From: Neoechinorhynchus agilis
Taxonomy: Eukaryota > Animalia > Acanthocephala
Reading direction: 5' to 3'
Assembly (NCBI GenBank): GCA_051530055.1
Contig: CM121341.1
Location: 7,914,784-7,978,783, forward strand
Length of the DNA stretch: 64,000 nt
In this document: positions 1-64,000 of the stretch, in pieces
How positions within the stretch are numbered: position 1 is the stretch's first letter
Layout: the number at the start of each line of letters is the position of its first letter
Notes under the pieces: generated by a model
Seen by the model: only the letters and a program-made list of their open reading frames with translations
Told to the model about the DNA's origin: nothing
Databases searched by the model: none
Position numbers and translations under genes: made by a program

Positions 1-760
1 TGACAGCACAGCACCTTGACGTAAAATTTGGAGAGATTAGGTGAAGGGATTTTTAAATATCGGATTCGTTTGAGGAGACAAATTTTAAAGGTGTTGAGCT
101 TGAGAGAGAATGATGCCCGAGTCCAATTTCAAGTTTGATTGAAATTGAAGATCCAGAATTCTGAGGGAGGTGATTCGTTGGATGTCATTTGGAAGATCGG
201 GGGATGATGTAGGGTTGCGGACGAGGAAGGATCATTTCGAAGCATTTAGAGAAATTGAGATGGAGTTTGTGATTGGTGCAGAAATCTTTCCTGTGTGTGA
301 TTTCTTGGTGGTGATTGGGTGATAGATTAGAGGGGTTTGAGGTTGTTTAGGAAAATATTAAAAGGAAGTGGTGACAGCACAGCACCTTGACGTAAAATTT
401 GGAGAGATTAGGTGAAGGGATTTTTAAATATCGGATTCGTTTGAGGAGACAAATTTTAAAGGTGTTGAGCTTGAGAGAGTGATGTCCGAGTCTAACTTCA
501 AGTTTGATTGAAATTGAAGATCCAGAATTCTGAGGGAGGTGATTTCGTTGGATGTCATTTGGAAGATCGGGGTAGGATATGAGATTGCGGGCGAGGAAGG
601 ATCATTTCGAAGCATTTAGAGAAATTGAGATGGAGTTTGTGATTGGTGCAGAAATCTTTCCTGTGTGTGATTTCTTGGTGGTGATTGGGTGATAGATTAG
701 AGGGGTTTGAGGTTGTTTAGGAAAATATTAAAAGGAAGTGGTGACAGCACAGCACCTTGA
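1..760. repeat. Tandem duplication (period about 371 bp) of the 3' part of the RT remnant
   Basis: tgacagcacagcaccttga starts at 1, 372 and about 742; copies 1 and 2 differ by small indels. Confidence 0.9.
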
Positions 761-1180
761 TGTACTCCTTTGGTTAGGAATAGGTTGATAAAGGAGGTAG
801 AACGGCAGTGAATGTGTTGTTTGCGATTGTGAAGATAAGACTCGAGCCAGGGGATCTGCAACAAGTTGAGACCAAAATCGGCGAAGGCCCGGAGAAGGAG
901 TGAATGGTCCACTGGGTCGAATGCTTTCGATAAATCAAGTTGAATGAGACGGGTGACGTGGGAGGGATTATTGTCGAAGTTTCGTATAAAATGCAAAGTA
1001 GGGCATCGGTTGCAGAAAATTTGTGTCGGAAGCCGAGAGAATTGAAAGAAGGCGAGATTTAAACCATTTTTCGATGATCTTTGAAAGAGCAAGTAGATTG
1101 GACGGAATGATTCGGCCTTGGAAGGGCATGAGACGTAGATGCCATATAAAAAACTGAGGTTTGCGGTAAATTCTAGATCG
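1..1180 (-). mobile_element. Degenerate non-LTR retrotransposon (CR1/L2/Jockey-type) reverse transcriptase remnant
   Basis: Minus-strand frames give LSKIIEK, LIQLDLSKAFDPVDHSLLL, WLESYLHNRKQ, KGVHQGAVLSPLPFNIFLNNL and DFCTNHKLHLNFSKC. Frameshifted, and no YADD motif seen. Confidence 0.8.
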
Positions 1181-1353
1181 GGATTTTGTAGAGAGCTTTG
1201 GGAAGATGTTTGGATATAAGGACACGAAAAATACATGGTTAACCCGTTCATTTGCGAAAAGTCGTAAAACAACACGAAAAATACTTGCACGATTCGTTCG
1301 TTTGACATCTTTTGGCAAAAGTTGCGAAGAAATCGGGGCATCCTCCGTGTGGG

Positions 1354-1433
1354 TGACAGCGGTGGGATTCGAACCCACGCCCTTTCGGACTGGTGCCTAA
1401 AACCAGCGCCTTAGACCACTCGGCCACGCTGCC
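1354..1433 (-). tRNA. tRNA-Leu (anticodon TAG)
   Basis: Reverse complement GGCAGCGTGGCCGAGTGGTCTAAGGCGCTGGTTTTAGGCACCAGTCCGAAAGGGCGTGGGTTCGAATCCCACCGCTGTCA: A and B boxes, CTGGT/ACCAG anticodon stem with TTTAGGC loop, long variable arm. Confidence 0.95.
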
Positions 1434-1867
1434 GGTGACATGAAAGTGGCGAAAATACATAAATCAGTTAAAAGCTTAATAAACCGAGATTAAATCATAC
1501 AGAACTTTGGAATGTATGCAAATTTGTGTAAATTTCACTAAAACTTAAAAGAGAAATTAAGTTGATAAATTGAGTATCGAAAAGATTTGAGTATATTTTT
1601 GATCGCCACAGAACAGGGATTCGAGAACGTGCAATGGATTCAGGTCGTAAATTTTTCGCTCGGGAAAGACTCCTTCCCCATGATAATTTCAAAGCCATTC
1701 CTGAATTATGTGATTAGTCTGGATTTTTCGACTTAAAAGAGAAGTTCACAATATCCACGGACTGCAGTAAAGTTTCATTTCGAAGTTTCCTTTAAATGAA
1801 GAAAAGACGACGTAAATATAAAAGAGTTGATCTAAACATTACTCCAGAAACAAACACAGAACAATGA

Positions 1868-3474
1868 TTATTTATGAAGCTTTAAAAAAGAAGGCTTATT
1901 TAACTTGATTTTCTTTTTTCGTTGAAGTTCAAAATCCGCAGGATCGCTCTTGAGCGACCTTTTTCTTGAAATTTGCCTTTCTGGAAGAGGATGCCTAGCT
2001 GGTTGTGCAAAGGTAATTAATCTGGCGATAAAATTTAAATTGATATCGAGCTCAACTCCTTTTGACTTCACGTATCTTTAAAGAATGAAAATTGCTAATG
2101 AGCTAAAAAGTATGAACCGACCTCAAAGCTTGCTCAAAGCCCATATTGAAATTCGATATCATGTACATGATCGCAACTGTCGGTGATCTTGATTTTCCTG
2201 CCGTACAATGGATCAATACATTCTTTTTGAGACATCTTGAATGATCTTAAAGAACGCGGCGGAAATTTGAAGTAAATCAATTGTTTTGCCGAGGATAAAC
2301 TGCTTAAATTTTTCACCATATAAAAAATAAACAACAAAAATCTTCAAAAAAACACGAAGTGCAAGAAATCACTTATAGCCAACAGTCAACTCACAGGATA
2401 ATCGGATTTGCTGATAAATTAGGACCCCGGTGCATATCGTTGAAGATTGGGAAGCGATCGTTTTAATATTGATAAACGAGTGATCCGATTAACCCGTTGA
2501 CTGTATATTCTGTAAAATAAATTCGTAGAAAAAAGCTCTTGATGTTTTTGTTCAAAAAACTCTTTTTTTGCAAAAAGTTCTTCAATTAATCTCGAACAAA
2601 TATTCATAAGAAAAAATCACTTATAGCCAACAGTCAACTCACAGGATAATCGGATTTGCTGATAATTTAGGACGCGGTGCATATCGTTGAAGATTGGGAA
2701 GCGATCGTTTTAATATTGATAAACGAGTGATCCGATTAACCCGTTGACTGTATATTCTTTAAAATAAATTCGTAGAAGAACGCTATTAATGTTTTTGTTC
2801 AAAAACCCTTTCGACCAAATATAATTAGGAAAAAATAATCGTTTTTAATACACAAACAAATTTGTCACTCAGTTTCTTATTAGAACCAAATTGTAAAGAA
2901 TGGAGACAAATGTATTTACATCCCGACGTAAGCCGATTAAGCCCAGCATCGACTGTATTATAAAAATCTCTAACATATTTTGTTTGATGATTGGTAAGAT
3001 AGAGATTAATTTTATAAAAAAATCGGAATTGATCTCTATTTTCGTAATCATTAAACAAAATATATTCATCCAGTATTTTTTCAATTCAAAATAAAGTTTC
3101 AAGACGCCTTTAAACGACGCTCATATTTAAAATTTCGTTTAATAACTAAAAAACCCCGTTTCTATTAATACCAATAATTCGTTCCATTTCCCGATACTGG
3201 AGAAATATCCCATTTTCCTGCAAATCATCACTAAATCTATACATATGATAATTAATTCTTGTGTTTTGTCCATCGCTGTAGGACCATTGAACTCGAACCA
3301 ATGGATCGGAGGACAAATCCAACACTGTTTTGACATTCATAACCTGTAAAATTGTTCATGGAAGCTGCTTTTAAAAAAACATTTTACTTGAATGATATGC
3401 CGAAACTCTGACTTTAATCGGGGCGCTCTCCATAAGAGTAAATATGGAACAATTTCAAACGGAGAATCTTTCAT
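1868..3474 (-). CDS. Dual-specificity protein phosphatase (atypical DUSP), 4 exons
   Basis: Exons 3474-3388, 3343-3172, 2245-2122 and 2075-1868 join in phase through GT-AG introns of 44, 926 and 46 nt. Product has PFEIVPYLLL, NVKTVLDLS, VLIHCTAGKSRSPTVAIMYM (CX5R motif) and YVKSKGVELDINLNF. Confidence 0.85.
2367..2810. repeat. Two-copy tandem duplication (period about 247 bp) inside the DUSP intron
   Basis: aaatcacttatagccaacagtcaactcacagg... at about 2367 and 2614. Confidence 0.9.
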
Positions 3475-3789
3475 ACTTTCCGTTTAAATTTAAGAAACCA
3501 AAACGAGGACGACGCGTGAAATTCTACTTTTGTTACAAGACACGTTTTAAACGGTCTAGCCAACTACAAAAAAGAGTTAAAGCTTAAAAAAATTTCATAC
3601 GTATTAAAAAAAGATTTTACACAAAGTCGACAACAACAATGAGGAAACAATAACGAATTCTCTCGAGAATAATTTAAGGATTTAGGAATTCAAGTTTTGT
3701 TTTAATGAATACTTGATCTGTTGTAATGATAAAAAGAAAATCTTTATTAAGCTTCCTGAGAGATTTTCGACTTGAAAATAATTTAATTA

Positions 3790-4107
3790 TTTGATAATTT
3801 AAAATGTGAACGGATTCGGATCTATATTTTTTCAGGCTAAGGACAATAGAGAATGTTGTCCGACTTGTTGAAATTTTAACGACCAAAATATAAATTGTGC
3901 TTTATTGTTCGATATCATCGTAAATTATTAGTTTAAAGACTTGAACATAATTTAATTGTTTGATAATTTAAAATGTGAACGGATTCGGATCTATATTTTT
4001 TCAGGCTAAGGACAATAGAGAATGTTGTCCGACTTGTTGAAATTTTAACGACCAAAATATCAATTGTGCTTCATTGTTCGATATCATCGTAAATTATTAG
4101 TTTAAAG
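3790..4107. repeat. Two-copy tandem duplication (period about 168 bp)
   Basis: ttgataatttaaaatgtgaacggattcggatc...tttaaaga occurs twice. Confidence 0.9.
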
Positions 4108-4215
4108 AAAAACATCAATACTGCCGGCGTAAACAATGAAATGCGCAATAAAAATCGATACTCTGATTTTCTTAGTTTTGCCACCCTGGATTTCAATTCA
4201 CTAATTCATTGCCAC

Positions 4216-4311
4216 GATATTTCACTTGTCGGACAATTCCGACATTTCCCGAAAAATAACACAATGGCAAAATTTGGGAAAATGTCGGAATTATCCGACA
4301 AGTGAAATATC
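4216..4311. mobile_element. Short foldback element, family A (related copy at 17888-17975)
   Basis: gatatttcacttgtcggacaattccgacattt / aaatgtcggaattatccgacaagtgaaatatc inverted arms. Confidence 0.7.
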
Positions 4312-4417
4312 GGGGAAATAGAGAACCGAAGATAATCTAAAAAAATCGATACGGAAGAAACGGAAATTTGTAGGACTGATTTTCGAAAGAGTAAGTTTTT
4401 TGTAGAAATTATTATAG

Positions 4418-4613
4418 TTTCAATTAGCGATGTTTGTTTCAGAAAATAGATTTATCCTGAAAATTTTCGGCCTTTTCGTTTACCTTCTTCAGTCAATTGT
4501 TTCCGAAGAAAGATTAAATTTTTCTTCGGAAACAATTGACTGAAGAAGGCCAACGAAAAAGCCGAAAATATTCAGGATAAATCTATTTTCTTAAACAAAC
4601 ATCGCTAATTGAA
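4418..4613. mobile_element. Foldback element (about 92-bp arms) with a hammerhead-like core in each arm
   Basis: Near-perfect inverted repeat around a loop of about 12 nt. Right arm has CTGAAGA-A-GGC..GCC-GAAA at 4540-4567. Confidence 0.75.
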
Positions 4614-4727
4614 AAAATAAAGTTTTTTGTTATTTTCCATTAGGTTACTCGGGACATAATCATTAAACCGAAATCCGACGAATAAAATTAATCTGCATTT
4701 TCTAGTTAAAGTTAAAAATCCATTAGT

Positions 4728-4890
4728 ATGTGGCGGTGAGGAAAAATTATATATCAAAGACCGACTTTAATTGAAATATTTTGTTCAATAACTTATAGGC
4801 AATAATTGACTGAAAAATCAGCAGTGTGATTGGACGAAATATTTCAATTAAAGTCAGTCTTTGATATATAAATTTTCCTCACCGCCACAT
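4728..4890. mobile_element. Foldback element (about 54-bp arms) with a degenerate hammerhead-like core
   Basis: atgtggcggtgaggaaaatt...gaaatattt / aaatatttc...cctcaccgccacat; TAATTGA-CTGAAAA...GAAATATT-TCAATTA at 4803-4850. Confidence 0.7.
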
Positions 4891-5279
4891 CTCCATTTTC
4901 TTGATCACCAAACAAAATATATCGATAAAATCGGCCCGAGGTTACGTCTCGAAATATGTCAATGAAATATTTTCGACTCTTTCTTAATTGATTTTTTCGT
5001 CTTTAATGTTTGACATTACTAGTAAGAATTTGTTTGCTTAAAGTCTCCTTATTTGTTTATGGCGGAAAAATGAAGGAGAGTGCTTTAACGAAATTTCAAT
5101 TTTTTGCCATAAAAAAGGACATGAACCATTCAAAGTTGTCCGTTAATCAACGAGAAAACATCGGAGTTTGTGTTTATTCGCGCAAAACTCAACAACTAAG
5201 ACGAATAATTCGCCATTTTTCATGGAGCCGAAGGAACCATCAATGCCCCTAAAAACAAAAACTCTTAAATCGTTCACTT

Positions 5280-5480
5280 TTCACATGAGCAAAACAATCG
5301 TAATCCCAATTCATCCTCCCCTCATAAAGGAAAAAAGACCCAACCTCACAAAAATAACCCTCGACCGGACTCCAAATCCACTCCATAATCAGCACTCATT
5401 TAACCTATTAGAAATCGATTGTTTTTGTGAGGACCCAAACGAGGACCTATTCCTTTTTAAATTAACAAATTATTAAACTT
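5280..5480 (+). mobile_element. Probable LINE 3'-end remnant (homologous to 12385-12700)
   Basis: Shares catgagca.aacaatcgtaatcc.aatt and aatccactccataatca with 12385-12610. Confidence 0.45.
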
Positions 5481-5523
5481 AGTCTTCTATCGACTTTTTA
5501 GACTCTAAAGATTTGGGATTGAG

Positions 5524-6641
5524 ATGCCATTGTCAAAACTTGATTATCTAAAGAGTCGTTATATGAACGACGAAGAAGGCAATAGTCGGTCTCGTAGTTC
5601 TAAGAAGAAGACGAAGAGGCGGCGGACATTAGAAAAAGGCTCATTAAAAATTGCTGTATCGGGTGAAACATTGCCGAACGTAAATGTCGATCAGACAATT
5701 TCCGATATGCAACTGTTATCCGTCGGAACAGATTATTTTAAAGAATTTGTTTCAACGATTTAGACACTCAAGGGATTTTGAATAACGATGAAGACGATAT
5801 TGGCGTTGTGATTGAAACTGACCGTCTCACAGCTTCCGAGCGTAGTTTTATAAGAATGGGAGAGAAATCTAAAGAGCACGAAACTCCCAGACGAGGTCAT
5901 GTGACCGATTTGCCAATATCTGCCGGAAAAACGATTCCATTGTCGCGTCTTCAAGATTATTTGACCAAAGTTTCATCATCAAAAGTAGAGTATGTGTACG
6001 GGGCAGACACCGTAGCTCAAAGTATAAGAAGTTCTGCGATCGCTTCAGCTGCGATGACTCCACGAGTAAACCTAGAATCAGCTCCATGGGGCACTCCTGC
6101 AGTAGAGGAGCAACGACGAAACGATACTCCTCCTCCGATTAGTGACATTGAAAGTGAAGATAGTGACTTGTCCGTTGAAAGGAGACCTCAACGTTTACCT
6201 CGACGTAATTGTCGTCGATCCCGGAAAGTGGAAGTAGAAGAAGATGAAGACGAAGAGATTCGCCGAAGATACGAAATTTGGTCTAAAGGAATTGTTCAGG
6301 TTCGTGAAGAGGAGCAAAAGAAACGAGATGTTGAACGGTCAGCCGATCAACCTCTTGCCCGTCTTCCTGATGATCAAGAGCTGGATTCTTATCTCAAGGG
6401 ACAAATACGAGCAGGCGATCCCATGATGAAGTTCATTGCTCAAGAGTCTTCTTGTGTGAAACCAAAGACGATCACGCGGTGTCCTCATCCCGCACCTCCT
6501 AATCGATACGGGATTATGCCCGGTTATCGTTGGGACGGCGTCGATAGATCAAATGGATTTGAAACAAAGTATTTTGCGGAGAAGGCGAAAAAGGCTGCTA
6601 TTGCTGAACATGCCTATAAATGGCGAGTTGAAGACATGTGA
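5524..6641 (+). CDS. BUD13: BUD13 homolog (RES splicing complex), at least one intron
   Basis: N-terminal LSKLDYLKSRY; C-terminal RAGDPMMKFI..PPNRYGIMPGYRWDGVDRSNGFE..AYKW..EDM. The two ORFs can be joined by an inferred intron (about 5663-5763; donor uncertain). Confidence 0.92.
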
Positions 6642-6674
6642 GGAAACGTCCAATTAAAGCCTTCTTTATTCTTC

Positions 6675-7196
6675 CTAAAAATACCCGACTAGGACGTGGA
6701 AAAAGTGATAGACCTGGCTAGATTTATCGAATGCGGCCACATTGGTTTTGCATATTGTGCATTTTACCAAGAGGGCCTTTTCATTGGAGTCTTTAGTCAG
6801 CGACTCAAGCCGGGCTCCGTCTGCATTCCGTTTCGTTGCCGTCTCTTCCGCAATCACTGGAGCGTATTGGTCTTGGGTGATGTCGCAATTGTAAGTGAAC
6901 ATTGCACGATATTGGTTAGGGTAGAATTCATGTCGCTGACAGTCTACGCACAAGCGAGTCATACAGCAAGGACAACTGAGGATCGCATCCGATCGAAGTC
7001 TTCGATTAGGCCTCCTTTGATTTTGCCATGCAATGTCTTCGTCGTCTGCGTTCGAGTCGTAGAACGCTGGTTCCTCTGGTTGAACGGCATCATTTTGACT
7101 ATCGACCATCGTTAAATTCTTGAACTGCTCGTCAATGTCCTTTTCAAACCTATCAACCATCTTCGCAATAGCTATAATCTGAAAAAGCACAATCAT
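6675..7196 (-). CDS. EAPP: E2F-associated phosphoprotein (EAPP) family
   Basis: FYDSNADDEDIAW, SDAILSCPCCMTRLCVDCQRHEFYPNQYRAMF, VKCTICKTNVAAFD..VYHFFHVL. True start may be the Met near 7160. Confidence 0.9.
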   Translation of the reverse strand: MIVLFQIIAIAKMVDRFEKDIDEQFKNLTMVDSQNDAVQPEEPAFYDSNADDEDIAWQNQRRPNRRLRSDAILSCPCCMTRLCVDCQRHEFYPNQYRAMFTYNCDITQDQYAPVIAEETATKRNADGARLESLTKDSNEKALLVKCTICKTNVAAFDKSSQVYHFFHVLVGYF

Positions 7197-7504
7197 TTTT
7201 GCCTTATCCAGTTTGTTTCAACAAAATTAAATTGTATAATATTTAAATAACTCCAGTTACTTTTAATAACATGGAAAAATAATAAATATCAGAGTTGTGG
7301 CGATCATAATCCTAAGCCCTCTTCCCAGCGATAAAACACTTATTCACGATATTTCGCGAGGAAGCCGCCACATCTCAAACTCTATCAATCCGATGGATTT
7401 TCTATTTGCGATACAGGAATTGGAGTTGTGGCGATCATAATCCTAAGCCCGCTTCCCAGCGATAAAACACTTATTCAAGATAATCATCTACAAGCAACCT
7501 GTGC

Positions 7505-7860
7505 CGAATCGATGGTCGTCGTCCGGATGGCTCCCGTGGCGAAAAGGCAAATGTCTTCTCCTGGACGTGTGGTGCAGTCCCCAGGGGAAGCGGCTGCTGC
7601 GGCGGAGGACCGAAAGGTGGCCAAATCTAAGGAATTAAGTAGGTTTCACGTTTTTGTACCCTTTGAAGTGGAGACCCTTGGTGCGCTCGGTAGCGCGGCA
7701 CTTAGATTTACGAAGGAGTTATCGAGTAGACTCGAGGCCAAGACATGAAATACAAGAGCTGGTGCCTTCCTACGCCAAAACATTGGTCTCGCGATCCAAA
7801 GAGGAAACGCAGCGAGTGTGGTCGCGATCACTGAGGGAAGCTCTTCTTCGTGGACGGTAG
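7505..7860 (+). mobile_element. CRE-like non-LTR retrotransposon 3' fragment (restriction-like endonuclease domain), degenerate
   Basis: DGRRPDG / PWRKGKCLLLDV / AAAAEDRKVAK..FVPFEVETLGALG / RAGAFLRQNIGLAIQRGNAASV, with a frameshift and a stop. Confidence 0.8.
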
Positions 7861-7939
7861 TGATTGTTTAAACGTTTTTTGTTGTGTTTGTAAGTGAAAG
7901 AGTTGCTTTCAAAAAAAAATATTAAAAAAATCATCAACA

Positions 7940-8140
7940 CATAAAATCCTTCGTGTAAATTAAAGTTTATAATTTTGGTGAAAATAATCCCGGTCATGAC
8001 ATATTTGATTTATTTGAAATATTTCGAAGGAGGTAACCTCGCCTCCTCAGTCACTGCTTGTAAGTGTTTACGACTGCGCCGCTAAATATTTCAAATAAAT
8101 CAAATATGTTATGACCGGGATTATTTTCACGAAAAGTATA
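7940..8140. mobile_element. Foldback element, family C (related copy at 43505-43692), hammerhead-like core on minus strand
   Basis: aaaataatcccggtcatgacatatttgatttatttgaaatattt inverted at 8085-8130; minus-strand TGA-CTGAGGA-stem-GAAATATT-TCA at 8053-8015. Confidence 0.7.
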
Positions 8141-8361
8141 ATATCCAAGATATTTCGCGAGGAAGCCGCCACATCTCAAACTCTACCAACCCGAACGATT
8201 TTTCCTCGATGAACAATTATTTCCATACAGAATTTAGCTTTGCATTAAGAAAATAAAGCGTGCTTGTGGCGATTCATCTAATCTACCGATGGATGCACTA
8301 TTTCATTTTAAGGAGCACTATTAAAAATTAATATGGATGTACGAGCACACCAAGAAACATT

Positions 8362-8895
8362 TTACATAATCGCATAATGTGTCCTCCTTGGCTCATTTAA
8401 CTTTGTTAGAAACAGATTCGGCATGGAATCCTTTTCCATCATCTCACAACCGAACTTTCGATTTCGAATGACATAGCGTGGTATCGATTTCCGAATCTCG
8501 GCTGCTTTTACTTTAAATTGGTTAATTATAAGGCGATAAGAGAAAGGTTGGAGAATTTGATAAAATTGAACATTGACTTGGTTTATACGTTCGATGAAAG
8601 GAGGATCGTTGGAGATTGAATAGACGATATGGTCAAAACATCCTTGTTTGTATCCATAAGTTTGTTGGATGTAAACGAAATGCCGTTTGCATATTTTGAG
8701 ATGAAATCCCTGAGTTACGTTGATGGGAGCACTGCATGGATCAACGGATGGCATCGTGGTATTCCATGTTAAAAGAAAATCCATTATTCCAAAGCATTTT
8801 CGAATCCGGTGATCGTGCACGACATCCGATGCAATCATTAGCGCCGCAATTAATAAAATCGAAACACAAAGTCCAGAACTAGTTAAGCTATTCAT
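8362..8895 (-). CDS. Hypothetical secreted protein (about 177 aa), no family recognised
   Basis: Long single ORF; Met at 8895 followed by a hydrophobic signal-like stretch LCVSILLIAALMIAS; several Cys. Confidence 0.5.
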   Translation of the reverse strand: MNSLTSSGLCVSILLIAALMIASDVVHDHRIRKCFGIMDFLLTWNTTMPSVDPCSAPINVTQGFHLKICKRHFVYIQQTYGYKQGCFDHIVYSISNDPPFIERINQVNVQFYQILQPFSYRLIINQFKVKAAEIRKSIPRYVIRNRKFGCEMMEKDSMPNLFLTKLNEPRRTHYAIM

Positions 8896-9764
8896 TTGAA
8901 AAATGTTTTTGTTAATTGAGTAAAAAATAGAGACGAGTATGTGTTCGAGCACAAAAACCCTTCCCAAAACAATTGATAAAAAACACGCCAACAAACTGAT
9001 CAAATAATTTAAAGGTGAGGTTTTGTCAGAGACGATCATTTAGTTTAATAATTTATCATATCGTCGTGCTGCAATTCTTAAATAGATAAGAAAAAATTTT
9101 TGTGGACTAAGATGGTGTCCAGAAATAGTATCTTCAAATTTTTTACTTTAATTTCAAGAATGAAACTCAAATTGCTACTATCAGGTAGCTGACAAAAAAA
9201 TTATCAATGCCCAACATTTCATAAATGAATGTACAAGATCTAGAATAAATCCAAATCTTATATAGAAATTTGTACCATAAGCGCATTATCGGGCTTTGAA
9301 TTTTAGTCGATTGCCATTTCGATCATTTATATAAAAGATGTCCTTAAAGCTCAATGGTGACTCTTTTATATACACTAAAGTGAAATTAAGTTGTAAAAGT
9401 CACAGAAAATCCGAATACCGCGTCATGTTAAAAAATAATACCTTGAAATGGATAAAACCAATGTCCGTTTGGATCAAAGATCGTTCAATCCACGTGACAC
9501 CACAAATCTTCACGTCCTAAGGGAATGGGTTTAACTTCTATGAGACCGACCCTGGACGGTCCCGTCTTTGGGAGGATGTTATACAACTTGTGGTGCTCCC
9601 AAACCGCACTTCAGCCTTTGTGATGAAATTATGCCCGTTCGCGGTACTTTTCGTGATCGAAGATCGTTCAATCGACGTGGCACCACAATGGGAGACGATT
9701 AAGGATCCAGAGTTCGTTGATTCCATGGAGTGCATTTCATCGGAAGTTTATAATTGTTCAACAA

Positions 9765-9851
9765 GTTTCAATTTCACCTAGCGATATTCACTCAGAAAAT
9801 TGATTTATATTGAAAATTTTCTGAGTGAATATCGCTAGGTGAAATTGAAAC
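9765..9851. repeat. Perfect 37-bp inverted repeat (hairpin)
   Basis: gtttcaatttcacctagcgatattcactcagaaaatt at 9765-9801 and its reverse complement at 9815-9851. Confidence 0.9.
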
Positions 9852-10471
9852 AATAATGATTAATTTCTTTACAATGTTCAACAAGTATAAATGTTATCTT
9901 TTACAAGAAGCTGCTGATTGTGTTCATTGGGCGAAAACATATTTGGGACGAATCGCCGACTTTCGGTTGTAGATGTGGTTGGGAATGTCTCTAATATTTA
10001 TCCTTAGCCGTCTCCGCCACACTCCATGTCGCTTTGCTTACCGTTCCTTTATGTTGTTCGGATCGTACATCCAATAGGAAATATTCTACACCCTGTGATG
10101 TTCACAGCTCGGAGATTTGGTCCTTTTGGACTTCTACCTTTGAGATATTATTGAGGTCTTATGAAATGATTCGTGGTGATGATCACCTTCTATTGATCGA
10201 TTTATCTCTAACTGATAAGCTCAGAATAAGTCTCGAATTTCCAAGGATTTTGTCTTCTCACATTCTTGCAATCTTTTTCTCAATTGCTGTCGGTTATGCA
10301 TTATTCACGTGTTATCATTTGCCTGAAAGCAAAATGTGTGGATCTTCTCAAGACGGAACTCGTACAGTCGATGATCAAGATTATTCATCAAAGTGGAGAT
10401 TCCATTAAAGACACGAAAGATATCTTCCATTAGAATACTTATTTTCTGTATCTTTTTTTATATTGTTCTCA

Positions 10472-11456
10472 ATGCCATTTACGGTTAATTTTGGGCAGAA
10501 TAATGAAAAGGATCAGTTTGTGGTTAATTTACAGGAATGGAAGGATAAGCCATGTACTAAAGAAGACAATCCGAGTGGATTCGTATGTGAGAGTTCGTTC
10601 GCTGTCTTATTTCCGAAATATAGGGAAAAGTACATAAAGCAAGTCTGGGCGGCGATTATCGAAGCTTTAAGCCAACATGGAATAAAGGGCGAGCTCGATT
10701 TGGTTGAAGGTACAATGACAGTCTTCACTTCTAAAAGAGCATACGATCCATACTCGATTATGAACGCTCGTGATCTTATAAAACTTGTGAGCCGTGGAGT
10801 TCCGTATGAACAAGCGATCAGGGTCCTCGAAGATGATTTCAGTTGCGATCTTATTAAAATAAGTACGTTTTGTCGTAAGAAAGATAAGTTTGTTAAAAGG
10901 AGAGATAGGTTGGTTGGGAAAGATGGAAGGACTTTGAAAGCACTCGAACTTATTACGAATTGTTATGTTCTCGTCCAGGGACGAACGGTTGCTGCCATTG
11001 GACCTTATAAAGGATTAAGGCAGGTTCGGTCCGTTGTTGAAGATTGTATGAAAAATATCCATCCTGCGTTTTCTATTAAGGTATTTTGCTACATTGGTTC
11101 ATCATAGAAACTTAATCATGGAAGCGTTTTAGACTTTAATGATTAAAAAGGAATTAGAGAACGATCCTAAGCTAAAAAACGAGAACTGGGAACGCTTTTT
11201 GCCAAAACTGAAAAGGAATCCGTTGAAAAAGGAAAAAAAGAAGAAGAAAAACATCAAAAAGAAGGACGGACCTAGATTTCCACCGGAACCAACACCAAGC
11301 AAAGTGGACATTGAACTTGAAACCGGGGTTTATTTCATGAATGAGCGAGAACGAAGGAAACAGAAATGGGCGAAAAAGCAAGAGAAACAAAGTGAAGTGA
11401 TTTCAAAGAAGAAACAGGAACGTGCAAAGGCTTTTATACCACCAAAAGAGAAGTAA
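10472..11456 (+). CDS. KRR1: KRR1 small-subunit processome component, 2 exons
   Basis: [49 protein letters not shown]; 52-nt intron 11081-11132 joins SIK to [14 protein letters not shown]. Confidence 0.96.
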
Positions 11457-11599
11457 ATTGGTGGTTGAATATTGGTTGGGTGTCAATGGAATGAATAAAA
11501 CTCCGCATAAACTGTTGATTGAACCATTATAAAACCTTGTAAGTAGCCATTGAGGTCGTTTCGATATAGCGGACTGCATTGGAGTATTTGAATCGCAAA

Positions 11600-12700
11600 A
11601 GGTGTCACGGCGTAAAACATCGATTCTTTGACCACTGTAAAATTAGAGGAAATTTGATTAAACTTTCCTTTCTATCGAAAATTGTAAGAAGACTATTTCT
11701 TCTCCCAAACACACCGATTTTGGTAGGGGAATCGAATGAAATCGTGCTTAAAAACCTTAACCAAACGGTGATGAGTTTGTACGCATCTCTCCGGATCCTC
11801 AGATGCCTCCCGAAAAGGCGGTACTCGTCATTGAGTTTCCTCTTCCCTTCAACGAGGTATTTCGTCCTCCGAGTCCCGCTTCCCGGGAGATATCTGAGAA
11901 TCCGGATGGATGTACAAAACTTACAACTATACGGCCTTGGGGCATTGAGCGCAGACCAGCACTTCCCAGACCGAAATCGGTGGACTGCGGGTGTCCATAA
12001 TTCAGCCGTGTTTGAGGGAGAAATAGACATCTTTTACTTCTCGTAAGCCCGGAAACGATTTCTTCCACTTCTCAACAACAAATTATCGCCCGGTCCAAAT
12101 GCTCGGCAATGGATGCCCTACTTCGCATTTATGACATGCTTCTACCCAAGTCGAGAATAATCTTTCCATGTCACCCGTCTCATTCAACTTGATTCATCAA
12201 AAGCACTCGACAATTTACCTCCTCAAACGTCTCCACCATTTAGGAATCCTTTCATCCGATCTCTCCAAATTTTACTTCTGCTTTATTTTATACTCCCTCG
12301 CCTACAGTTATTCCGTCTTTTGCAATCAAAACGCCTCGCAACCCTTGAAACACAATTTCGACCACACACATCGATCCTTTTTCTCATGAGCACAACAATC
12401 GTAATCCTAATTCGTTTCATCCTCCCTCAACCTCGCACTTCCCTGCGCCTAAGCTCCTCTGTCCATACTGCCAAATCTTCTCGGATATCAGAACTTGAAA
12501 TGAACCTGAGGAAAGACCAACCTTAAAAGCACTCTTGCAAACAATAACCACCAATTCCCACAAGAATGGACCTTCCAACCAGACCGAACCCGTAATCCAC
12601 TCCATAATCAACAACCGCATTCATTTATCCTATCAGAACTCGAGTGTCTACGAGGAATCACCTCTTCTTTGTGCATTAACAATTAAACTTGTTATTAGTA
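11600..12700. mobile_element. Composite of LINE remnants: minus-strand post-RT C-terminal fragment (about 11700-12050), then plus-strand RT fragment and 3' tail
   Basis: Plus strand: SAMDALLRIYDML, HVTRLIQLDSSKALD, LLKRLHHLGI (same family as the 1-1180 RT). Minus strand: NTAELWTP...LRIRRDAYKLITV, resembling a CR1/L2 ORF2 C-terminus. Confidence 0.6.
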
Positions 12701-13200
12701 TCAAAATGCAGCGAACTATTGATACTTTTGCTTTGAAATGTATAATAATAACATGCTTATTGTTTAACAACTATAAAGAATAAGAGCCATGTCCTCATAA
12801 GCACTCGAGTTAAGAGTTGTTAAAAAATCGGTTCGGGTTGCAAATATCCGGTCAGGAGATGTTTCATTACTTCGATATTCTTTACACGTTTCGAACTCAA
12901 AATGGTACTAGCGATTATTCCAGGTCAGAGGTTTTTCAATTGTAAAATATCGCCTTTATATAAGTATTCTCATATTTTCAATTGTTCACACTATTTCTCA
13001 AAACGATATCTCGGATTATTTTTCATCGATGCAAATTTATCGGCTTTTCTCTTTTAAACCTGTCCTTTTCTCGCATTTTCTCTTGTTCTCATATAATTTT
13101 CATCGGTGAACTACAAGGACTCAAACAAATAAAAGAATTGACCACGGATCTTCTTGCAAGGCACGCAATTACTCACCAAGGTAAGACAACGATTCGAGAA

Positions 13201-13547
13201 TGATTCCAAGTATGTTTTTAAGCAAAATATAGAGAAAAATGATTTTTTCGCTAATAGTCCTCTAGGTCGCAGGACTTTTGTGAAAATTCCAAATATTTTC
13301 TTTATTTCGTCCTAGATTTCGTGCTTCGAACAATGACACTGATTCCAAATATGTTTTTAAGCAAAATATAGAGAAAAATGATTTTTTCGCTAATAGTCCT
13401 CTAGGTCGTAGGACTTTTGTGAAAATTCCAAATATTTTCTTTATTTCGTCCTAGATTTCGTGCTTCGAACAATGACACTGATTCCAAATATGTTTTTAAG
13501 CAAAATATAGAAAAAAATGATTTTTTCGCTAATAGTCCTCTAGGTCG
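13201..13547. repeat. Tandem repeat, 139-bp unit, about 2.5 copies
   Basis: tgattccaa.tatgttttta at 13201, 13340, 13479. Confidence 0.9.
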
Positions 13548-13897
13548 TTATTGCTGCCTATTCTGAACATTTAGGTTCACTAGAGAAACGATATTATTTT
13601 TAAAAACATCGAAATTCAATTCTTTAACAATATGCCAAAAAAGACATGGCAATTTTTTGAACAAATCATCTTCCTTTTTTAAATTAGAAAGCATTGTCCA
13701 GCGAATCGATAAAACTGCATTAGAACACAAAGGAGTTGTTCCGGGTGATCGATTATTGCTGAGATATCGATTGGATCGACATGCTAAGTGAGAAGGTTCA
13801 CACCACATGTTCGTGAGTTTTGGTACTGTGTTGAGTGCCAAGGTACGAAATACCGAATCCAACGAACATGAACATGTGAGCAAGGTCAATGTCGCCG

Positions 13898-14214
13898 AAC
13901 TCGAATTATTTATTTATTATTATTTATTATCAAGGCCTCATACACTCATTGGTCTTACGACATCTTCTTTGATAGCTTCGGCTATATTCCTTTTTTTGAG
14001 CCTTTCGGCTAACACACATCGGAGGCGCTCAGCCGCACTCGAAGGAACAGGGCCAACCCCCTTTGGGGCCGATGGGCGATCTCAAAACCTAACCCCACCC
14101 CTTCCAGCAGCGTCGCAACTCCCCTTTAACCCGGCGACCGGTGGTGTTGAACCAGCGACATATCAAGCGCATTATGAACGCGCACACCACACGCCCACTG
14201 GGCCAAACTCGAAT
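13898..14214 (-). mobile_element. tRNA-derived SINE (Met-like head) with 9-bp target-site duplication
   Basis: A box TGGCCCAGTGG (14205-14195), TTCATAA loop in a GCGC stem, B box GGTTCAACACC (14153-14143), AT-rich (TAA/TAAA)n tail 13930-13907, aactcgaat repeated at 13898-13906 and 14206-14214. No acceptor stem, so not a tRNA. Confidence 0.75.
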
Positions 14215-14967
14215 GATGAACGATATATCGCAAAGGAACAATGCCCAAAACATTTTAGAAACGAGCTGTCAAGAGAGATTAGTGATTTTGAAAAAAAATC
14301 AACTCACGATCCCGAGTGGGAAAGCGATAAGACCATGAAATCTGTCCCTAAGTTGAATTAGACGCATTGGATATGCGAGCGTACGAAATACCGAATCCAA
14401 CGAACATGAACGGCGTCTCAGAATTCTTTGTATTCAATAAACGTGTTATTATTATAAATCCATTTATAATCCCAATCCCCGGAGTTATTTCCTCCCGAGG
14501 TTAGGGGATCGAAAGTTTCCATCATTGATGTTACGTATTCGAGCCATACAATAAAGAGATATCTCTATATTTTTTATGCGGTTCAAAACACATCTCCAAC
14601 TCTATCATTTCGGAAAGATTTTCTCCTTTTGGTTTCCTAATATGCAGAAGGCGAAAAAACCGGTTTCTATGTTTTTCGTCTCGTTAAAAATACAGCTATC
14701 AGTACCATTTGTTGACAAAGGAGAATCACGTTTTAAAAATTGTAGAAATGCGGTGTCATGCGAATACCGAGATGAACTCTCGATAGAGTCGCTCTCAGGA
14801 AGGAACTTTTTCCTAGTTGCGAACAAACCAGACGTAGTTCAAAACGTCAGGCTAGAAGACTAAATAACAAATTTTAATTTCGATGAACCTCCCCCCCCCA
14901 TTACTGGAAAAATATATCAAAACCGATTGATTTTAGTTTCAAATTCACAAAAGCAAGCGCGGTTCCC

Positions 14968-15423
14968 ATGACAACAACATTGAATGTTTTGATTCTGAAA
15001 GGACGCACAATGCCACGACAACAACGTCCTCGTCAAAAAAAGACAAAAATCTCATTTGAATCGCATTTTTTGCCACAATCGGTTTTATATGTTTACCCTC
15101 ACACAATGGAACCCGGTGATTGGGACAATTTGGGTATTAAATATCCAAATGGGAGCAGGTATATCAAAATACCGATCAGTCCGGAAATACTTTTGAATAA
15201 GGAGCAACGGTCATTGTTGGTGAACGTTGTAAAGACATCCGGTACTGATCAAATAAGCCAAATAGTAATTAGAGCTTTAAAGCCGTCTCAGGTATTGATC
15301 AATTATGACAATTGGGAATTGAAGAGTCTCGGGAAATTGTTCAAGGAAGGAAGGTTTTCGCGGAGTGTAATTCGAACGGCCATAGACTCACTGAGTGATC
15401 TCTGTTTTGGATTAAAATTTTGA
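14968..15423 (+). CDS. Hypothetical protein (about 137-151 aa), basic N-terminus, no family recognised
   Basis: Single open frame; likely start MPRQQRPRQKKTK near 15010. Confidence 0.4.
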   Translation: MTTTLNVLILKGRTMPRQQRPRQKKTKISFESHFLPQSVLYVYPHTMEPGDWDNLGIKYPNGSRYIKIPISPEILLNKEQRSLLVNVVKTSGTDQISQIVIRALKPSQVLINYDNWELKSLGKLFKEGRFSRSVIRTAIDSLSDLCFGLKF

Positions 15424-15446
15424 CTTTTAATTGAAAGTCAACGCGA

Positions 15447-17076
15447 CCCCTTTTCAAAAAGTTTGTTTACAACTCTTCACCCGGTAAACAATTCTTTTTC
15501 ATATTGAAAATGTGGCTCCCAATATAAAACCCTTTTTCCAAAAGTTTGTTTACAACTCTTCACCCGGTAAACAATTCTTTTTCATATTAAAAACGTGGCT
15601 CTCAATATAAAAACCCCTTTTCAAAAAGTTTGTTTACAACTCTTCACCCGGTAAACAATTCTTTTTCATATTAAAAACGTGGCTCCCAATATAAAAACCC
15701 TTTTCAAAAAGTTTGTTTACAACTCTTCACCTGGTAAACAATTCTTTTTCGTATTGAAAACGTGGCTCCCAATAAAAAACCCCTTTCCAGAAGTTTGTTT
15801 ACAACTCTTCACCTGGTAAACAATTCTTTTTCATATTAAAAACGTGGCTCCCAATATAAAAACCCCTTTTCAAAAAGTTTGTTTACAACTCTTCACCCGG
15901 TAAACAATTCTTTTTCATATTAAAAACGTGGCTCCCAATATAAAAACCCCTTTTCAAAGTTTGTTTACAACTCTTCACCTGGTAAACAATTCTTTTTCAT
16001 ATTGAAAACGTGGCTCCCAATAAAAACCCCTTTTCCAGAAGTTTGTTTACAACTCTTCACCTGGTAAACAATTCTTTTTCATATTAAAAACGTGGCTCCC
16101 AATATAAAAACCCCTTTTCAAAAAGTTTGTTTACAACTCTTCACCCGGTAAACAATTCTTTTTCATATTAAAAACGTGGCTCCCAATATAAAAACCCCTT
16201 TTCAAAAAGTTTGTTTACAACTCTTCACCCGGTAAACAATTCTTTTTCATATTGAAAACGTGGCTTCCAATATAAAAACCCCTTTTCAAAAAGTTTGTTT
16301 ACAACTCTTCACCCGGTAAACAATTCTTTTTCATATTGAAAACGTGGCTCCCAATATAAAAACCCCTTTTCAAAAAGTTTGTTTACAACTCTTCACCTGG
16401 TAAACAATTCTTTTTCATATTAAAAACGTGGCTCCCAATATAAAAACCCCTTTCCAGAAGTTTGTTTACAACTCTTCACCTGGTAAACAATTCTTTTTCA
16501 TATTAAAAACGTGGCTCCCAATATAAAAACCCCTTTTCAAAAAGTTTGTTTACAACTCTTCACCGGTAAACAATTCTTTTTCATATTAAAAACGTGGCTC
16601 CCAATATAAAAACCCCTTTTCAAAAAGTTTGTTTACAACTCTTCACCTGGTAAACAATTCTTTTTCTTATTGAAAACGTGGCTCCCAATATAAAACCCCT
16701 TTTCAAAAAGTTTGTTTACAACTCTTCACCTGGTAAACAATTCTTTTTCGTATTAAAAACGTGGCTCCCAATATAAAAACCCCCTTTCAAAAAGTTTGTT
16801 TACAACTCTTCACCTGGTAAACAATTCTTTTTCGTATTGAAAACGTGGCGCCCAATAAAAACCCCTTTTCAAAAAGTTTGTTTACAACTCTTCACCTGGT
16901 AAACAATTCTTTTTCATATTAAAAACGTGGCTCCCAATATAAAAACCCCTTTTCCAAAAGTTTGTTTACAACCCTTCACCTGGTAAACAATTCTTTTTCT
17001 TATTGAAAACGTGGCTCCCAATATAAAAACCCCTTTTCAAAAAGTTTGTTTACAACCCTTCACCTGGTAAACAATT
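15447..17076. repeat. Tandem array, about 84-bp unit, about 20 copies, each with an inverted TTGTTTAC/GTAAACAA pair
   Basis: Unit ccttttcaaaaagtttgtttacaactcttcacc(c/t)ggtaaacaattctttttcatattaaaaacgtggctcccaatataaaaacc. Confidence 0.97.
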
Positions 17077-17215
17077 ATAAAAAATGATTTATTAGGTTAA
17101 GACTTATAAACGATAAGTCTGTTGATTGAATTGTCCAAAGTTCGTCCTAAAGAGATTCTTCCAGTCTAACCAACCGAGACTGTGGCTCTTGGTGTCCAGT
17201 AACTGAGTGACACGA

Positions 17216-17821
17216 ATGCCTCCTCGTGACCAATTGAATCGTAAGCCTAGCAGCCGACGAGCAAACCGGAACAGCGGAGATGTTTTTGAGGCTGAGCGGA
17301 TAATTGACCATCGATTTGTGGACGACGGAGGTCTTCAAGTTTTAATGAAATGGAAAGGATATGGAACTGGTTATAATACATGGGAGCCGATTGAGAATAT
17401 ATTATCTTCGGATCTTTTAGACAGTTATTTGGATGAACTCGGTGGTAGTGGAGAAGTGAGTGTTGATGAGCTTGATAGGATTTGGAAGGGAGCTGGACGA
17501 GTCAATAGGCCTCTAATGGAAGCGGACGACCGTGATTCGCCAGAACCTCAAGTGGTTCGACGATCAGCTCGGATTGATAGACGGCGACGAGTAATCAATG
17601 ATCAAACCAGTGAAGAGTCCGACGAGTCTACAAAGATTGTGAAGGTCAAGCGGAGAAGGGGAAGACCTTCGTTTGCTCAAAAACGGAAGGATAGTATTGT
17701 TAATTGTTATGGAGCTGAGTTTGTTACGAAGATTCGGATAACCGATGTGGATATGGGTAAGACTACTTGTACGTTCATCGAATGTACTCAAAGGGAAGGA
17801 TTTCTTGACAAACATGTTTAA
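17216..17821 (+). CDS. Polycomb/CBX-like protein 1: chromodomain + AT-hook-like + Pc box, intronless
   Basis: VFEAERII..LMKWKGYGTGYNTWEPIENI; RRRGRPSF; IRITDVDMGKTTCTFIECTQREGFL matches the Pc/CBX C-box pattern ITD....TVTF.E....EGFF. Confidence 0.9.
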   Translation: MPPRDQLNRKPSSRRANRNSGDVFEAERIIDHRFVDDGGLQVLMKWKGYGTGYNTWEPIENILSSDLLDSYLDELGGSGEVSVDELDRIWKGAGRVNRPLMEADDRDSPEPQVVRRSARIDRRRRVINDQTSEESDESTKIVKVKRRRGRPSFAQKRKDSIVNCYGAEFVTKIRITDVDMGKTTCTFIECTQREGFLDKHV

Positions 17822-18781
17822 GAGAAACAATGAATCGGTAAGTTAATGGATTTAAGGGTGCTTGTTTTGTATGAGGTTTAAATGGATTTTTCCGATATTT
17901 CACATTTGAATAATTCCGACATTTTCTCGTATTGGTTTCGAAGAATTATACAAACGGGTGAAATGTCGGGGAAATAGGTCATAATGATGAGGAAAAAGAA
18001 TAATCTTAGAGAACATATCTTCCATTGCCTCGAGCTCCCTTTCTAGATTGCTGATTCTCTGATAAACATTGTGAGCTGCTCCAACCTTTGTTAAAGAAAT
18101 TCTGCGGTAATATTGAGCTACGGATCGATGCAATTGTATTTCTCCCTTTTTTCGCTACTTCACTGGCCCATGAAAATACAAGGGAAATTTTTGTCTTAGC
18201 AATCGTATTCGAGGTTCCCGTCATCTTTCCTTAAATTAATCGACTCGAGGAGAAATGGACGTATTAATTAGAGCATTCAACATGTTGTGGCGATTGATCT
18301 GAGCATCGTTTGAGCGGTCATAGATTTTAGTACCAATCGACGGGATTAGTGAAGCATCAAGAAAACTACTGGATCAATACATATCGGCTATTCATTTTAC
18401 ACCGTTTTATTTAACTTTCCGAAAAGGTCAGTTGCCATTTTGGACACAAAGTCCGGCTTGCATCTTTTTTAAATTCACATTTGAGACGTATCTCTGATCA
18501 GAAATATATGTGGGAATTCCATAGAGACGATGATCTGGAAATTGTTGGAATATTTCGAACGAGGAAGCCTTATCAGTCATTTAAAAACGTTTTAGTTGTC
18601 TTGTATGGCTCGGGTACGTGGAATCGCCTCGTATACCGGATGTCCGTTCTATGATTTCTGAAACGTCGATGATTGACGATTGGATATAGCGAAACAGTTT
18701 TGAGATCGGCATCGAGCTTGCTTATGCTTGGTAATTCTTTTCCGTGTATCTTTAATGTTGTAACAGCCATAATCTTTCTTC

Positions 18782-18821
18782 AGATGACTGATGAGGATTA
18801 ATATTTCGAAATATTTCATTT
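18782..18821 (+). ncRNA. Minimal hammerhead-ribozyme motif (Penelope-associated type)
   Basis: AGATGA (stem I) CTGATGA GGATTAATATTTC (stem II) GAAA TATT / TCATTT (stem I', 6 bp including one G.U). Activity not shown. Confidence 0.6.
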
Positions 18822-19271
18822 CAATAAGATATGTATTTTATCCAGGGTATTATGACTACCGCAACTGCTACCAGCATTTGGCTAGGCAAATGGTTAGAAA
18901 AGACTTGGATGATAATCTCGTTTTTTTGAAGGCTTATCTACTTTTTCCATCCGAAAATGCCAATAAAATGTCAAATTTAATCACCCTGTCACTTTCAGTC
19001 AAAACGTATTTTATTAATTTGAAAGTTTTGTGACTGTTTTAGGGTATTTTGAACTTAGAAATCATTTTTGTGAGATAGAAATGAGACTGGCATACATTGA
19101 CTCCTGGCAACAAACACTTTTTTAATGATCTTCACTGAAAGAGAGGAAAGTGGTTAATCATTAAAGCTTATTTTTTCCTATTTTATTTCGCACGTTTAAA
19201 AAAAACTTTGCAACTTCTAGCAATACGAACATTTGAATGACCATAAACACATCGATATTAATTTTTTTTAG

Positions 19272-19937
19272 ATATTCCTAAGACATTGCATTCTGATCGT
19301 ATGCCATTCGATGACTCTTCTGCTGCTTTTAAAGATATTTGCATCTATGGTGACACTAACGATTCTCTACTGGTTCGTATGGGTGGGTCATCAGTTGTTC
19401 CTGAACAATTAGCTCATTTATACTTACATCGAATCGTTCCCAGGGTGCTTCTTGTGTTTTTAAGGGACGATTTGATCGCAACGACACCATCAATCTGGTC
19501 AGGTAGAGTCAGCAAAAGATATCATTGAGCAATATCGAGGAAACGTGTTGAAGCAATTGCGTGAGAACTACGAGATTTGTATTCCTCGTGAGCTCTATCC
19601 TAACCGATTGGAGAACTCAGACGTCCTCACTAAATTGAGGATCGAGTTTGAAAGAACAAAACAGAAGCTCCTCCAAGAAGATTGCTCTCATTCTGACGGA
19701 CATGGACTTAGGAACACTTCGCTCGAACTAAGACCACTCTCGCTCATATCCCGAACCCTAATATCCACCCTTGTGATCATAGTGACCGCACTGTCGTCCG
19801 CTTTCTTCGTAGCCTACTTTGGACCACGTCCACTAGTCACCCGAATTGTCTCCTCAACCCTAGTAGGCATGATCGTCCTTCTTGCAGAGATTTATTTCCT
19901 TCTCAAACACTTTGACGCTCAAAGTCACGTAAAGTGA
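19272..19937 (+). CDS. TMEM199/VMA12-like V-ATPase assembly factor (5' end unresolved)
   Basis: ENYEICIPRELYPNR and two C-terminal TM segments ending VGMIVLLAEIYFLLK; an inferred 58-nt intron joins the 19286 and 19545 frames. Confidence 0.6.
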
Positions 19938-22810
19938 TCATTGATTTGACGACGACGATGCAGGATGGAGTTTGTACCAGCGACTAACTCCATCAATCAA
20001 TTTGGAGTCTGAAAAATGTGAGTACAAAATGTTCCATCGCACTTTAAAATAAACCTGATAGCTGGATGTGTGTGATGCCGATAAAATCATTTTTCGTTAT
20101 TCTGTCATAATCCCAAACAGAAATCTCCAATGTTTTGTACTGTAGTTCATCCTGATGAATGTTACAAAAGACGAACATTTCATTCCACGCAGGATTCAGA
20201 GTTCGTGGTACATATCTAGTTTTTCGCTTGTTGTCTTTTTCTCGCCCTGGAAGTAAATAAAGCTTCACATAGGGGTCCGAAAGTCCATTTGAATCTCGTG
20301 GTAGAAGTCCTTTGGCTTGTACTATTTTAACATGAAGTTCTTGTTCTTTGATGCAATGGGTTAAGACCGCTTGAATTGCTCCTCTTGATAGATTCATTTT
20401 ATCAACTCCGTGTGTTCGACTATGTCTCAATGTCTTTATTCGCTTAATTTCATCATCTTTCATTGTAGTGAGGCGAGAAGTGCTTCTTGAACGCATTAAT
20501 TGGAAATTCGTGGGGATCAGTGAACTTCTCGATACACAATCTGAAACATTGTCTTCAATCGGGCTTGTAATGAGCGTTATTTGTGGATTCTGAACAGTGT
20601 CGGAACTTGTCTCCACCTTTACTAAATCGCATTGATTGAACTCTACACAACAAATTAAGTTGATATCGATCGCTCAGGTAAAAACTACGGATCCCACCTT
20701 CCTTCGAATGCTGCCGAACAGGTTCGCTATGTGCAATACTATTCTCTGATATTGCCCGAGGACTTGTTTGTTCACTCGATTCTACTGACAATGAGCTATT
20801 TAATCTGTTGTAGAAATTCGTACGATGCAATCTTAACGAAAAACGAATCACAACTACGTACGATTTAATGAGTAGCTCCGCTTCCCCGTTCGTTTCTCCG
20901 ATAACCTTTTGAACCATATCCGGATTCATTCCACGAATCTTGTGTTCATTCCATTCTATAAGTTCATCGCCTATTTTATGTTCAATCGTTAAAGCTCACG
21001 AGACCGTTTTCGTCTATTTTAAACGATTTGGGGCCGTTGTCGCAAAATTGATTTAATATGCCCATGTATTTTTTTTTAAAAAAAATTCTCCTAATTTGTA
21101 TGTTTCGATTTAATAGCACACAAACAGCGGAAGCTAGGAAAATACGGAAATATATTCAGTTATCGATGGCTCACTATTTTGTCCCCTTTTTCGGAATAGA
21201 GACGTATGGAGCTCTCGGCAGCTCGGCACTCACTCTGCTCCAGGATGTCTCGAAGAAATTGATAGAAAAGACCGGAGACTCAAGAGCAGGCGTATTCCTT
21301 CGACAAAATATCTCGCTGGCGGTACAATGAGGCAATGCTGTCAGCGTGATGGCGACGGTCGAGGAAGGATAAAAGCTGGAATTCGGCGGGAGGTGGTGAG
21401 TGTGCTTCAAACAGATTGTTTGAATTGTTAAAAATTTTGACAAAAAGCAGAAAAATCGAATTACCAATATTGACAAAATATCTCGCTGCCAGTACAACGA
21501 GGCAATGCTGCCAGCGTGATGGTGACGGTCGAGGAAGGACAAAAGCTGGAATTCGGCGGGAGGTGGTGGGTGTGCTTCAAAAAGATTGTTTGAATTGTTA
21601 AAAATTTTGACAAAAAGCAGAAAAATCGAATTACCAATATTGACAAAATATCTCGCTGCCAGTACAACGAGGCAATGCTGAGCGTGATGGTGACGGTCGA
21701 GGAAGGACAAAAGAAATTTTGACAAAAAGCAGAAAAATCGAATTACCAATATTGACAAAATATCTCGCTGCCAGTACAACGAGGCAATGCTGCCAGCGTG
21801 ATGGCGACGGTCGAGGAAGGACAAAAGCTGGAATTCGGCGGGAGGTGGTTGGTGTGCTTCAAACAGATTGTTTGAATTATTAAAATTTTTGACAAAAAGC
21901 AGAAAAATCGAATTACCGATATTGACACTTGATCTAAGTTGTTCTGCATAACACGATCCGATATCGATACTGACAATCCACGTTCCTAAATACGGCACTC
22001 CAAACTCATCTTTCCCTCGGCAATCCGTCTTTACACCCATACACCACTGGTCTCCTAAATACTTACGATTATTTATTCGTATTTGTGCTGCATTTCTGAC
22101 CCTTTGATTTATGGACAAGTATTCGTCGATATCGTGAATCAAACATTATTGCTTGTGGTGATTGCGCTCGTCGAGATTTCGCAGACCTTTCTTGCTGCGT
22201 AAATAAGAACCAAAAGAGTATGATAGCAACAATGAATGTGCAGTTAGTGATCCCACTTAGAGTTAAAACCGCCATTATCCCCCTTCTTTTCATGCCAACA
22301 CTCGGTTGTGTTTACCTCGTCTAGAGCAGTATTGCTTTGCTTTCGAATGCCATTATACCAGCAATCTTTTTCATCTTCATCAAACTGTTGGAATTGGTAG
22401 TTCAATATTGCCGTCTCAAATGATAATGATTGATGGCAGCAACTTAATTTGCTCTGGTTCTCGTCTGTTGACTCCATTTTTCCGGATTCTAATGAGCGGC
22501 GTGGGGGAAAAATGAAAAGATGAGTGGGAGTTAATGAGAAATCCATTGTCATTCAACCCACCTACTTGTTGAGAAATGTCGACTGTTATTAATTCACTTT
22601 CGTCCTTTTCATTGGGAAATGATTATAGGATGTTCTTCAAATACTCCCTCCCGTCAACTTAGACTTACACTGCTCACATCAACGTAGATTTCATCAATAT
22701 CGGAGGAGTCAGCGCAATCAGACGAACTAATATCCTCATCAAAGGATGCACTAGTTTTTATTCGTTTAGATTTCCCTAAGATTGATATATCACTAAGTGA
22801 GTGAATCATA
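19938..22810 (-). CDS. Piccolo/RIM-family active-zone protein (PDZ + C2), multi-exon, 5' end uncertain
   Basis: PDZ pieces YRRILVHKSKG-DQWCMGVK..LGTWIVSIDIGS..QLRS and DELIEWN..VQKVIGETNGEAELLIK; C2 ELHVKIVQAKGLLPRDSNGLSDPYVKLYLLPG..WDYDR..NDFIG; last exon 20008-19938 DSKLIDGVSRWYKLHP after a 46-nt intron. Confidence 0.8.
21170..21925 (+). mobile_element. CRE-like 3' fragment followed by tandem copies (about 170 bp) of its 3' end, inside a Piccolo/RIM-like intron
   Basis: FVPFFGIETYGALGSSALTLLQDVSKKLIEKTGDSRAGVFLRQNISLAVQ, then about 3.6 copies of gacaaaatatctcgctg...gaattaccaat, one internally deleted. Confidence 0.8.
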
Positions 22811-22991
22811 GTGTCTTCTTATGCTGTTTAGACTCTGAGACAATGATTAACAGGAAAATGCAAGTCTCTACAAAGCAGTGCGTTGTTTTTGAAACTGATT
22901 GCGATTTCCAATGACCACATCGCTCAATATCGATCGTCGCACCTACAGTAAAAAAAACGCAACATTCTGTCACTGAATCGCTATTTTAAAA

Positions 22992-23513
22992 ATGACGAAC
23001 TCAAAAAGAAGCAATAACCGATCATCGTCATCAATCGATGACGGTATCTATAATGCTGAGCGCATTATAAAACATCGGTACCAGAATAACAAACTTCAAT
23101 TTTTCATAAAATGGAAAGGATACGGAAAATCGTATAATACTTGGGAACCCGTGGACAACATCTTCTGTAATGAACTAATCGATGTCTACAACGACGAACT
23201 AGTGATAAAAGGAGAACCGAGACTCCGGGTACGTGCTCGACGAATCAACCAGAATAGAGCTAAATCTGCGCGAAGATCCTCGTGTCTCGATAAGCGAACC
23301 AGTGAGGTTTCGTCTTCTGTTAATGAGAACTCGATTGCGCTTTCAGCCAATAGGAAACGAGGAAGGCCAACGTTCGCACAAAAAAGAATAGACAATATTA
23401 TCACCCACTATGGATTCGATATGGTACCTCATATTAGAATCGTAGATGTTGAACGCAATGGTGTTTGTCAAACGTTCATCGAATGCGATAAACGTGAAGG
23501 ATTCTTTATTTGA
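22992..23513 (+). CDS. Polycomb/CBX-like protein 2: chromodomain + AT-hook-like + Pc box, intronless
   Basis: IYNAERII..FFIKWKGYGKSYNTWEPVDNI; RKRGRPTF; IRIVDVERNGVCQTFIECDKREGFFI. Confidence 0.9.
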   Translation: MTNSKRSNNRSSSSIDDGIYNAERIIKHRYQNNKLQFFIKWKGYGKSYNTWEPVDNIFCNELIDVYNDELVIKGEPRLRVRARRINQNRAKSARRSSCLDKRTSEVSSSVNENSIALSANRKRGRPTFAQKRIDNIITHYGFDMVPHIRIVDVERNGVCQTFIECDKREGFFI

Positions 23514-23589
23514 GATTTTGAACAAAAAGATTGTGTGCTTGATTTGAAATAATCTTGAGGTATGGTAGTCCTTTTTTAAGAGCGTTCTT

Positions 23590-24135
23590 AAAACCTGTCA
23601 CGGTTTCTCCATGGCGGCAGGGAAAACCGCTTTTATGGGATGCGACTTCAAAAAAGAGCCCCGGACGTTCAGCGGTCGTAGCTGAGGAACGAAAGCGTTC
23701 AAAATGGAGCCTTGGGACCGTCAGCGCTCACTCTCCTCGACGATTTGGGACGAAGAGGATGACGGGGGAACCGCGCTCGAGAGTTGACGATCGCAATTTT
23801 TAAAAACCCGATAAAAGCTAAAGTAGAAACGTTCATCGATGCATTTGTTGATTGCATTTGATCTTTGGCAAAACAACCCAAACTAATAATCGACGAAAAG
23901 TGCAATACTCTCAGAAACTTTATTAATAAAATGCATTTTCTTACTAAATTCGATATTTGAACTTGTTAGGAAGATAGGAGGGTTTGTAGGTCTGATAAAG
24001 TCTTCAAACGAATAGTAACAAATCTCGAATAGAAATAGGAGAGAACTTCCTGCCACAAAAAAACGGCTTTTAATGGTGCCAAATCGAGACACTCGAAGGA
24101 ACGCTGCCAGTATACTGGCAACGTCAAGAAGTTCA
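23590..24135 (+). mobile_element. Two further CRE-like endonuclease-domain fragments (about 23590-23800 and 24095-24135)
   Basis: PWRQGKPLLWDAT..PGRSAVVAEERKRSK, GALGPSALTLLDDLGRR, TGEPR; RRNAASILAT. Confidence 0.65.
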
Positions 24136-25695
24136 CAGGAATAAATTGTAATCGTTGTAAAAAAAAGTTACTTAAAATATATTTTCTTTGGGAAATAAGC
24201 GAACTTCACATAGATGAGTTTTTTCAAAAATCCTCTTTATCTAAAAAAATCGATTGTAGCCAGATTATCTCTTAAGATTAGATTGCAACCCTACAGACGT
24301 TTTCATAAACGTCGCGGCTCTTCGAAGAAGACGTTGCGTTCACATCAGACCTCAAATCATGGGCTAAAGTTGAATCAAAACGATCTAATTATAAACGGCG
24401 AGTGTAAGTGTATTTTCCTGGAAAGCTTTCATCGAAATCTCGAAAGGAGCTTACAAAGATCGATAATTTTGTTAGTTTCATCAATTAATTCCGGTTGATG
24501 TACTTGTCTTCAAAACAATTGAAGTGCAAACAATCGGAATAAGTGATTTGATAGCCCAAAACGAGCTTCCATATCTCTTTTCCAAAGTCAATAAGATTGA
24601 TTCTTCATAACAATGACAGTCGCAATACAAGTCAAAAAACGGGAAGAGACAAGTATGAAATTTGTCTTACATTTTCGTTGTCATTTAGAAGAAAAACGCT
24701 ATACATTCTCCAAACGACAAATAACTACCCTGTTTATAAGAATGACATCGTTCCTTAAATTATCACAATTTCGAAGCGATTTGTTGACACTACAATCAGA
24801 CGTCCATTAAATGACTCGAGAAACAATGAAGTTTTAAGATATCAATGCGATATCGTCTACAGGTATTGTTTTGCCTTCGTGGGGTTTTCTCTGGCTTGAC
24901 GGTAAGATGATATTTGTGATGTTGTCGGGGATAAAATATCTAGACAGCCTAAACAAGATTGCGGCAATCATCTTCAAGCTGATATCTACAGGTATCACGA
25001 CACCGATCAATTATGTGCTCAGAATCAGTTCTGGGCCATCGTTCGATGTCTAAAATTGTCTAAAAGATTGGCACCCTAGAGAATATAATGTAGTTCCACT
25101 ACTGACTACCTAGACATTCACCCCTTCAAATCTGTCTCTGAAGAATGAATTCTAATCTACTGAGAAATTCTTAGCGATGAAGAACATTAATGATCTAATC
25201 TCAAAAGAGTTTTTAAATAGGAACTTTCAAGAGACCTGTAAAAATGTGGTACTTTGAGAGTTACATCAAAGGCTTTTTTTCATTGCTCCTCTATATTTAC
25301 CCTCAGAAATTAGCAATCTACTTTAATATTCAATGAAAAAATTATACTTGAATACTAGATTCTGGCTCTTCGATTTGCAACTGTTCAGCTTTAAACAAAA
25401 TTTGAATAGACTGAAATCCGTAATATTATTTAACTTCTTGATTGTAATCACATAAAATCTGTATGAACTATCAGCGATGGATAAAGTAGCGATGTTAGAA
25501 ATCCTCTAATAAACACAAATCCTGACCGTCACGCCTTGACATTTCTCCTATGACCGATCTTTGTTTTAGAATGCCAATGAAGGGAAACGAGAACACTCTT
25601 AAATTTCTAAGCCGCGATCTTGTACATTGTGGAATCACCGATTTCATTCATATCTTGACGATTTATACCCATTTTCGATGAGACTGTGGCTCTCG

Positions 25696-26016
25696 AGTAT
25701 AACAATTTTTGGTTAGCATTGTCACCGAAGAGAAACGAGAGCATTTTTGAATTCCTAAGCCGCGATATTCTCAATTAAAGTATCATTTTCTTAGGTTTTG
25801 GAATATAAAGTATAACAATTTTTGGTTAGCATTGTCACCGAAGAGAAACGAGAGCATTTTTGAATTCCTAAGCCGCGATATTCTCAATTAAAGTATCATT
25901 TTCTTAGGTTTTGGAATATAAAGTATAACAATTTTTGGTTAGCATTGTCACCGAAGAGAAACGAGAGCATTTTTGAATTCCTAAGCCGCGATATTCTCAA
26001 TTAAAGTATCATTTTC
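25696..26016. repeat. Tandem repeat, 113-bp unit, about 3 copies
   Basis: agtataacaatt at 25696, 25809, 25922. Confidence 0.9.
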
Positions 26017-26092
26017 TATTGTTGAATAATTGAAGGAATTTGATTGAATCCGATTGTTTAAAAGAACTTGTTCATATCTATTTATGTGTGTG

Positions 26093-26311
26093 TGTTCTTT
26101 TCTGATGACAGAATAATAGATATCGATTTATTAATTCCCATTAAATTTGTTCCGTCTCGTCGGACTTCTTTAGGTTGTTTCGCAAGTTATTAAAGACACG
26201 ATCAACATATTTCAAAACTTGCGAAACAACCTGAAGAAGTCCGACGAGACGGACCAAATTTAATGGGAATTAATAAATCGATATCTATTATTCTGTCATC
26301 AGAAAAGAGCA
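26093..26311. mobile_element. Foldback element, family B (about 97-bp arms, about 27-nt loop)
   Basis: Arms 26093-26189 and 26216-26311 with few mismatches; contains CTGAAGA-A-GTCC..GGAC-CAAA (mutated core); homologous to 41213-41380. Confidence 0.8.
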
Positions 26312-26841
26312 TCAATAATCCGATTGTTTTCGAAGGCCCAATGATGTTTTCAGCAATGGGATTTAAAAAGAGACATCCTTGAATTATTCCTCGGTGAACA
26401 AAAATAATTCAATCGTTTTATAGAAAAATTAAAGTACGTTTTATTTAGTGTTATTGTGTGAGAAATAGAATTTGAGCAGCATATTTCGAAGAAAAGACCT
26501 CGGGAGTTCTACTAGAGTACGCCACGAATCTATCGTCTCTCGGTACAACTGGTGGTGGTGGTATTTGGTATATGTCTGCGACGATGACAGTCAAAAATAC
26601 GCATCGAAGCAAGATTCGTTTCTGAGCCTCCCTAGTCTCTTAGCACCATTGTCGCTTTCAGCACTAGCGTGTCAGAAATCGTTTTTCCAACAAAAGGAGA
26701 AGAAGGAGGCGGTGGTAGGTATAGTGAGTCAGTCTGTGGAATACATTATCACTACAAGTGGCAATTTAGAATATACACCTGGTTCACATTGTGTCCTGAA
26801 ATCACCTACTTTCGCTTAGGAAAGTCCTTTTGTAAACGAAA

Positions 26842-27646
26842 ATGCCGAAAAGCAAAGGTCAAATCACGGAAAAGGAACTCCCTTCAACCACCGAGTCGTC
26901 ATCGGTATCAATCGAATCACATCCATTACCCCTACCTGCTGGAGTCTATGAAGTTGAACGGATAATTAAACATCGATACCGAAACGGAAAACTACAGTTT
27001 CATGTGAAATGGAAAGGATGGAGTGCTTCCCACAATACTTGGGAGCCGGATGAAAATATTTTCTGCAGGCATATGATCGATTCCTATCGAGAAAAACTCG
27101 AACGAAAAGGTTAGACTTGTTTTTCTCTCCATAATGATCTATATTCACTGATCAATAGGGAAAACTCTGTATCGACAAAACGGACGAGGACGTCCTCCTT
27201 TATTTCGAAAGACGGAAAATGCCACCAGACGCTCCACACGTCTCAACGCACAACAGCCAATGAAACGTCCATTAGATCCTTTTGTGGACGACGATGAAGA
27301 CGACGATGACACCAGTGCTACCGATGCCGATTTCCAATCACCGACTTCGAGTAGTCTATCGGACGAAACGACTACAAGTCCACCAGTCTCGGAATCCATT
27401 CAAGAACCAAATGAGGAAAAGTCAATAAGATCGTCATTACGCGAACCACCACCTCTTAAGATGAGTAAATCACAACTTCAAATGCGATCTCGGGGTCGAC
27501 CTTCTCTGGCTCAGAAACGAAAAGAAAGTATTATCAATTGTTATACGGAGAAACTATTACCTTTAATCAAAATAACCGATATAACCGTCAATGGAAGTAC
27601 TTGTACGTTTATCGAGTGCAAAAAGCGAGAAGGATTCATTGAATGA
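26842..27646 (+). CDS. Polycomb/CBX-like protein 3: chromodomain + two AT-hook-like motifs + Pc box, one intron
   Basis: VYEVERII..FHVKWKGWSASHNTWEPDENI; 49-nt intron 27110-27158 restores frame (KG-KTLYRQNGRGRPP); RSRGRPSL; IKITDITVNGSTCTFIECKKREGFIE. Confidence 0.9.
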
Positions 27647-28048
27647 ATTTTGAACAAATGAAAGTGTATGACAATAACTTTGTTCTTAGTGCAAAATGAA
27701 GGAAAATTAGTGGTTTCTGAAGCTGATTGCGTGAAACCGTCCTCTAAAAAGCACAAATGCCATATTTTCGTCTTTTATCAACTGAAGCTTTTACAGAAAC
27801 CGTGAGCTCGGTTCATCCTTCTCGATAATAAATTGCTTTCTAGAGTACCATTTCTTAATTCCTGTAAAATAGAGCAAAAACTGAGATTCACAGAATTACT
27901 CGCTTTCATTGTCTCGTACAATTTTTTTTGCTTTAATAAAATATTCAGAATGCTTCAATATGAAATCACCATCCTTTTAATCAGACATTTTAAAACACTG
28001 ATTTTTGAGCTGATTGAAGGCCTCTTTATTGTGTATCCTCATGTATAT

Positions 28049-28333
28049 GGTTTTTGATTTTTTAGACGTTGAGGGACACACAATCTTTTATTGAATCCGA
28101 TATATCGGCGCCTCACGCCTTCTTCAGGTTCCTTGATACTCTAAAACACACAAAGGGAGTTCACAAGAGGTCCATGCTCCCTGTCAATTTGGGATTATCT
28201 CGTTCGAAACACATCTCCGAAGAAATATAACCTTTTGTTCACTTTCGAACGAGATAATCCCAAATTGACAGGGAGCATCGGATTCAATAAAAGATTGTGT
28301 GTGTGTCCCTCAACGTCTAAAAAATCAAAAACC
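28049..28333. mobile_element. Nested foldback: outer arms of about 52 bp and an inner 36-bp hairpin
   Basis: Outer 28049-28100 / 28277-28333; inner atgctccctgtcaatttgggattatctcgttcgaaa 28174-28209 / 28243-28278. Confidence 0.8.
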
Positions 28334-29162
28334 ACTGATTTTTGAGATCGATTTGGGAATGACAGTTACTGTTAAGAACAATAACGACACTCTATGCTGC
28401 AAAAAGGAAATTGGTTAAATTCGATATTTCGGAAGCACATTTGCTTAAAAAAACTTTAAGCAACCTTGATAAAAGCGTACGAGATTGTGCCTCGCCGAAA
28501 ACAATCAGATTTAACCAAAAATCCTTAATAGATTTTGACAACTTGTAGATCCAATTGCTTAGACGTTGTCACGTTCCGCTCAAAAATAAACTCTTCAATA
28601 TTTAATACTTAACAATTTGGTTGTTTTCTGGCGAAGAAATTAAAATCATTTTAATTTCTTCGCCAGAATGCAACCAATTAAGAACAATTAAATCTTCAAA
28701 CACAAGTTTGTTGTTTAGTGCAATCCGCAAGATCAATTTTTGTTTTCCCCGTTTTTATTCACTCGCAAGCACTTCAAACACTTTGGCGAAAATTATAAAC
28801 AGTCCAACGAATGCAATCAATATATTGAAAAAGACAATATCGTTGCTTTCACGTCTCGTCCACGCCGCCACCAGGCAATTATTAAAAAAAGAACGCAAAA
28901 TAAGCTACGTATGCAAACTTAGCCATTAGACCAAGTTTCGAATCGATTTGGAACAAGATTAGATAAAGCACCAACGCGGCTGCAAGAACAAATCACCAAA
29001 TAGTACATTACTTGAAGCCTTCCACAAATACATTGACGATCCGACTACCAAGTGAAGGGCCTTGCTAATGAACAAACGAAAAAGAGCGCCCTCATCAGTA
29101 TAACTTTAGATAATTTAATTTGACAAATACGACCATTGCACAGCCTCACACATCTTTAATTA

Positions 29163-30482
29163 CTACCTAATTAAGACGGACGAAGATCTTTAATTGGAAT
29201 TAAATTGGTCCATCGGGACGGTCCGAAAATTTGAGCTCAGATTCTCGATATGACTATCAGAGTTTCTTGAGTTCTTCGTGTCGGAATGTCCATTGAAACA
29301 ATTTTAAAGAATTTCTTAATTTCTACCTAATTAAGACGGACGAAGATCTTTAATTGGAATTAAATTGGTCAATCGGGACGGTCCGAAAATATGAGCTCAG
29401 ATTCTCGATATGACTATCAGAGTTTCTTGAGTTCTTCGTGTCGGAATGTCCATTTAAACAATTTTAAAGAATTTCTTAATTTCTACCTAATTAAGACGGA
29501 CGAAGATCTTTAATTGGAATTAAATTGGTCAATCGGGACGGTCCGAAAATTTGAGCTCAGATTCTCGATATGACTATCAGAGTTTCTTGAGTTCTTCGTG
29601 TCGGAATGTCCATTTAAACAATTTTAAAGAATTTCTTAATTTCTACCTAATTAAGACGGACGAAGATCTTTAATTGGAATTAAATTGGTCAATCGGGACG
29701 GTCCGAAAATATGAGCTCAGATTCTCGATATGACTATCAGGGTTTCTTGAGTTATCGGTCGGAATGTCCATTTAAACAATTTTAAAGAATTTCTTAATTT
29801 CTACCTAATTAAGACGGACGAAGATCTTTAATTGGAATTAAATTGGTCAATCGGGACGGTCCGAAAATATGAGCTCAGATTCTCGATATGACTATCAGGG
29901 TTTCTTGAGTTATTCGTGTCGGAATGTCCATTTAAACAATTTTAAAGAATTTCTTAATTTCTACCTAATTAAGACGGACGAAGATCTTTAATTGGAATTA
30001 AATTGGTCAATCGGGACGGTCCGAAAATATGAGCTCAGATTCTCGATATGACTATCAGGTTTCTTGAGTTATTCGGTCGAATGTCCATTGAAACAATTTT
30101 AAAGAATTTCTTAATTTCTACCTAATTAAGACGGACGAAGATCTTTAATTGGAATTAAATTGGTCAATCGGGACGGTCCGAAAATATGAGCTCAGATTCT
30201 CGATATGACTATCAGCGTTTCTTGAGTTATTCGTGTCGGAATGTCCATTGAAACAATTTTAAAGAATTTCTTAATTACTGCCTAATTAAGACGGACGAAG
30301 ATCTTTAATTGGAATTAAATTGGTCAATCGGGACGGTCCGAAAATATGAGCTCAGATTCTCGATATGACTATCAGCGTTTCTTGAGTTATTCGTGTCGCA
30401 ATGTCCATTGAAACAATTTTAAAGAATTCCTTAATTACTGCCTAATTAAGACGGACGAAGATCTTTAATTGGAATTAAATTA
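29163..30482. repeat. Tandem array, 160-bp unit, about 8 copies
   Basis: ctacctaattaagacggacgaagatc at 29163, 29323, 29483, 29643 and onward. Confidence 0.97.
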
Positions 30483-30609
30483 GCAGGACGGACCAAAATG
30501 AGCCATTGAAAACGACGAACACTTGGAGCCGGAATCCTTGTATGGAAGAGATAAAAAACGAAAGAACGATTTGTATCATTGGTAGGAGATAATTCTGGTA
30601 AACTCACGG

Positions 30610-31347
30610 ATGTCTTCAATACCATTAAATTCGTTTTTGCAGAATGGGGACGTTACAGCCAATAAGAGTGAGGATATTTTAAGCTTCGAAGATTCGTCCA
30701 GTTATTTGATATTGGTCCGGCATGCCCAATCGGAATACAATGAATCTAATCGATGGACTGGTTGGCACGATCCACCTTTAACTGAAACTGGCCGTCTAAT
30801 GAGTTACAGTGCAGGGAAAGCATTTGCGAAACTCGGACTGCGTCGGGCTGACTCCATCTACACGAGCCAACTGAAAAGAACGATTCAAACATCTCATTGG
30901 TTTTGTTCTGCTCTTGATTTGCTATGGCTTCCGACGTTCAGTTGTTCTCAATTTAATGAACGAGCGCTTGGATCGCTTCAAGGGACCTTCTACGAGGAAA
31001 TGGACGACGAAGCTCTACCGAAAGAGAGATTAAATGATGATCCTAACAAGAACCTTTATCCTGGTTTCGTGGATCTCAATTCCCCAAATGGACTCAGTGA
31101 GTCTAATGATGAGTTTGAGAAACGGGTCGCCTATGGCCTATCAGAGTTTGTGATTCCTGATCTCGTTCAAGGTCGTAATGTCATTCTATTTGGTCATAGT
31201 TGTACCATCCGGAGTATTTGTCGCCTATTCTGTGTGGATCAGGAAGGTTTAAAGAAGATTGGGAACTGCGATTTCATTTTGCTTTGGTTCCGCAAAGGTT
31301 CTATGCGTCCGGGTAAAGTTTTAATTGCTATGGTAGGCGAGGAATGA
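30610..31347 (+). CDS. Histidine phosphatase, cofactor-dependent phosphoglycerate mutase (dPGM/BPGM)-like, divergent
   Basis: ILVRHAQSEYNESNRWTGWHDPPLTETG, YTSQLKRTIQT, FNERALGSLQG, GRNVILFGHS. Confidence 0.85.
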   Translation: MSSIPLNSFLQNGDVTANKSEDILSFEDSSSYLILVRHAQSEYNESNRWTGWHDPPLTETGRLMSYSAGKAFAKLGLRRADSIYTSQLKRTIQTSHWFCSALDLLWLPTFSCSQFNERALGSLQGTFYEEMDDEALPKERLNDDPNKNLYPGFVDLNSPNGLSESNDEFEKRVAYGLSEFVIPDLVQGRNVILFGHSCTIRSICRLFCVDQEGLKKIGNCDFILLWFRKGSMRPGKVLIAMVGEE

Positions 31348-31749
31348 TGTTCACGGCGAGATCGTGCAAACGTTTTATTCAACAAGTGTCTTTGCGAGGA
31401 AAAAGGTTCCGAATCTCGTTTGTGGGTGTGGCATTGCTATTTAAGAATCCAGGATCAGAGAATAGTCCTTTAATGCATCCTTGCAGATATTTTTGACAAA
31501 TACATCTTCGTAATCAAGTTGTCCGCTGTTATCCATCGCTAAAAATGAAACTTCAATCGGAAGTTGGATTCAAAAATGGGCCAATACAAACGATCACAAA
31601 ATCATTTTGGTGCAATGACCGAAAATAACAACTGATCTAAATCGCTCTTTGTAGAATTCGACTTTCTAATCACCGATATTAAAAGTCAAAAATAACTACC
31701 ATTTGTTCAGAACTTTCAAGAGAAAGGTAAGTTTTTTGAAGGTTCATAA

Positions 31750-32960
31750 AAACTTACTACCAAAGCCTTTTATGCGGATCAATGATTCCGAGATCATTGT
31801 TGCAATAAAGATAATTTTCACAACCAATATAATTTAGATCAAGACGACTTTAAAAGTGTCCAGGAAAAGGAACCTCTTGTTTGTTGTTTCACAAACAAAC
31901 GTTCAATGAGGAGCATTTTCTATAAACTTACTACAAAAGCCTTTTATGCGGATCAATGATTCCGAGATCATTGTTGCGATAAAGATAATTTTCATAACCA
32001 ATATAATTTAGATCAAGACGACTTTAAAAGTGTCCAGGAAAAGGAACCTCTTGTTTGTTGTTTCACAAACAAACGTTCAATGAGGAGCATTTTCTATAAA
32101 CTTACTACAAAAGCCTTTTATGCGGATCAATGATTCCGAGATCATTGTTGCGATAAAGATAATTTTCACAACCAATATAATTTAGATCAAGACGACTTTA
32201 AAAGTGTCCAGGAAAAGGAACCTCTTGTTTGTTGTTTCACAAACAAACGTTCAATTAGGAGCATTTTCTATAAACTTACTACAAAAGCCTTTTATGCGGA
32301 TCAATGATTCCGAGATCATTGTTGCGATAAAGATAATTTTCACAACCAATATAATTTAGATCAAGACGACTTTAAAAGTGTCCAGGAAAAGGAACCTCTT
32401 GTTTGTTGTTTCACAAACAAACGTTCAATTAGGAGCATTTTCTATAAACTTACTACAAAAGCCTTTTATGCGGATCAATGATTCCGAGATCATTGTTGCG
32501 ATAAAGATAATTTTCACAACCAATATAATTTAGATCAAGACGACTTTAAAAGTGTCCAGGAAAAGGAACCTCTTGTTTGTTGTTTCACAAACAAACGTTC
32601 AATAAGGAGCATTTTCTATAAACTTACTACCAAAGCCTTTTATGCGGATCAATGATTCCGAGATCATTGTTGCGATAAAGATAATTTTCACAACCAATAT
32701 AATTTAGATCAAGACGACTTTAAAAGTGTCCAGGAAAAGGAACCTCTTGTTTGTTGTTTCACAAACAAACGTTCAATGAGGAGCATTTTCTATAAACTTA
32801 CTACAAAAGCCTTTTATGCGGATCAATGATTCCGAGATCATTGTTGCGATAAAGATAATTTTCACAACCAATATAATTTAGATCAAGACGACTTTAAAAG
32901 TGTCCAGGAAAAGGAACCTCTTGTTTGTTGTTTCACAAACAAACGTTCAATAAGGAGCAC
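31750..32960. repeat. Tandem array, 174-bp unit, 7 copies
   Basis: acttactac at 31752, 31926, 32100, 32274 and onward. Confidence 0.97.
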
Positions 32961-33165
32961 TTCATTATATTCGACGTACAAAGTCGTCATAGAAGAGATC
33001 CGAATATTTTGGATATCGATTACGGACTTCAATGGTTCAATGGGTAAAATAAAAGGATATTAGTCACGCTCGTATTTATATCTGTCATATCCAAGACATT
33101 TTAATTTGCGTATTGTGGAGACCAAAATGCAATAACCAAGTCGAGGGAAAAGGAAACGCACTTAC

Positions 33166-33945
33166 CAGTTGGAGCATTCTTTAATGAAGGCGACACAAGA
33201 CAAGCCATATTATTATCAAGATGATTGAGTTGATCAACCGAAAGTTCTCTGCATCTAATAACTGAATGTTCATTCATTTCCACGCTCTGTTCACGAAGCG
33301 AAACTAAATGGATCATCGTCACTTTAATGGCTATTCAAAAAGACAAGAGGTATTTTATAAATATTTATGGATTCTAAATGATGTTTCTCATGAATTTGTA
33401 TAATTTAAGATTGGCTAATGGCCGCTCCCCTTCAAAATACCTTCCTTGTTTTCCATGGTTGAGGAGGGTAAGAATGAAGATGAAAGTTCCATTGGAACAG
33501 AAGCTTGGAGAAGAGTAGAGAATCGTTTGAGGTCTTCGTTGGTGACAGCTTCTTGTCTTTGTCCTTCATTGGTTATGACTCTCCGTAATTCAAATCCACC
33601 ATTGCTTGAAGCTCTTACTTCAAGTCTTGGGTCATCGCCGATGAAATAAACGATACGAGCCTTTCTATTGGCTTCTGCGAAAGTGAGACCTTTACGTTTC
33701 TGATTAAAAGAATTATCCATTTGTAGATCAGTAGACTTTTTTAACAGCAGAAATGGTGCCACATCGTAAAGTTTCGACGAGCTTTGTTTCGAGTTGGCAC
33801 AATCGTGATGGTGTTCTTTAAAAGGTTTACTCCGTTTGCATTGTCGTACTCGACGGCACGATTTCCTTTGTCGCTCCCTGTTCCCAGCATTTGGATTGAA
33901 ACAAGTTTGGAGGAGTTTTGAAATACTCCTTCGCAGTGAATGCAT
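33166..33945 (-). CDS. Hypothetical multi-exon protein, no family recognised; downstream exons unresolved
   Basis: The 176-aa ORF has a phase-1 donor (GAA G/gtattt near 33450) that joins in frame to an exon at about 33330-33166, which ends in a G/gtaagt donor. Confidence 0.5.
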
Positions 33946-34179
33946 CTACGATTTGAAGTGGTGGAAGATGCTTTTGAAACGATTTTGGTCATCGAGAAAT
34001 TCTTCATTTATGCAGGAAAAAAAGAAACCAACTGAGAAGACAGTATTTGTGCGCCAACGTTGATGCTGCTGCATGCTACCGAACAAGGAGGGCAGGGCTT
34101 AACGATGTTGTAGTAATTCACGTTTCCGATTGCATCAGAACTTTATATACGAGTGATATGCCCCATGAGATTTTTTTTG

Positions 34180-36700
34180 AATATTATTAGACCTAAAGTA
34201 TCCAACTAACTACAAAAAAACCCATTCATTTTTTAGATTTTTGTTCGCAATATTCGCTGATTTTCAATAACAAATATTCCGAACATTATTAGACCTAAAG
34301 TATCCATCTAACTACAAAAAACCCATTCGTTTTGGAATTTTTGTTCATAATTCGCTGATTTTCAATTAGAAATATTCCGAACATTATTAGACCTAAAGTA
34401 TCCATCTAACTACAAAAAAACCCATTCTTTTTTGAGATTTTTGTTCGCAATATTCGCTGATTTTCAATAAGAAATATTCCGAACGTTATTAGACCTAAAG
34501 TATCCATCTAATACAAAAAAACCCATTCATTTTTGAGATTTTTGTTCGCAATATTCGCTGATTTTCAATAAGAAATATTCCGAACGTTATTAGATCTAAA
34601 GTATCCATCTAACTACAAAAAAACCCATTCATTTTTTAGATTTTTGTTCGCAATATTCGCTGATTTTCAATAAGAAATATTCCGAACATTATTAGACATG
34701 AAGTATCCATCTAACTACAAAAAACCCATTCATTTTTTAGATTTTTGTTCTCAATATTCGCTGATTTTCAATAAGAAATATTCCGAACATTATTAGACCT
34801 AAAATATCCATCTAACTACAAAAAACCCATTCATTTTTGAGATTTTTGTTCGCAATATTCGCTGATTTTCAATTCAAAATATTCCGAACATTTATTGAGC
34901 CTCGTCTCCAACTGCTACAAAACCCATTCATTTTTTGAGATTTTTGTTCGCAATATTCGCTGATTTTCAATTAGAAATATTCCGAACATTATTAGACCTA
35001 AAGTATCCATCTAACTACAAAAAACCCATTCATTTTTGAGATTTTGGTTCGCAATATTCGCTGATTTTCAGTCAAATATTCGGACATATTAGAACTAAAG
35101 TATCCATCTAACTACAAAAAACCCATTCATTTTTGAGATTTTTGTTCGCAATATTCGCTGATTTTCAATAAGAAATATTCCGAACATTATTAGACCTAAA
35201 TATCCATCTAACTACAAAAAACCCATTCATTTTTTAGATTTTTGTTCGCAATATACGCTGATTTTCAATAAGAAATATTCCGAGCATTATTAGACCTAAA
35301 GTATCCATCTAACTACAAAAAAACCCATTCATTTTTGAGATTTTTGTTCGCAATATTCGCTGATTTTCAATAAGAAATATTCAATTATTAGACCTATAGT
35401 ATCCATCTAACTACAAAACCCGGGTATAATTTTTGAATTTTTGTTCGCAATATTCGCTGATTTTTCAATAAAAATATTCCGAACGTTATTAGACCTAAAG
35501 TATCCATCTAACTACAAAAAAACCCATTCATTTTTGAGATTTTGTTCAATATGTCCATGATTTTTCAATAAGAAATATTCCGAGCGTTATTAGACCTAAA
35601 GTATCAACTAACCCTTTACAAAAAAAAACACATTCATTTTTTAGATTTTTGTTCGCAATATTCCGCTGATTTTCAATAAGAAATATTCCGAGCATTGTTA
35701 GACCTAAAATATACATCTAACTACAAAAAACCCATTCGTTTTTGAGATTTTGGTTCGCAATATTCGCTGATTTTCAATTAGAAATATTCCGAACATTATT
35801 AGACCTAAAGTATCCATCTAACTACAAAAAAACCCATTCATTTTTGAGATTTTTGTTCGCAATATTCGCTGATTTTCAATAAGAAATATTCCGAACGTTA
35901 TTAGACATAAAGTATCCAACTAACTACAAAAAAACCCATTCATTTTTTAGATTTTTGTTCGCAATATTCGCTGATTTTCAATAAGAAATATTCCGAGCAT
36001 TGTTAGACCTAAAATATACATCTAACTACAAAAAACCCATTCGTTTTTGAGATTTTTGTTCGCAATATTCGCTGATTTTCAATTAGAAATATTCCGAACA
36101 TTATTAGACCTAAAGTATCCATCTAACTACTAGCTTATTCATTTTTTGAGATTTTTGTTCGCAATATTCGCTGATTTTCAATTAGAAATATTCCGAACAT
36201 TATTAGACCTAAAGTATCCATCTAACTACAAAAAACCCATTCGTTTTTGAGATTTTGGTTCGCAATATTCGCTGATTTTCAATTAGAAATATTCTGAACA
36301 TTATTAGACCTAAAGTATCCATCTAACTACAAAAAAACCCATTCTTTTTTGAGATTTTTGTTCGCAATATTCGCTGATTTTCAATAAGAAATATTCCGAA
36401 CGTTATTAGACCCTAAAGTATCCATCTAACTACAAAAAACCCATTCATTTTTTAGATTTTTTGTTCGCAATATTCGCTGATTTTCAATAAGAAATATTCC
36501 GAACATTATTAGACCTAAAATATCCATCTAACTACAAAAAAACCCATTCATTTTTTAGATTTTTGTTCGCAATATTCGCTGATTTTCAATAAGAAATATT
36601 CCGAGCATTATTAGACTTAAAGTATCCATCTAACTACAAAAAAACCCATTCATTTTTGAGATTTTGGTTCTCAATATTCGCAGATTTTCAATAAGAAATA
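34180..36700. repeat. Tandem array, about 102-bp unit, about 25 copies
   Basis: Unit attattagacctaaagtatccatctaactacaaaaaaacccattc...gaaatattccgaac; copies at 34880-35650 are noisier. Confidence 0.97.
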
Positions 36701-39700
36701 TTCCGATTGGCAGGAGAGTCGTGTAGTTAGTAATGTGAGAAAATATACCAGCTTTTTGCCATCATCGCCTCCAAAAACATCCCATTTTCTAGAAGCCACA
36801 CATACATCTATCATTCGGTCGACGGTAAAAAGGTCAAAAAGCTTAGAGCGAAACGAGGCTGTAGTCATCAATTTTGCTCCGTGTGGGATCGTTTCCTGAC
36901 ATCTCCCATACTTCATCGTTCGGGAATTACAAGGATTAAAAATCTTGGCTTGGATAAACGAACAACAAATTCATCTGAAATCATTTATGTCAATTGTACG
37001 ATGAGAAATCCGATGTCTTGTATATTCTTAACAAGATAGATTGCTGGAGAGAAAGGTGATGTGGATTCATTTTATATTATTTGCTTTTCCTGAGTTTCAG
37101 CCAGTTAAAATTTGTGAAGGTACATAAAAAGTGAAATTAATTGGTCTACTAAACACCTAAAATTCTTATTACACTTTATCGATTTAAACTTCCATTAATA
37201 TTGTAGAGATTGTGTGAAAACATTCTTTTTAATCAGCATAACTTAAGAAAGTTTGAAATTATCCATATCACAAATTACTGAGTTCTAACATTGTTTGTTC
37301 ACGGTGAACATTCATCGAATCTCCGACGATTAATCCGACTTAGCGGTCTTTTATCTTCGCTAAACTTGACGTCCCAGACGATAACAATAAATAATTCCGA
37401 TTAGATCGTTTTGCTGGAAACAGCAAGCACTTAGGTATCTGCAAAGTCGATTTAGAGCTCAGCAATCTTGCAGTAGACAGACGTGAGTTTACTATAAATC
37501 TGCGATTTATTATACCAAAATGTTTCTTGGTCGTCCAAATCTCACATAAGAAAAACTTATTGATTTTCTTCAACAATAAAGACGATCGATAGTTTTTGTC
37601 ATTTAATCATTTTTGCGTCAAAAAATGTTTTGTCCGATAACGTTATCAAAAATTAAAATGGTCGACTAAAAGTGTTCAAGTGTCCTTTTATAATTTCAAA
37701 TCTTAATACCTGTGAATTAAATCTATGAGTTGCCTTAAATAATTTTGCTGGAACTCGTAAGAGTCTTTGATGCTGAAGTATCAACATGTTGAGTTTTTTC
37801 TAAATTTTTAGAAATGTAAACAATCGATCTTTGTGGATGAAGAAAATCATAATGTCCATCACCGAAGAGTACGATGGAAACTGTATCGAATCGAATTGGA
37901 ATTAAAAAATAAATATTGGAAAAATGTGAGTTTCTAACACTTACAAGCAATCTTGATAAAGGCTTTGGATTGAGCCGGAATATCGATTCAATAAATTTAC
38001 AAAATTTTATCGCCACTACACAACAAAAAATAAATATCCATATATTCTATAAAAACAATTACTAAACATTAAGCTTAAAGATATTTAAACTCGTTTTAAG
38101 TACTTTTTCCACTTAGTCTTAGAAACAATTAACTCAAATCTTTCTTCTATAAATGCTTAAATCGTCTTGCAGTACATTTATTGGAACCATTTATGTAGGT
38201 TAGCTAATGTTTGCGATCAAGGGTATCTAAGGTTTTTGCAGAAATTGAACGGATCATCTCAGTCGAATGTAATACGAAGAATAGTGGATTATCAGTAACG
38301 ATATATCTTTGATTTAATGATTGATTCGCAAACTAAATCCATTGGCAATCAGAGTTTGTGAAATAAAATGGAGTATTGACAACGCACATAAGAGAAATAA
38401 TTTTACAGCAAAAACGGTAAACAGAATAAATTAGGATTGGGAATACTTTATCTATTTAGTCGAGTTCATTTTAATCTCTATTGTCGTCTTCTTCAAACCA
38501 AATCCTACGATAAGAACTTTTGATTGTGAGAGAAGATATGCTTGTGAGAACTATCACATTTGTATTCGAGATATTTGAATACATTAAAAAATAGTTCGGA
38601 TTCATAAGTTATTAAGAGTTTTCTGTGACCGTTGATAATAAAGGTTGCGAATTGTGAGTCCATTAATGATAATCCAAAGAATTAATTGAGTACGTTAAAC
38701 CTTTGATACCAGTTTTATTGGCACTTCCTTTTCTAAAATATCTTCTTAAAGTTTTAAAAGGATAAACTAAGATTCATTTTTGCCATCACATTTCGTTTCA
38801 ATTATCCACTCTATTTATTCGCCCTAGACGAATTTTCTTTAGTTTTGAGAAAATAGAGATTAATTTATTAATTCTCTTTCACAATACTGACGAGAAGGAC
38901 GAAATATTATATGAAAAGAAATCTTTATTTTCTTAAAACTTCACAAAATATATGAGATTATATGAAAGCAAAATGAAAAACTTATATTTGCACTACATGA
39001 TAAGTACTCAGCTCTCCAATCTAAACTGTCTTACTACAGTTATTAAGCGCAAAAATTGACTTAATTAATGTGAATCATGGGAGAAATATTTTAAAGAACT
39101 ATGACTGAATGCATTAACGTTTATTTGCCAAATGCACAGCGGGATTTCCTGCTTCCAAACTCTAACGATCAACGAAATATTCGCCATTTTCTGTGTGGTC
39201 CAACAGCACTTAAAGTTGATTTGCCATCATCATCTCTGTCGAGCATTACGGAAACCCTAAAATTAGAATTAGGGCTACGTTTTACTCATTGGATGTTTTT
39301 GATTCACACCATTGCATCTCCAAGTCAACTAAAGTGCTATTTGAGCATTAGTTGCAAATCGAGTTTGTGCCTTTTTGACACATATGAAAGGTATCATTTT
39401 CCAATTAATCCTATCCGCTAGAAATCAGTGTTAACTAAACTCTCGTCAAATCATTGAGTTTTGCGATGGGCACAAGTCCCATGATGCGAAGCATTGCGTT
39501 CGAGGCAATTAGATTGAGTCGACCTTCCTTTTTTTCTGCTCGTGAATTCGATCAGAAATATGATATCCTACTACTGAGGTTAAAAGGCGTCCCAGAAAGT
39601 TAGTATCGAATAAGCAGTGCCACTGAGACGTTTAAAATCCCCTGAATGCGCATGGATGAGAGTTCGTACTTAAATTTCCAGACTTTCTTTTGTTTAACCT

Positions 39701-39917
39701 TTCACTTTATTTAAAGAACTTAGCGAAATGAAAAAACAGTGCAATAGAAACACTTAGCAAACTACTTCTCAGACGACAGTCAAATGCTCTTGAGTCCATT
39801 TAAAAAAGTTGAATTCGCTAAAAGGTCTGCGTTTTACGACAATAACGCTTTTTAATCTCAATAGAACAAGTTATAAATTTTTTATATAAACGAAAAAGGT
39901 TTCTAAGAACAGTTAAG

Positions 39918-42906
39918 ATGTGCTTCGATCGCATTTCAGATGAAAAATTGATACCTATGTATGGATGGAATTTATACACAATTATTCGTTTTTGTCTTTT
40001 ATCCCTAGTCATATTACTCGTATTAGTTGGCCTCATTGGAAACACAATTTCTCTGTTTCTATTCACAAAGGGAGATATATGTGGTGAATGAATATTTCGT
40101 GCGGTTTATGGTCTCTCCTCAAGTCAAACGAAATCAACCCGACACTTCTCAGCCATATTCTATTTAATGGTTGAGAAAATAGAGATTAATTCCACTTTTT
40201 CGCAATATTTCTTAAGTTTCGTCGGACTTTTTTTGGTCTTAAAGGTGGATGTAGAGTTTTTGTTTAATGATTGAGAAAATAGAAATCACAAATTCTCCTT
40301 TTTTACAATATTTATTAAGTTTCGTCGGACTTCTTTAGGTCTTAAAGGTGAATGTAGAGTTTTTTGTTTAATGATTTAGAAAATAGAGATTAATTCTCCT
40401 TTTTCACACGCAATATTTCTTGAGTTTCGTCGGACTTCTTTAAGTCTTAAAGGTGGAGGTTAGTTTTTTATTCTGTGAATGAGAAAATAGAAATCACAAA
40501 TTCTCCTTTTTTACAATATTTATTAAGTTTTGTCAGACTTCTTTAGGTCTTAAAGGTGGAAGTTAGTTTTTTGTTTAATGATTTAGAAAATAGAGATTAA
40601 TTCCCCTTTTTCACACGCAATATTTCTTCAGTTTCGTCGGACTTCTTTAAGTCTTAAAGGTGGAGGTTATTTTTTTATTCTGTGAATGAGAAAATAGAAA
40701 TCACAAATTCTCCTTTTTTACAATATTTCTTAAGTTTCGTCGGACTTTTTTAGGTCCTAAAGGTGGATGTATAGTTTTTTATTCTGTGATTGAGAAAATA
40801 GAGATCATAAATTCTCCTTTTTCACACGCAATATTTCTTAAGTTTCGTCGGACTTCTTCAGGTCTTAAAGATGGATGTATAGTTTTTTATTCTGTGATTG
40901 AGAAAATAGAGATCATAAATTCTCCTTTTTCACACGCAATATTTCTTAAGTTTCGTCGGACTTCTTCAGGTCTTAAAGATGGATGTAGAGTTTTTTATTC
41001 TGTGATTGAGAAAATGGAGATTAATTCTACTTTTTCGCACGCAATATTTCTTAATTTTCGTCGGACTTCTTTAAGTCTTAAAGGTGGATGTAGAGTTTTT
41101 TGTTCGATGATTGAGAAAATAGAGATCACAAATTCTCCTTTTTCACACGCAATATTTCTTGAGTTTCGTCGGACTTCTTCAGGTCTTAAAGGTGGAGGTT
41201 AGTTTTTTATTCTGTGATTGAGAAAATAGAGCTTAATTCCCTTTTTCGCAATTCAGATTGTTTCGCAAGTTTGTTGTTTAGTTCGTTGAAGCAACAAAAT
41301 TGCGAAACAACCTGAAGATGCCCGACGAGACGGACGAAATATTGTATGAAATGTATTAATCTCTATTTTCTCAATCACCAAGCAAAATATATCCGTGAAC
41401 AACTTTTCAACTAGGCGAGATTATTTCTAGTGCAAATTCTATCGAAAATTAGCGATTCTTATTTTTAAGTTCCACATCAAAGCCAAGTTCTTTTTTCCGT
41501 CTCTGATAAATGTAAGTTTTCCGTGATTTCGAGATTCACATATCGATTCATGCGGTTCGATCTGATTTTTTTAACAGTTCGAATTAAATAGGATTTATGT
41601 TATTTCTGAGTTTTAGTAAAACACCAAATATTACCCAAAAATTTTCTTAAAATGATTAAAAAAATGAATTATGGAAGAGGAAGCGACACTATAGCAAATA
41701 AAAAATAACCCTTTTATTTCTACGTATCTTTTTAGTTGTTTCTAATTTTAAATTTTCTTAATTGTGTAAGCCCAAAAACTTCGCATTATTGTGTAATTTC
41801 AGCAAAAAAAGCCTATGTTGAATTTTCGATTAGAACTATAAGAGATCAATCGAAGACACTAAAACCTTTCGTCTCATTATAAACCGCATGAGAAATATTC
41901 GTTCATGTTAAAGCGGACATCGTTTGCAGTTGTAATGATTGCCCTATCCCTGGGTAATTTATGTAAGATTATAGTGTCCTATATGGTAAATATCACATTT
42001 GAAATTCTCCGGAAACAACGCAGCGCCAGCAATGATCAACTGTGCCAACTTCTTGAACTTTTGGATATTTGCTCCTCTTACGCTGTATCCCAAGCTCTAG
42101 TCTTTTTAGCGATTATCCGCTTAGCCGTCTTTACGGGCTCAAGGGGACTTATTTCATACGCTCATAGAAGCAAATTCCTAACATTCGCCATTATTGCTGG
42201 AATGGCCGTCTTCACAAGTCTTAACATCGGCTTCGTCGTTCGTAATTTTGGTGTTTTAAAGCTAAAGATTAACACTGAAGGTATGACGACCAAGATTTGT
42301 CTTTACAAAAACCAAATTTCAAACTACGTTTATTTCGCTGAACTTCTTTTATTCTATTCGATCATTCCAGCTGCTTGTATGACCATGTTCAGTATCGTTA
42401 TTCACCGAGTAATCAAGCCAATTCGCAACAGGTCTCGAAAAGATCCCGCAATCAATAAGAAAATGCAACAACACCAACAAACCAATGTCGCCTTCTTTTT
42501 TCTAAGTATGCTTCATTTTGTATGTACGATTCCTTATATATTAGTCTGGCTCTGGATCACTATTCGACCATTAGACTTTCGATTGTATGCTTTCCCAGTT
42601 CATATAGCCAAGTTCGCTTACTACATCGGAGTCATAAATCATTCGGCCAATGTATATTTGTGTGCTTTGACCAGTAAAGCCATTCGACAGTACGTAAAGA
42701 GCTTCTTTATTATCAACATTCGGAATGAACCCAATATTGCCGACAAGACATCCAATCTCGATAATAATCCGTTTCAGACAAGCTTCCAGTTACCCAGCAG
42801 CTTCGTGTCCACAGCTCCCAGTCAGGAAAAAACCTTCCCGGATGGCAGTCTCACGAAGTTTTTCCCAAGCTCATTCAACTTTCACGTAGAGTCCAGCGAA
42901 GTGTAA
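39918..42906 (+). CDS. Class A (rhodopsin-like) peptide-type GPCR, 2 exons with an array-filled intron of about 1.85 kb
   Basis: Exon 1 (about 39918-40083) encodes TM1 LLVLVGLIGNTISLFLF; the 41905 ORF encodes TM2-7 (LCQLL..LAIIRL, FVCTIP, INHSANVYL). Exact splice junction uncertain. Confidence 0.8.
40165..41380. repeat. Tandem array (about 107-bp unit, about 10 copies) ending in a family-B foldback (41213-41380)
   Basis: gattgagaaaatagag repeats about every 107 bp; inverted arm attaatctctattttctcaatca at about 41355-41378; CTGAAGA-T-GCCC..GGAC-GAAATATT at 41312-41343. Confidence 0.9.
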
Positions 42907-43504
42907 GAAACGATCTTTAACAATCCATAAATGAAGGATGCAAATAAATCCAGAGAAATCCATGTAGTTTATGTTGATCTAAAATCACGTCTCTCTCTCA
43001 CGATTGCTACAGGAATTCGTAAAGACCGCAATTGAATAAAATCTAAAGATTTTTAAAGAAACAAATAATCATCATGCATCTTAGCCAAAAAATGAAATCG
43101 AGATTGTGGTCTCTTAGTAAAAAAACCGATTTTGTCTAATTCAACAACCTAACAATTCTACTTGTTATCGGGTAAATTATGAAAAAAATATTCACAAAGT
43201 TACAGTCTAGCCCCTAAAAAATGTAATAAATTCTTCAATCAGACTGAATAAATTTTTGTTGTTTTCATTATCGATATTATGCAATCTATACGAGTGACAC
43301 AATCATAAAATAATCGTCCAAGTATTTCAAAGATTGTAGTGAGCGACAGGTTCGCGATAAGCGATTCCTTGCATAATGCTCCTCATTCGCTAGAATTCCG
43401 TTGTATATTTTATCTAAAGCAATAATTGTCTTCAAATGCCACTCGAAACCACATTTAGACTTCCAATTTCGTTGACTTTAATCATTCGAATATTGCTAAT
43501 CATC

Positions 43505-43692
43505 GACACATGAAATCCTTCGGGTAAATTAAAGTTTATAATTTTGGTGAATATAATCCGCCGGTCATAACCTATATTTGATTTATTGGAAATATTTCGC
43601 GAGGAGGTAACTTCATCAATCATTGATTGCAAGTGTTTACGACTGTTAAATATTATGACCGAGGTTGTATGGTCACCAAAATTATAATTCAC
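43505..43692. mobile_element. Foldback element, family C (second copy)
   Basis: Shares aaatccttcg.gtaaattaaagtttataattttggtgaa...gaaatatttcg..gaggtaac with 7940-8040. Confidence 0.75.
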
Positions 43693-44494
43693 AAATTTCT
43701 ATTGAAATAATTTTTTTGAGGACGAAATAATCAGTTTGCCACTCAATGTAATTAAATTCAGTGCCAATTTTTGGACTTATGAACTTAATTAGCTCTCACC
43801 ACACTCCGAAACGAAATAATACTTTAATTTTCTTAAAAATACATTGCCAACTATGAAACGTACCTTTTCTACTCGATCTTTCACTCACTTTGTTTATAGT
43901 GCGGTTGAAATTTAATCGTCGTCGAAATGGGCCAACACGTATCTTACGAAACGTAAAGCACAGTTGAGAAACGCTATCAGAAATTACTAGAACCGATTTA
44001 ATAGAACAGCAATCTTTGAAGAGACTAAAACGTGAAATATCTTTGATTCTATACACATATCAATCAATAATTACATTTTAAAAAATAGAATTTTTAATGA
44101 AATTTCTCGGCCTTTCTATGGAAAACCAAAAATGACCGTGAATCTATCAAAATTTTCATACGAACTTGAAAAGTGTCGCTCTATGCTTTTAAGTCGCAAT
44201 CAAAAATTCTGATTTAATTTACTTTGTGCATAAATCTTTGCTAAAATTTTAAGTTATGAGGTTTTAATTATTACGCGAACAGAAATTTAGTTTCGGTGAG
44301 TTTCGCTTCATTAGTCATAGTTTTTTGCGGCTTCGCGAAATCGAACCAATAAAGTATTTTCTATCCGAGGAAGGAATATGATCACTACATCTCCAACTCT
44401 GTCATCCCGAAGGAGTTTCTCACAATGGGTTTACAGAAATGTGTCGGTTAATTTAGTCCATTGAAACCGGAAATGAAACAATTTAAGTCGAAAG

Positions 44495-45840
44495 GGAATA
44501 TTTCTTGGACTTTCTCTACATGGTTGATTTTTTCCGGAATCGAATGAAATCGTGCTTAAAACCTTGAAACAAACGGTAATGAGTTTGTATGGATCCCTTT
44601 GGATTCTCAGAACCCTCCTCCCGAGGAGGAGGAAGGATTCATCAGTGAGTTTTCTCTTCCCTTCAGCAGTAACGCGCAGTTTAAAGATCAGTTCTCATAA
44701 TGGCTTTACAGAAAGACTACTTTTACAAATTTAATAGGCCAGAAAGCATTGATCGATACACTTTTCATTAACTGAGAATCTTAAGAAATTAATACGAAAG
44801 GGAATATCTCTTGGACTTCCTCTACACGGTTGATTTTTTCCGGAATCGAATGAAATCGTGCTTAAAACCTTGAAACAAACGGTAATGAGTTTGTATGGAT
44901 CCCTTTGGATTTTCAGATCTTTCCTCCTGAGGTGGAGGAGGGACTCATCAGTGAGTTTTCCTAGGACTTCATTCAGTTCTCATAATGGTTTTACAGAAAG
45001 ACTACTTTTACAAATTTAATAGGCCAGAAAGCATTGATCGATACACTTTTCATTAACTGAGAATCTTAAGAAATTAATACGAAAGGGAATATCTCTTGGA
45101 CTTCCTCTACATGGTTGATTTTTTCCGGAATCGAATGAAATCGTGCTTAAAACCTTGAAACAAACGGTAATGAGTTTGTATGGATCCCTTTGGATTTTCA
45201 GATCTTTCCTCCTGAGGTGGAGGAGGGACTCATCAGTGAGTTTTCTCCTAGGACTTCATTCAGTTCTCATAATGGTTTTACAGAAAGACTACTTTTACAA
45301 ATTTAATAGCCAGAAAGCATTGATCGATACACTTTTCATTAACTGAGAATCTTAAGAAATTAATACGAAAGGGAATATCTCTTGGACTTCCTCTACATGG
45401 TTGATTTTTTCCGGAATCGAATGAAATCGTGCTTAAAACCTTGAAACAAACGGTAATGAGTTTGTATGGATCCCTTTGGATTCTCAGAACCCTCCTCCCG
45501 AGGAGGAGGAGGAAGGATTCATCAGTGAGTTTTCTCTTCCCTTCAGCAGTAACGCGCAGTTTAAAGATCAGTTCTCATAATGGCTTTGCATAAAGACTAC
45601 TTTTACAAATTTAATAGGCCAGAAAGCATTGATCGATACACTTTTCATTAACTGAGAATCTTAAGAAATTAATACGAAAGGGAATATCTCTTGGACTTCC
45701 TCTACACGGTTGATTTTTTCCGGAATCGAATGAAATCGTGCTTAAAACCTTCAAACAAACGGTAATGAGTTTGTATGAATCCCTCTTGGATTTTCAGATC
45801 TTTCCTCCTGAGGTGGAGGAGGGACTCATCAGTGAGTGAT
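44495..45840. repeat. Tandem array, 285-308-bp units, 5 copies, derived from LINE coding sequence
   Basis: ggaatcgaatgaaatcgtgcttaaaacc at about 44536, 44842, 45127, 45414, 45722; homologous to 11727-11860. Confidence 0.92.
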
Positions 45841-46216
45841 CGATGAAACCCTTTTGATTATCAGAGAATCTTAAAAATTTAAGTTGAAGATGTTTTCCCC
45901 ATCGCCATAAAGAAATTGCCCAAAATCTGCTACGAATTCCGGTTTTCTTTAAGGATTTTGGCTATACTTGGAAAGATTGCCATTGTCCTAAGATGAAGAT
46001 CGATCGATTCGATGTATATTAAATGCGATAAAGTTTCTTAACTCTTTTTCCATGACGCTTGGATTCACATCGTGTGCGGAGGTACACCGTGACGACTGCG
46101 CACTTTTTAACACTCCCTGACTTGTATACTCACTTCTTGGTTTCACTACCTGTTCACTAGAGTTCCACGGAAACGATTCAGCGAGTTACAAGACGAATCA
46201 TTCAATTAGCTGAAGA

Positions 46217-49200
46217 ATGGAAATCAACGAACTTCTTGTAGATTATCAGCAACTCGTAGAACAAGGCCATCGCGCAGTCGCCGAATGGCTCAAGCAAGTT
46301 TCCCACTACAGCCAGGAATCTTACGACGAGACAGCTAATCGTATACAGCATCAGGGTCACATTAGAGCTATTCTGAGAAACCTGATTCAGCTTATCGATT
46401 CAGATCTCGGAAATGTATTCCACCATCTCATATCTACAAGCATTTCACAACTACTTAGAAATCACGACTCCATGCTTTTATTGGACGTAATCAATAAATG
46501 CAATAAGACAATCGAAAAATCCAAGTATAAAATGTAAGCACGGAAACATTAAGACTGTAAAAATTCAAAACTAGTTTAATAGATGCGCTCTTACAGTACT
46601 TGTTAATGTCTACCAATATCTCAATCGATCCGCTGGTCACTCGTCTGAAGAAACGGTTTCTATTTGTTCAAAAATATTCTATTCTGGCAAACTTGGTTGT
46701 GATTGTGTGAGTTACTTTCATTAATAATGGGGTTTTTTCAAACTTGTTTTAGTCGATGCAATCAATGCTAAAATCTTCAAGGTTTGCTCAATTGTAATTG
46801 AGGAATCAAATGCACGCAATCGTTTAATTCACCAATCAATTCTTAAAATGGTCCAAAGAGCGCTGAGTAGCCCAAAAGAGTGTTTTGGAATTCTCGATTC
46901 CGTGGCTCAAACTTTATGCAACCTTGTGAAATCCAATTCGTCCCTCCTGGTTTCCACGGATTTGGAAAAAATGATCTTTATCTTATTGGATTCAGTTGCG
47001 TTCTCGGTTTGGACCGAAGATAGTGGATCCAAATGGATTTCCATTTCAGAGTCATTGGCTAGCCTCTGCTTGTCCAAAAAAGGTGGAAATATCGAAGGTG
47101 AGAACTGTCATAAATCTATTCTTGTGCTGACTTAAATTTTCGGAAATAGAATCGCTCAAGTATGTCAGTGATACTCTGCTTCTATATGCCAATAAGAAGA
47201 AACCATTACAACAATCGACTAATAATACAAAAGTCGCCAACCAAGTTACAATGTTGTCGTTGGTAAGGAAAGCTTGCGACTCAAATAAGTTGTTTTTTGG
47301 CGTAACAATTAAAATGATTTTATTTTAAATTCGGCACACGAGTAGATCTCAGTACTTCCCGGACTCCTTTCCCTCAATTGAAAAAACTAACCTGTTTACT
47401 AGTCTAAAATGAGGACTTAATTACACAATAATTTCCAGTTTGTCTTTTTGAATTAAATTAGTGAATAAAATATAAAAAGCTTTTTGCAGGGATTTAGTTT
47501 TATCAGAATAGGATCAGGCCTGATATTTAGTGCCCTCGCTTTTAAAGAGATTAAAATAAATTTCATTGTTAAAAAATAAAAAATTTATTGGCTGGAAAAT
47601 GAGGAGAATAATACCAGATTTTAAGGGGACTTCGATTTGGGAACGATGACCTTTTTTAAAATGTTCTCAAGTTTTTTAATAAAATGATTGAAAAAGGGCA
47701 ATCGAAATTCAGGAAGACGTCCCTTTCCAAAGAAACATAATGAACCTCCTAAAAGCGTAATTAAAATTCTATAAATATAATTAAAAGTGAGCGCTTTATA
47801 AAATATTCCAGAGAGCGAGGAATTAATAAAAAAAACGTTGCCTATTTGATGGAAAATTTATGCCAAGAATCTTGTGAGCGTTTATCACAAGGTTGTTAAA
47901 GTGTTTAAGTGCGGTTTTAATACTTTCACTTTAATTTCTTCGTGCCAGAAAACAATCAAAATGAATAATTTTAATCTTCAAACACTCAAATAAGTGCTCA
48001 GTTTAATTTTCGATTTGTTTCGTCCACTTACTGCTCGATTTGTTCATAAAAAATATCAAGAAAATCCTCAATTTTAAGTCCGTCGCCCATTAACTTAAAA
48101 AATATGGGTCTTTGTGGGTTTTCGCCTTCAATTTTTTTAAGAATGAATGCGTTTGCTGCCAGAAAACAATCAAAATGAATAATTTTAATCTTCAAACACT
48201 CAAATAAGTGCTCAGTTCAATTTTCGATTTGTTTCGTCCACTTACTGCTCGATTTGTTCATAAAAAATATCAAGAAAATCCTCAATTTTAAGTCCGTCGC
48301 CCATTAACTTAAGAAATATGGGTCCTTGTGGGTTTTCGCCTTCAATTTTTTTAAGAATGAATGCGTTTGCTGCCAGAAAACAATCAAAATGAATAATTTT
48401 AATCTTCAAACACTCAAATAAGTGCTCAGTTTAATTTTCGATTTGTTTCGTCCACTTACTGCTCGATTTGTTCATAAAAAATATCAAGAAAATCCTCAAT
48501 TTTAAGTCCGTCGCCCATTAACTTAAGAAATATGGGTCTTTGTGGGTTTTCGCCTTCAAATTTTTTTAAAAATGAATGCGTTTGCTGCCAGAAAACAATC
48601 AAAATGAATAATTTTAATCTTCAAACACTCAAATAAGTGCTCAGTTTAATTTTCGATTTGTTTCGTCCACTTACTGCTCGATTTGTTCATAAAAAATATC
48701 AAGCAATCCTCAATTTTAAGTCCGTCGCCCATTAACTTAAGAAATATGGGTCTTTGTGGGTTTTCACCTTCAATTTTTTTTTAAAATGAATGCGTTTGCT
48801 GCCAGAAAACAATCAAAATGAATAATTTTAATCTTCAAACACTCAAATAAGTGCTCAGTTTAATTTTCGATTTGTTTCGTCCACTTACTGCTCGATTTGT
48901 TCATAAAAAATATCAAGCAATCCTCAATTTTAAGTCCGTCGCCCATTAACTTAAGAAATATGGGTCTTTGTGGGTTTTCGCCTTCAAATTTTTTTAAAAA
49001 TGAATGCGTTTGCTGTTAGAAAACAATCAAAATGAATAATTTTAATCTTCAAACACTCAAATAAGTGCTCAGTTTAATTTTCGATTTGTTTCGTCCACTT
49101 ACTGCTCGATTTGTTCATAAAAAATATCAAGAAATCCTCAATTTTAAGTCCGTCGCCCATTAACTTAAGAAATATGGGTCTTTGTGGGTTTTCGCCTTCA

Positions 49201-52200
49201 AATTTTTTTAAAAATGAATGCGTTTGCTGCCAGAAAACAATCAAAATGAATAATTTTAATCTTCAAACACTCAAATAAGTGCTCAGTTTAATTTTCGATT
49301 TGTTTCGTCCACTTACTGCTCGATTTGTTCATAAAAAATATCAAGAAAATCCTCAATTTTAAGTCCGTCGCCCATTAACTTAAGAAATATGGGTCTTTGT
49401 GGGTTTTCGCCTTCAAATTTTTTTAAGAATGAATGCGTTTGCTGTTAGAAAACAATCAAAATGAATAATTTTAATCTTCAAACACTCAAATAAGTGCTCA
49501 GTTTAATTTTCGATTTGTTTCGTCCACTTACTGCTCGATTTGTTCATAAAAAATATCAAGAAAATCCTCAATTTTAAGTCCGTCGCCCATTAACTTAAGA
49601 AATATGGGTCTTTGTGGGTTTTCGCCTTCAAATTTTTTTAAAAATGAATGCGTTTGCTGCCAGAAAACAATCAAAATGAATAATTTTAATCTTCAAACAC
49701 TCAAATAAGTGCTCAGTTTAATTTTCGATTTGTTTCGTCCACTTACTGCTCGATTTGTTCATAAAAAATATCAAGCAATCCTCAATTTTAAGTCCGTCGC
49801 CCATTAACTTAAGAAATATGGGTCTTTGTGGGTTTTCGCCTTCAAATTTTTTTAAAAATGAATGCGTTTGCTGCCAGAAAACAATCAAAATGAATAATTT
49901 TAATCTTCAAACACTCAAATAAGTGCTCAGTTTAATTTTCGATTTGTTTCGTCCACTTACTGCTCGATTTGTTCATAAAAAATATCAAGAAATCCTCAAT
50001 TTTAAGTCCGTCGCCCATTAACTTAAGAAATATGGGTCTTTGTGGGTTTTCGCCTTCAATTTTTTTAAAATGAATGCGTTTGCTGCCAGAAAACAATCAA
50101 AATGAATAATTTTAATCTTCAAACACTCAAATAAGTGCTCAGTTTAATTTTCGATTTGTTTCGTCCACTTACTGCTCGATTTGTTCATAAAAAATATCAA
50201 GAATCCTCAATTTTAAGTCCGTCGCCCATTAACTTAAGAAATATGGGTCTTTGTGGGTTTTCGCCTTCAAATTTTTAAAATGAATGCGTTTGCTGAGAAA
50301 ACAATCAAAATGAATAATTTTAATCTTCAAACACTCAAATAAGTGCTAGTTAATTTTCGATTTGTTTCGTCCACTTACTGCTCGATTTGTTCATAAAAAA
50401 TATCAAGAAATCCTCAATTTTAAGTCCGTCGCCCATTAACTTAAGAAATATGGGTCTTTGTGGGTTTTCGCCTTCAAATTTTTTTGAAAATGAATGCGTT
50501 TGCTGCCAGAAAACAATCAAAATGAATAATTTTAATCTTCAAACACTCAAATAAGTGCTCAGTTTAATTTTCGATTTGTTTCGTCCACTTACTGCTCGAT
50601 TTGTTCATAAAAAATATCAAGAAAATCCTCAATTTTAAGTCCGTCGCCCATTAACTTAAGAAGTATGGGTCTTTGTGGGTTTTCGCCTTCAAATTTTTTT
50701 AAAAATGAATGCGTTTGCTTTTAATTTTTTTAAACGAGTGCTTTTACAATTGATTACCGTGCAATTTAGACACTAACAAGACTTTCCAATCGTATATTTG
50801 AAAACATGGAATTCTATCAACTTCTACCCTTGCTTGTTTCCACTTGTCTCAGTATCGGCAAATCTTGCTCAAACAACGCCCTAAGCCGTCATTCTCGGAA
50901 ATGCGTTAATTTCCTCTTCAATCACATTATTTACCGCTATAATGGGATCGACAATTGTTCGCGATTGATTGCTCTAGTAACCGAGAGTACAGTGAAGGCA
51001 GCGTTGATGATTGTTGCAAATCAAAATCGCAGATCTGGTACGGATTCCAAGGAGCTAAGAAGTTCTCAAAACATCCTTCTTTGTTCAATCGGGCAACTCG
51101 CTAGACTCGTAATTGAAGTAGACGACAACATTGCTAAAGTTATCGATGATACATCAATTGGGTTTCTACACACAATTCAGACTATTTTACAAACGAGAAC
51201 TCGTAGCATTCAACTTTCAGCTGCTAATCTTGTTTGGGAGATTACTAAAGTCGTTCCGAATGCAATCAAGACTCTCGTTATGAAACAATGGCTTCCACGT
51301 TTGGATTCAAGTGGAGAACGAGAAGGTTATTCTTATTGCTCGGCTGCAGCTATTTACGCGAATAAAGAAACTCGTGCCTTTCCTCAGGGTGCAATTGAGG
51401 TTTGATATGCTTTTTCGATAAAATGAACTTAAAACAATTCTCATCTGATAGGTTGCTCATTCGATCGCACAAGATTTGATAAAAGCACAACGGTGTTTGA
51501 AACCGGACCAAAGGAAAGCATCGTCCATTCATTCTGGATGGGTATTAATTTCCTCAACCGTGGACCACCTCCTCCTTCAAAAGTTGGTAAAACTTATTGT
51601 GAACCCTTTTTTTTGATTTTACAAAAAGCGACGAGAACTTCACGATGAATGGGAATTTCTTAACTTCAGAACAAGCAATATCCGCTGTTGTTGATCTTAT
51701 AGAACAAGACTTCCTTTTTGGTATGAAAAATTTCGATTGTATGACTTTGATTGGAAAACTTGGAGCTCTTACATGTAAGTTGTTGACAGTTAAGCGAACT
51801 TGTTGTTTTTGAACAAAGCAAACAAAAGTGAAGCTTTATCGCACAATTGGCTTCAACCAAGGTCGTCAAAGTGCACATCGTCCTAGTCAAAAAAAAGAAA
51901 TAGTTTTTGCAATTATTATGGTTTTTGCTTAAAGACGTTCTGTGAACCTCGTCGGGTTCATCATCTGTTCTAAAATACAAGTGGATAAGTGTATAACTGA
52001 TAATGAACCAAACGAGGTTCACAGAACGTCTTTTTAATCGAAATAATCATTTACCGCTCGGTTGTAGACTTCTAACCATAATAATTCTCTAATCACATTC
52101 CACCCCCCCCGGTACCTCACATATCGACATTTTTGAAATAGTTTTTAAATTTTAATAGTTCGACAACAATTGGAATTAGATTTTTTGAAACATGCAATAA

Positions 52201-55200
52201 TGATTAAATCTGTCTTTATTCTTTTTAGGCTATAAAACTATTATTGAGCACAATATCTTCCCCAAAATCACATCCAATCGCCGAGTTGTCGTTTCGAAAG
52301 CATTATCTTATCTTATGGCATACAACGAGTTATCTTTTTTACCACAACCAGCACCGATTGATGACCGAACTCAGTACCTCCGCAGTCTATTTGAACTTCG
52401 ACTACTACAAGTCCTTCGTCTTCAAATGAGCTTTCATAAACTTTCAGGTAAGTTCATTAAAGAGCAAATTTACGCCTTTTGAATTTAATTCCAATAGTTA
52501 CAGTAAAGAAATGGATTCAAAACCGCTTGTTAATCAACGTCCTATTAGGTCCGTTGACAGACGAAGCTCTCATCTTACAGTCTCCTGAAGCTCAAGGGGA
52601 CTGTGCTCTTTGTATTCAAACTGAAATCTATGCCAATATCCTCCCCGTAAATTCTCGTGTCCTTTCATCTATTGATTCATCGTTAATTAGTCTTGAAATA
52701 AGTCAGAGGTTCTTGTTCTAGTTTAATGATTAAGAATCTATGGCAAAGACGAGTCCGAAAGGGATATGTACAACTTTGTAGATAGTGGAAATCACCACAG
52801 TGTCCTTATGGATATATCGTTTAATTCGGCTCAGTTGTTATGTCAAATGGCGAATTATAAATGTGATGCTTTAAATGATATATGGATAGAAGTATTGAAG
52901 ATGCAGAATCTTAAGTCATCAATCTCTGACTCTAATGAAAAATATCCGGTTCTGTGGATGGCTTGTGTAATTGTTGAACGAATGCGATTCGACGATTCTA
53001 TCGATTGCCGGTCGCTTGAAACTGCTCTAAAGGATGCATTGTTCGATCGTGCTATGGATAATAATGAAAAACTTAGTGTTCGGATGCATTCTGCTAAAGT
53101 CCTTGGAATATTGTGTAGGCGAGCTAAACGACCAACTTGGTTACCAACTCTATGCGAGATTTTAAAACATAAAATTGCTGCCGAGACTGATGGACCAAGT
53201 CGGATTGTTGAGATTTATTCCGTTGCGGTGCTTTATAGGAATTGTAGTGGATACCAAAGGACAGATTGGGATTCAGTTGTAAATCTTTTTATCAACGTCG
53301 TCAAGGTTGAAACCAACATATACGTTCAGGTTTGTAGTCGAATTTTTTAAGCTTTATCTCGTTTCTAAGAATTTGTCTAACACTTTCAAAATTTATCTTT
53401 CTCTCTAACGAACGATTTCTATTCGTTTTTAATGATTATTATTAATATCCATTAACAAAATCGGAATGAAAAAAACCCACACTTTAAAATATTTCAGAAG
53501 CTCGACTTTTAACAAGTTCCATAATCATTTTAAGAAGTTTCAAGTCTCTTAGGACACTTGAAAATAGGCAAAGTTTTACAAAAACAGACGATTTTCATTT
53601 GATATCGCTGATGATGTTCTTTGATTTTACGATAAAAAACTGTTTAGACGTGGGTACTTCGATCTCTCGGTCTAATAATCGACGGTTGCGGTCTAATGTA
53701 CCTTCCTCGTACTTTAAGTATAAAATATTTCAGAAGCTCGACTTTTAACAAGTTCCATAATCATTTTAAGAAGTTTCAAGTCTCTTAGGACACTTGAAAA
53801 TAGGCCAAGTTTGACAAAAACAGACGATCTTAATTTGAAATCGCTGATGATGTTCGTTGATTTTACGATAAAAAACTGTTTAGACGTGGGTACTTCGATC
53901 TCTCGGTCTAATAATCGACGGTTGCGGTTTAATGTACCTTCCTCGTACTTTAAGTATAAAATATTTCAGAAGCTCGACTTTTAACAAGTTCCATAATCAT
54001 TTTAAGAAGTTTCAAGTCTCTTAGGACACTTGAAAATAGGCAAAGTTTGACAAAAACAGACGATCTTAATTTGATATCGCTGATGATGTTCGTTGATTTT
54101 ACGATAAAAAACTGTTTAGACGTGGGTACTTCGATCTCTCGGTCTAATAATCGACGGTTGCGGTTTAATGTACCTTCCTCGTACTTTAAGTATAAAATAT
54201 TTCAGAAGCTCGACTTTTAACAAGTTCCATAATCATTTTAAGAAGTTTCAAGTCTCTTAGGACACTTGAAAATAGGCAAAGTTTGACAAAAACAGACGAT
54301 CTTAATTTGAAATCGCTGATGATGTTCGTTGATTTTACGATAAAAAACTGTTTAGACGTGGGTACTTCGATCTCTCGGTCTAATAATCGACGGTTGCGGT
54401 TTAATGTACCTTCCTCGTACTTTAAGTATAAAATATTTCAGAAGCTCGACTTTTAACAAGTTCCATAATCATTTTAAGAAGTTTCAAGTCTCTTAGGACA
54501 CTTGAAAATAGGCAAAGTTTGACAAAAACAGACGATCTTAATTTGATATCGCTGATGATGTTCGTTGATTTTACGATAAAAAACTGTTTAGACGTGGGTA
54601 CTTCGATCTCTCGGTCTAATAATCGACGGTTGCGGTTTAATGTACCTTCCTCATATTAATGTTACAATGATGCTTTTGATCGGAGTGCTTCTCAATCATT
54701 CGGTCGATTCAACGGTCGACGATGAAAACCGGATAAAGCAGAGTATAATGAGGATACTTGCATCGTGTATAACCCTCATCGGTCCCGAAATCAAGGACTC
54801 AACATGGTCACAATTTAGACACGATACTCGTTTTGTTTGTTCAATGATCATGAGTAGTTCTACTGAAATGGGATTAAGTGATAATATTTCCCATTCAATC
54901 TATCTTTACTGTCTTGAACAACTCCATATTTTTTGTCCTGATGAATTCAATTTACAAGATATCCTTTGTCAGTTGTGGGTTAGTTTTTAGTCAGAAAGTT
55001 ACTATTATCTTTCACACTCTTTTTGTTTTAGATTGGACTTCAAAGTGATGATTTCATTATAAGGTGCAAATCACTTCAGTGTTTAAGACAGTTGTGCCAA
55101 CGAGAAGCCTATTGTGTATCTGATTATATCAGCAAATTGGATAACGATCGTGTGGCTGCACTTGAAGGTTTGTTAACTTCCTCGTGAAAATAAGTTTCAT

Positions 55201-58200
55201 ATTGTCTCATGGAAAAATTATTATTGTTGATCGACAAACTGTTGAAATGAAATTTTTTTTTAAATTATATTATCATTTTGAATAGATAATCCATTGTTAT
55301 TTGTCGATAGGAAAAAATAAATGAAATTAAGATTTTATTGGATATTTCGATCCACTATCTCGGATCCGCGTGAATTCAATCGCTGAAGAAGAGCCGAGAT
55401 AGTGGATCGAAATATCCAATAAAATCTTAATTTCATTTTGAAAAGATAATCCATTGTTATTTGTCGATAGGAAAAAATAAATGAAATTAAGATTTTATTG
55501 GATATTTCGATCCACTATCTCGGATCCGCGTGAATTGAATCGCTGAAGAAGAGCCGAGATAGTGGATCGAAATATCCAATAAAATCTTAATTTCATTTTG
55601 AAAAGATAATCCATTGTTATTTGTCGATAGGAGAAAATGAAATTAAGATTTTATTGGATATTTCGATCCACTATCTCGGATCCGCGTGAATTGAATCGCT
55701 GAAGAAGAGCCGAGATAGTGGATCGAAATATCCAATAAAATCTTAATTTCATTTTGAAAAGATAATCCATTGTTATTTGTCGATAGGAAAAAATAAATGA
55801 AATTAAGATTTTATTGGATATTTCGATCCACTATCTCGGATCCGCGTGAATTCAATCGCTGAAGAAGAGCCGAGATAGTGGATCGAAATATCCAATAAAA
55901 TCTTAATATTTTGAAAAGATAATCCATTGTTATTGTCGATAGGAAAAAATAAATGAAATTAAGATTTTATTGGATATTTCGATCCACTATCTCGGATCCG
56001 CGTGAATTGAATCGCTGAAGAAGAGCCGAGATAGTGGATCGAAATATCAATAAAATCTTAATTTCATTTTGAAAGATAATCCATTGTTATTTGTCGATAG
56101 GAAAAAATAAATAAATTAAGATTTTATTGGATATTTCGATCCACTATCTCGGATCCGCGTGAATTGAATCGCTGAAGAAGAGCCGAGATAGTGGATCGAA
56201 ATATCCAATAAAATCTTAATTTCATTTTGAAAAGATAATCCATTGTTATTTGTCGATAGGAGAAAATGAAATTAAGATTTTATTGGATATTTCGATCCAC
56301 TATCTCGGATCCGCGTGAATTGAATCGCTGAAGAAGAGCCGAGATAGTGGATCGAAATATCCAATAAAATCTTAATTTCATTTTGAAAAGATAATCCATT
56401 GTTATTTGTCGATAGGAGAAAATGAAATTAAGATTTTATTGGATATTTCGATCCACTATCTCGGATCCGCGTGAATTGAATCGCTGAAGAAGAGCCGAGA
56501 TAGTGGATCGAAATATCCAATAAAATTTCATTTTGAAAAGATAATCCATTGTTATTTGTCGATAGGAAAAAATTGAAATTAAGATTTTATTGGATATTTC
56601 GATCCACTATCTCGGATCCGCGTGAATTGAATCGCTGAAGAAGAGCCGAGATAGTGGATCGAAATATCCAATAAAATCTTAATTTCATTTTGAAAAGATA
56701 ATCCATTGTTATTTGTCGATAGGAGAAAATGAAATTAAGATTTTATTGGATATTTCGATCCACTATCTCGGATCCGCGTGAATTGAATCGCTGAAGAAGA
56801 GCCGAGATAGTGGATCGAGATATCCAATAAAATCTTAATTTCATTTTCTCCTATCGACAAATATATTATCATTTGTTGGGTTGTCGAAATAAAAAGTCAA
56901 ACAGTATCCTTGCCATAAAATCGATATAATTTCATGTTTTTAGAGTATTTGTTCCACATGCTCGATCGGGAAAGAGATGAAAAGTTTAAAGAAGAAGTTA
57001 AGGATACACTATATTTACTCCTATTATCCGTCTCACCTCTAACAATGTCCATGTGGATTTCACTTCTATCTCGCATATTAATTTCAAGTGGAGCGATTCT
57101 GAATACTTCTCAAAGTATACAATCGGAAAAGGATAATGATCATGAAGATGACGATAGCGTTCTCAAACGAGACGAATCCAGCATCCATGGTCGGTCAAGA
57201 GAAATTGGAGGGTTTTGTGGATGGAGAAGTCGATCGTTTGCCGCTGAATGTGTACTGGAGCTCCTCGGGGAAGGCCAAATGCCTAAATTAAAAGATCCTA
57301 GCCACTACATGATAGACGAAGCCAAATCTAACCGAAAAGCGAATCCTGATCATTCATATTTGGTTCTACATATTTCTGATTTAATCCGATTGGCATTTAT
57401 GTCGACCACATCGTCGTCCTCCACCTCCGCTGCTCATTATGGGCTACGTATATTGATGGCAATCGTTGATTTGTTTGGAAATGTAAAAGACGAAGACGAG
57501 TATATCCTTAGTCAGCATGATACTCAGATTACAACAGCGATTTATCGCCTTCTCGAATCTTTGAATGAAGAAACGCTTCAGACTATGATCTATGATCTTT
57601 GTGCCAAATGGCTTTGCTCTACCGCTGCGATATCAAAATCAAGACTTTTGAAGGCGTTGTCAGATCGTTTCAGTTCCAAAGAAATACCTGGCGACAGTGA
57701 AGATTCGACAGCCATCAATGATTCCAATCGGATCAAGAACTACTTAGCCATGGTGCTTTTCTGGGCCAAAATGTACCTAAAAAATTCTAATCTTGTCGAG
57801 GACCAGTCAACGTGGCTCTTAACAAAGCTTGGACAACTTTGGGTTGAGACAATAATTGCTATTTATGACAATGATTGTAAATTATTCGCGACTCATCAAC
57901 CAATTGCGATCTTGCTGTGCTCATCAGCTAATCTACTAAAAAGAGGTGGATATAAAAGCGAATTTCATGTTTCAACCTACACGAAAAAACTACTTCACAA
58001 GGCTGTCCTTGTGAACCATACAAAAATCAATTCGAAGGATATTTTCGATATTATTTTAGGTAATAAGATCTTCTCAGTTAATGTAATTTTTCGATGTTCC
58101 AAATCTCATGTAAACTCAACGCTGATCAATAGCGATCATTATAATCTTGAGTGGCTTCGTGCTTTAGCTCGGTTACATAGAGAAACGAGCCCCGATCTTA

Positions 58201-59486
58201 GCTTTAATTTCATCCATAAAAAACCTCAGTTCGGGCAAAATTATGACATCTTCAAAAAAGAAACGATTTCTTTAATTTTTACGCTGAACGAAAAATTCCT
58301 CGGTCCGTTTTTACTTCTATTTTGTCAGATCAGGACGTTGAAGCATTTAGACAGTCAAAAAATCTTTTAAATCATCCTTACTTCTTCGCAGGAAAAACAG
58401 TTCAAATGCTCGATGATATGAACGTGAATAACATCGATACACAATACCAACTCGTTGAAACATTGATTGTCCTGGTGAACGCTCCACAGTCAGCCTTAAT
58501 TGATTACCAATCAGTATTACAACTGATAACATTGGCGCATAGGTTCGATCTTATTCGACATTTGAGTTCATTAACTCGACTTTAGATTGGGAAAGCGATT
58601 CAGGGAAGTTGCCAATGAACTGCTGAACTCAATATTAGGATCTATTGTTCAAAATAAAACTCTGATTTCAAAGGAAGTTGAATCACTTGGTTTCATTGGT
58701 CTTGAACCAATCGGTAAAAACTGTTCGGATTGCGATATCGCGAATGAAATGAAACGAGTTAAGATTTGCCTTGAGATTCGGCAAAATCGCGAATGGAAAC
58801 ACGGCGATGTATTTGAGTCGAAAGTCTTAAATCAGATTCTATCTCTTATAATAGACGAAAGGACATTTAGTGGATCCTACGATGCCCTTGGATATCTATG
58901 TCTAAGGTCTCAGCAATACCTCCTGATCAAAGTATCCAATCAGCTAGACAAAAAACCGAATCTATTCACAAAGGTCGTCATGATTATTCGTTACTGTTCC
59001 AAAGTTCCTAGTGAGGTAGTTGAGAGCATGCGGAGTTGTGGCGAGCGATTACTGCTGTCCGAAGATTCTAAAATTCAATCCCAGTGTCTTTTATCGATTT
59101 CTACTTTGTTTGTTCACGAATGTCAAAGTATGAGACGAACTGTTGGAGCAATGTTTCTTCGGTTCATCGAAACCCTCGAACGAGGAGATAAAATGCAAGG
59201 AATAATGCAGATCTGCGCTCTCGCTTATATTTCCTCCTTTTCTGAGAGGAACAAAAGTATGGATTGGTTTCGCTGCTGTTTTGATCATTGGATCTATTTA
59301 GGGCAAATCCTTATTCAATACATTATCACAAAATTCACATTTTTACAAATACCAACTATGGAAATTAGTATTCGCTATCAAGCTGAATACGAACACGTCC
59401 TAACAAATGCTGAATTGCCAATACAAGGCGCAAGTATTCGTACGAAGCGATCCGTTAGTCCGATTGACCTTAATAAATTCTTGTAA
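46217..59486 (+). CDS. HEATR5: HEAT repeat-containing protein 5 (HEATR5/Laa1), multi-exon with three array-expanded introns
   Basis: N-terminal ELLVD..EWL..KCN; YVQ/TWVLRSLGLIIDGCG; CITLIGPE; CLEQLHIFCP; CLRQLCQREA; LFHMLDRE; WRSRSFAAEC; LVLHISDLIRLAFM. Large introns at about 47270-50769, 53330-54591, 55170-56944. 3' end approximate. Confidence 0.85.
47944..50719. repeat. Intronic tandem array, about 214-bp unit, about 13 copies
   Basis: gccagaaaacaatc at 47944, 48158, 48372, 48587 and onward. Confidence 0.97.
53485..54652. repeat. Tandem array, 236-bp unit, 5 copies, each containing the HEATR5 splice acceptor and 61 nt of exon
   Basis: Unit starts at 53485, 53721, 53957, 54193, 54429; tttag/acgtgggtac acceptor ends at 53647, 53883, 54119, 54355, 54591. 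Confidence 0.95.
55266..56874. repeat. Intronic tandem array, about 157-bp palindromic unit, 10 copies, one hammerhead-like core per unit, 13-bp flanking direct repeat
   Basis: gataatccattg at 55286, 55445, 55605 through 56697; arms of about 45 bp around a 30-nt loop; tatattatcattt at 55266-55278 and 56862-56874. Confidence 0.95.
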
Positions 59487-59814
59487 TTTTGCACTTATAG
59501 AAAATCTTCTTTTTAAAAGCGAAATTGATGAAATTGACACTTGTCGTAGTCAAACAATAAAAAATCTTTTATATCATCAAAGGTACCTTTTCATTTTGCG
59601 GATTTAATTGAAATTCAAAACAAAATTGTTGTTTTCGTACGGTTTTATCAGCTTCAAAATGTAAAAAAATCCTATAATCGACAGTTTCATAAGGAACGCT
59701 AACGTTCATTTGTTCAAAAGGTTTTTAAATTTTGATGGATAAAATTACAAACCAATGGGTTTAAGATTGATTTTATTGGGAAAATCCACTTGGGATCTTT
59801 TGTTTTCAGCGACA

Positions 59815-62145
59815 TGTTTAAATTTGACTAGAATTATTGTTTAGAAGTCTTCATTTGGTCGTCTTTTAGTGAGCAAAAAACTTAGGATGAACTTGACGGG
59901 GTTGGTAGAGAACGTTTTTAATAAACTCTTTACTGCAAGTGAAGACTTCTATACCATTATTCTAGTTTATCGGCTTTTTTGTTTAAATTTGACTAGAATT
60001 ATTGTTTAGAAGTCTTCATTTGGTCGTCTTTTAGTAAGCAAAAAACTTAGGATGAACTTGACGGGGTTGGTAGAGAACGTTTTTAATAATCTCTTCACTG
60101 CAAGTGAAGACTTCTATACCATTATTCTAGTTTATCGGCTTTTTTGTTTAAATTTGACTAGAATTATTGTTTAGAAGTCTTCATTTGGTCGTCTTTTAGT
60201 AAGCAAAAAACTTAGGATGAACTTGACGAGGTTGGTAGAGAAGGTTTTTAATAAACTCTTTACTGCAAGTGAAGACTTCTATACCATTATTCTAGTTTAT
60301 CGGCTTTTTTGTTTAAATTTGACTAGAATTATTGTTTAGAAGTCTTCATTTGGTCGTCTTTTAGTAAGCAAAAAACTTAGGATGAACTTGACGAGGTTGG
60401 TAGAGAACGTTTTTAATAAACTCTTTACTGCAAGTGAAGACTTCTATACAATTATTCTAGTTTATTGGCATTTTTTGTTTAAATTTGACTAGAATTATCG
60501 TTTAGAAGTCTTCATTTGGTCGTCTTTTAGTAAGCAAAAAACTTAGGATGAACTTGACGGGGTTGGCAGAGAACGTTTTTAATAAACTCTTTACTGCAAG
60601 TGAAGACTTCTATACCATTATTCTAGTTTATCGGCATTTTTTGTTTAAATTTGACTAGAATTATTGTTTAGAAGTCTTCATTTGGTCGTCTTTTAGTAAG
60701 CAAAAAACTTAGGATGAACCCGACGAGGTTGGCAGAGAACGTTTTTAATAAACTCTTTACTGCAAGTGAAGACTTCTATACCATTATTCTAGTTTATCGG
60801 CTTTTTTGTTTAAATTTGACTAGAATTATTGTTTAGAAGTCTTCATTTGGTCGTCTTTTAGTAAGCAAAAAACTTAGGATGAACTTGACGAGGTTGGCAG
60901 AGAACGTTTTTAATAAACTCTTTACTGCAAGTGAAGACTTCTATACCATTATTCTAGTTTATCGGCATTTTTTGTTTAAATTTGACTAGAATTATTGTTT
61001 AGAAGTCTTCATTTGGTCGTCTTTTAGTAAGCAAAAAACTTAGGATGAACCCGACGAGGTTGGCAGAGAACGTTTTTAATAAACTCTTTACTGCAAGTGA
61101 AGACTTCTATACCATTATTCTAGTTTATCGGCTTTTTTGTTTAAATTTGACTAGAATTATTGTTTAGAAGTCTTCATTTGGTCGTCTTTTAGTAAGCAAA
61201 AAACTTAGGATGAACTTGACGGGGTTGGCAGAGAACGTTTTTAATAAACTCTTTACTGCAAGTGAAGACTTCTATACTATTATTCTAGTTTATCGGCATT
61301 TTTTGTTTAAATTTGACTAGAATTATTGTTTAGAAGTCTTCATTTGGTCGTCTTTTAGTAAGCAAAAAACTTAGGATGAACCCGACGAGGTTGGCAGAGA
61401 ACGTTTTTAATAAACTCTTTACTGCAAGTGAAGACTTCTATACCATTATTCTAGTTTATCGGCTTTTTTTGTTTAAATTTGACTAGAATTATTGTTTAGA
61501 AGTCTTCATTTGGTCGTCTTTTAGTAAGCAAAAAACTTAGGATGAACTTGACGGGGTTGGTAGAGAACGTTTTTAATAAACTCTTTACTGCAAGTGAAGA
61601 CTTCTATACCATTATTCTAGTTTATCGGCATTTTTTGTTTAAATTTGACTAGAATTATTGTTTAGAATTCTTCATTTGGTCGTCTTTTAGTAAGCAAAAA
61701 ACTTGGGATGAACCCGACGAGGTTCCTAGAGAACCTTTTTAATAAACTCTTTACTGCAAGTGAAGACTTCTATACCATTATTCTAGTTTATCGGCTTTTT
61801 TTGTTTAAATTTGACTAGAATTATTGTTTAGAAGTCTTCATTTGGTCGTCTTTTAGTAAGCAAAAAACTTAGGATGAACTTGACGGGGTTGGCAGAGAAC
61901 GTTTTTAATAAACTCTTTACTGCAAGTGAAGACTTCTATACCATTATTCTAGTTTATCGGCTTTCTTTATTTAAATCTTACTAGAATTATTGTTTAGAAT
62001 TCTTCATTTGGTCGTCTTTTAGTAAGCAAAAAGCTTAGGATGAACTTGACGGGGTTGGTAGAGAACGTTTTTAATAATCTCTTCACTGCAAGTGAAGACT
62101 TCTAAACAATTATTCTAGTTTATCGGCTTTTCTTGTTTAAATTTG
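59815..62145. repeat. Tandem array, about 165-bp unit, about 14 copies, each with 26-bp terminal inverted repeats (MITE-like)
   Basis: ctagaattattgtttagaagtcttca ... tgaagacttcta(tacc/aaca)attattctag; unit starts at 59826, 59991, 60156 and onward. Confidence 0.95.
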
Positions 62146-62551
62146 ACAATTTTCTGCGACTAGTCAGCGGTCAGTACCATGACAAAATTCTCGTTTTTCG
62201 ATTTTGTAATAACTTTGCGATATTACGGCTTTATTTTTTTAAACCCAGATTTAACCAAAGAGAATTCATTTTCGTTGACTTTCTGGAGAATAAATTTTAC
62301 TAGTGAATACTCGATAGCACACCAAATCGTAAAATCGATAATTCGTTTAAATATCTCGCAGTTTAAGTTTAAAATAAAACAAGCAATAGTCTCGGACCAG
62401 TTCGGAATTGTTTATTTGTGTAGTAGGTATTGTTCACTCTCAATAAAAAGAACAGCATGAAAGCGTAGCATTTTTCACAGCATGAATAAGAGTGATGAAT
62501 CGTTTTCTTAAAAACCTTTTACTTTCTCTTCATTTCAGAAGTATCTGGACT

Positions 62552-63151
62552 ATGATCGACGTTCTAAACATTGCTTATTATTTGCTATTTGCAACATCCG
62601 CTTATTGGTTAATCACGGACTTCGGAATGGTCATGGCTTATGCGCTTCTAGACTTAAGCCCTGACCTCAGTTCCTTGTTCCGCTTTGGGAAATCACGAGC
62701 GCACTTGGAAGGAGCAAAATGGATCGATCAATTTAAAGGGATGATCGTAAGCAAACGATACTTTTTTCTTTTTTATATTGTCGGTATAATAGCCGCTCTT
62801 GCGTTTTTGGCGACCTCAAAACATCTGAACGTCATCCCATTGAGCTATTATTTACTATTGGCTCATATCGTCCATCGGTTATTCGAAACCCAATACTTGA
62901 GATCTCAACGCTGTTCGAAATCCGAGATGAGCTTTCTACACCTTATCTACGGTCTTACATTCTATCCAATCGCATTTGCAACCATTTATTCTTACCATGC
63001 CATCCACTTTGTTCAATATGAACACTCGCTGAAAACGATCGTTATTGTGATGTCGCTCTTTTTCATAACTTCACATGAACAATTTCGATGTCATGAGATA
63101 GTGCACGGATCAACGAATCGTTGGGAAAATGAACGTCAATCAATAACGTAA
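62552..63151 (+). CDS. SRD5A3: Polyprenol reductase (SRD5A3/DFG10 family), 5' part; 3' exon(s) not in window
   Basis: LFRFGK, VSKRYFFLFYIVG, HIVHRLFET, MSFLHLIYGLTFY, EQFRCHEI; the conserved C-terminal region is missing. Confidence 0.85.
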   Translation: MIDVLNIAYYLLFATSAYWLITDFGMVMAYALLDLSPDLSSLFRFGKSRAHLEGAKWIDQFKGMIVSKRYFFLFYIVGIIAALAFLATSKHLNVIPLSYYLLLAHIVHRLFETQYLRSQRCSKSEMSFLHLIYGLTFYPIAFATIYSYHAIHFVQYEHSLKTIVIVMSLFFITSHEQFRCHEIVHGSTNRWENERQSIT

Positions 63152-64000
63152 AGATCCTCTCTTTTTTGAATATCTCCCTAAAATTTATTTGCAAAAAAAC
63201 ATTCGTAAAAGCGGGTTTTGGTGGCTATTTCATTGGAAAAAAGAAGACTATTCCGTTGGGAAAATTACAGTCAATCAATAATGTAAAGATAGTCTTTTTT
63301 TGAATAGCTGTTTCAAATTTATTGGAAAAAGCATTCGTAAACGCGGGTTTTGGTGGCTATTTCATTTGAAAAAAGAAGACTATTCCGTTGGGAAAATTAC
63401 AGTCAATCAATAATGTAAAGATAGTCTTTTTTTGAATAGCTGTTTAAAATTTATTAGAAAAAACATTCGTAAAAGCGGGTTTTGGTGGCTATTTCATTTG
63501 AAAAAAGAGGACTATTCCGTTGGGAAAATTACAGTCAATCAATAATGTAAAGATAGTCTTTTTTTGAATAGCTGTTTCAAATTTATTAGAAAAAACATTC
63601 GTAAACGCGGGTTTTGGTGGCTATTTCATTTGAAAAAAGAAGACTATTCCGTTGGGAAAATTACAGTCAATCAATAATGTAAAGATAGTCTTTTTTTGAA
63701 TAGCTCTTTTAAATTTTTTAGAAAAAACATTCGTAAAAGCGGGTTTTGGTGGCTATTTCATTTTAAAAAAGAAGACTATTCCATTGGGGAAAATTATAGT
63801 CAATCAATAAGGTAAAGATAGTCTTTTTTTGAATAGCTGTTTCAAATTTATTGGAAAAAGCATTCGTAAAAGCGGGTTTTGGTGGCTATTTCATTTGAAA
63901 AAAGAAGACTTTTCCGTTGGGGAAATTACAGTCAATCAATAATGTAAAGATCCTTTTTTTGAATATTTCCTTTAAATTTATTTGGAAAAAAATTCATAAA
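63118..64000. repeat. Tandem array, 132-bp unit, at least 6.5 copies, running off the window
   Basis: ttccgttggg at 63251, 63383, 63515 and onward. Confidence 0.95.

Follow-up and report, generated by a model that had tools for sequence, protein, structure and literature searches.

How is the 3' end of an intron chosen when the same splice site, together with its surroundings, stands five times in a row? The question is raised by a HEATR5-like gene of the acanthocephalan Neoechinorhynchus agilis, in which a tandem array places four copies of an acceptor, each followed by the beginning of its exon, in front of the authentic one. Rival sites that are identical in sequence cancel the variables of local signal, and the copy that is used reveals the rules of transcription order, proximity and exon context. 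The locus is a natural experiment in splice-site choice, which public RNA-seq data could settle quickly. With five copies on the acceptor side, and with most introns of the animal only ~45-50 nt long, it would test whether exon context by itself overrides four earlier, identical sites.

The array lies in a 64,000-nt stretch of contig CM121341.1 in assembly GCA_051530055.1, at about 7,914,784-7,978,783, here called the window, to which all positions refer. The N. agilis genome (46.2 Mb) was assembled with MaSuRCA as a hybrid of Illumina reads, ~4.2 Gbp of ONT reads (50 worms pooled) and a very small amount of HiFi data, with Hi-C scaffolding, and was annotated by BRAKER with mRNA-seq from 74 worms (2x150 nt, PRJNA1223661) (PMC12690905). 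The main text of the genome paper nowhere mentions "tandem repeat", "satellite" or "intron" (PMC12690905).

The HEATR5-like gene and its deposited model

A preliminary description, made from the letters of the window, had recognized a HEATR5 segment at the repeated exon start. The assignment of the gene is borne out by the Pfam family PF20210 (Laa1_Sip1_HTR5 HEAT repeat region), which matches the open reading frame at 56934-58370 with an E-value of 5.1e-20 (72.6 bits vs a cut-off of 27); the precomputed Pfam match on the deposited 1506-aa product is in agreement. An exhaustive phmmer search gave 131 non-self matches at E<=1e-10, the best of which (7e-44 and weaker) bear the source names HEATR5A/5B. 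Two word-indexed protein searches, one with the peptide across the splice junction and one with a 478-aa open reading frame, returned no match; since the annotated protein exists and exhaustive searching recovers it, these negatives are uninformative. In a sequence search of the PDB no HEATR5 structure was found, the sole hit being a chance match to a formin (E 0.09).

The deposited protein KAL7675631.1 (ACOME3_001897, 1506 aa) maps exactly onto the window as 12 spliced exons, and this mapping pairs the donor at 53330 with the acceptor of the fifth repeat copy. The preliminary description had joined the exon ending at 53329 to the one starting at 54592, and the BRAKER model contains the same junction; an exhaustive HMMER search returned the deposited protein as equal to the hand-built spliced model across it. 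Exon 6 ends in ...ATATACGTTCAG and exon 7 starts with ACGTGGG. Towards the C-terminus the two models differ. The hand-built one has a 41-nt intron at 58303-58343 and none at 59257-59301, whereas the annotation places introns at 58060-58391 (332 nt) and at 59257-59301 (45 nt); the latter version was adopted by virtue of the exact protein mapping. The annotated exons, 12 in number, form an open frame of 1506 codons in which the conserved motifs are present.

The introns of ACOME3_001897 measure 52, 46, 454, 50, 47, 1262, 53, 1776, 332, 43 and 45 nt. The initial statement that introns are mostly short (45-55 nt) holds locally, since seven of these eleven fall at 43-53 nt and two further introns, in the N-terminal part, are 48-49 nt long. 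That part is deposited separately, as a 273-aa product colinear with residues ~43-226 of full-length HEATR5 homologues. It appears that arrays have split the deposited HEATR5 model in two. The same pipeline left the array-filled gap at 47136-50805 unbridged, which hints that the introns of 1262 and 1776 nt, which it did bridge, are supported by reads; the 1262-nt intron could also be an ab initio choice by BRAKER of the sole open path. The deposited model fits productive splicing to copy 5, for which it is indirect evidence, and is silent on how often a decoy is used. Elsewhere in the window, a KRR1 reading frame (10463-11107) is 100% identical to the hypothetical protein ACOME3_001888.

Table 1. 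Features of the locus by position in the window, and splice-site scores. A slash marks the splice site. Scores are from a crude matrix built on 12 local introns; donors in ACOME3_001897 are degenerate, and a matrix of this size carries no weight.
Feature	Position	Strand	Score	Basis and remarks
HEATR5-like gene, whole, Neoechinorhynchus agilis	46217..59486	+		annotated as two: 273-aa product, 46217-47135; 1506-aa ACOME3_001897, 50806-59486
Upstream exon (exon 6 of ACOME3_001897)	52749..53329	+		ends ...ETNIYVQ, phase 0; donor cag/GTTTGTAG at 53330
Intron 6, 1262 nt	53330..54591	+		exact protein mapping; would measure 318 nt if the four extra units were removed
5' stretch of the intron ahead of the array, unique, 155 nt	53330..53484	+		copy homology begins at 53485
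Tandem array	53485..54652	+		four full 236-bp units and a last 224-bp copy that enters the true exon; TRF, variant table
Decoy exon stub 1 (61 nt), acceptor ctgtttag	53648..53708	+		synonymous C at 53693; TAG at 53786-53788
Decoy exon stub 2	53884..53944	+		identical to real exon start; TAG at 54022-54024
Decoy exon stub 3	54120..54180	+		identical to real exon start; TAG at 54258-54260
Decoy exon stub 4	54356..54416	+		identical to real exon start; TAG at 54494-54496
12-nt filler GTACTTTAAGTA	53709..53720; also 53945-53956, 54181-54192, 54417-54428	+		direct reading of the sequence
Authentic exon 7, 387 nt	54592..54978	+		first 61 nt (54592-54652) are the last repeat copy, coding TWVLRSLGLIIDGCGLMYLP; donor tgg/GTTAGTTT at 54979
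True acceptor and each decoy acceptor			4.3 bits	crude 12-intron matrix
tctcttag/GA, in every unit			6.4 bits	crude 12-intron matrix
GTACTT (+62) and GTATAA (+71) as donors			<4 bits	crude 12-intron matrix
Pseudo-donor at +161			~5 bits	crude 12-intron matrix
Pseudo-donor at +204			6.9 bits	crude 12-intron matrix
Donor of the real 387-nt exon			7.9 bits	crude 12-intron matrix

Structure of the array

TRF reports the array with a period of 236 bp, 4.9 copies, 98% matches, 0% indels and a score of 2280. The 23-mer with which the exon starts, ACGTGGGTACTTCGATCTCTCGG, occurs five times at a spacing of exactly 236 bp, at the first base of each decoy stub and of exon 7 (Table 1). Each unit consists of 163 nt of intron tail, which ends in ctgtttag (...aaaaaactgtttag), 61 nt of exon and the 12-nt joint. 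The homology between copies has its left edge at TAAAATATTTCAG (53485) and its right edge after ...CCTTCCTC (54652). The composition first proposed for the unit, namely the 3' end of the intron, tttag and 61 nt of the exon in five copies, is what both TRF and the 23-mer positions give.

Variation among the five copies is confined to 7 positions. Copy 1 carries five private differences, including a synonymous C/T in its stub, and copy 2 carries one; copies 2-5 differ at 0-2 positions, and copies 3 and 5 are identical. Unit position 119 reads T/A/T/A/T across copies 1-5. Around the acceptor all five copies share the same sequence from -27 to +45, and copies 2-5 from -44 to +61. Because of this identity, local signals are unable to separate the five acceptors, which differ only in their distance from the donor (318, 554, 790, 1026 and 1262 nt) and in the sequence beyond +61. 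The decoys are transcribed before the real acceptor and lie nearer the donor, an order that counts against their being silent. Each unit also holds a second acceptor-like site, tctcttag/GA.

The possibility has to be weighed that the true locus holds a single copy, or at least fewer than the five assembled, and that the assembler inflated a short duplication. We regard this as unlikely. The hybrid Illumina/ONT assembly from 50 pooled worms, with very little HiFi, and the identity of copies 3 and 5 are what such an error might produce; moreover, no second assembly or read set was found, and both the 57-aa ORF that spans the array and the 116-aa ORF of the exon are absent among 15 billion proteins. 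However, at 1.17 kb the array is much shorter than the retained ONT reads (at least 5 kb). The differences between copies are also ordered, with five private to copy 1, one to copy 2 and the T/A alternation, which would be unexpected if a single copy had been inflated, and fifteen more arrays of like style occur within the same 64 kb.

Age of the exon and origin of the array

Read on from the upstream exon, the 61 repeated exon nucleotides give VQ/TWVLRSLGLIIDGCGLMY, which corresponds to the HEATR5 helix VQxW(A/S)LHxLxLxx(D/E)SxGxM(F/Y). A pattern search found this motif in 58 of the 150 homologues listed, from animals to more distant relatives, as well as at the N. agilis exon start. In one other species compared, the hemichordate Glandiceps talaboti, a HEATR5B-like gene has a 624-nt phase-0 intron at SPQVQ/gtaatt...ctatag/AWSLHAL (L005 25551-26174), the position of intron 6 (phase 0, VQ/TW) being common to both animals. 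Since the exon motif is conserved and the intron position is common to the hemichordate, the array was copied from the gene and not the reverse. Judged by this comparison, the repeat is far younger than both the exon sequence and the intron. On the same grounds it is ruled out that the array was there first and was later exonised, the copied exon part being an ancient motif that adjoins an intron position found also in the hemichordate.

The array is not alone in its surroundings. The window contains 16 arrays, which take up 31% of its bases; their periods range from 84 to 370 bp, their copy numbers from 2 to 25 and their identities from 89 to 100%. A cross-comparison of all 16 found them to be mutually unrelated; several have a higher-order double period, and those that can be placed against the annotation lie within introns or in intergenic DNA. 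Within this window, then, the compact 46-Mb genome of N. agilis is documented to carry dense, young, locus-specific tandem arrays. A blastn search of the window with the 236-bp unit found no match outside the array. The idea, voiced at the outset, that arrays arise from local sequence with disregard for gene structure agrees with the 16 unrelated arrays and with a unit that is exclusive to its place in the window. A satellite derived from a transposon is rejected, as there are no dispersed copies in the window and the unit contains ancient coding sequence. At gathering thresholds Rfam found no family in the array, its sole match in the window being a tRNA at 1354-1433. A snoRNA was likewise rejected; a C-box-like TGATGA precedes the acceptor, but there is no D box to match it.

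The same 12-nt filler stands at all four joints, which argues for a single founding duplication. This event would have been the tandem duplication of a 224-bp piece of HEATR5, made up of the last 163 nt of the ancient intron and the opening 61 nt of the exon behind it, with the filler inserted at the joint. The letters of the filler form an imperfect palindrome (TACTT-T-AAGTA), of which the first six bases recur at exon positions +7 to +12. It is compatible with a templated insertion during end-joining, although we infer this from its letters only. The resulting 236-bp unit would then have multiplied to five copies, for the most part in recent times, through unequal exchange or slippage during replication. 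The position of copy 1 as an outlier, the near-identity of copies 2-5 and the T/A alternation suggest an older first duplication followed by a recent expansion, part of which may have proceeded in two-unit (472-bp) steps. Both the recency and the mode of this expansion are read from the pattern of differences and are to be taken as probable.

That the gene still works would follow from the geometry of the event. A tandem duplication that spans an exon boundary always leaves one copy joined to the remainder of the exon, and here this is the last one.

Reading frames behind the five acceptors

When the phase is taken from the upstream exon (..NIYVQ, ending at 53329), copies 1-4 read TWVLRSLGLIIDGCGLMYLP followed by 26 codons and a TAG, so that the stop lies 46 codons past each decoy acceptor. 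In copy 5 the frame is open through to the donor at 54979. The two paths part beyond +61, where copy 5 continues ...CCTCATATTAATG (CCTC-ATATTAATG) and the decoys ...CCTCGTACTTTAAG (CCTC-GTACTTTAAG). The preliminary description had singled out copy 5 as the only one in frame and predicted a TAG for the others, and translation from each acceptor gives just this. It had also held that c/gtactt, used as a donor, would break the frame. This is correct: C/GTACTT ends a stub of 61 nt and shifts the frame, as does TAA/GTATAA (70 nt). Inclusion of stubs in frame is ruled out, since lengths of 61 and 70 nt both break it; three consecutive 61-nt stubs, translated by hand, run into a TAA in the third.

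For users of RNA-seq data and for annotators, the identity of the copies has a practical side. Assignment of a junction read to a copy needs at least 62 nt beyond the junction, and reads that extend less far are unassignable.

Behaviour of the decoy acceptors

The preliminary description put forward two alternatives, that the spliceosome skips the four upstream acceptors or that a large share of the transcript falls to NMD; as an either/or this is sound, and either may hold. Productive mRNA would come from the donor at 53330 joined to acceptor number five. The four copies before it are look-alike 3' splice sites, each presumably with its own branch-point region, and each is followed by a 61-nt stub and poor predicted donors. 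Per unit, a pseudo-exon of 161 nt and a pseudo-intron of 75 nt are conceivable as well. The decoys are probably outcompeted for the most part by the real acceptor, whose full 387-nt exon with a good 5' splice site would allow selection by exon context. Where a decoy is used, the RNA would contain a stop and be lost, and a fraction of transcripts of some size may be affected.

It might be supposed instead that the decoys win, such that most transcripts use one of copies 1-4 and are destroyed, the allele being a strong hypomorph or the gene nearing loss. The upstream copies are favoured by being transcribed first and by the nearer donor, a partial-exon duplication in BRCA1 yields aberrant mRNA (PMC11839443), and many conserved genes have been lost in acanthocephalans. 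Against this, every one of the 12 annotated exons has stayed open with its motifs conserved, and the annotation, which was hinted by RNA-seq, takes copy 5; we hold this reading to be very unlikely.

Taken together, these observations make it likely, in our view, that the array is a recent, non-adaptive by-product of local minisatellite formation, most probably functionless, and that the real acceptor outcompetes its decoys. A bolder proposal, that the spliceosome of N. agilis routinely bypasses four sequence-identical upstream 3' splice sites, is possible, yet on balance we doubt it. If it were true, what lies past +61 in the exon, or else the donor downstream, would set the choice of acceptor in this short-intron animal, and not the branch point, the tract, the AG or proximity. 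Given that arrays make up about a third of the window, many more natural duplications of splice signals might exist, and together they would offer a genome-wide, acceptor-side counterpart of the F7 experiment described below.

Comparison with known systems

Tandem duplication of exons is a source of mutually exclusive exons, as in clusters of the Dscam type. The N. agilis array resembles them in being a tandem duplication, local and intragenic, of DNA that includes exon sequence. Mutually exclusive splicing is nevertheless ruled out, since only 61 of the 387 exon nucleotides were copied, the stubs have no convincing donor, their length is no multiple of 3 and the frame meets a TAG after 46 codons.

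Decoy exons are non-productive sites in large (>1 kb) introns that can draw in the splicing machinery, rival productive pairing and promote intron retention; those described carry a 3' as well as a 5' splice site, and reporter constructs demonstrated their activity (Parra et al. 2018, PMC6097662; PMC7373989). In N. agilis, too, candidate non-productive sites lie within an intron of more than 1 kb. This raises the question of whether the copies have been co-opted, in the manner of decoy or poison exons, as a regulator that engages splicing factors and sets the level of HEATR5 through intron retention, or through unproductive splicing and decay. The architecture resembles that of decoy splice sites within a large intron (PMC6097662, PMC7373989), and four exact acceptors precede the real one. 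We nonetheless consider this the least likely of the readings. Near-identical copies point to a recent event that leaves no time for selection, and arrays of unrelated sequence fill neighbouring introns and intergenic DNA in like manner. Moreover, the stubs are young copies that, by the crude 12-intron matrix, have no good donor with which to pair. Unlike those described by Parra et al., they are probably not decoy exons in the defined sense.

A closer precedent on the acceptor side is a pathogenic tandem duplication in BRCA1 that comprises the end of intron 9 (395 nt) and the start of exon 10 (1617 nt) and leads to aberrant, stop-containing mRNA (PMC11839443). Both cases duplicate the end of an intron with the start of an exon, and in both a premature stop is predicted. 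The BRCA1 allele, however, carries a single additional copy, whose exon part is very long, and was found heterozygous in one patient, whose RNA was analysed, whereas N. agilis has four extra copies with stubs of 61 nt. Furthermore, the array of N. agilis is in the assembly consensus, and its gene model splices productively.

The system most like the present one is intron 7 of human F7, where a 37-bp VNTR has a first unit that spans the exon 7/intron 7 boundary and the identical pseudo-donors are silent (Borensztajn et al. 2006, PMC1557585). This silence was established with 50 constructs (PMC1557585), and the donor-side case gave rise to a scanning model. In both genes a minisatellite unit crosses an exon-intron boundary, and the authentic site is joined by several identical intronic pseudo-sites; in N. 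agilis the array is head-to-tail, its unit includes the boundary and its five acceptors are sequence-identical. As in F7, the copy that adjoins the exon, here copy 5, is the one used, per the annotation model alone. The F7 repeat affects a 5' site, with a 37-bp unit and pseudo-sites downstream, whereas in N. agilis a 3' site is repeated in a 236-bp unit, and its look-alikes, being upstream, are transcribed first. The N. agilis unit, unlike that of F7, also takes in 61 nt of exon and the preceding 163 nt of intron, where the branch-point region presumably lies. A boundary-spanning VNTR (F7) and an acceptor-side duplication of part of an exon (BRCA1) are thus precedents already known. By analogy with the first of them, the N. 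agilis array is its acceptor-side mirror image, built from a far larger unit.

Split annotation of HEATR5

In the deposited annotation HEATR5 is divided between a 273-aa 'gene' at 46217-47135 and ACOME3_001897, the 1506-aa HEATR5-like model, which begins only at 50806. The 273-aa product aligns colinearly with residues ~43-226 of full-length HEATR5 proteins. A donor at 47098 and an acceptor at 47150, absent from the annotation, likely provide the continuation of this shorter model. A 214-bp array lies in the gap between the two models (see table).

Later introns of ACOME3_001897

The next long intron of the HEATR5 gene after intron 6 also houses a tandem array, of 156-bp units. This array ends 96 nt before the acceptor of its 1776-nt intron and therefore no splice site has been copied. 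Further downstream, the annotated 332-nt intron 58060-58391 takes out ~81 codons in which the reading frame of the preceding exon stays open; the ORF 56934-58370 continues unbroken into it. The frame would equally be preserved if a 41-nt intron at 58303-58343 were used instead.

Tandem arrays across the window

Sixteen tandem arrays, none related to another, occupy 31% of the window (1-64000). Periods of 156-174 bp are found in six of them, and several show a two-unit higher-order structure. The N. agilis genome is reported to be only 46 Mb in size, with a coding fraction of 31.6% (PMC12690905); neither 'tandem repeat' nor 'satellite' is used as a term in that paper.

Across 117 nt, the unit of the 285-bp array (44688-45837) is 78% identical to a lone copy located at 11728-11838. 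A dispersed repeat seems to be the source of this array, in contrast to the 236-bp array that multiplies the HEATR5 splice acceptor. A minus-strand open frame of 322 codons spans the 170-bp array, though its unit length is not divisible by three.

Tandem arrays and neighbouring features of the window
Feature	Position	Strand	Properties and context
All 16 arrays			periods 84-370 bp; 2-25 copies; 89-100% identity
370-bp x 2.1 array	start of window		beside reverse-transcriptase-like ORF fragment and tRNA gene
Reverse-transcriptase-like ORF fragment	697-1341	minus	adjoins tRNA gene
tRNA gene	1354-1433	minus	60.9 bits
170-bp x 2.4 array	21302-21713		within range of annotated C2-domain gene (19938-22809, minus strand)
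214-bp x 13 array	47943-50719		within gap 47136-50805
156-bp x 10 array	55273-56847		inside intron 55168-56943

Chromodomain-like open reading frames

The ORFs at 22992-23513 and 27260-27646 are similar to the annotated chromodomain gene at 17216-17821, with which they share the ends ...RGRPxFAQKR... and ...TCTFIEC.KREGF.... Both fall within 7.8 kb of sequence (22.8-30.6 kb) to which the annotation assigns no gene, and may therefore represent pseudogenes or paralogues that the annotation has missed.

Comparison with a hemichordate HEATR5B-like locus

In the HEATR5B-like locus of the hemichordate Glandiceps talaboti, an unspliced stretch (4945-5349) that precedes the real exons by ~20 kb shows 59% identity to the region of the conserved HEATR5 helix. 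This stretch may represent a processed or partial paralogous copy within the range of the hemichordate gene.

Follow-up and report, generated by a model that had tools for sequence, protein, structure and literature searches.

Type I hammerheads occur in genomic tandem or SINE-like repeats such as newt satellite 2 and Schistosoma Sm-alpha, and the newt hammerhead acts as a dimer, its helix III being short. The described systems that are closest to the locus reported here are the minimal hammerheads of Penelope-like elements (PLEs), whose hallmarks are an extra nucleotide after A9, a G10.1-C11.1 pair, palindromic positions 15.2-16.2, the absence of helix III and a short helix I (PMC4209133). 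Helix II of these motifs has 6-8 bp and helix I 4-5 bp, and the published examples are barely active even as dimers (PMC4209133). Non-LTR retrozymes are now seen as derivatives of PLE pLTRs, and their operational description includes a target-site duplication (TSD) of >4 bp (PMC7229834; 10.64898/2026.07.22.740005); the reported unit lengths range from 51 to 972 bp (10.64898/2026.07.22.740005). PLE insertions show a strong 5' truncation, an adjacent inverted 5'-truncated copy, a short end tail of usually 30-40 nt and a variable TSD (Craig et al. 2021, PMC8557442; Evgen'ev & Arkhipova 2005 cited there). PLE families with hammerhead ribozymes (HHRs) have been recorded from another acanthocephalan (PMC8557442), and in the literature that we searched no description of the minimal hammerhead class or of retrozyme-like arrays in Acanthocephala was found.

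The array described here lies in a 64-kb window, which is the whole stretch of Neoechinorhynchus agilis DNA that was analysed, and it extends PLE-type minimal hammerheads and retrozyme-like arrays to an acanthocephalan. We consider it probable, if well short of certain, that a PLE-type insertion was followed by decay of helix II and by tandem expansion at the DNA level, and that the product is now an inert relic. The array raises no new mechanism or long-standing question. Its origin would be unusually legible for a hammerhead array, as a PLE-style insertion, of which the TSD, the tail and the inverted copy can still be read, would have been followed by a microhomology duplication.

Anatomy of the array and its insertion footprint

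The tandem array consists of 10.0 copies with a period of 156 and 95% matches (55273-56847, TRF), a copy number that rests on a hybrid long-read assembly, and in the unit alignment the units are 150-160 bp long. A simple assembly artefact is opposed by the unit-specific variants. The ten tandem palindromic units of the initial annotation are thus confirmed, with arms of 48-49 nt that are 98% complementary and enclose a loop of 24 nt. Within each unit the order is tail/loop 2, arm A (the antisense copy), loop 1 and arm A' (the sense copy), and the GC content is 0.33-0.36. The string CTGAAGAAGAGCC occurs ten times, at 55383, 55543, 55699, 55859, 56015, 56172, 56328, 56484, 56635 and 56791. The features of the locus are as follows.

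55169..56944, + strand: predicted HEATR5 intron (GT...AG) of 1776 nt, from inferred splice sites
55266..55278, strand not applicable: left copy of the 13-bp TSD-like direct repeat TATATTATCATTT
55279..55297, + strand: non-palindromic tail of 19 nt (TGAATAGATAATCCATTGT), 5' end of the insertion
55280..56847, + strand: tandem array, ten units of 150-160 bp (TRF and unit alignment)
55319..55366, + strand: arm A of unit 1, inverted (antisense) 5'-truncated copy (inverted-repeat pair I10, 48 nt, 98% complementary)
55367..55390, + strand: loop 1 of unit 1, CGCGTGAATTCAATCGCTGAAGAA, unique 5' part of the sense copy
55391..55438, + strand: second arm of unit 1 (A', inverted-repeat pair I10), in which the sense copy runs from helix II past the cleavage site to ~25 nt downstream of it
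56710..56774, + strand: inverted copy at full length in the last unit (65 nt, 97% complementary, inverted-repeat pair I1)
56775..56863, + strand: sense copy of the last unit at its full 89 nt, made up of loop 1, arm A' and the terminal CTCCTATCGACAAATA
56841..56847, + strand: TCATTTT in arm A', inferred duplication junction, 7-nt microhomology with 55273-55279
56862..56874, strand not applicable: right-hand copy of TATATTATCATTT, the 13-bp direct repeat, its first 2 nt overlapping the palindrome end

The placement in a HEATR5 intron on the sense strand holds as annotated before. The ORF of the downstream exon matches Pfam PF20210 (Laa1/Sip1/HEATR5) at 5e-20 on the + strand, and when the GT at 55169 is joined to the AG ending at 56944, the reading frame is unbroken across 55168/56945. 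A word-indexed search with this exon ORF found no homologues. The insertion together with one TSD copy makes up ~1.6 kb of the 1776-nt predicted intron. The flanking direct repeat of 13 bp had also been recognized correctly, and ~1e-4 chance matches of this kind are expected in the flanking windows.

The last unit is longer at its end, with arms of 65 nt each (56710-56774 and 56799-56863). The last 16 nt of its sense copy (CTCCTATCGACAAATA) belong to this unit only, and none of the nine internal units has them in this orientation. Probably the 89-nt sense copy of the last unit represents the 3' end of the parent retroelement. The 19-nt tail, in turn, recurs as GAAAAG... within loop 2 of every unit.

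A TSD of 13 bp, an inverted copy of 65 nt and a tail of 19 nt are what a PLE-type insertion leaves, and the locus at 4412-4620 in the same window is alike. As in a canonical PLE insertion (PMC8557442), an inverted 5'-truncated copy lies beside the 5' end, a tail is present at one end only, a TSD flanks the whole and the hammerhead is located in the terminal region. The insertion differs from the canonical form in that it keeps only an 89-nt sense copy and no RT/GIY-YIG ORF, in its tail of 19 nt versus 30-40 nt, and in the later tenfold tandem amplification. Neither a PLE ORF nor a parent element was found in the 64-kb window, where an RT fragment at 697-1341 gives only a generic RVT_1 match; a search with this fragment for homologues at other N. 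agilis loci returned one distant match, which was not from N. agilis. No further copy of the array unit was found in the 64-kb window, nor any copy in metagenome contigs, and the similarity between the left flank and the array unit is not significant (z about 1). Elements of the MITE or DNA transposon kind have symmetric terminal inverted repeats directly next to a TSD of fixed length. Such an origin was rejected, as the 19-nt non-palindromic tail separates the left TSD from the inverted repeat and the two comparable loci differ in TSD length (13 versus 11 bp).

We propose that a hammerhead-bearing retroelement of the PLE type, or a non-autonomous derivative, was copied into a HEATR5 intron of ~180 nt by target-primed reverse transcription, the copy being very short and heavily truncated at its 5' end. 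This would have left the 13-bp TSD, the 19-nt tail and, as arm A, an inverted 5'-truncated copy, directly followed by the 89-nt sense copy, which would bear a PLE-class minimal hammerhead ~40 nt from its 3' end. The predicted empty site reads ...AAATTATATTATCATTT/GTTGGG.... As an inverted 5'-truncated copy is typical of PLE insertions, the hairpin shape of the unit would be an insertion by-product, and the proposal that the antisense arm serves as a dedicated off switch of the ribozyme is not borne out.

The hammerhead motif and other loci in the window

The motif and the two lesions found in it are located as follows.

55379..55420, + strand: minimal hammerhead motif of unit 1 (descriptor matches, enrichment controls and class features from PMC4209133)
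56048..56049, + strand: lesion of unit 5, one of two C residues (C17/C1.1) deleted (GAAATATC-AAT)
56819..56819, + strand: lesion of unit 10, invariant core base A14 changed to G (GAAA to GAGA)

In unit 1 the motif reads AUCG / CUGAAGA / A / GAGCCG-AGAUAG-UGGAUC / GAAA / UAU / C17 / CAAU, with a predicted cleavage site between 55416 and 55417, and it is found in the same register at the nine other CTGAAGA positions. The CUGAAGA box, the extra A and the 5' strand of helix I (AUCG) are all located in loop 1 of unit 1. At 55383-55416, where the initial annotation had placed it, stands the first complete string, CTGAAGA-A-GAGCC-GAGATAGT-GGATC-GAAA-TATC. The boxes C3U4G5A6N7G8A9, G12A13A14 and U16.1-H17 follow each other in type I order and are intact in 8/10 units. 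The earlier count of nine units with the full motif is right as far as GAAA is concerned, which is present in nine units and replaced by GAGA in the last, but unit 5 has lost a C, so that eight are complete.

It must be asked whether this is a hammerhead at all, or rather a palindromic satellite or MITE-like repeat in which a chance likeness to CUGAAGA...GAAA...UC was copied ten times. Such a coincidence is conceivable, as nine of the ten occurrences are copies and not independent, helix I has 3/4 pairs and helix II a mismatch; on balance we regard it as improbable. With a strict descriptor, the 64-kb window yields 4 independent sites versus 0.023 expected from 300 dinucleotide shuffles, and although this descriptor was modelled on the array candidate, so that the array itself is no independent match, the other three sites are. 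Among 180 permutations of the catalytic box, the true CUGANGA box alone reaches 4 sites, while 178 of the 179 permuted boxes give 0 sites and one gives 1 site, and with permuted GAAA boxes the strict descriptor finds no sites in the window at all. A relaxed descriptor was discarded, its null being too noisy with up to 5 sites from permuted boxes, and the one match that it adds, within the array of 285-bp units at 44688-45837, is probably due to chance.

The check with Infernal-type hammerhead models that had been recommended gave a blank. None of the Rfam models (Hammerhead_1, _3, _II, HH9, HH10) matched at the gathering threshold in the whole window, and at E<=10 none matched the 1.9-kb array region, a 281-nt dimer or the three other loci. 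This excludes a canonical hammerhead and would be in line with a coincidence, but as the models miss all four loci, it is not evidence against the minimal class, to which Rfam is blind. A canonical type I hammerhead with contacts between loops 1 and 2 is also rejected by the minimal architecture, in which helix I is not closed by a loop. In this the array motif is unlike the hammerheads of newt satellite 2 and Schistosoma Sm-alpha, with which it shares the type I order in genomic repeats, as those are canonical, recognised by Rfam and catalytically competent. An extra A between A9 and G10.1 is also known from the CChMVd hammerhead (De la Pena & Flores 2001, as cited in PMC4209133), but this is a viroid hammerhead of type III with stable helices and an unrelated context.

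The likeness to the PLE minimal hammerheads (Cervera & de la Pena 2014, PMC4209133) is much closer, and includes the type I order and the CUGANGA/GAAA/UH boxes. The unpaired nucleotide between A9 and G10.1 (CUGAAGA-A-G) is present in 10/10 units and likewise at the locus 4492, and the G10.1-C11.1 pair in all array units and at all four window loci. Helix III and loop 3 are absent, and positions 15.2-16.2 are palindromic (AUAU is self-complementary), which lets two copies pair. Helix I is short, with four positions where ~4 bp are usual in the class, and has 3/4 pairs (C-G, A.C, A-U, U-A) with no extension beyond, just as the initial annotation gave it (AUCG/CAAU), and 3-4/4 pairs are found at the other loci of the window. 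Shared are, moreover, close dual motifs on opposite strands and probably, to judge from the four loci of the window, the many dispersed, highly divergent copies per genome. The class was described by its extra nucleotide, G10.1-C11.1 pair, missing helix III and short helix I, and the motif with these features is of the PLE minimal type; for the same reason the extra A, the absence of helix III and the 4-bp helix I weigh less as caveats than previously thought. The array motif is unlike the published ones in its G.A mismatch in helix II and A.C mismatch in helix I, in sitting in a tandemly amplified hairpin unit, and in that no PLE ORF or pLTR was found in the window.

Helix II of the sense arm spans six positions with a G.A mismatch at 10.3-11.3, and its hairpin has only -0.9 kcal/mol. 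The sense arm reads GAGCC...GGATC where the antisense arm holds a perfect GATCC-N8-GGATC, the intact stem already noticed in the initial annotation, which in arm A of unit 1 forms a perfect local hairpin of -5.2 kcal/mol. Helix II as kept in the antisense arm has a perfect 6 bp (-5.5 kcal/mol). In the sense copy helix II has decayed, and the antisense arm retains the original form of this helix as a built-in fossil of the ribozyme. Decay would have followed the insertion, by a change of U10.3 to G in the sense copy that weakened helix II.

The other loci lend the array a context. At 4412-4620 the layout of the array insertion recurs with a TSD of 11 bp, and at 7967-8141 an inverted copy is likewise combined with an HHR. 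Helix II differs in sequence at all four window loci, yet its pairing and the G10.1-C11.1 pair are kept, a comparison that covers four loci, since the ten array units are too alike to inform it. The similarity of the array sense copy to the other three HHR loci is marginal (z 1.8-2.8), a point for coincidence, and the assignment to the family is for this reason based on motif and architecture. Coincidence is opposed by several observations: two other HHR loci have the inverted-copy architecture, the asymmetric tail and the TSDs of 13 and 11 bp speak against a DNA-transposon MITE, and the motif shows independent class features, namely the extra nucleotide, a palindrome at 15.2-16.2, the G10.1-C11.1 pair and an ancestral helix II that is perfect in the antisense arm. 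The motif is a genuine one of the hammerhead class, of the PLE minimal type and now decayed, and not a new kind of RNA machine; the initial reading as a hammerhead core stands.

Tandem amplification of the unit

The array shares with metazoan non-LTR retrozymes (Cervera & de la Pena 2020, PMC7229834; Li et al. 2026 preprint, 10.64898/2026.07.22.740005) the head-to-tail arrangement of small AT-rich units with a type I hammerhead each, the absence of LTR, PBS and PPT, a TSD of >4 bp and an evolutionary tie to the terminal regions of PLEs; the reported ranges include its unit length and its copy number, and intronic copies exist. An active non-LTR retrozyme would explain the array as a multimer copied from circular or tandem RNA. 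Transcribed within the intron or from an own promoter, the hammerheads would dimerise via the AUAU palindrome and cut at AUC/C, and rod-like RNAs of ~157 nt would be ligated to circles and copied into new sites by a PLE reverse transcriptase. The tandem HHR units, the low GC content and the TSD suit this explanation, as do a unit size inside the 51-972 bp range, a typical copy number, a genuine motif class, a tandem spacing favourable to dimer formation and a rod-like fold as is typical of retrozyme and viroid RNAs. We nevertheless judge it unlikely; besides the degraded helix II, the lesions and the fold energies, the junctions of the array speak against it.

The internal junctions read ...AATTTCATTTT/GAAAAGATAATCC and the left edge ...TATCATTTT/GAATAGATAATCC. 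They fall into TCATTTT, which is shared between arm A' and 55273-55279, a stretch made up of the last bases of the left TSD and the first one of the element. A monomeric circular template does not yield the whole array, as the internal units lack CTCCTATCGACAAATA in this orientation and the microhomology at the junction is shared with the host target. With the terminal 16 nt present in the last unit only, the tail in every unit and the junction in TCATTTT, the array was probably amplified at the DNA level; the junctions indicate DNA-level duplication and not the copying of a circular RNA. The array is thus unlike metazoan non-LTR retrozymes in that its ends and junctions suggest duplication of a single insertion rather than a multimeric cDNA, and also in that its unit is a near-perfect hairpin including an antisense copy. 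Retrozymes were first defined in 2020 by canonical hammerheads with loop-loop contacts, which cleave efficiently; that of the array is of the weakly active minimal type and decayed. That the unit has no other copy in the 64 kb also counts against an active element. Of the earlier label as a retrozyme-like array we keep the tandem units and the TSD of >4 bp, while the hammerhead is of the minimal type and not all of the array can be derived from one circle.

In the DNA-level history that we prefer, the duplicated segment would reach from just past the left TSD to TCATTTT of arm A', and would have arisen by unequal exchange or slippage at the 7-nt microhomology. Expansion to ten copies may then have followed ordinary tandem-repeat dynamics, which have also multiplied 15 unrelated sequences within these 64 kb. 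To judge from this window, of which 16 arrays occupy 31%, the N. agilis genome amplifies many sequences in tandem, another point against an active retrozyme; 15/16 arrays are without hammerhead, and the HEATR5-intron array is the only one of the 16 with an HHR or a palindromic unit. Less probably, the insertion of a multimer was followed by a terminal snap-back. Surveys in which each tandem array of hammerheads counts in favour of rolling-circle retrotransposition should take the present array as a caution.

Lesions, folding and fate of the transcripts

The deletion in unit 5 destroys helix I or the register of the cleavage site, and in unit 10 an invariant core base is changed. In the unit alignment, 2/11 mutational events fall into the 42-nt motif versus 2.9 expected, both at essential positions, and the hammerhead core is not depleted of mutations across the units. 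No sign of constraint is seen, which counts against an active retrozyme.

The ribozyme fold lies ~50 kcal/mol above the hairpin and, even without the arm, ~10 kcal/mol above the best fold. These energies were obtained with monomer constraints for helices I and II, as an intramolecular double hammerhead is a pseudoknot and beyond tools for nested structures, and nearest-neighbour energies leave out tertiary contacts, helicases and co-transcriptional folding. The antisense arm is transcribed ahead of the ribozyme, which further disfavours an active retrozyme. Both arms can form local hairpins, which may delay zipping.

The release of linear or circular RNAs of ~157 nt from the intron, as suggested initially, is not supported, since helix II is crippled, core lesions are present in 2/10 units, folding into the ribozyme costs ~50 kcal/mol and the junctions fit a DNA-level origin. 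Going by these fold energies and lesions, ribozyme cleavage, if any, would be negligible, and the array is most likely an inert relic today.

The hairpins could be functional in their own right, with the hammerhead being irrelevant. Tandem hairpins give endo-siRNAs at hpRNA loci of Drosophila, and similarly the ten duplexes of ~48 bp might be diced to endo-siRNAs, edited or bound by dsRNA-binding proteins, and thereby silence the parent family or modulate HEATR5 splicing. The near-perfect hairpins are extremely stable on both strands (two-unit MFE -147 kcal/mol, z -17.8), and the sense-strand intronic site ensures transcription with the host gene. We think that such a function is very unlikely, because the indels of units 4, 6 and 8 are uncompensated in the opposite arm and the structure is wholly accounted for as an insertion by-product. 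Among the microRNA and hairpin precursor families of Rfam the best match reached 65.5 bits versus a threshold of 230 (MIR7533); the plant MIR matches, too, are far below thresholds and equal on both strands and were dismissed as generic matches to long hairpins.

A hairpin-type retrozyme is a further conceivable reading. The captured inverted copy would keep each minimal hammerhead inactive via its own antisense arm until the arm is unwound in the HEATR5 pre-mRNA by helicases, editing or local arm hairpins; neighbouring ribozymes would then dimerise and release hairpin or circular RNAs of ~157 nt as transposition intermediates or siRNA precursors. If true, this would be a self-gated ribozyme array, a form so far undescribed, but we give it little credence.

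For the host, the array means that a small intron has become about tenfold larger through sequence able to form ten long RNA duplexes, and the pre-mRNA would form ten hairpins of 48 bp.

Anatomy of the array and its host intron

Tandem Repeats Finder places a single array at 55273-56847 (period 156, 10.0 copies, 95% matches), which, when split at its junctions, gives ten units of 150-160 bp. Each unit of this target array is a hairpin in which an inverted, antisense copy precedes the sense copy.

Parts of one target array unit, in order
Part 1: loop 2, the tail, GAAAAGATAATCCATTGT TATTTGTCGATAGGAG...
Part 2: arm A, antisense, 48 nt
Part 3: loop 1, 24 nt, CGCGTGAATTGAATCGCTGAAGAA
Part 4: arm A', sense, 48 nt

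The two arms are 98% complementary, and in the last unit the complementarity reaches 65 nt (56710-56774 / 56799-56863). What the initial annotation observed, ten palindromic units with a flanking repeat in a sense-strand HEATR5 intron, is confirmed in every particular. The motif reported there, CTGAAGA-A-GAGCC-GAGATAGT-GGATC-GAAA-TATC, is likewise present, with its first copy at 55383-55416 and GAGA in unit 10, where the altered base (56819) is A14; the loss of one of the two cleavage-site C residues in unit 5 (56048-56049) had gone unremarked. The 13-bp direct repeat TATATTATCATTT (55266-55278 and 56862-56874), also noticed earlier, brackets the entire array.

Downstream, an exon ORF matches Pfam Laa1/Sip1/HEATR5 (5e-20, + strand), and splicing from the GT at 55169 to the AG whose last base is 56944 preserves an open frame; the array therefore sits in a sense-strand HEATR5 intron, as had been proposed. 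This predicted intron measures 1776 nt and would be left with about 180 nt if the array were removed. In a word-indexed search of 5.8 billion proteins, the exon ORF (478 aa, 56934-58370, +) has no homologue at E<=1e-3 despite the clear Pfam match, so that either the gene model is unindexed or the protein is very divergent. Past the end of the array but ahead of the 3' splice site, ATAAAATCGATATAATTTCATGTT at 56908-56932 (+) is similar to the distal portion of arm A' (ATAAAATCTTAATTTCATTTT), with a local alignment z of 3.7 that at most 0.6% of shuffles reach; it may represent a partial copy in decay or a similarity within the target site.

A hammerhead-type motif at four loci

The covariance-model check with hammerhead models that the initial annotation had suggested was negative: Rfam reports no hammerhead in the whole window at the gathering threshold, nor does the target array or a single dimer yield one at E<=10. 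The microRNA matches that Rfam returned were set aside as generic long-hairpin models, far under threshold and equal on both strands. A descriptor was built from the initial parse of the motif, comprising in its 5' half a 4-nt helix I (at least 3 pairs), CUGANGA and 0-1 extra nucleotide, and in its 3' half a helix II of 4-6 bp (at most 1 mismatch), GAAA, a self-complementary A-NN-U, H17 and the 3' strand of helix I. Outside the array it matches three loci, none of which was used in its design.

Further loci with the minimal hammerhead (min-HHR) motif
4412-4620, match at 4492 (-): near-perfect palindrome of 209 bp, arms 4412-4515 / 4517-4620, 104 nt, 92% complementary, 1-nt gap
7967-8141, match at 8050 (-): hairpin element, arms 7967-8024 / 8084-8141, 58 nt, 95% complementary, loop 59 nt
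18784-18819, match at 18788 (+): solo motif, AUGA-CUGAUGA-GGAUUAAUAUUUC-GAAA-UAUU/UCAU

If the array is counted as a single unit, the window has 4 sites, whereas 300 dinucleotide-preserving shuffles lead to an expectation of 0.023. Because such shuffles may under-represent AT-rich palindromes, the boxes were also permuted on the real sequence: among 180 permutations of CUGA.GA the true box alone gave 4 sites, one gave 1 and 178 gave 0, and each of eight alternatives to the GAAA box gave 0. The window thus shows a specific enrichment of the hammerhead-type motif, and we consider it improbable, with these controls set beside the Rfam negative, that the motif's occurrence in the array is a coincidence. 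As the Rfam models also miss the loci 4492, 8050 and 18788, their negative rules out a canonical hammerhead in the array, not the min-HHR class.

Penelope-like elements (PLEs) carry min-HHRs in their terminal repeats, and metazoan genomes contain thousands of dispersed copies (Cervera and de la Pena 2014, PMC4209133). An unpaired nucleotide between A9 and G10.1, a G10.1-C11.1 pair and a palindromic 15.2-16.2 without helix III are consistent in them, though they lie outside those authors' descriptor (PMC4209133). The array motif shares with them the extra A, the G10.1-C11.1 pair and the AUAU palindrome; the caveats first listed are thus hallmarks of the class (PMC4209133). The present helix II of the sense arm is GAGCCG with a G.A mismatch (-0.9 kcal/mol), whereas that of the antisense arm would be GAUCCG/UGGAUC with a perfect six pairs (-5.5 kcal/mol), in agreement with the perfect stem II noted before. 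Being an inverted copy of the sense arm, the antisense arm would record an earlier state of this helix and so lend independent support to the class. Across the four window loci, the helix II sequences differ and the pairing is kept. By most of its defining features, the motif can be filed as a PLE min-HHR with imperfect helices I and II, its PLE link and catalysis being putative.

Both arms of the palindrome 4412-4620 carry a motif, one on either strand (CUGAAGA-A-GG...GCC-GAAA), a dual form of the CUGAAGA-A-GG type seen in the array; the minus-strand motif is intact by the strict descriptor, and the plus-strand one has U16.1 changed to A. In the element 7967-8141, the motif (8054-8014, -, loop and right arm) reads GUGA-CUGAGGA-GGCGAGGUUACCUCCUUC-GAAA-UAUU/UCAA, and the inverted copy again lies upstream of the hammerhead-bearing sense copy, as in the array unit; a search for a target-site duplication (TSD) found none at this locus. 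The solo motif has a perfect 4-bp helix I, no inverted repeat close by, and flanks whose similarity to loci 8050 (z 8.6) and 4492 (z 7.1) is significant. All three share an upstream TAATCTTTCTTC(G/A)GA and clear mutual similarity (z 7-9), whereas the array element resembles them only marginally (z 1.8-2.8) and therefore belongs to a separate, diverged family.

About 100 bp upstream of the palindrome lies a hairpin (4208-4319, 47-nt arms, 89% complementary, 18-nt loop) in which the strict and relaxed descriptors find no hammerhead motif. A 285-bp array at 44688-45837 (-) has a hammerhead-like motif in three of its four units (~45832, 45236, 44951), CUCA-CUGAUGA-G-UCCCU...AGGAG-GAAA-GAUC/UGAA, the remaining unit being without GAAA. 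It comes close to the canonical CUGAUGAGUCC...GGACGAAA except for a G.G at 10.1-11.1, has no Rfam match, was picked up by the noisy relaxed descriptor alone, and is probably due to chance or badly decayed.

Proposed insertion and amplification

Judged by the last, complete unit, the insertion opens with a 13-bp TSD and a 19-nt tail. An inverted copy of 65 nt and a sense copy of 89 nt come next, the latter with its hammerhead about 40 nt short of the 3' end, and the second TSD closes the insertion. The palindrome 4412-4620 has the same order of parts, with a short left tail, 104-nt arms and an 11-bp direct repeat AAGTTTTTTGT as TSD candidates (4393-4403 and 4620-4630). PLE insertions show strong 5' truncation, an inverted and 5'-truncated copy next to the 5' end, a short tail at one end and a TSD of variable length, canonical PLEs carry hammerheads in their terminal repeats, and HHR-bearing Neptune and Penelope/Poseidon families occur in the acanthocephalan Pomphorhynchus laevis (Craig et al. 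2021, PMC8557442). As the layout fits this pattern, the antisense arm is most plausibly a side product of the way in which the element inserted and not a purpose-built switch, contrary to the off-switch first proposed; from the same architecture we infer a PLE parentage of the insertion. A DNA-transposon MITE is disfavoured by the asymmetric tail and the unequal TSD lengths (13 vs 11 bp). The 64-kb window contains no PLE ORF. Its sole reverse transcriptase fragment (697-1341, -; Pfam RVT_1, 6e-12, a generic match) overlaps the end of the 370-bp tandem repeat (1-764) and immediately follows a tRNA gene or tRNA-like sequence (1354-1433, -; Rfam tRNA, 60.9 bits); the protein collection contains no close homologue of it.

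The internal junctions of the array read ...AATTTCATTTT/GAAAAGATAATCC... and its left edge ...TATCATTTT/GAATAGATAATCC..., the tail recurs in all units, and the last 16 nt of the sense copy (CTCCTATCGACAAATA) are restricted to the last unit. Such a layout would be expected from one original insertion that underwent duplication, through unequal exchange or slippage between two copies of TCATTTT, and then expanded into the array. The first copy (55273-55279) consists of the end of the left TSD plus the first base of the element, and the second lies within arm A'. An active retrozyme would instead have produced multimeric cDNA from a 157-nt circle, which needs an extra event to hold the terminal 16 nt, and we regard it as unlikely. 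A DNA-level process is also supported by the 16 tandem arrays in the window (periods 84-370 bp, 2-25 copies), which occupy 19.85 kb or 31%.

Tandem arrays other than the target array
Arrays 1-5: 1-764, 3769-4108, 13201-13548, 15446-17076, 21302-21713
Arrays 6-10: 25696-26017, 29156-30481, 31750-32959, 34179-36706, 40161-41247
Arrays 11-15: 44688-45837, 47943-50719, 53485-54652, 59815-62147, 63119-64000

These fifteen mostly show 90-100% identity, and several lie within HEATR5 introns; they belong to a genome-wide tendency to amplify 100-300-bp units. Only the target array has the motif under the strict descriptor (1/16), and its unit alone is strongly self-complementary (z -9.5; the others range from -3.7 to +1.9).

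In its broad use, the term non-LTR retrozyme covers tandem units of 51-972 bp that bear a hammerhead, mostly number at most 7 copies, are frequently found in introns and have relatives in the terminal regions of PLEs (Li et al. 2026 preprint). The array fits this operational use and shares the low GC and the TSD >4 bp of non-LTR retrozymes (Cervera & de la Pena 2020, PMC7229834). It departs from the strict retrozyme in two respects: its hammerhead is not of the canonical type that makes loop-loop contacts, and no single circular template can account for the array as a whole. It is probably a retrozyme-like, DNA-amplified relic, and a PLE-type insertion with a min-HHR that was amplified at the DNA level and survives as a relic is the explanation that we favour with some confidence. 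The literature searched holds no description of such an array for the phylum Acanthocephala.

Predicted ribozyme activity and neighbouring genes

Two units fold into long duplexes (MFE -146.8 kcal/mol, z -17.8; minus strand alike), and the antisense arm is transcribed ahead of the ribozyme. Forcing helices I and II with an unpaired core costs 50 kcal/mol in the full unit and still 10 kcal/mol with the antisense arm deleted. Isolated-monomer hammerhead folds of the four window motifs are weak (+2.4 to -1.8 kcal/mol; target array +1.8), which fits the reported inactivity of single min-HHRs, of which dimers and trimers cleave weakly (PMC4209133).

The ten units differ by 11 mutational events. The 42-nt motif holds 2 of them, where its length would predict about 2.9, and both strike essential positions (A14 and C17/C1.1); the arm indels in units 4, 6 and 8 are uncompensated. 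Nothing indicates selection for a ribozyme or a hairpin since the amplification, in a test of low power. A function as hairpin RNA, to which the stable duplexes could lend themselves, appears very unlikely to us beside these uncompensated indels. These arguments on activity rest on nearest-neighbour energetics and few mutations and are no substitute for a cleavage assay.

Elsewhere in the window, the following coding features were found.

Other coding features
10463-11107: KRR1 exon, 99% identical to the N. agilis protein ACOME3_001888, which maps to chromosome CM121341.1 (assembly GCA_051530055.1), the source of the window
17207-17821 (+): ORF with Chromo domain, ~2e-15
22992-23513 (+): ORF with Chromo domain, ~2e-15
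27260-27646 (+): ORF with weak CBX7_C match

The last three are paralogous tandem ORFs, all of which have a similar C-terminal motif (...RGRPSFAQKR...FIEC..REGF), and suggest that a chromodomain (HP1/CBX-like) gene expanded locally.
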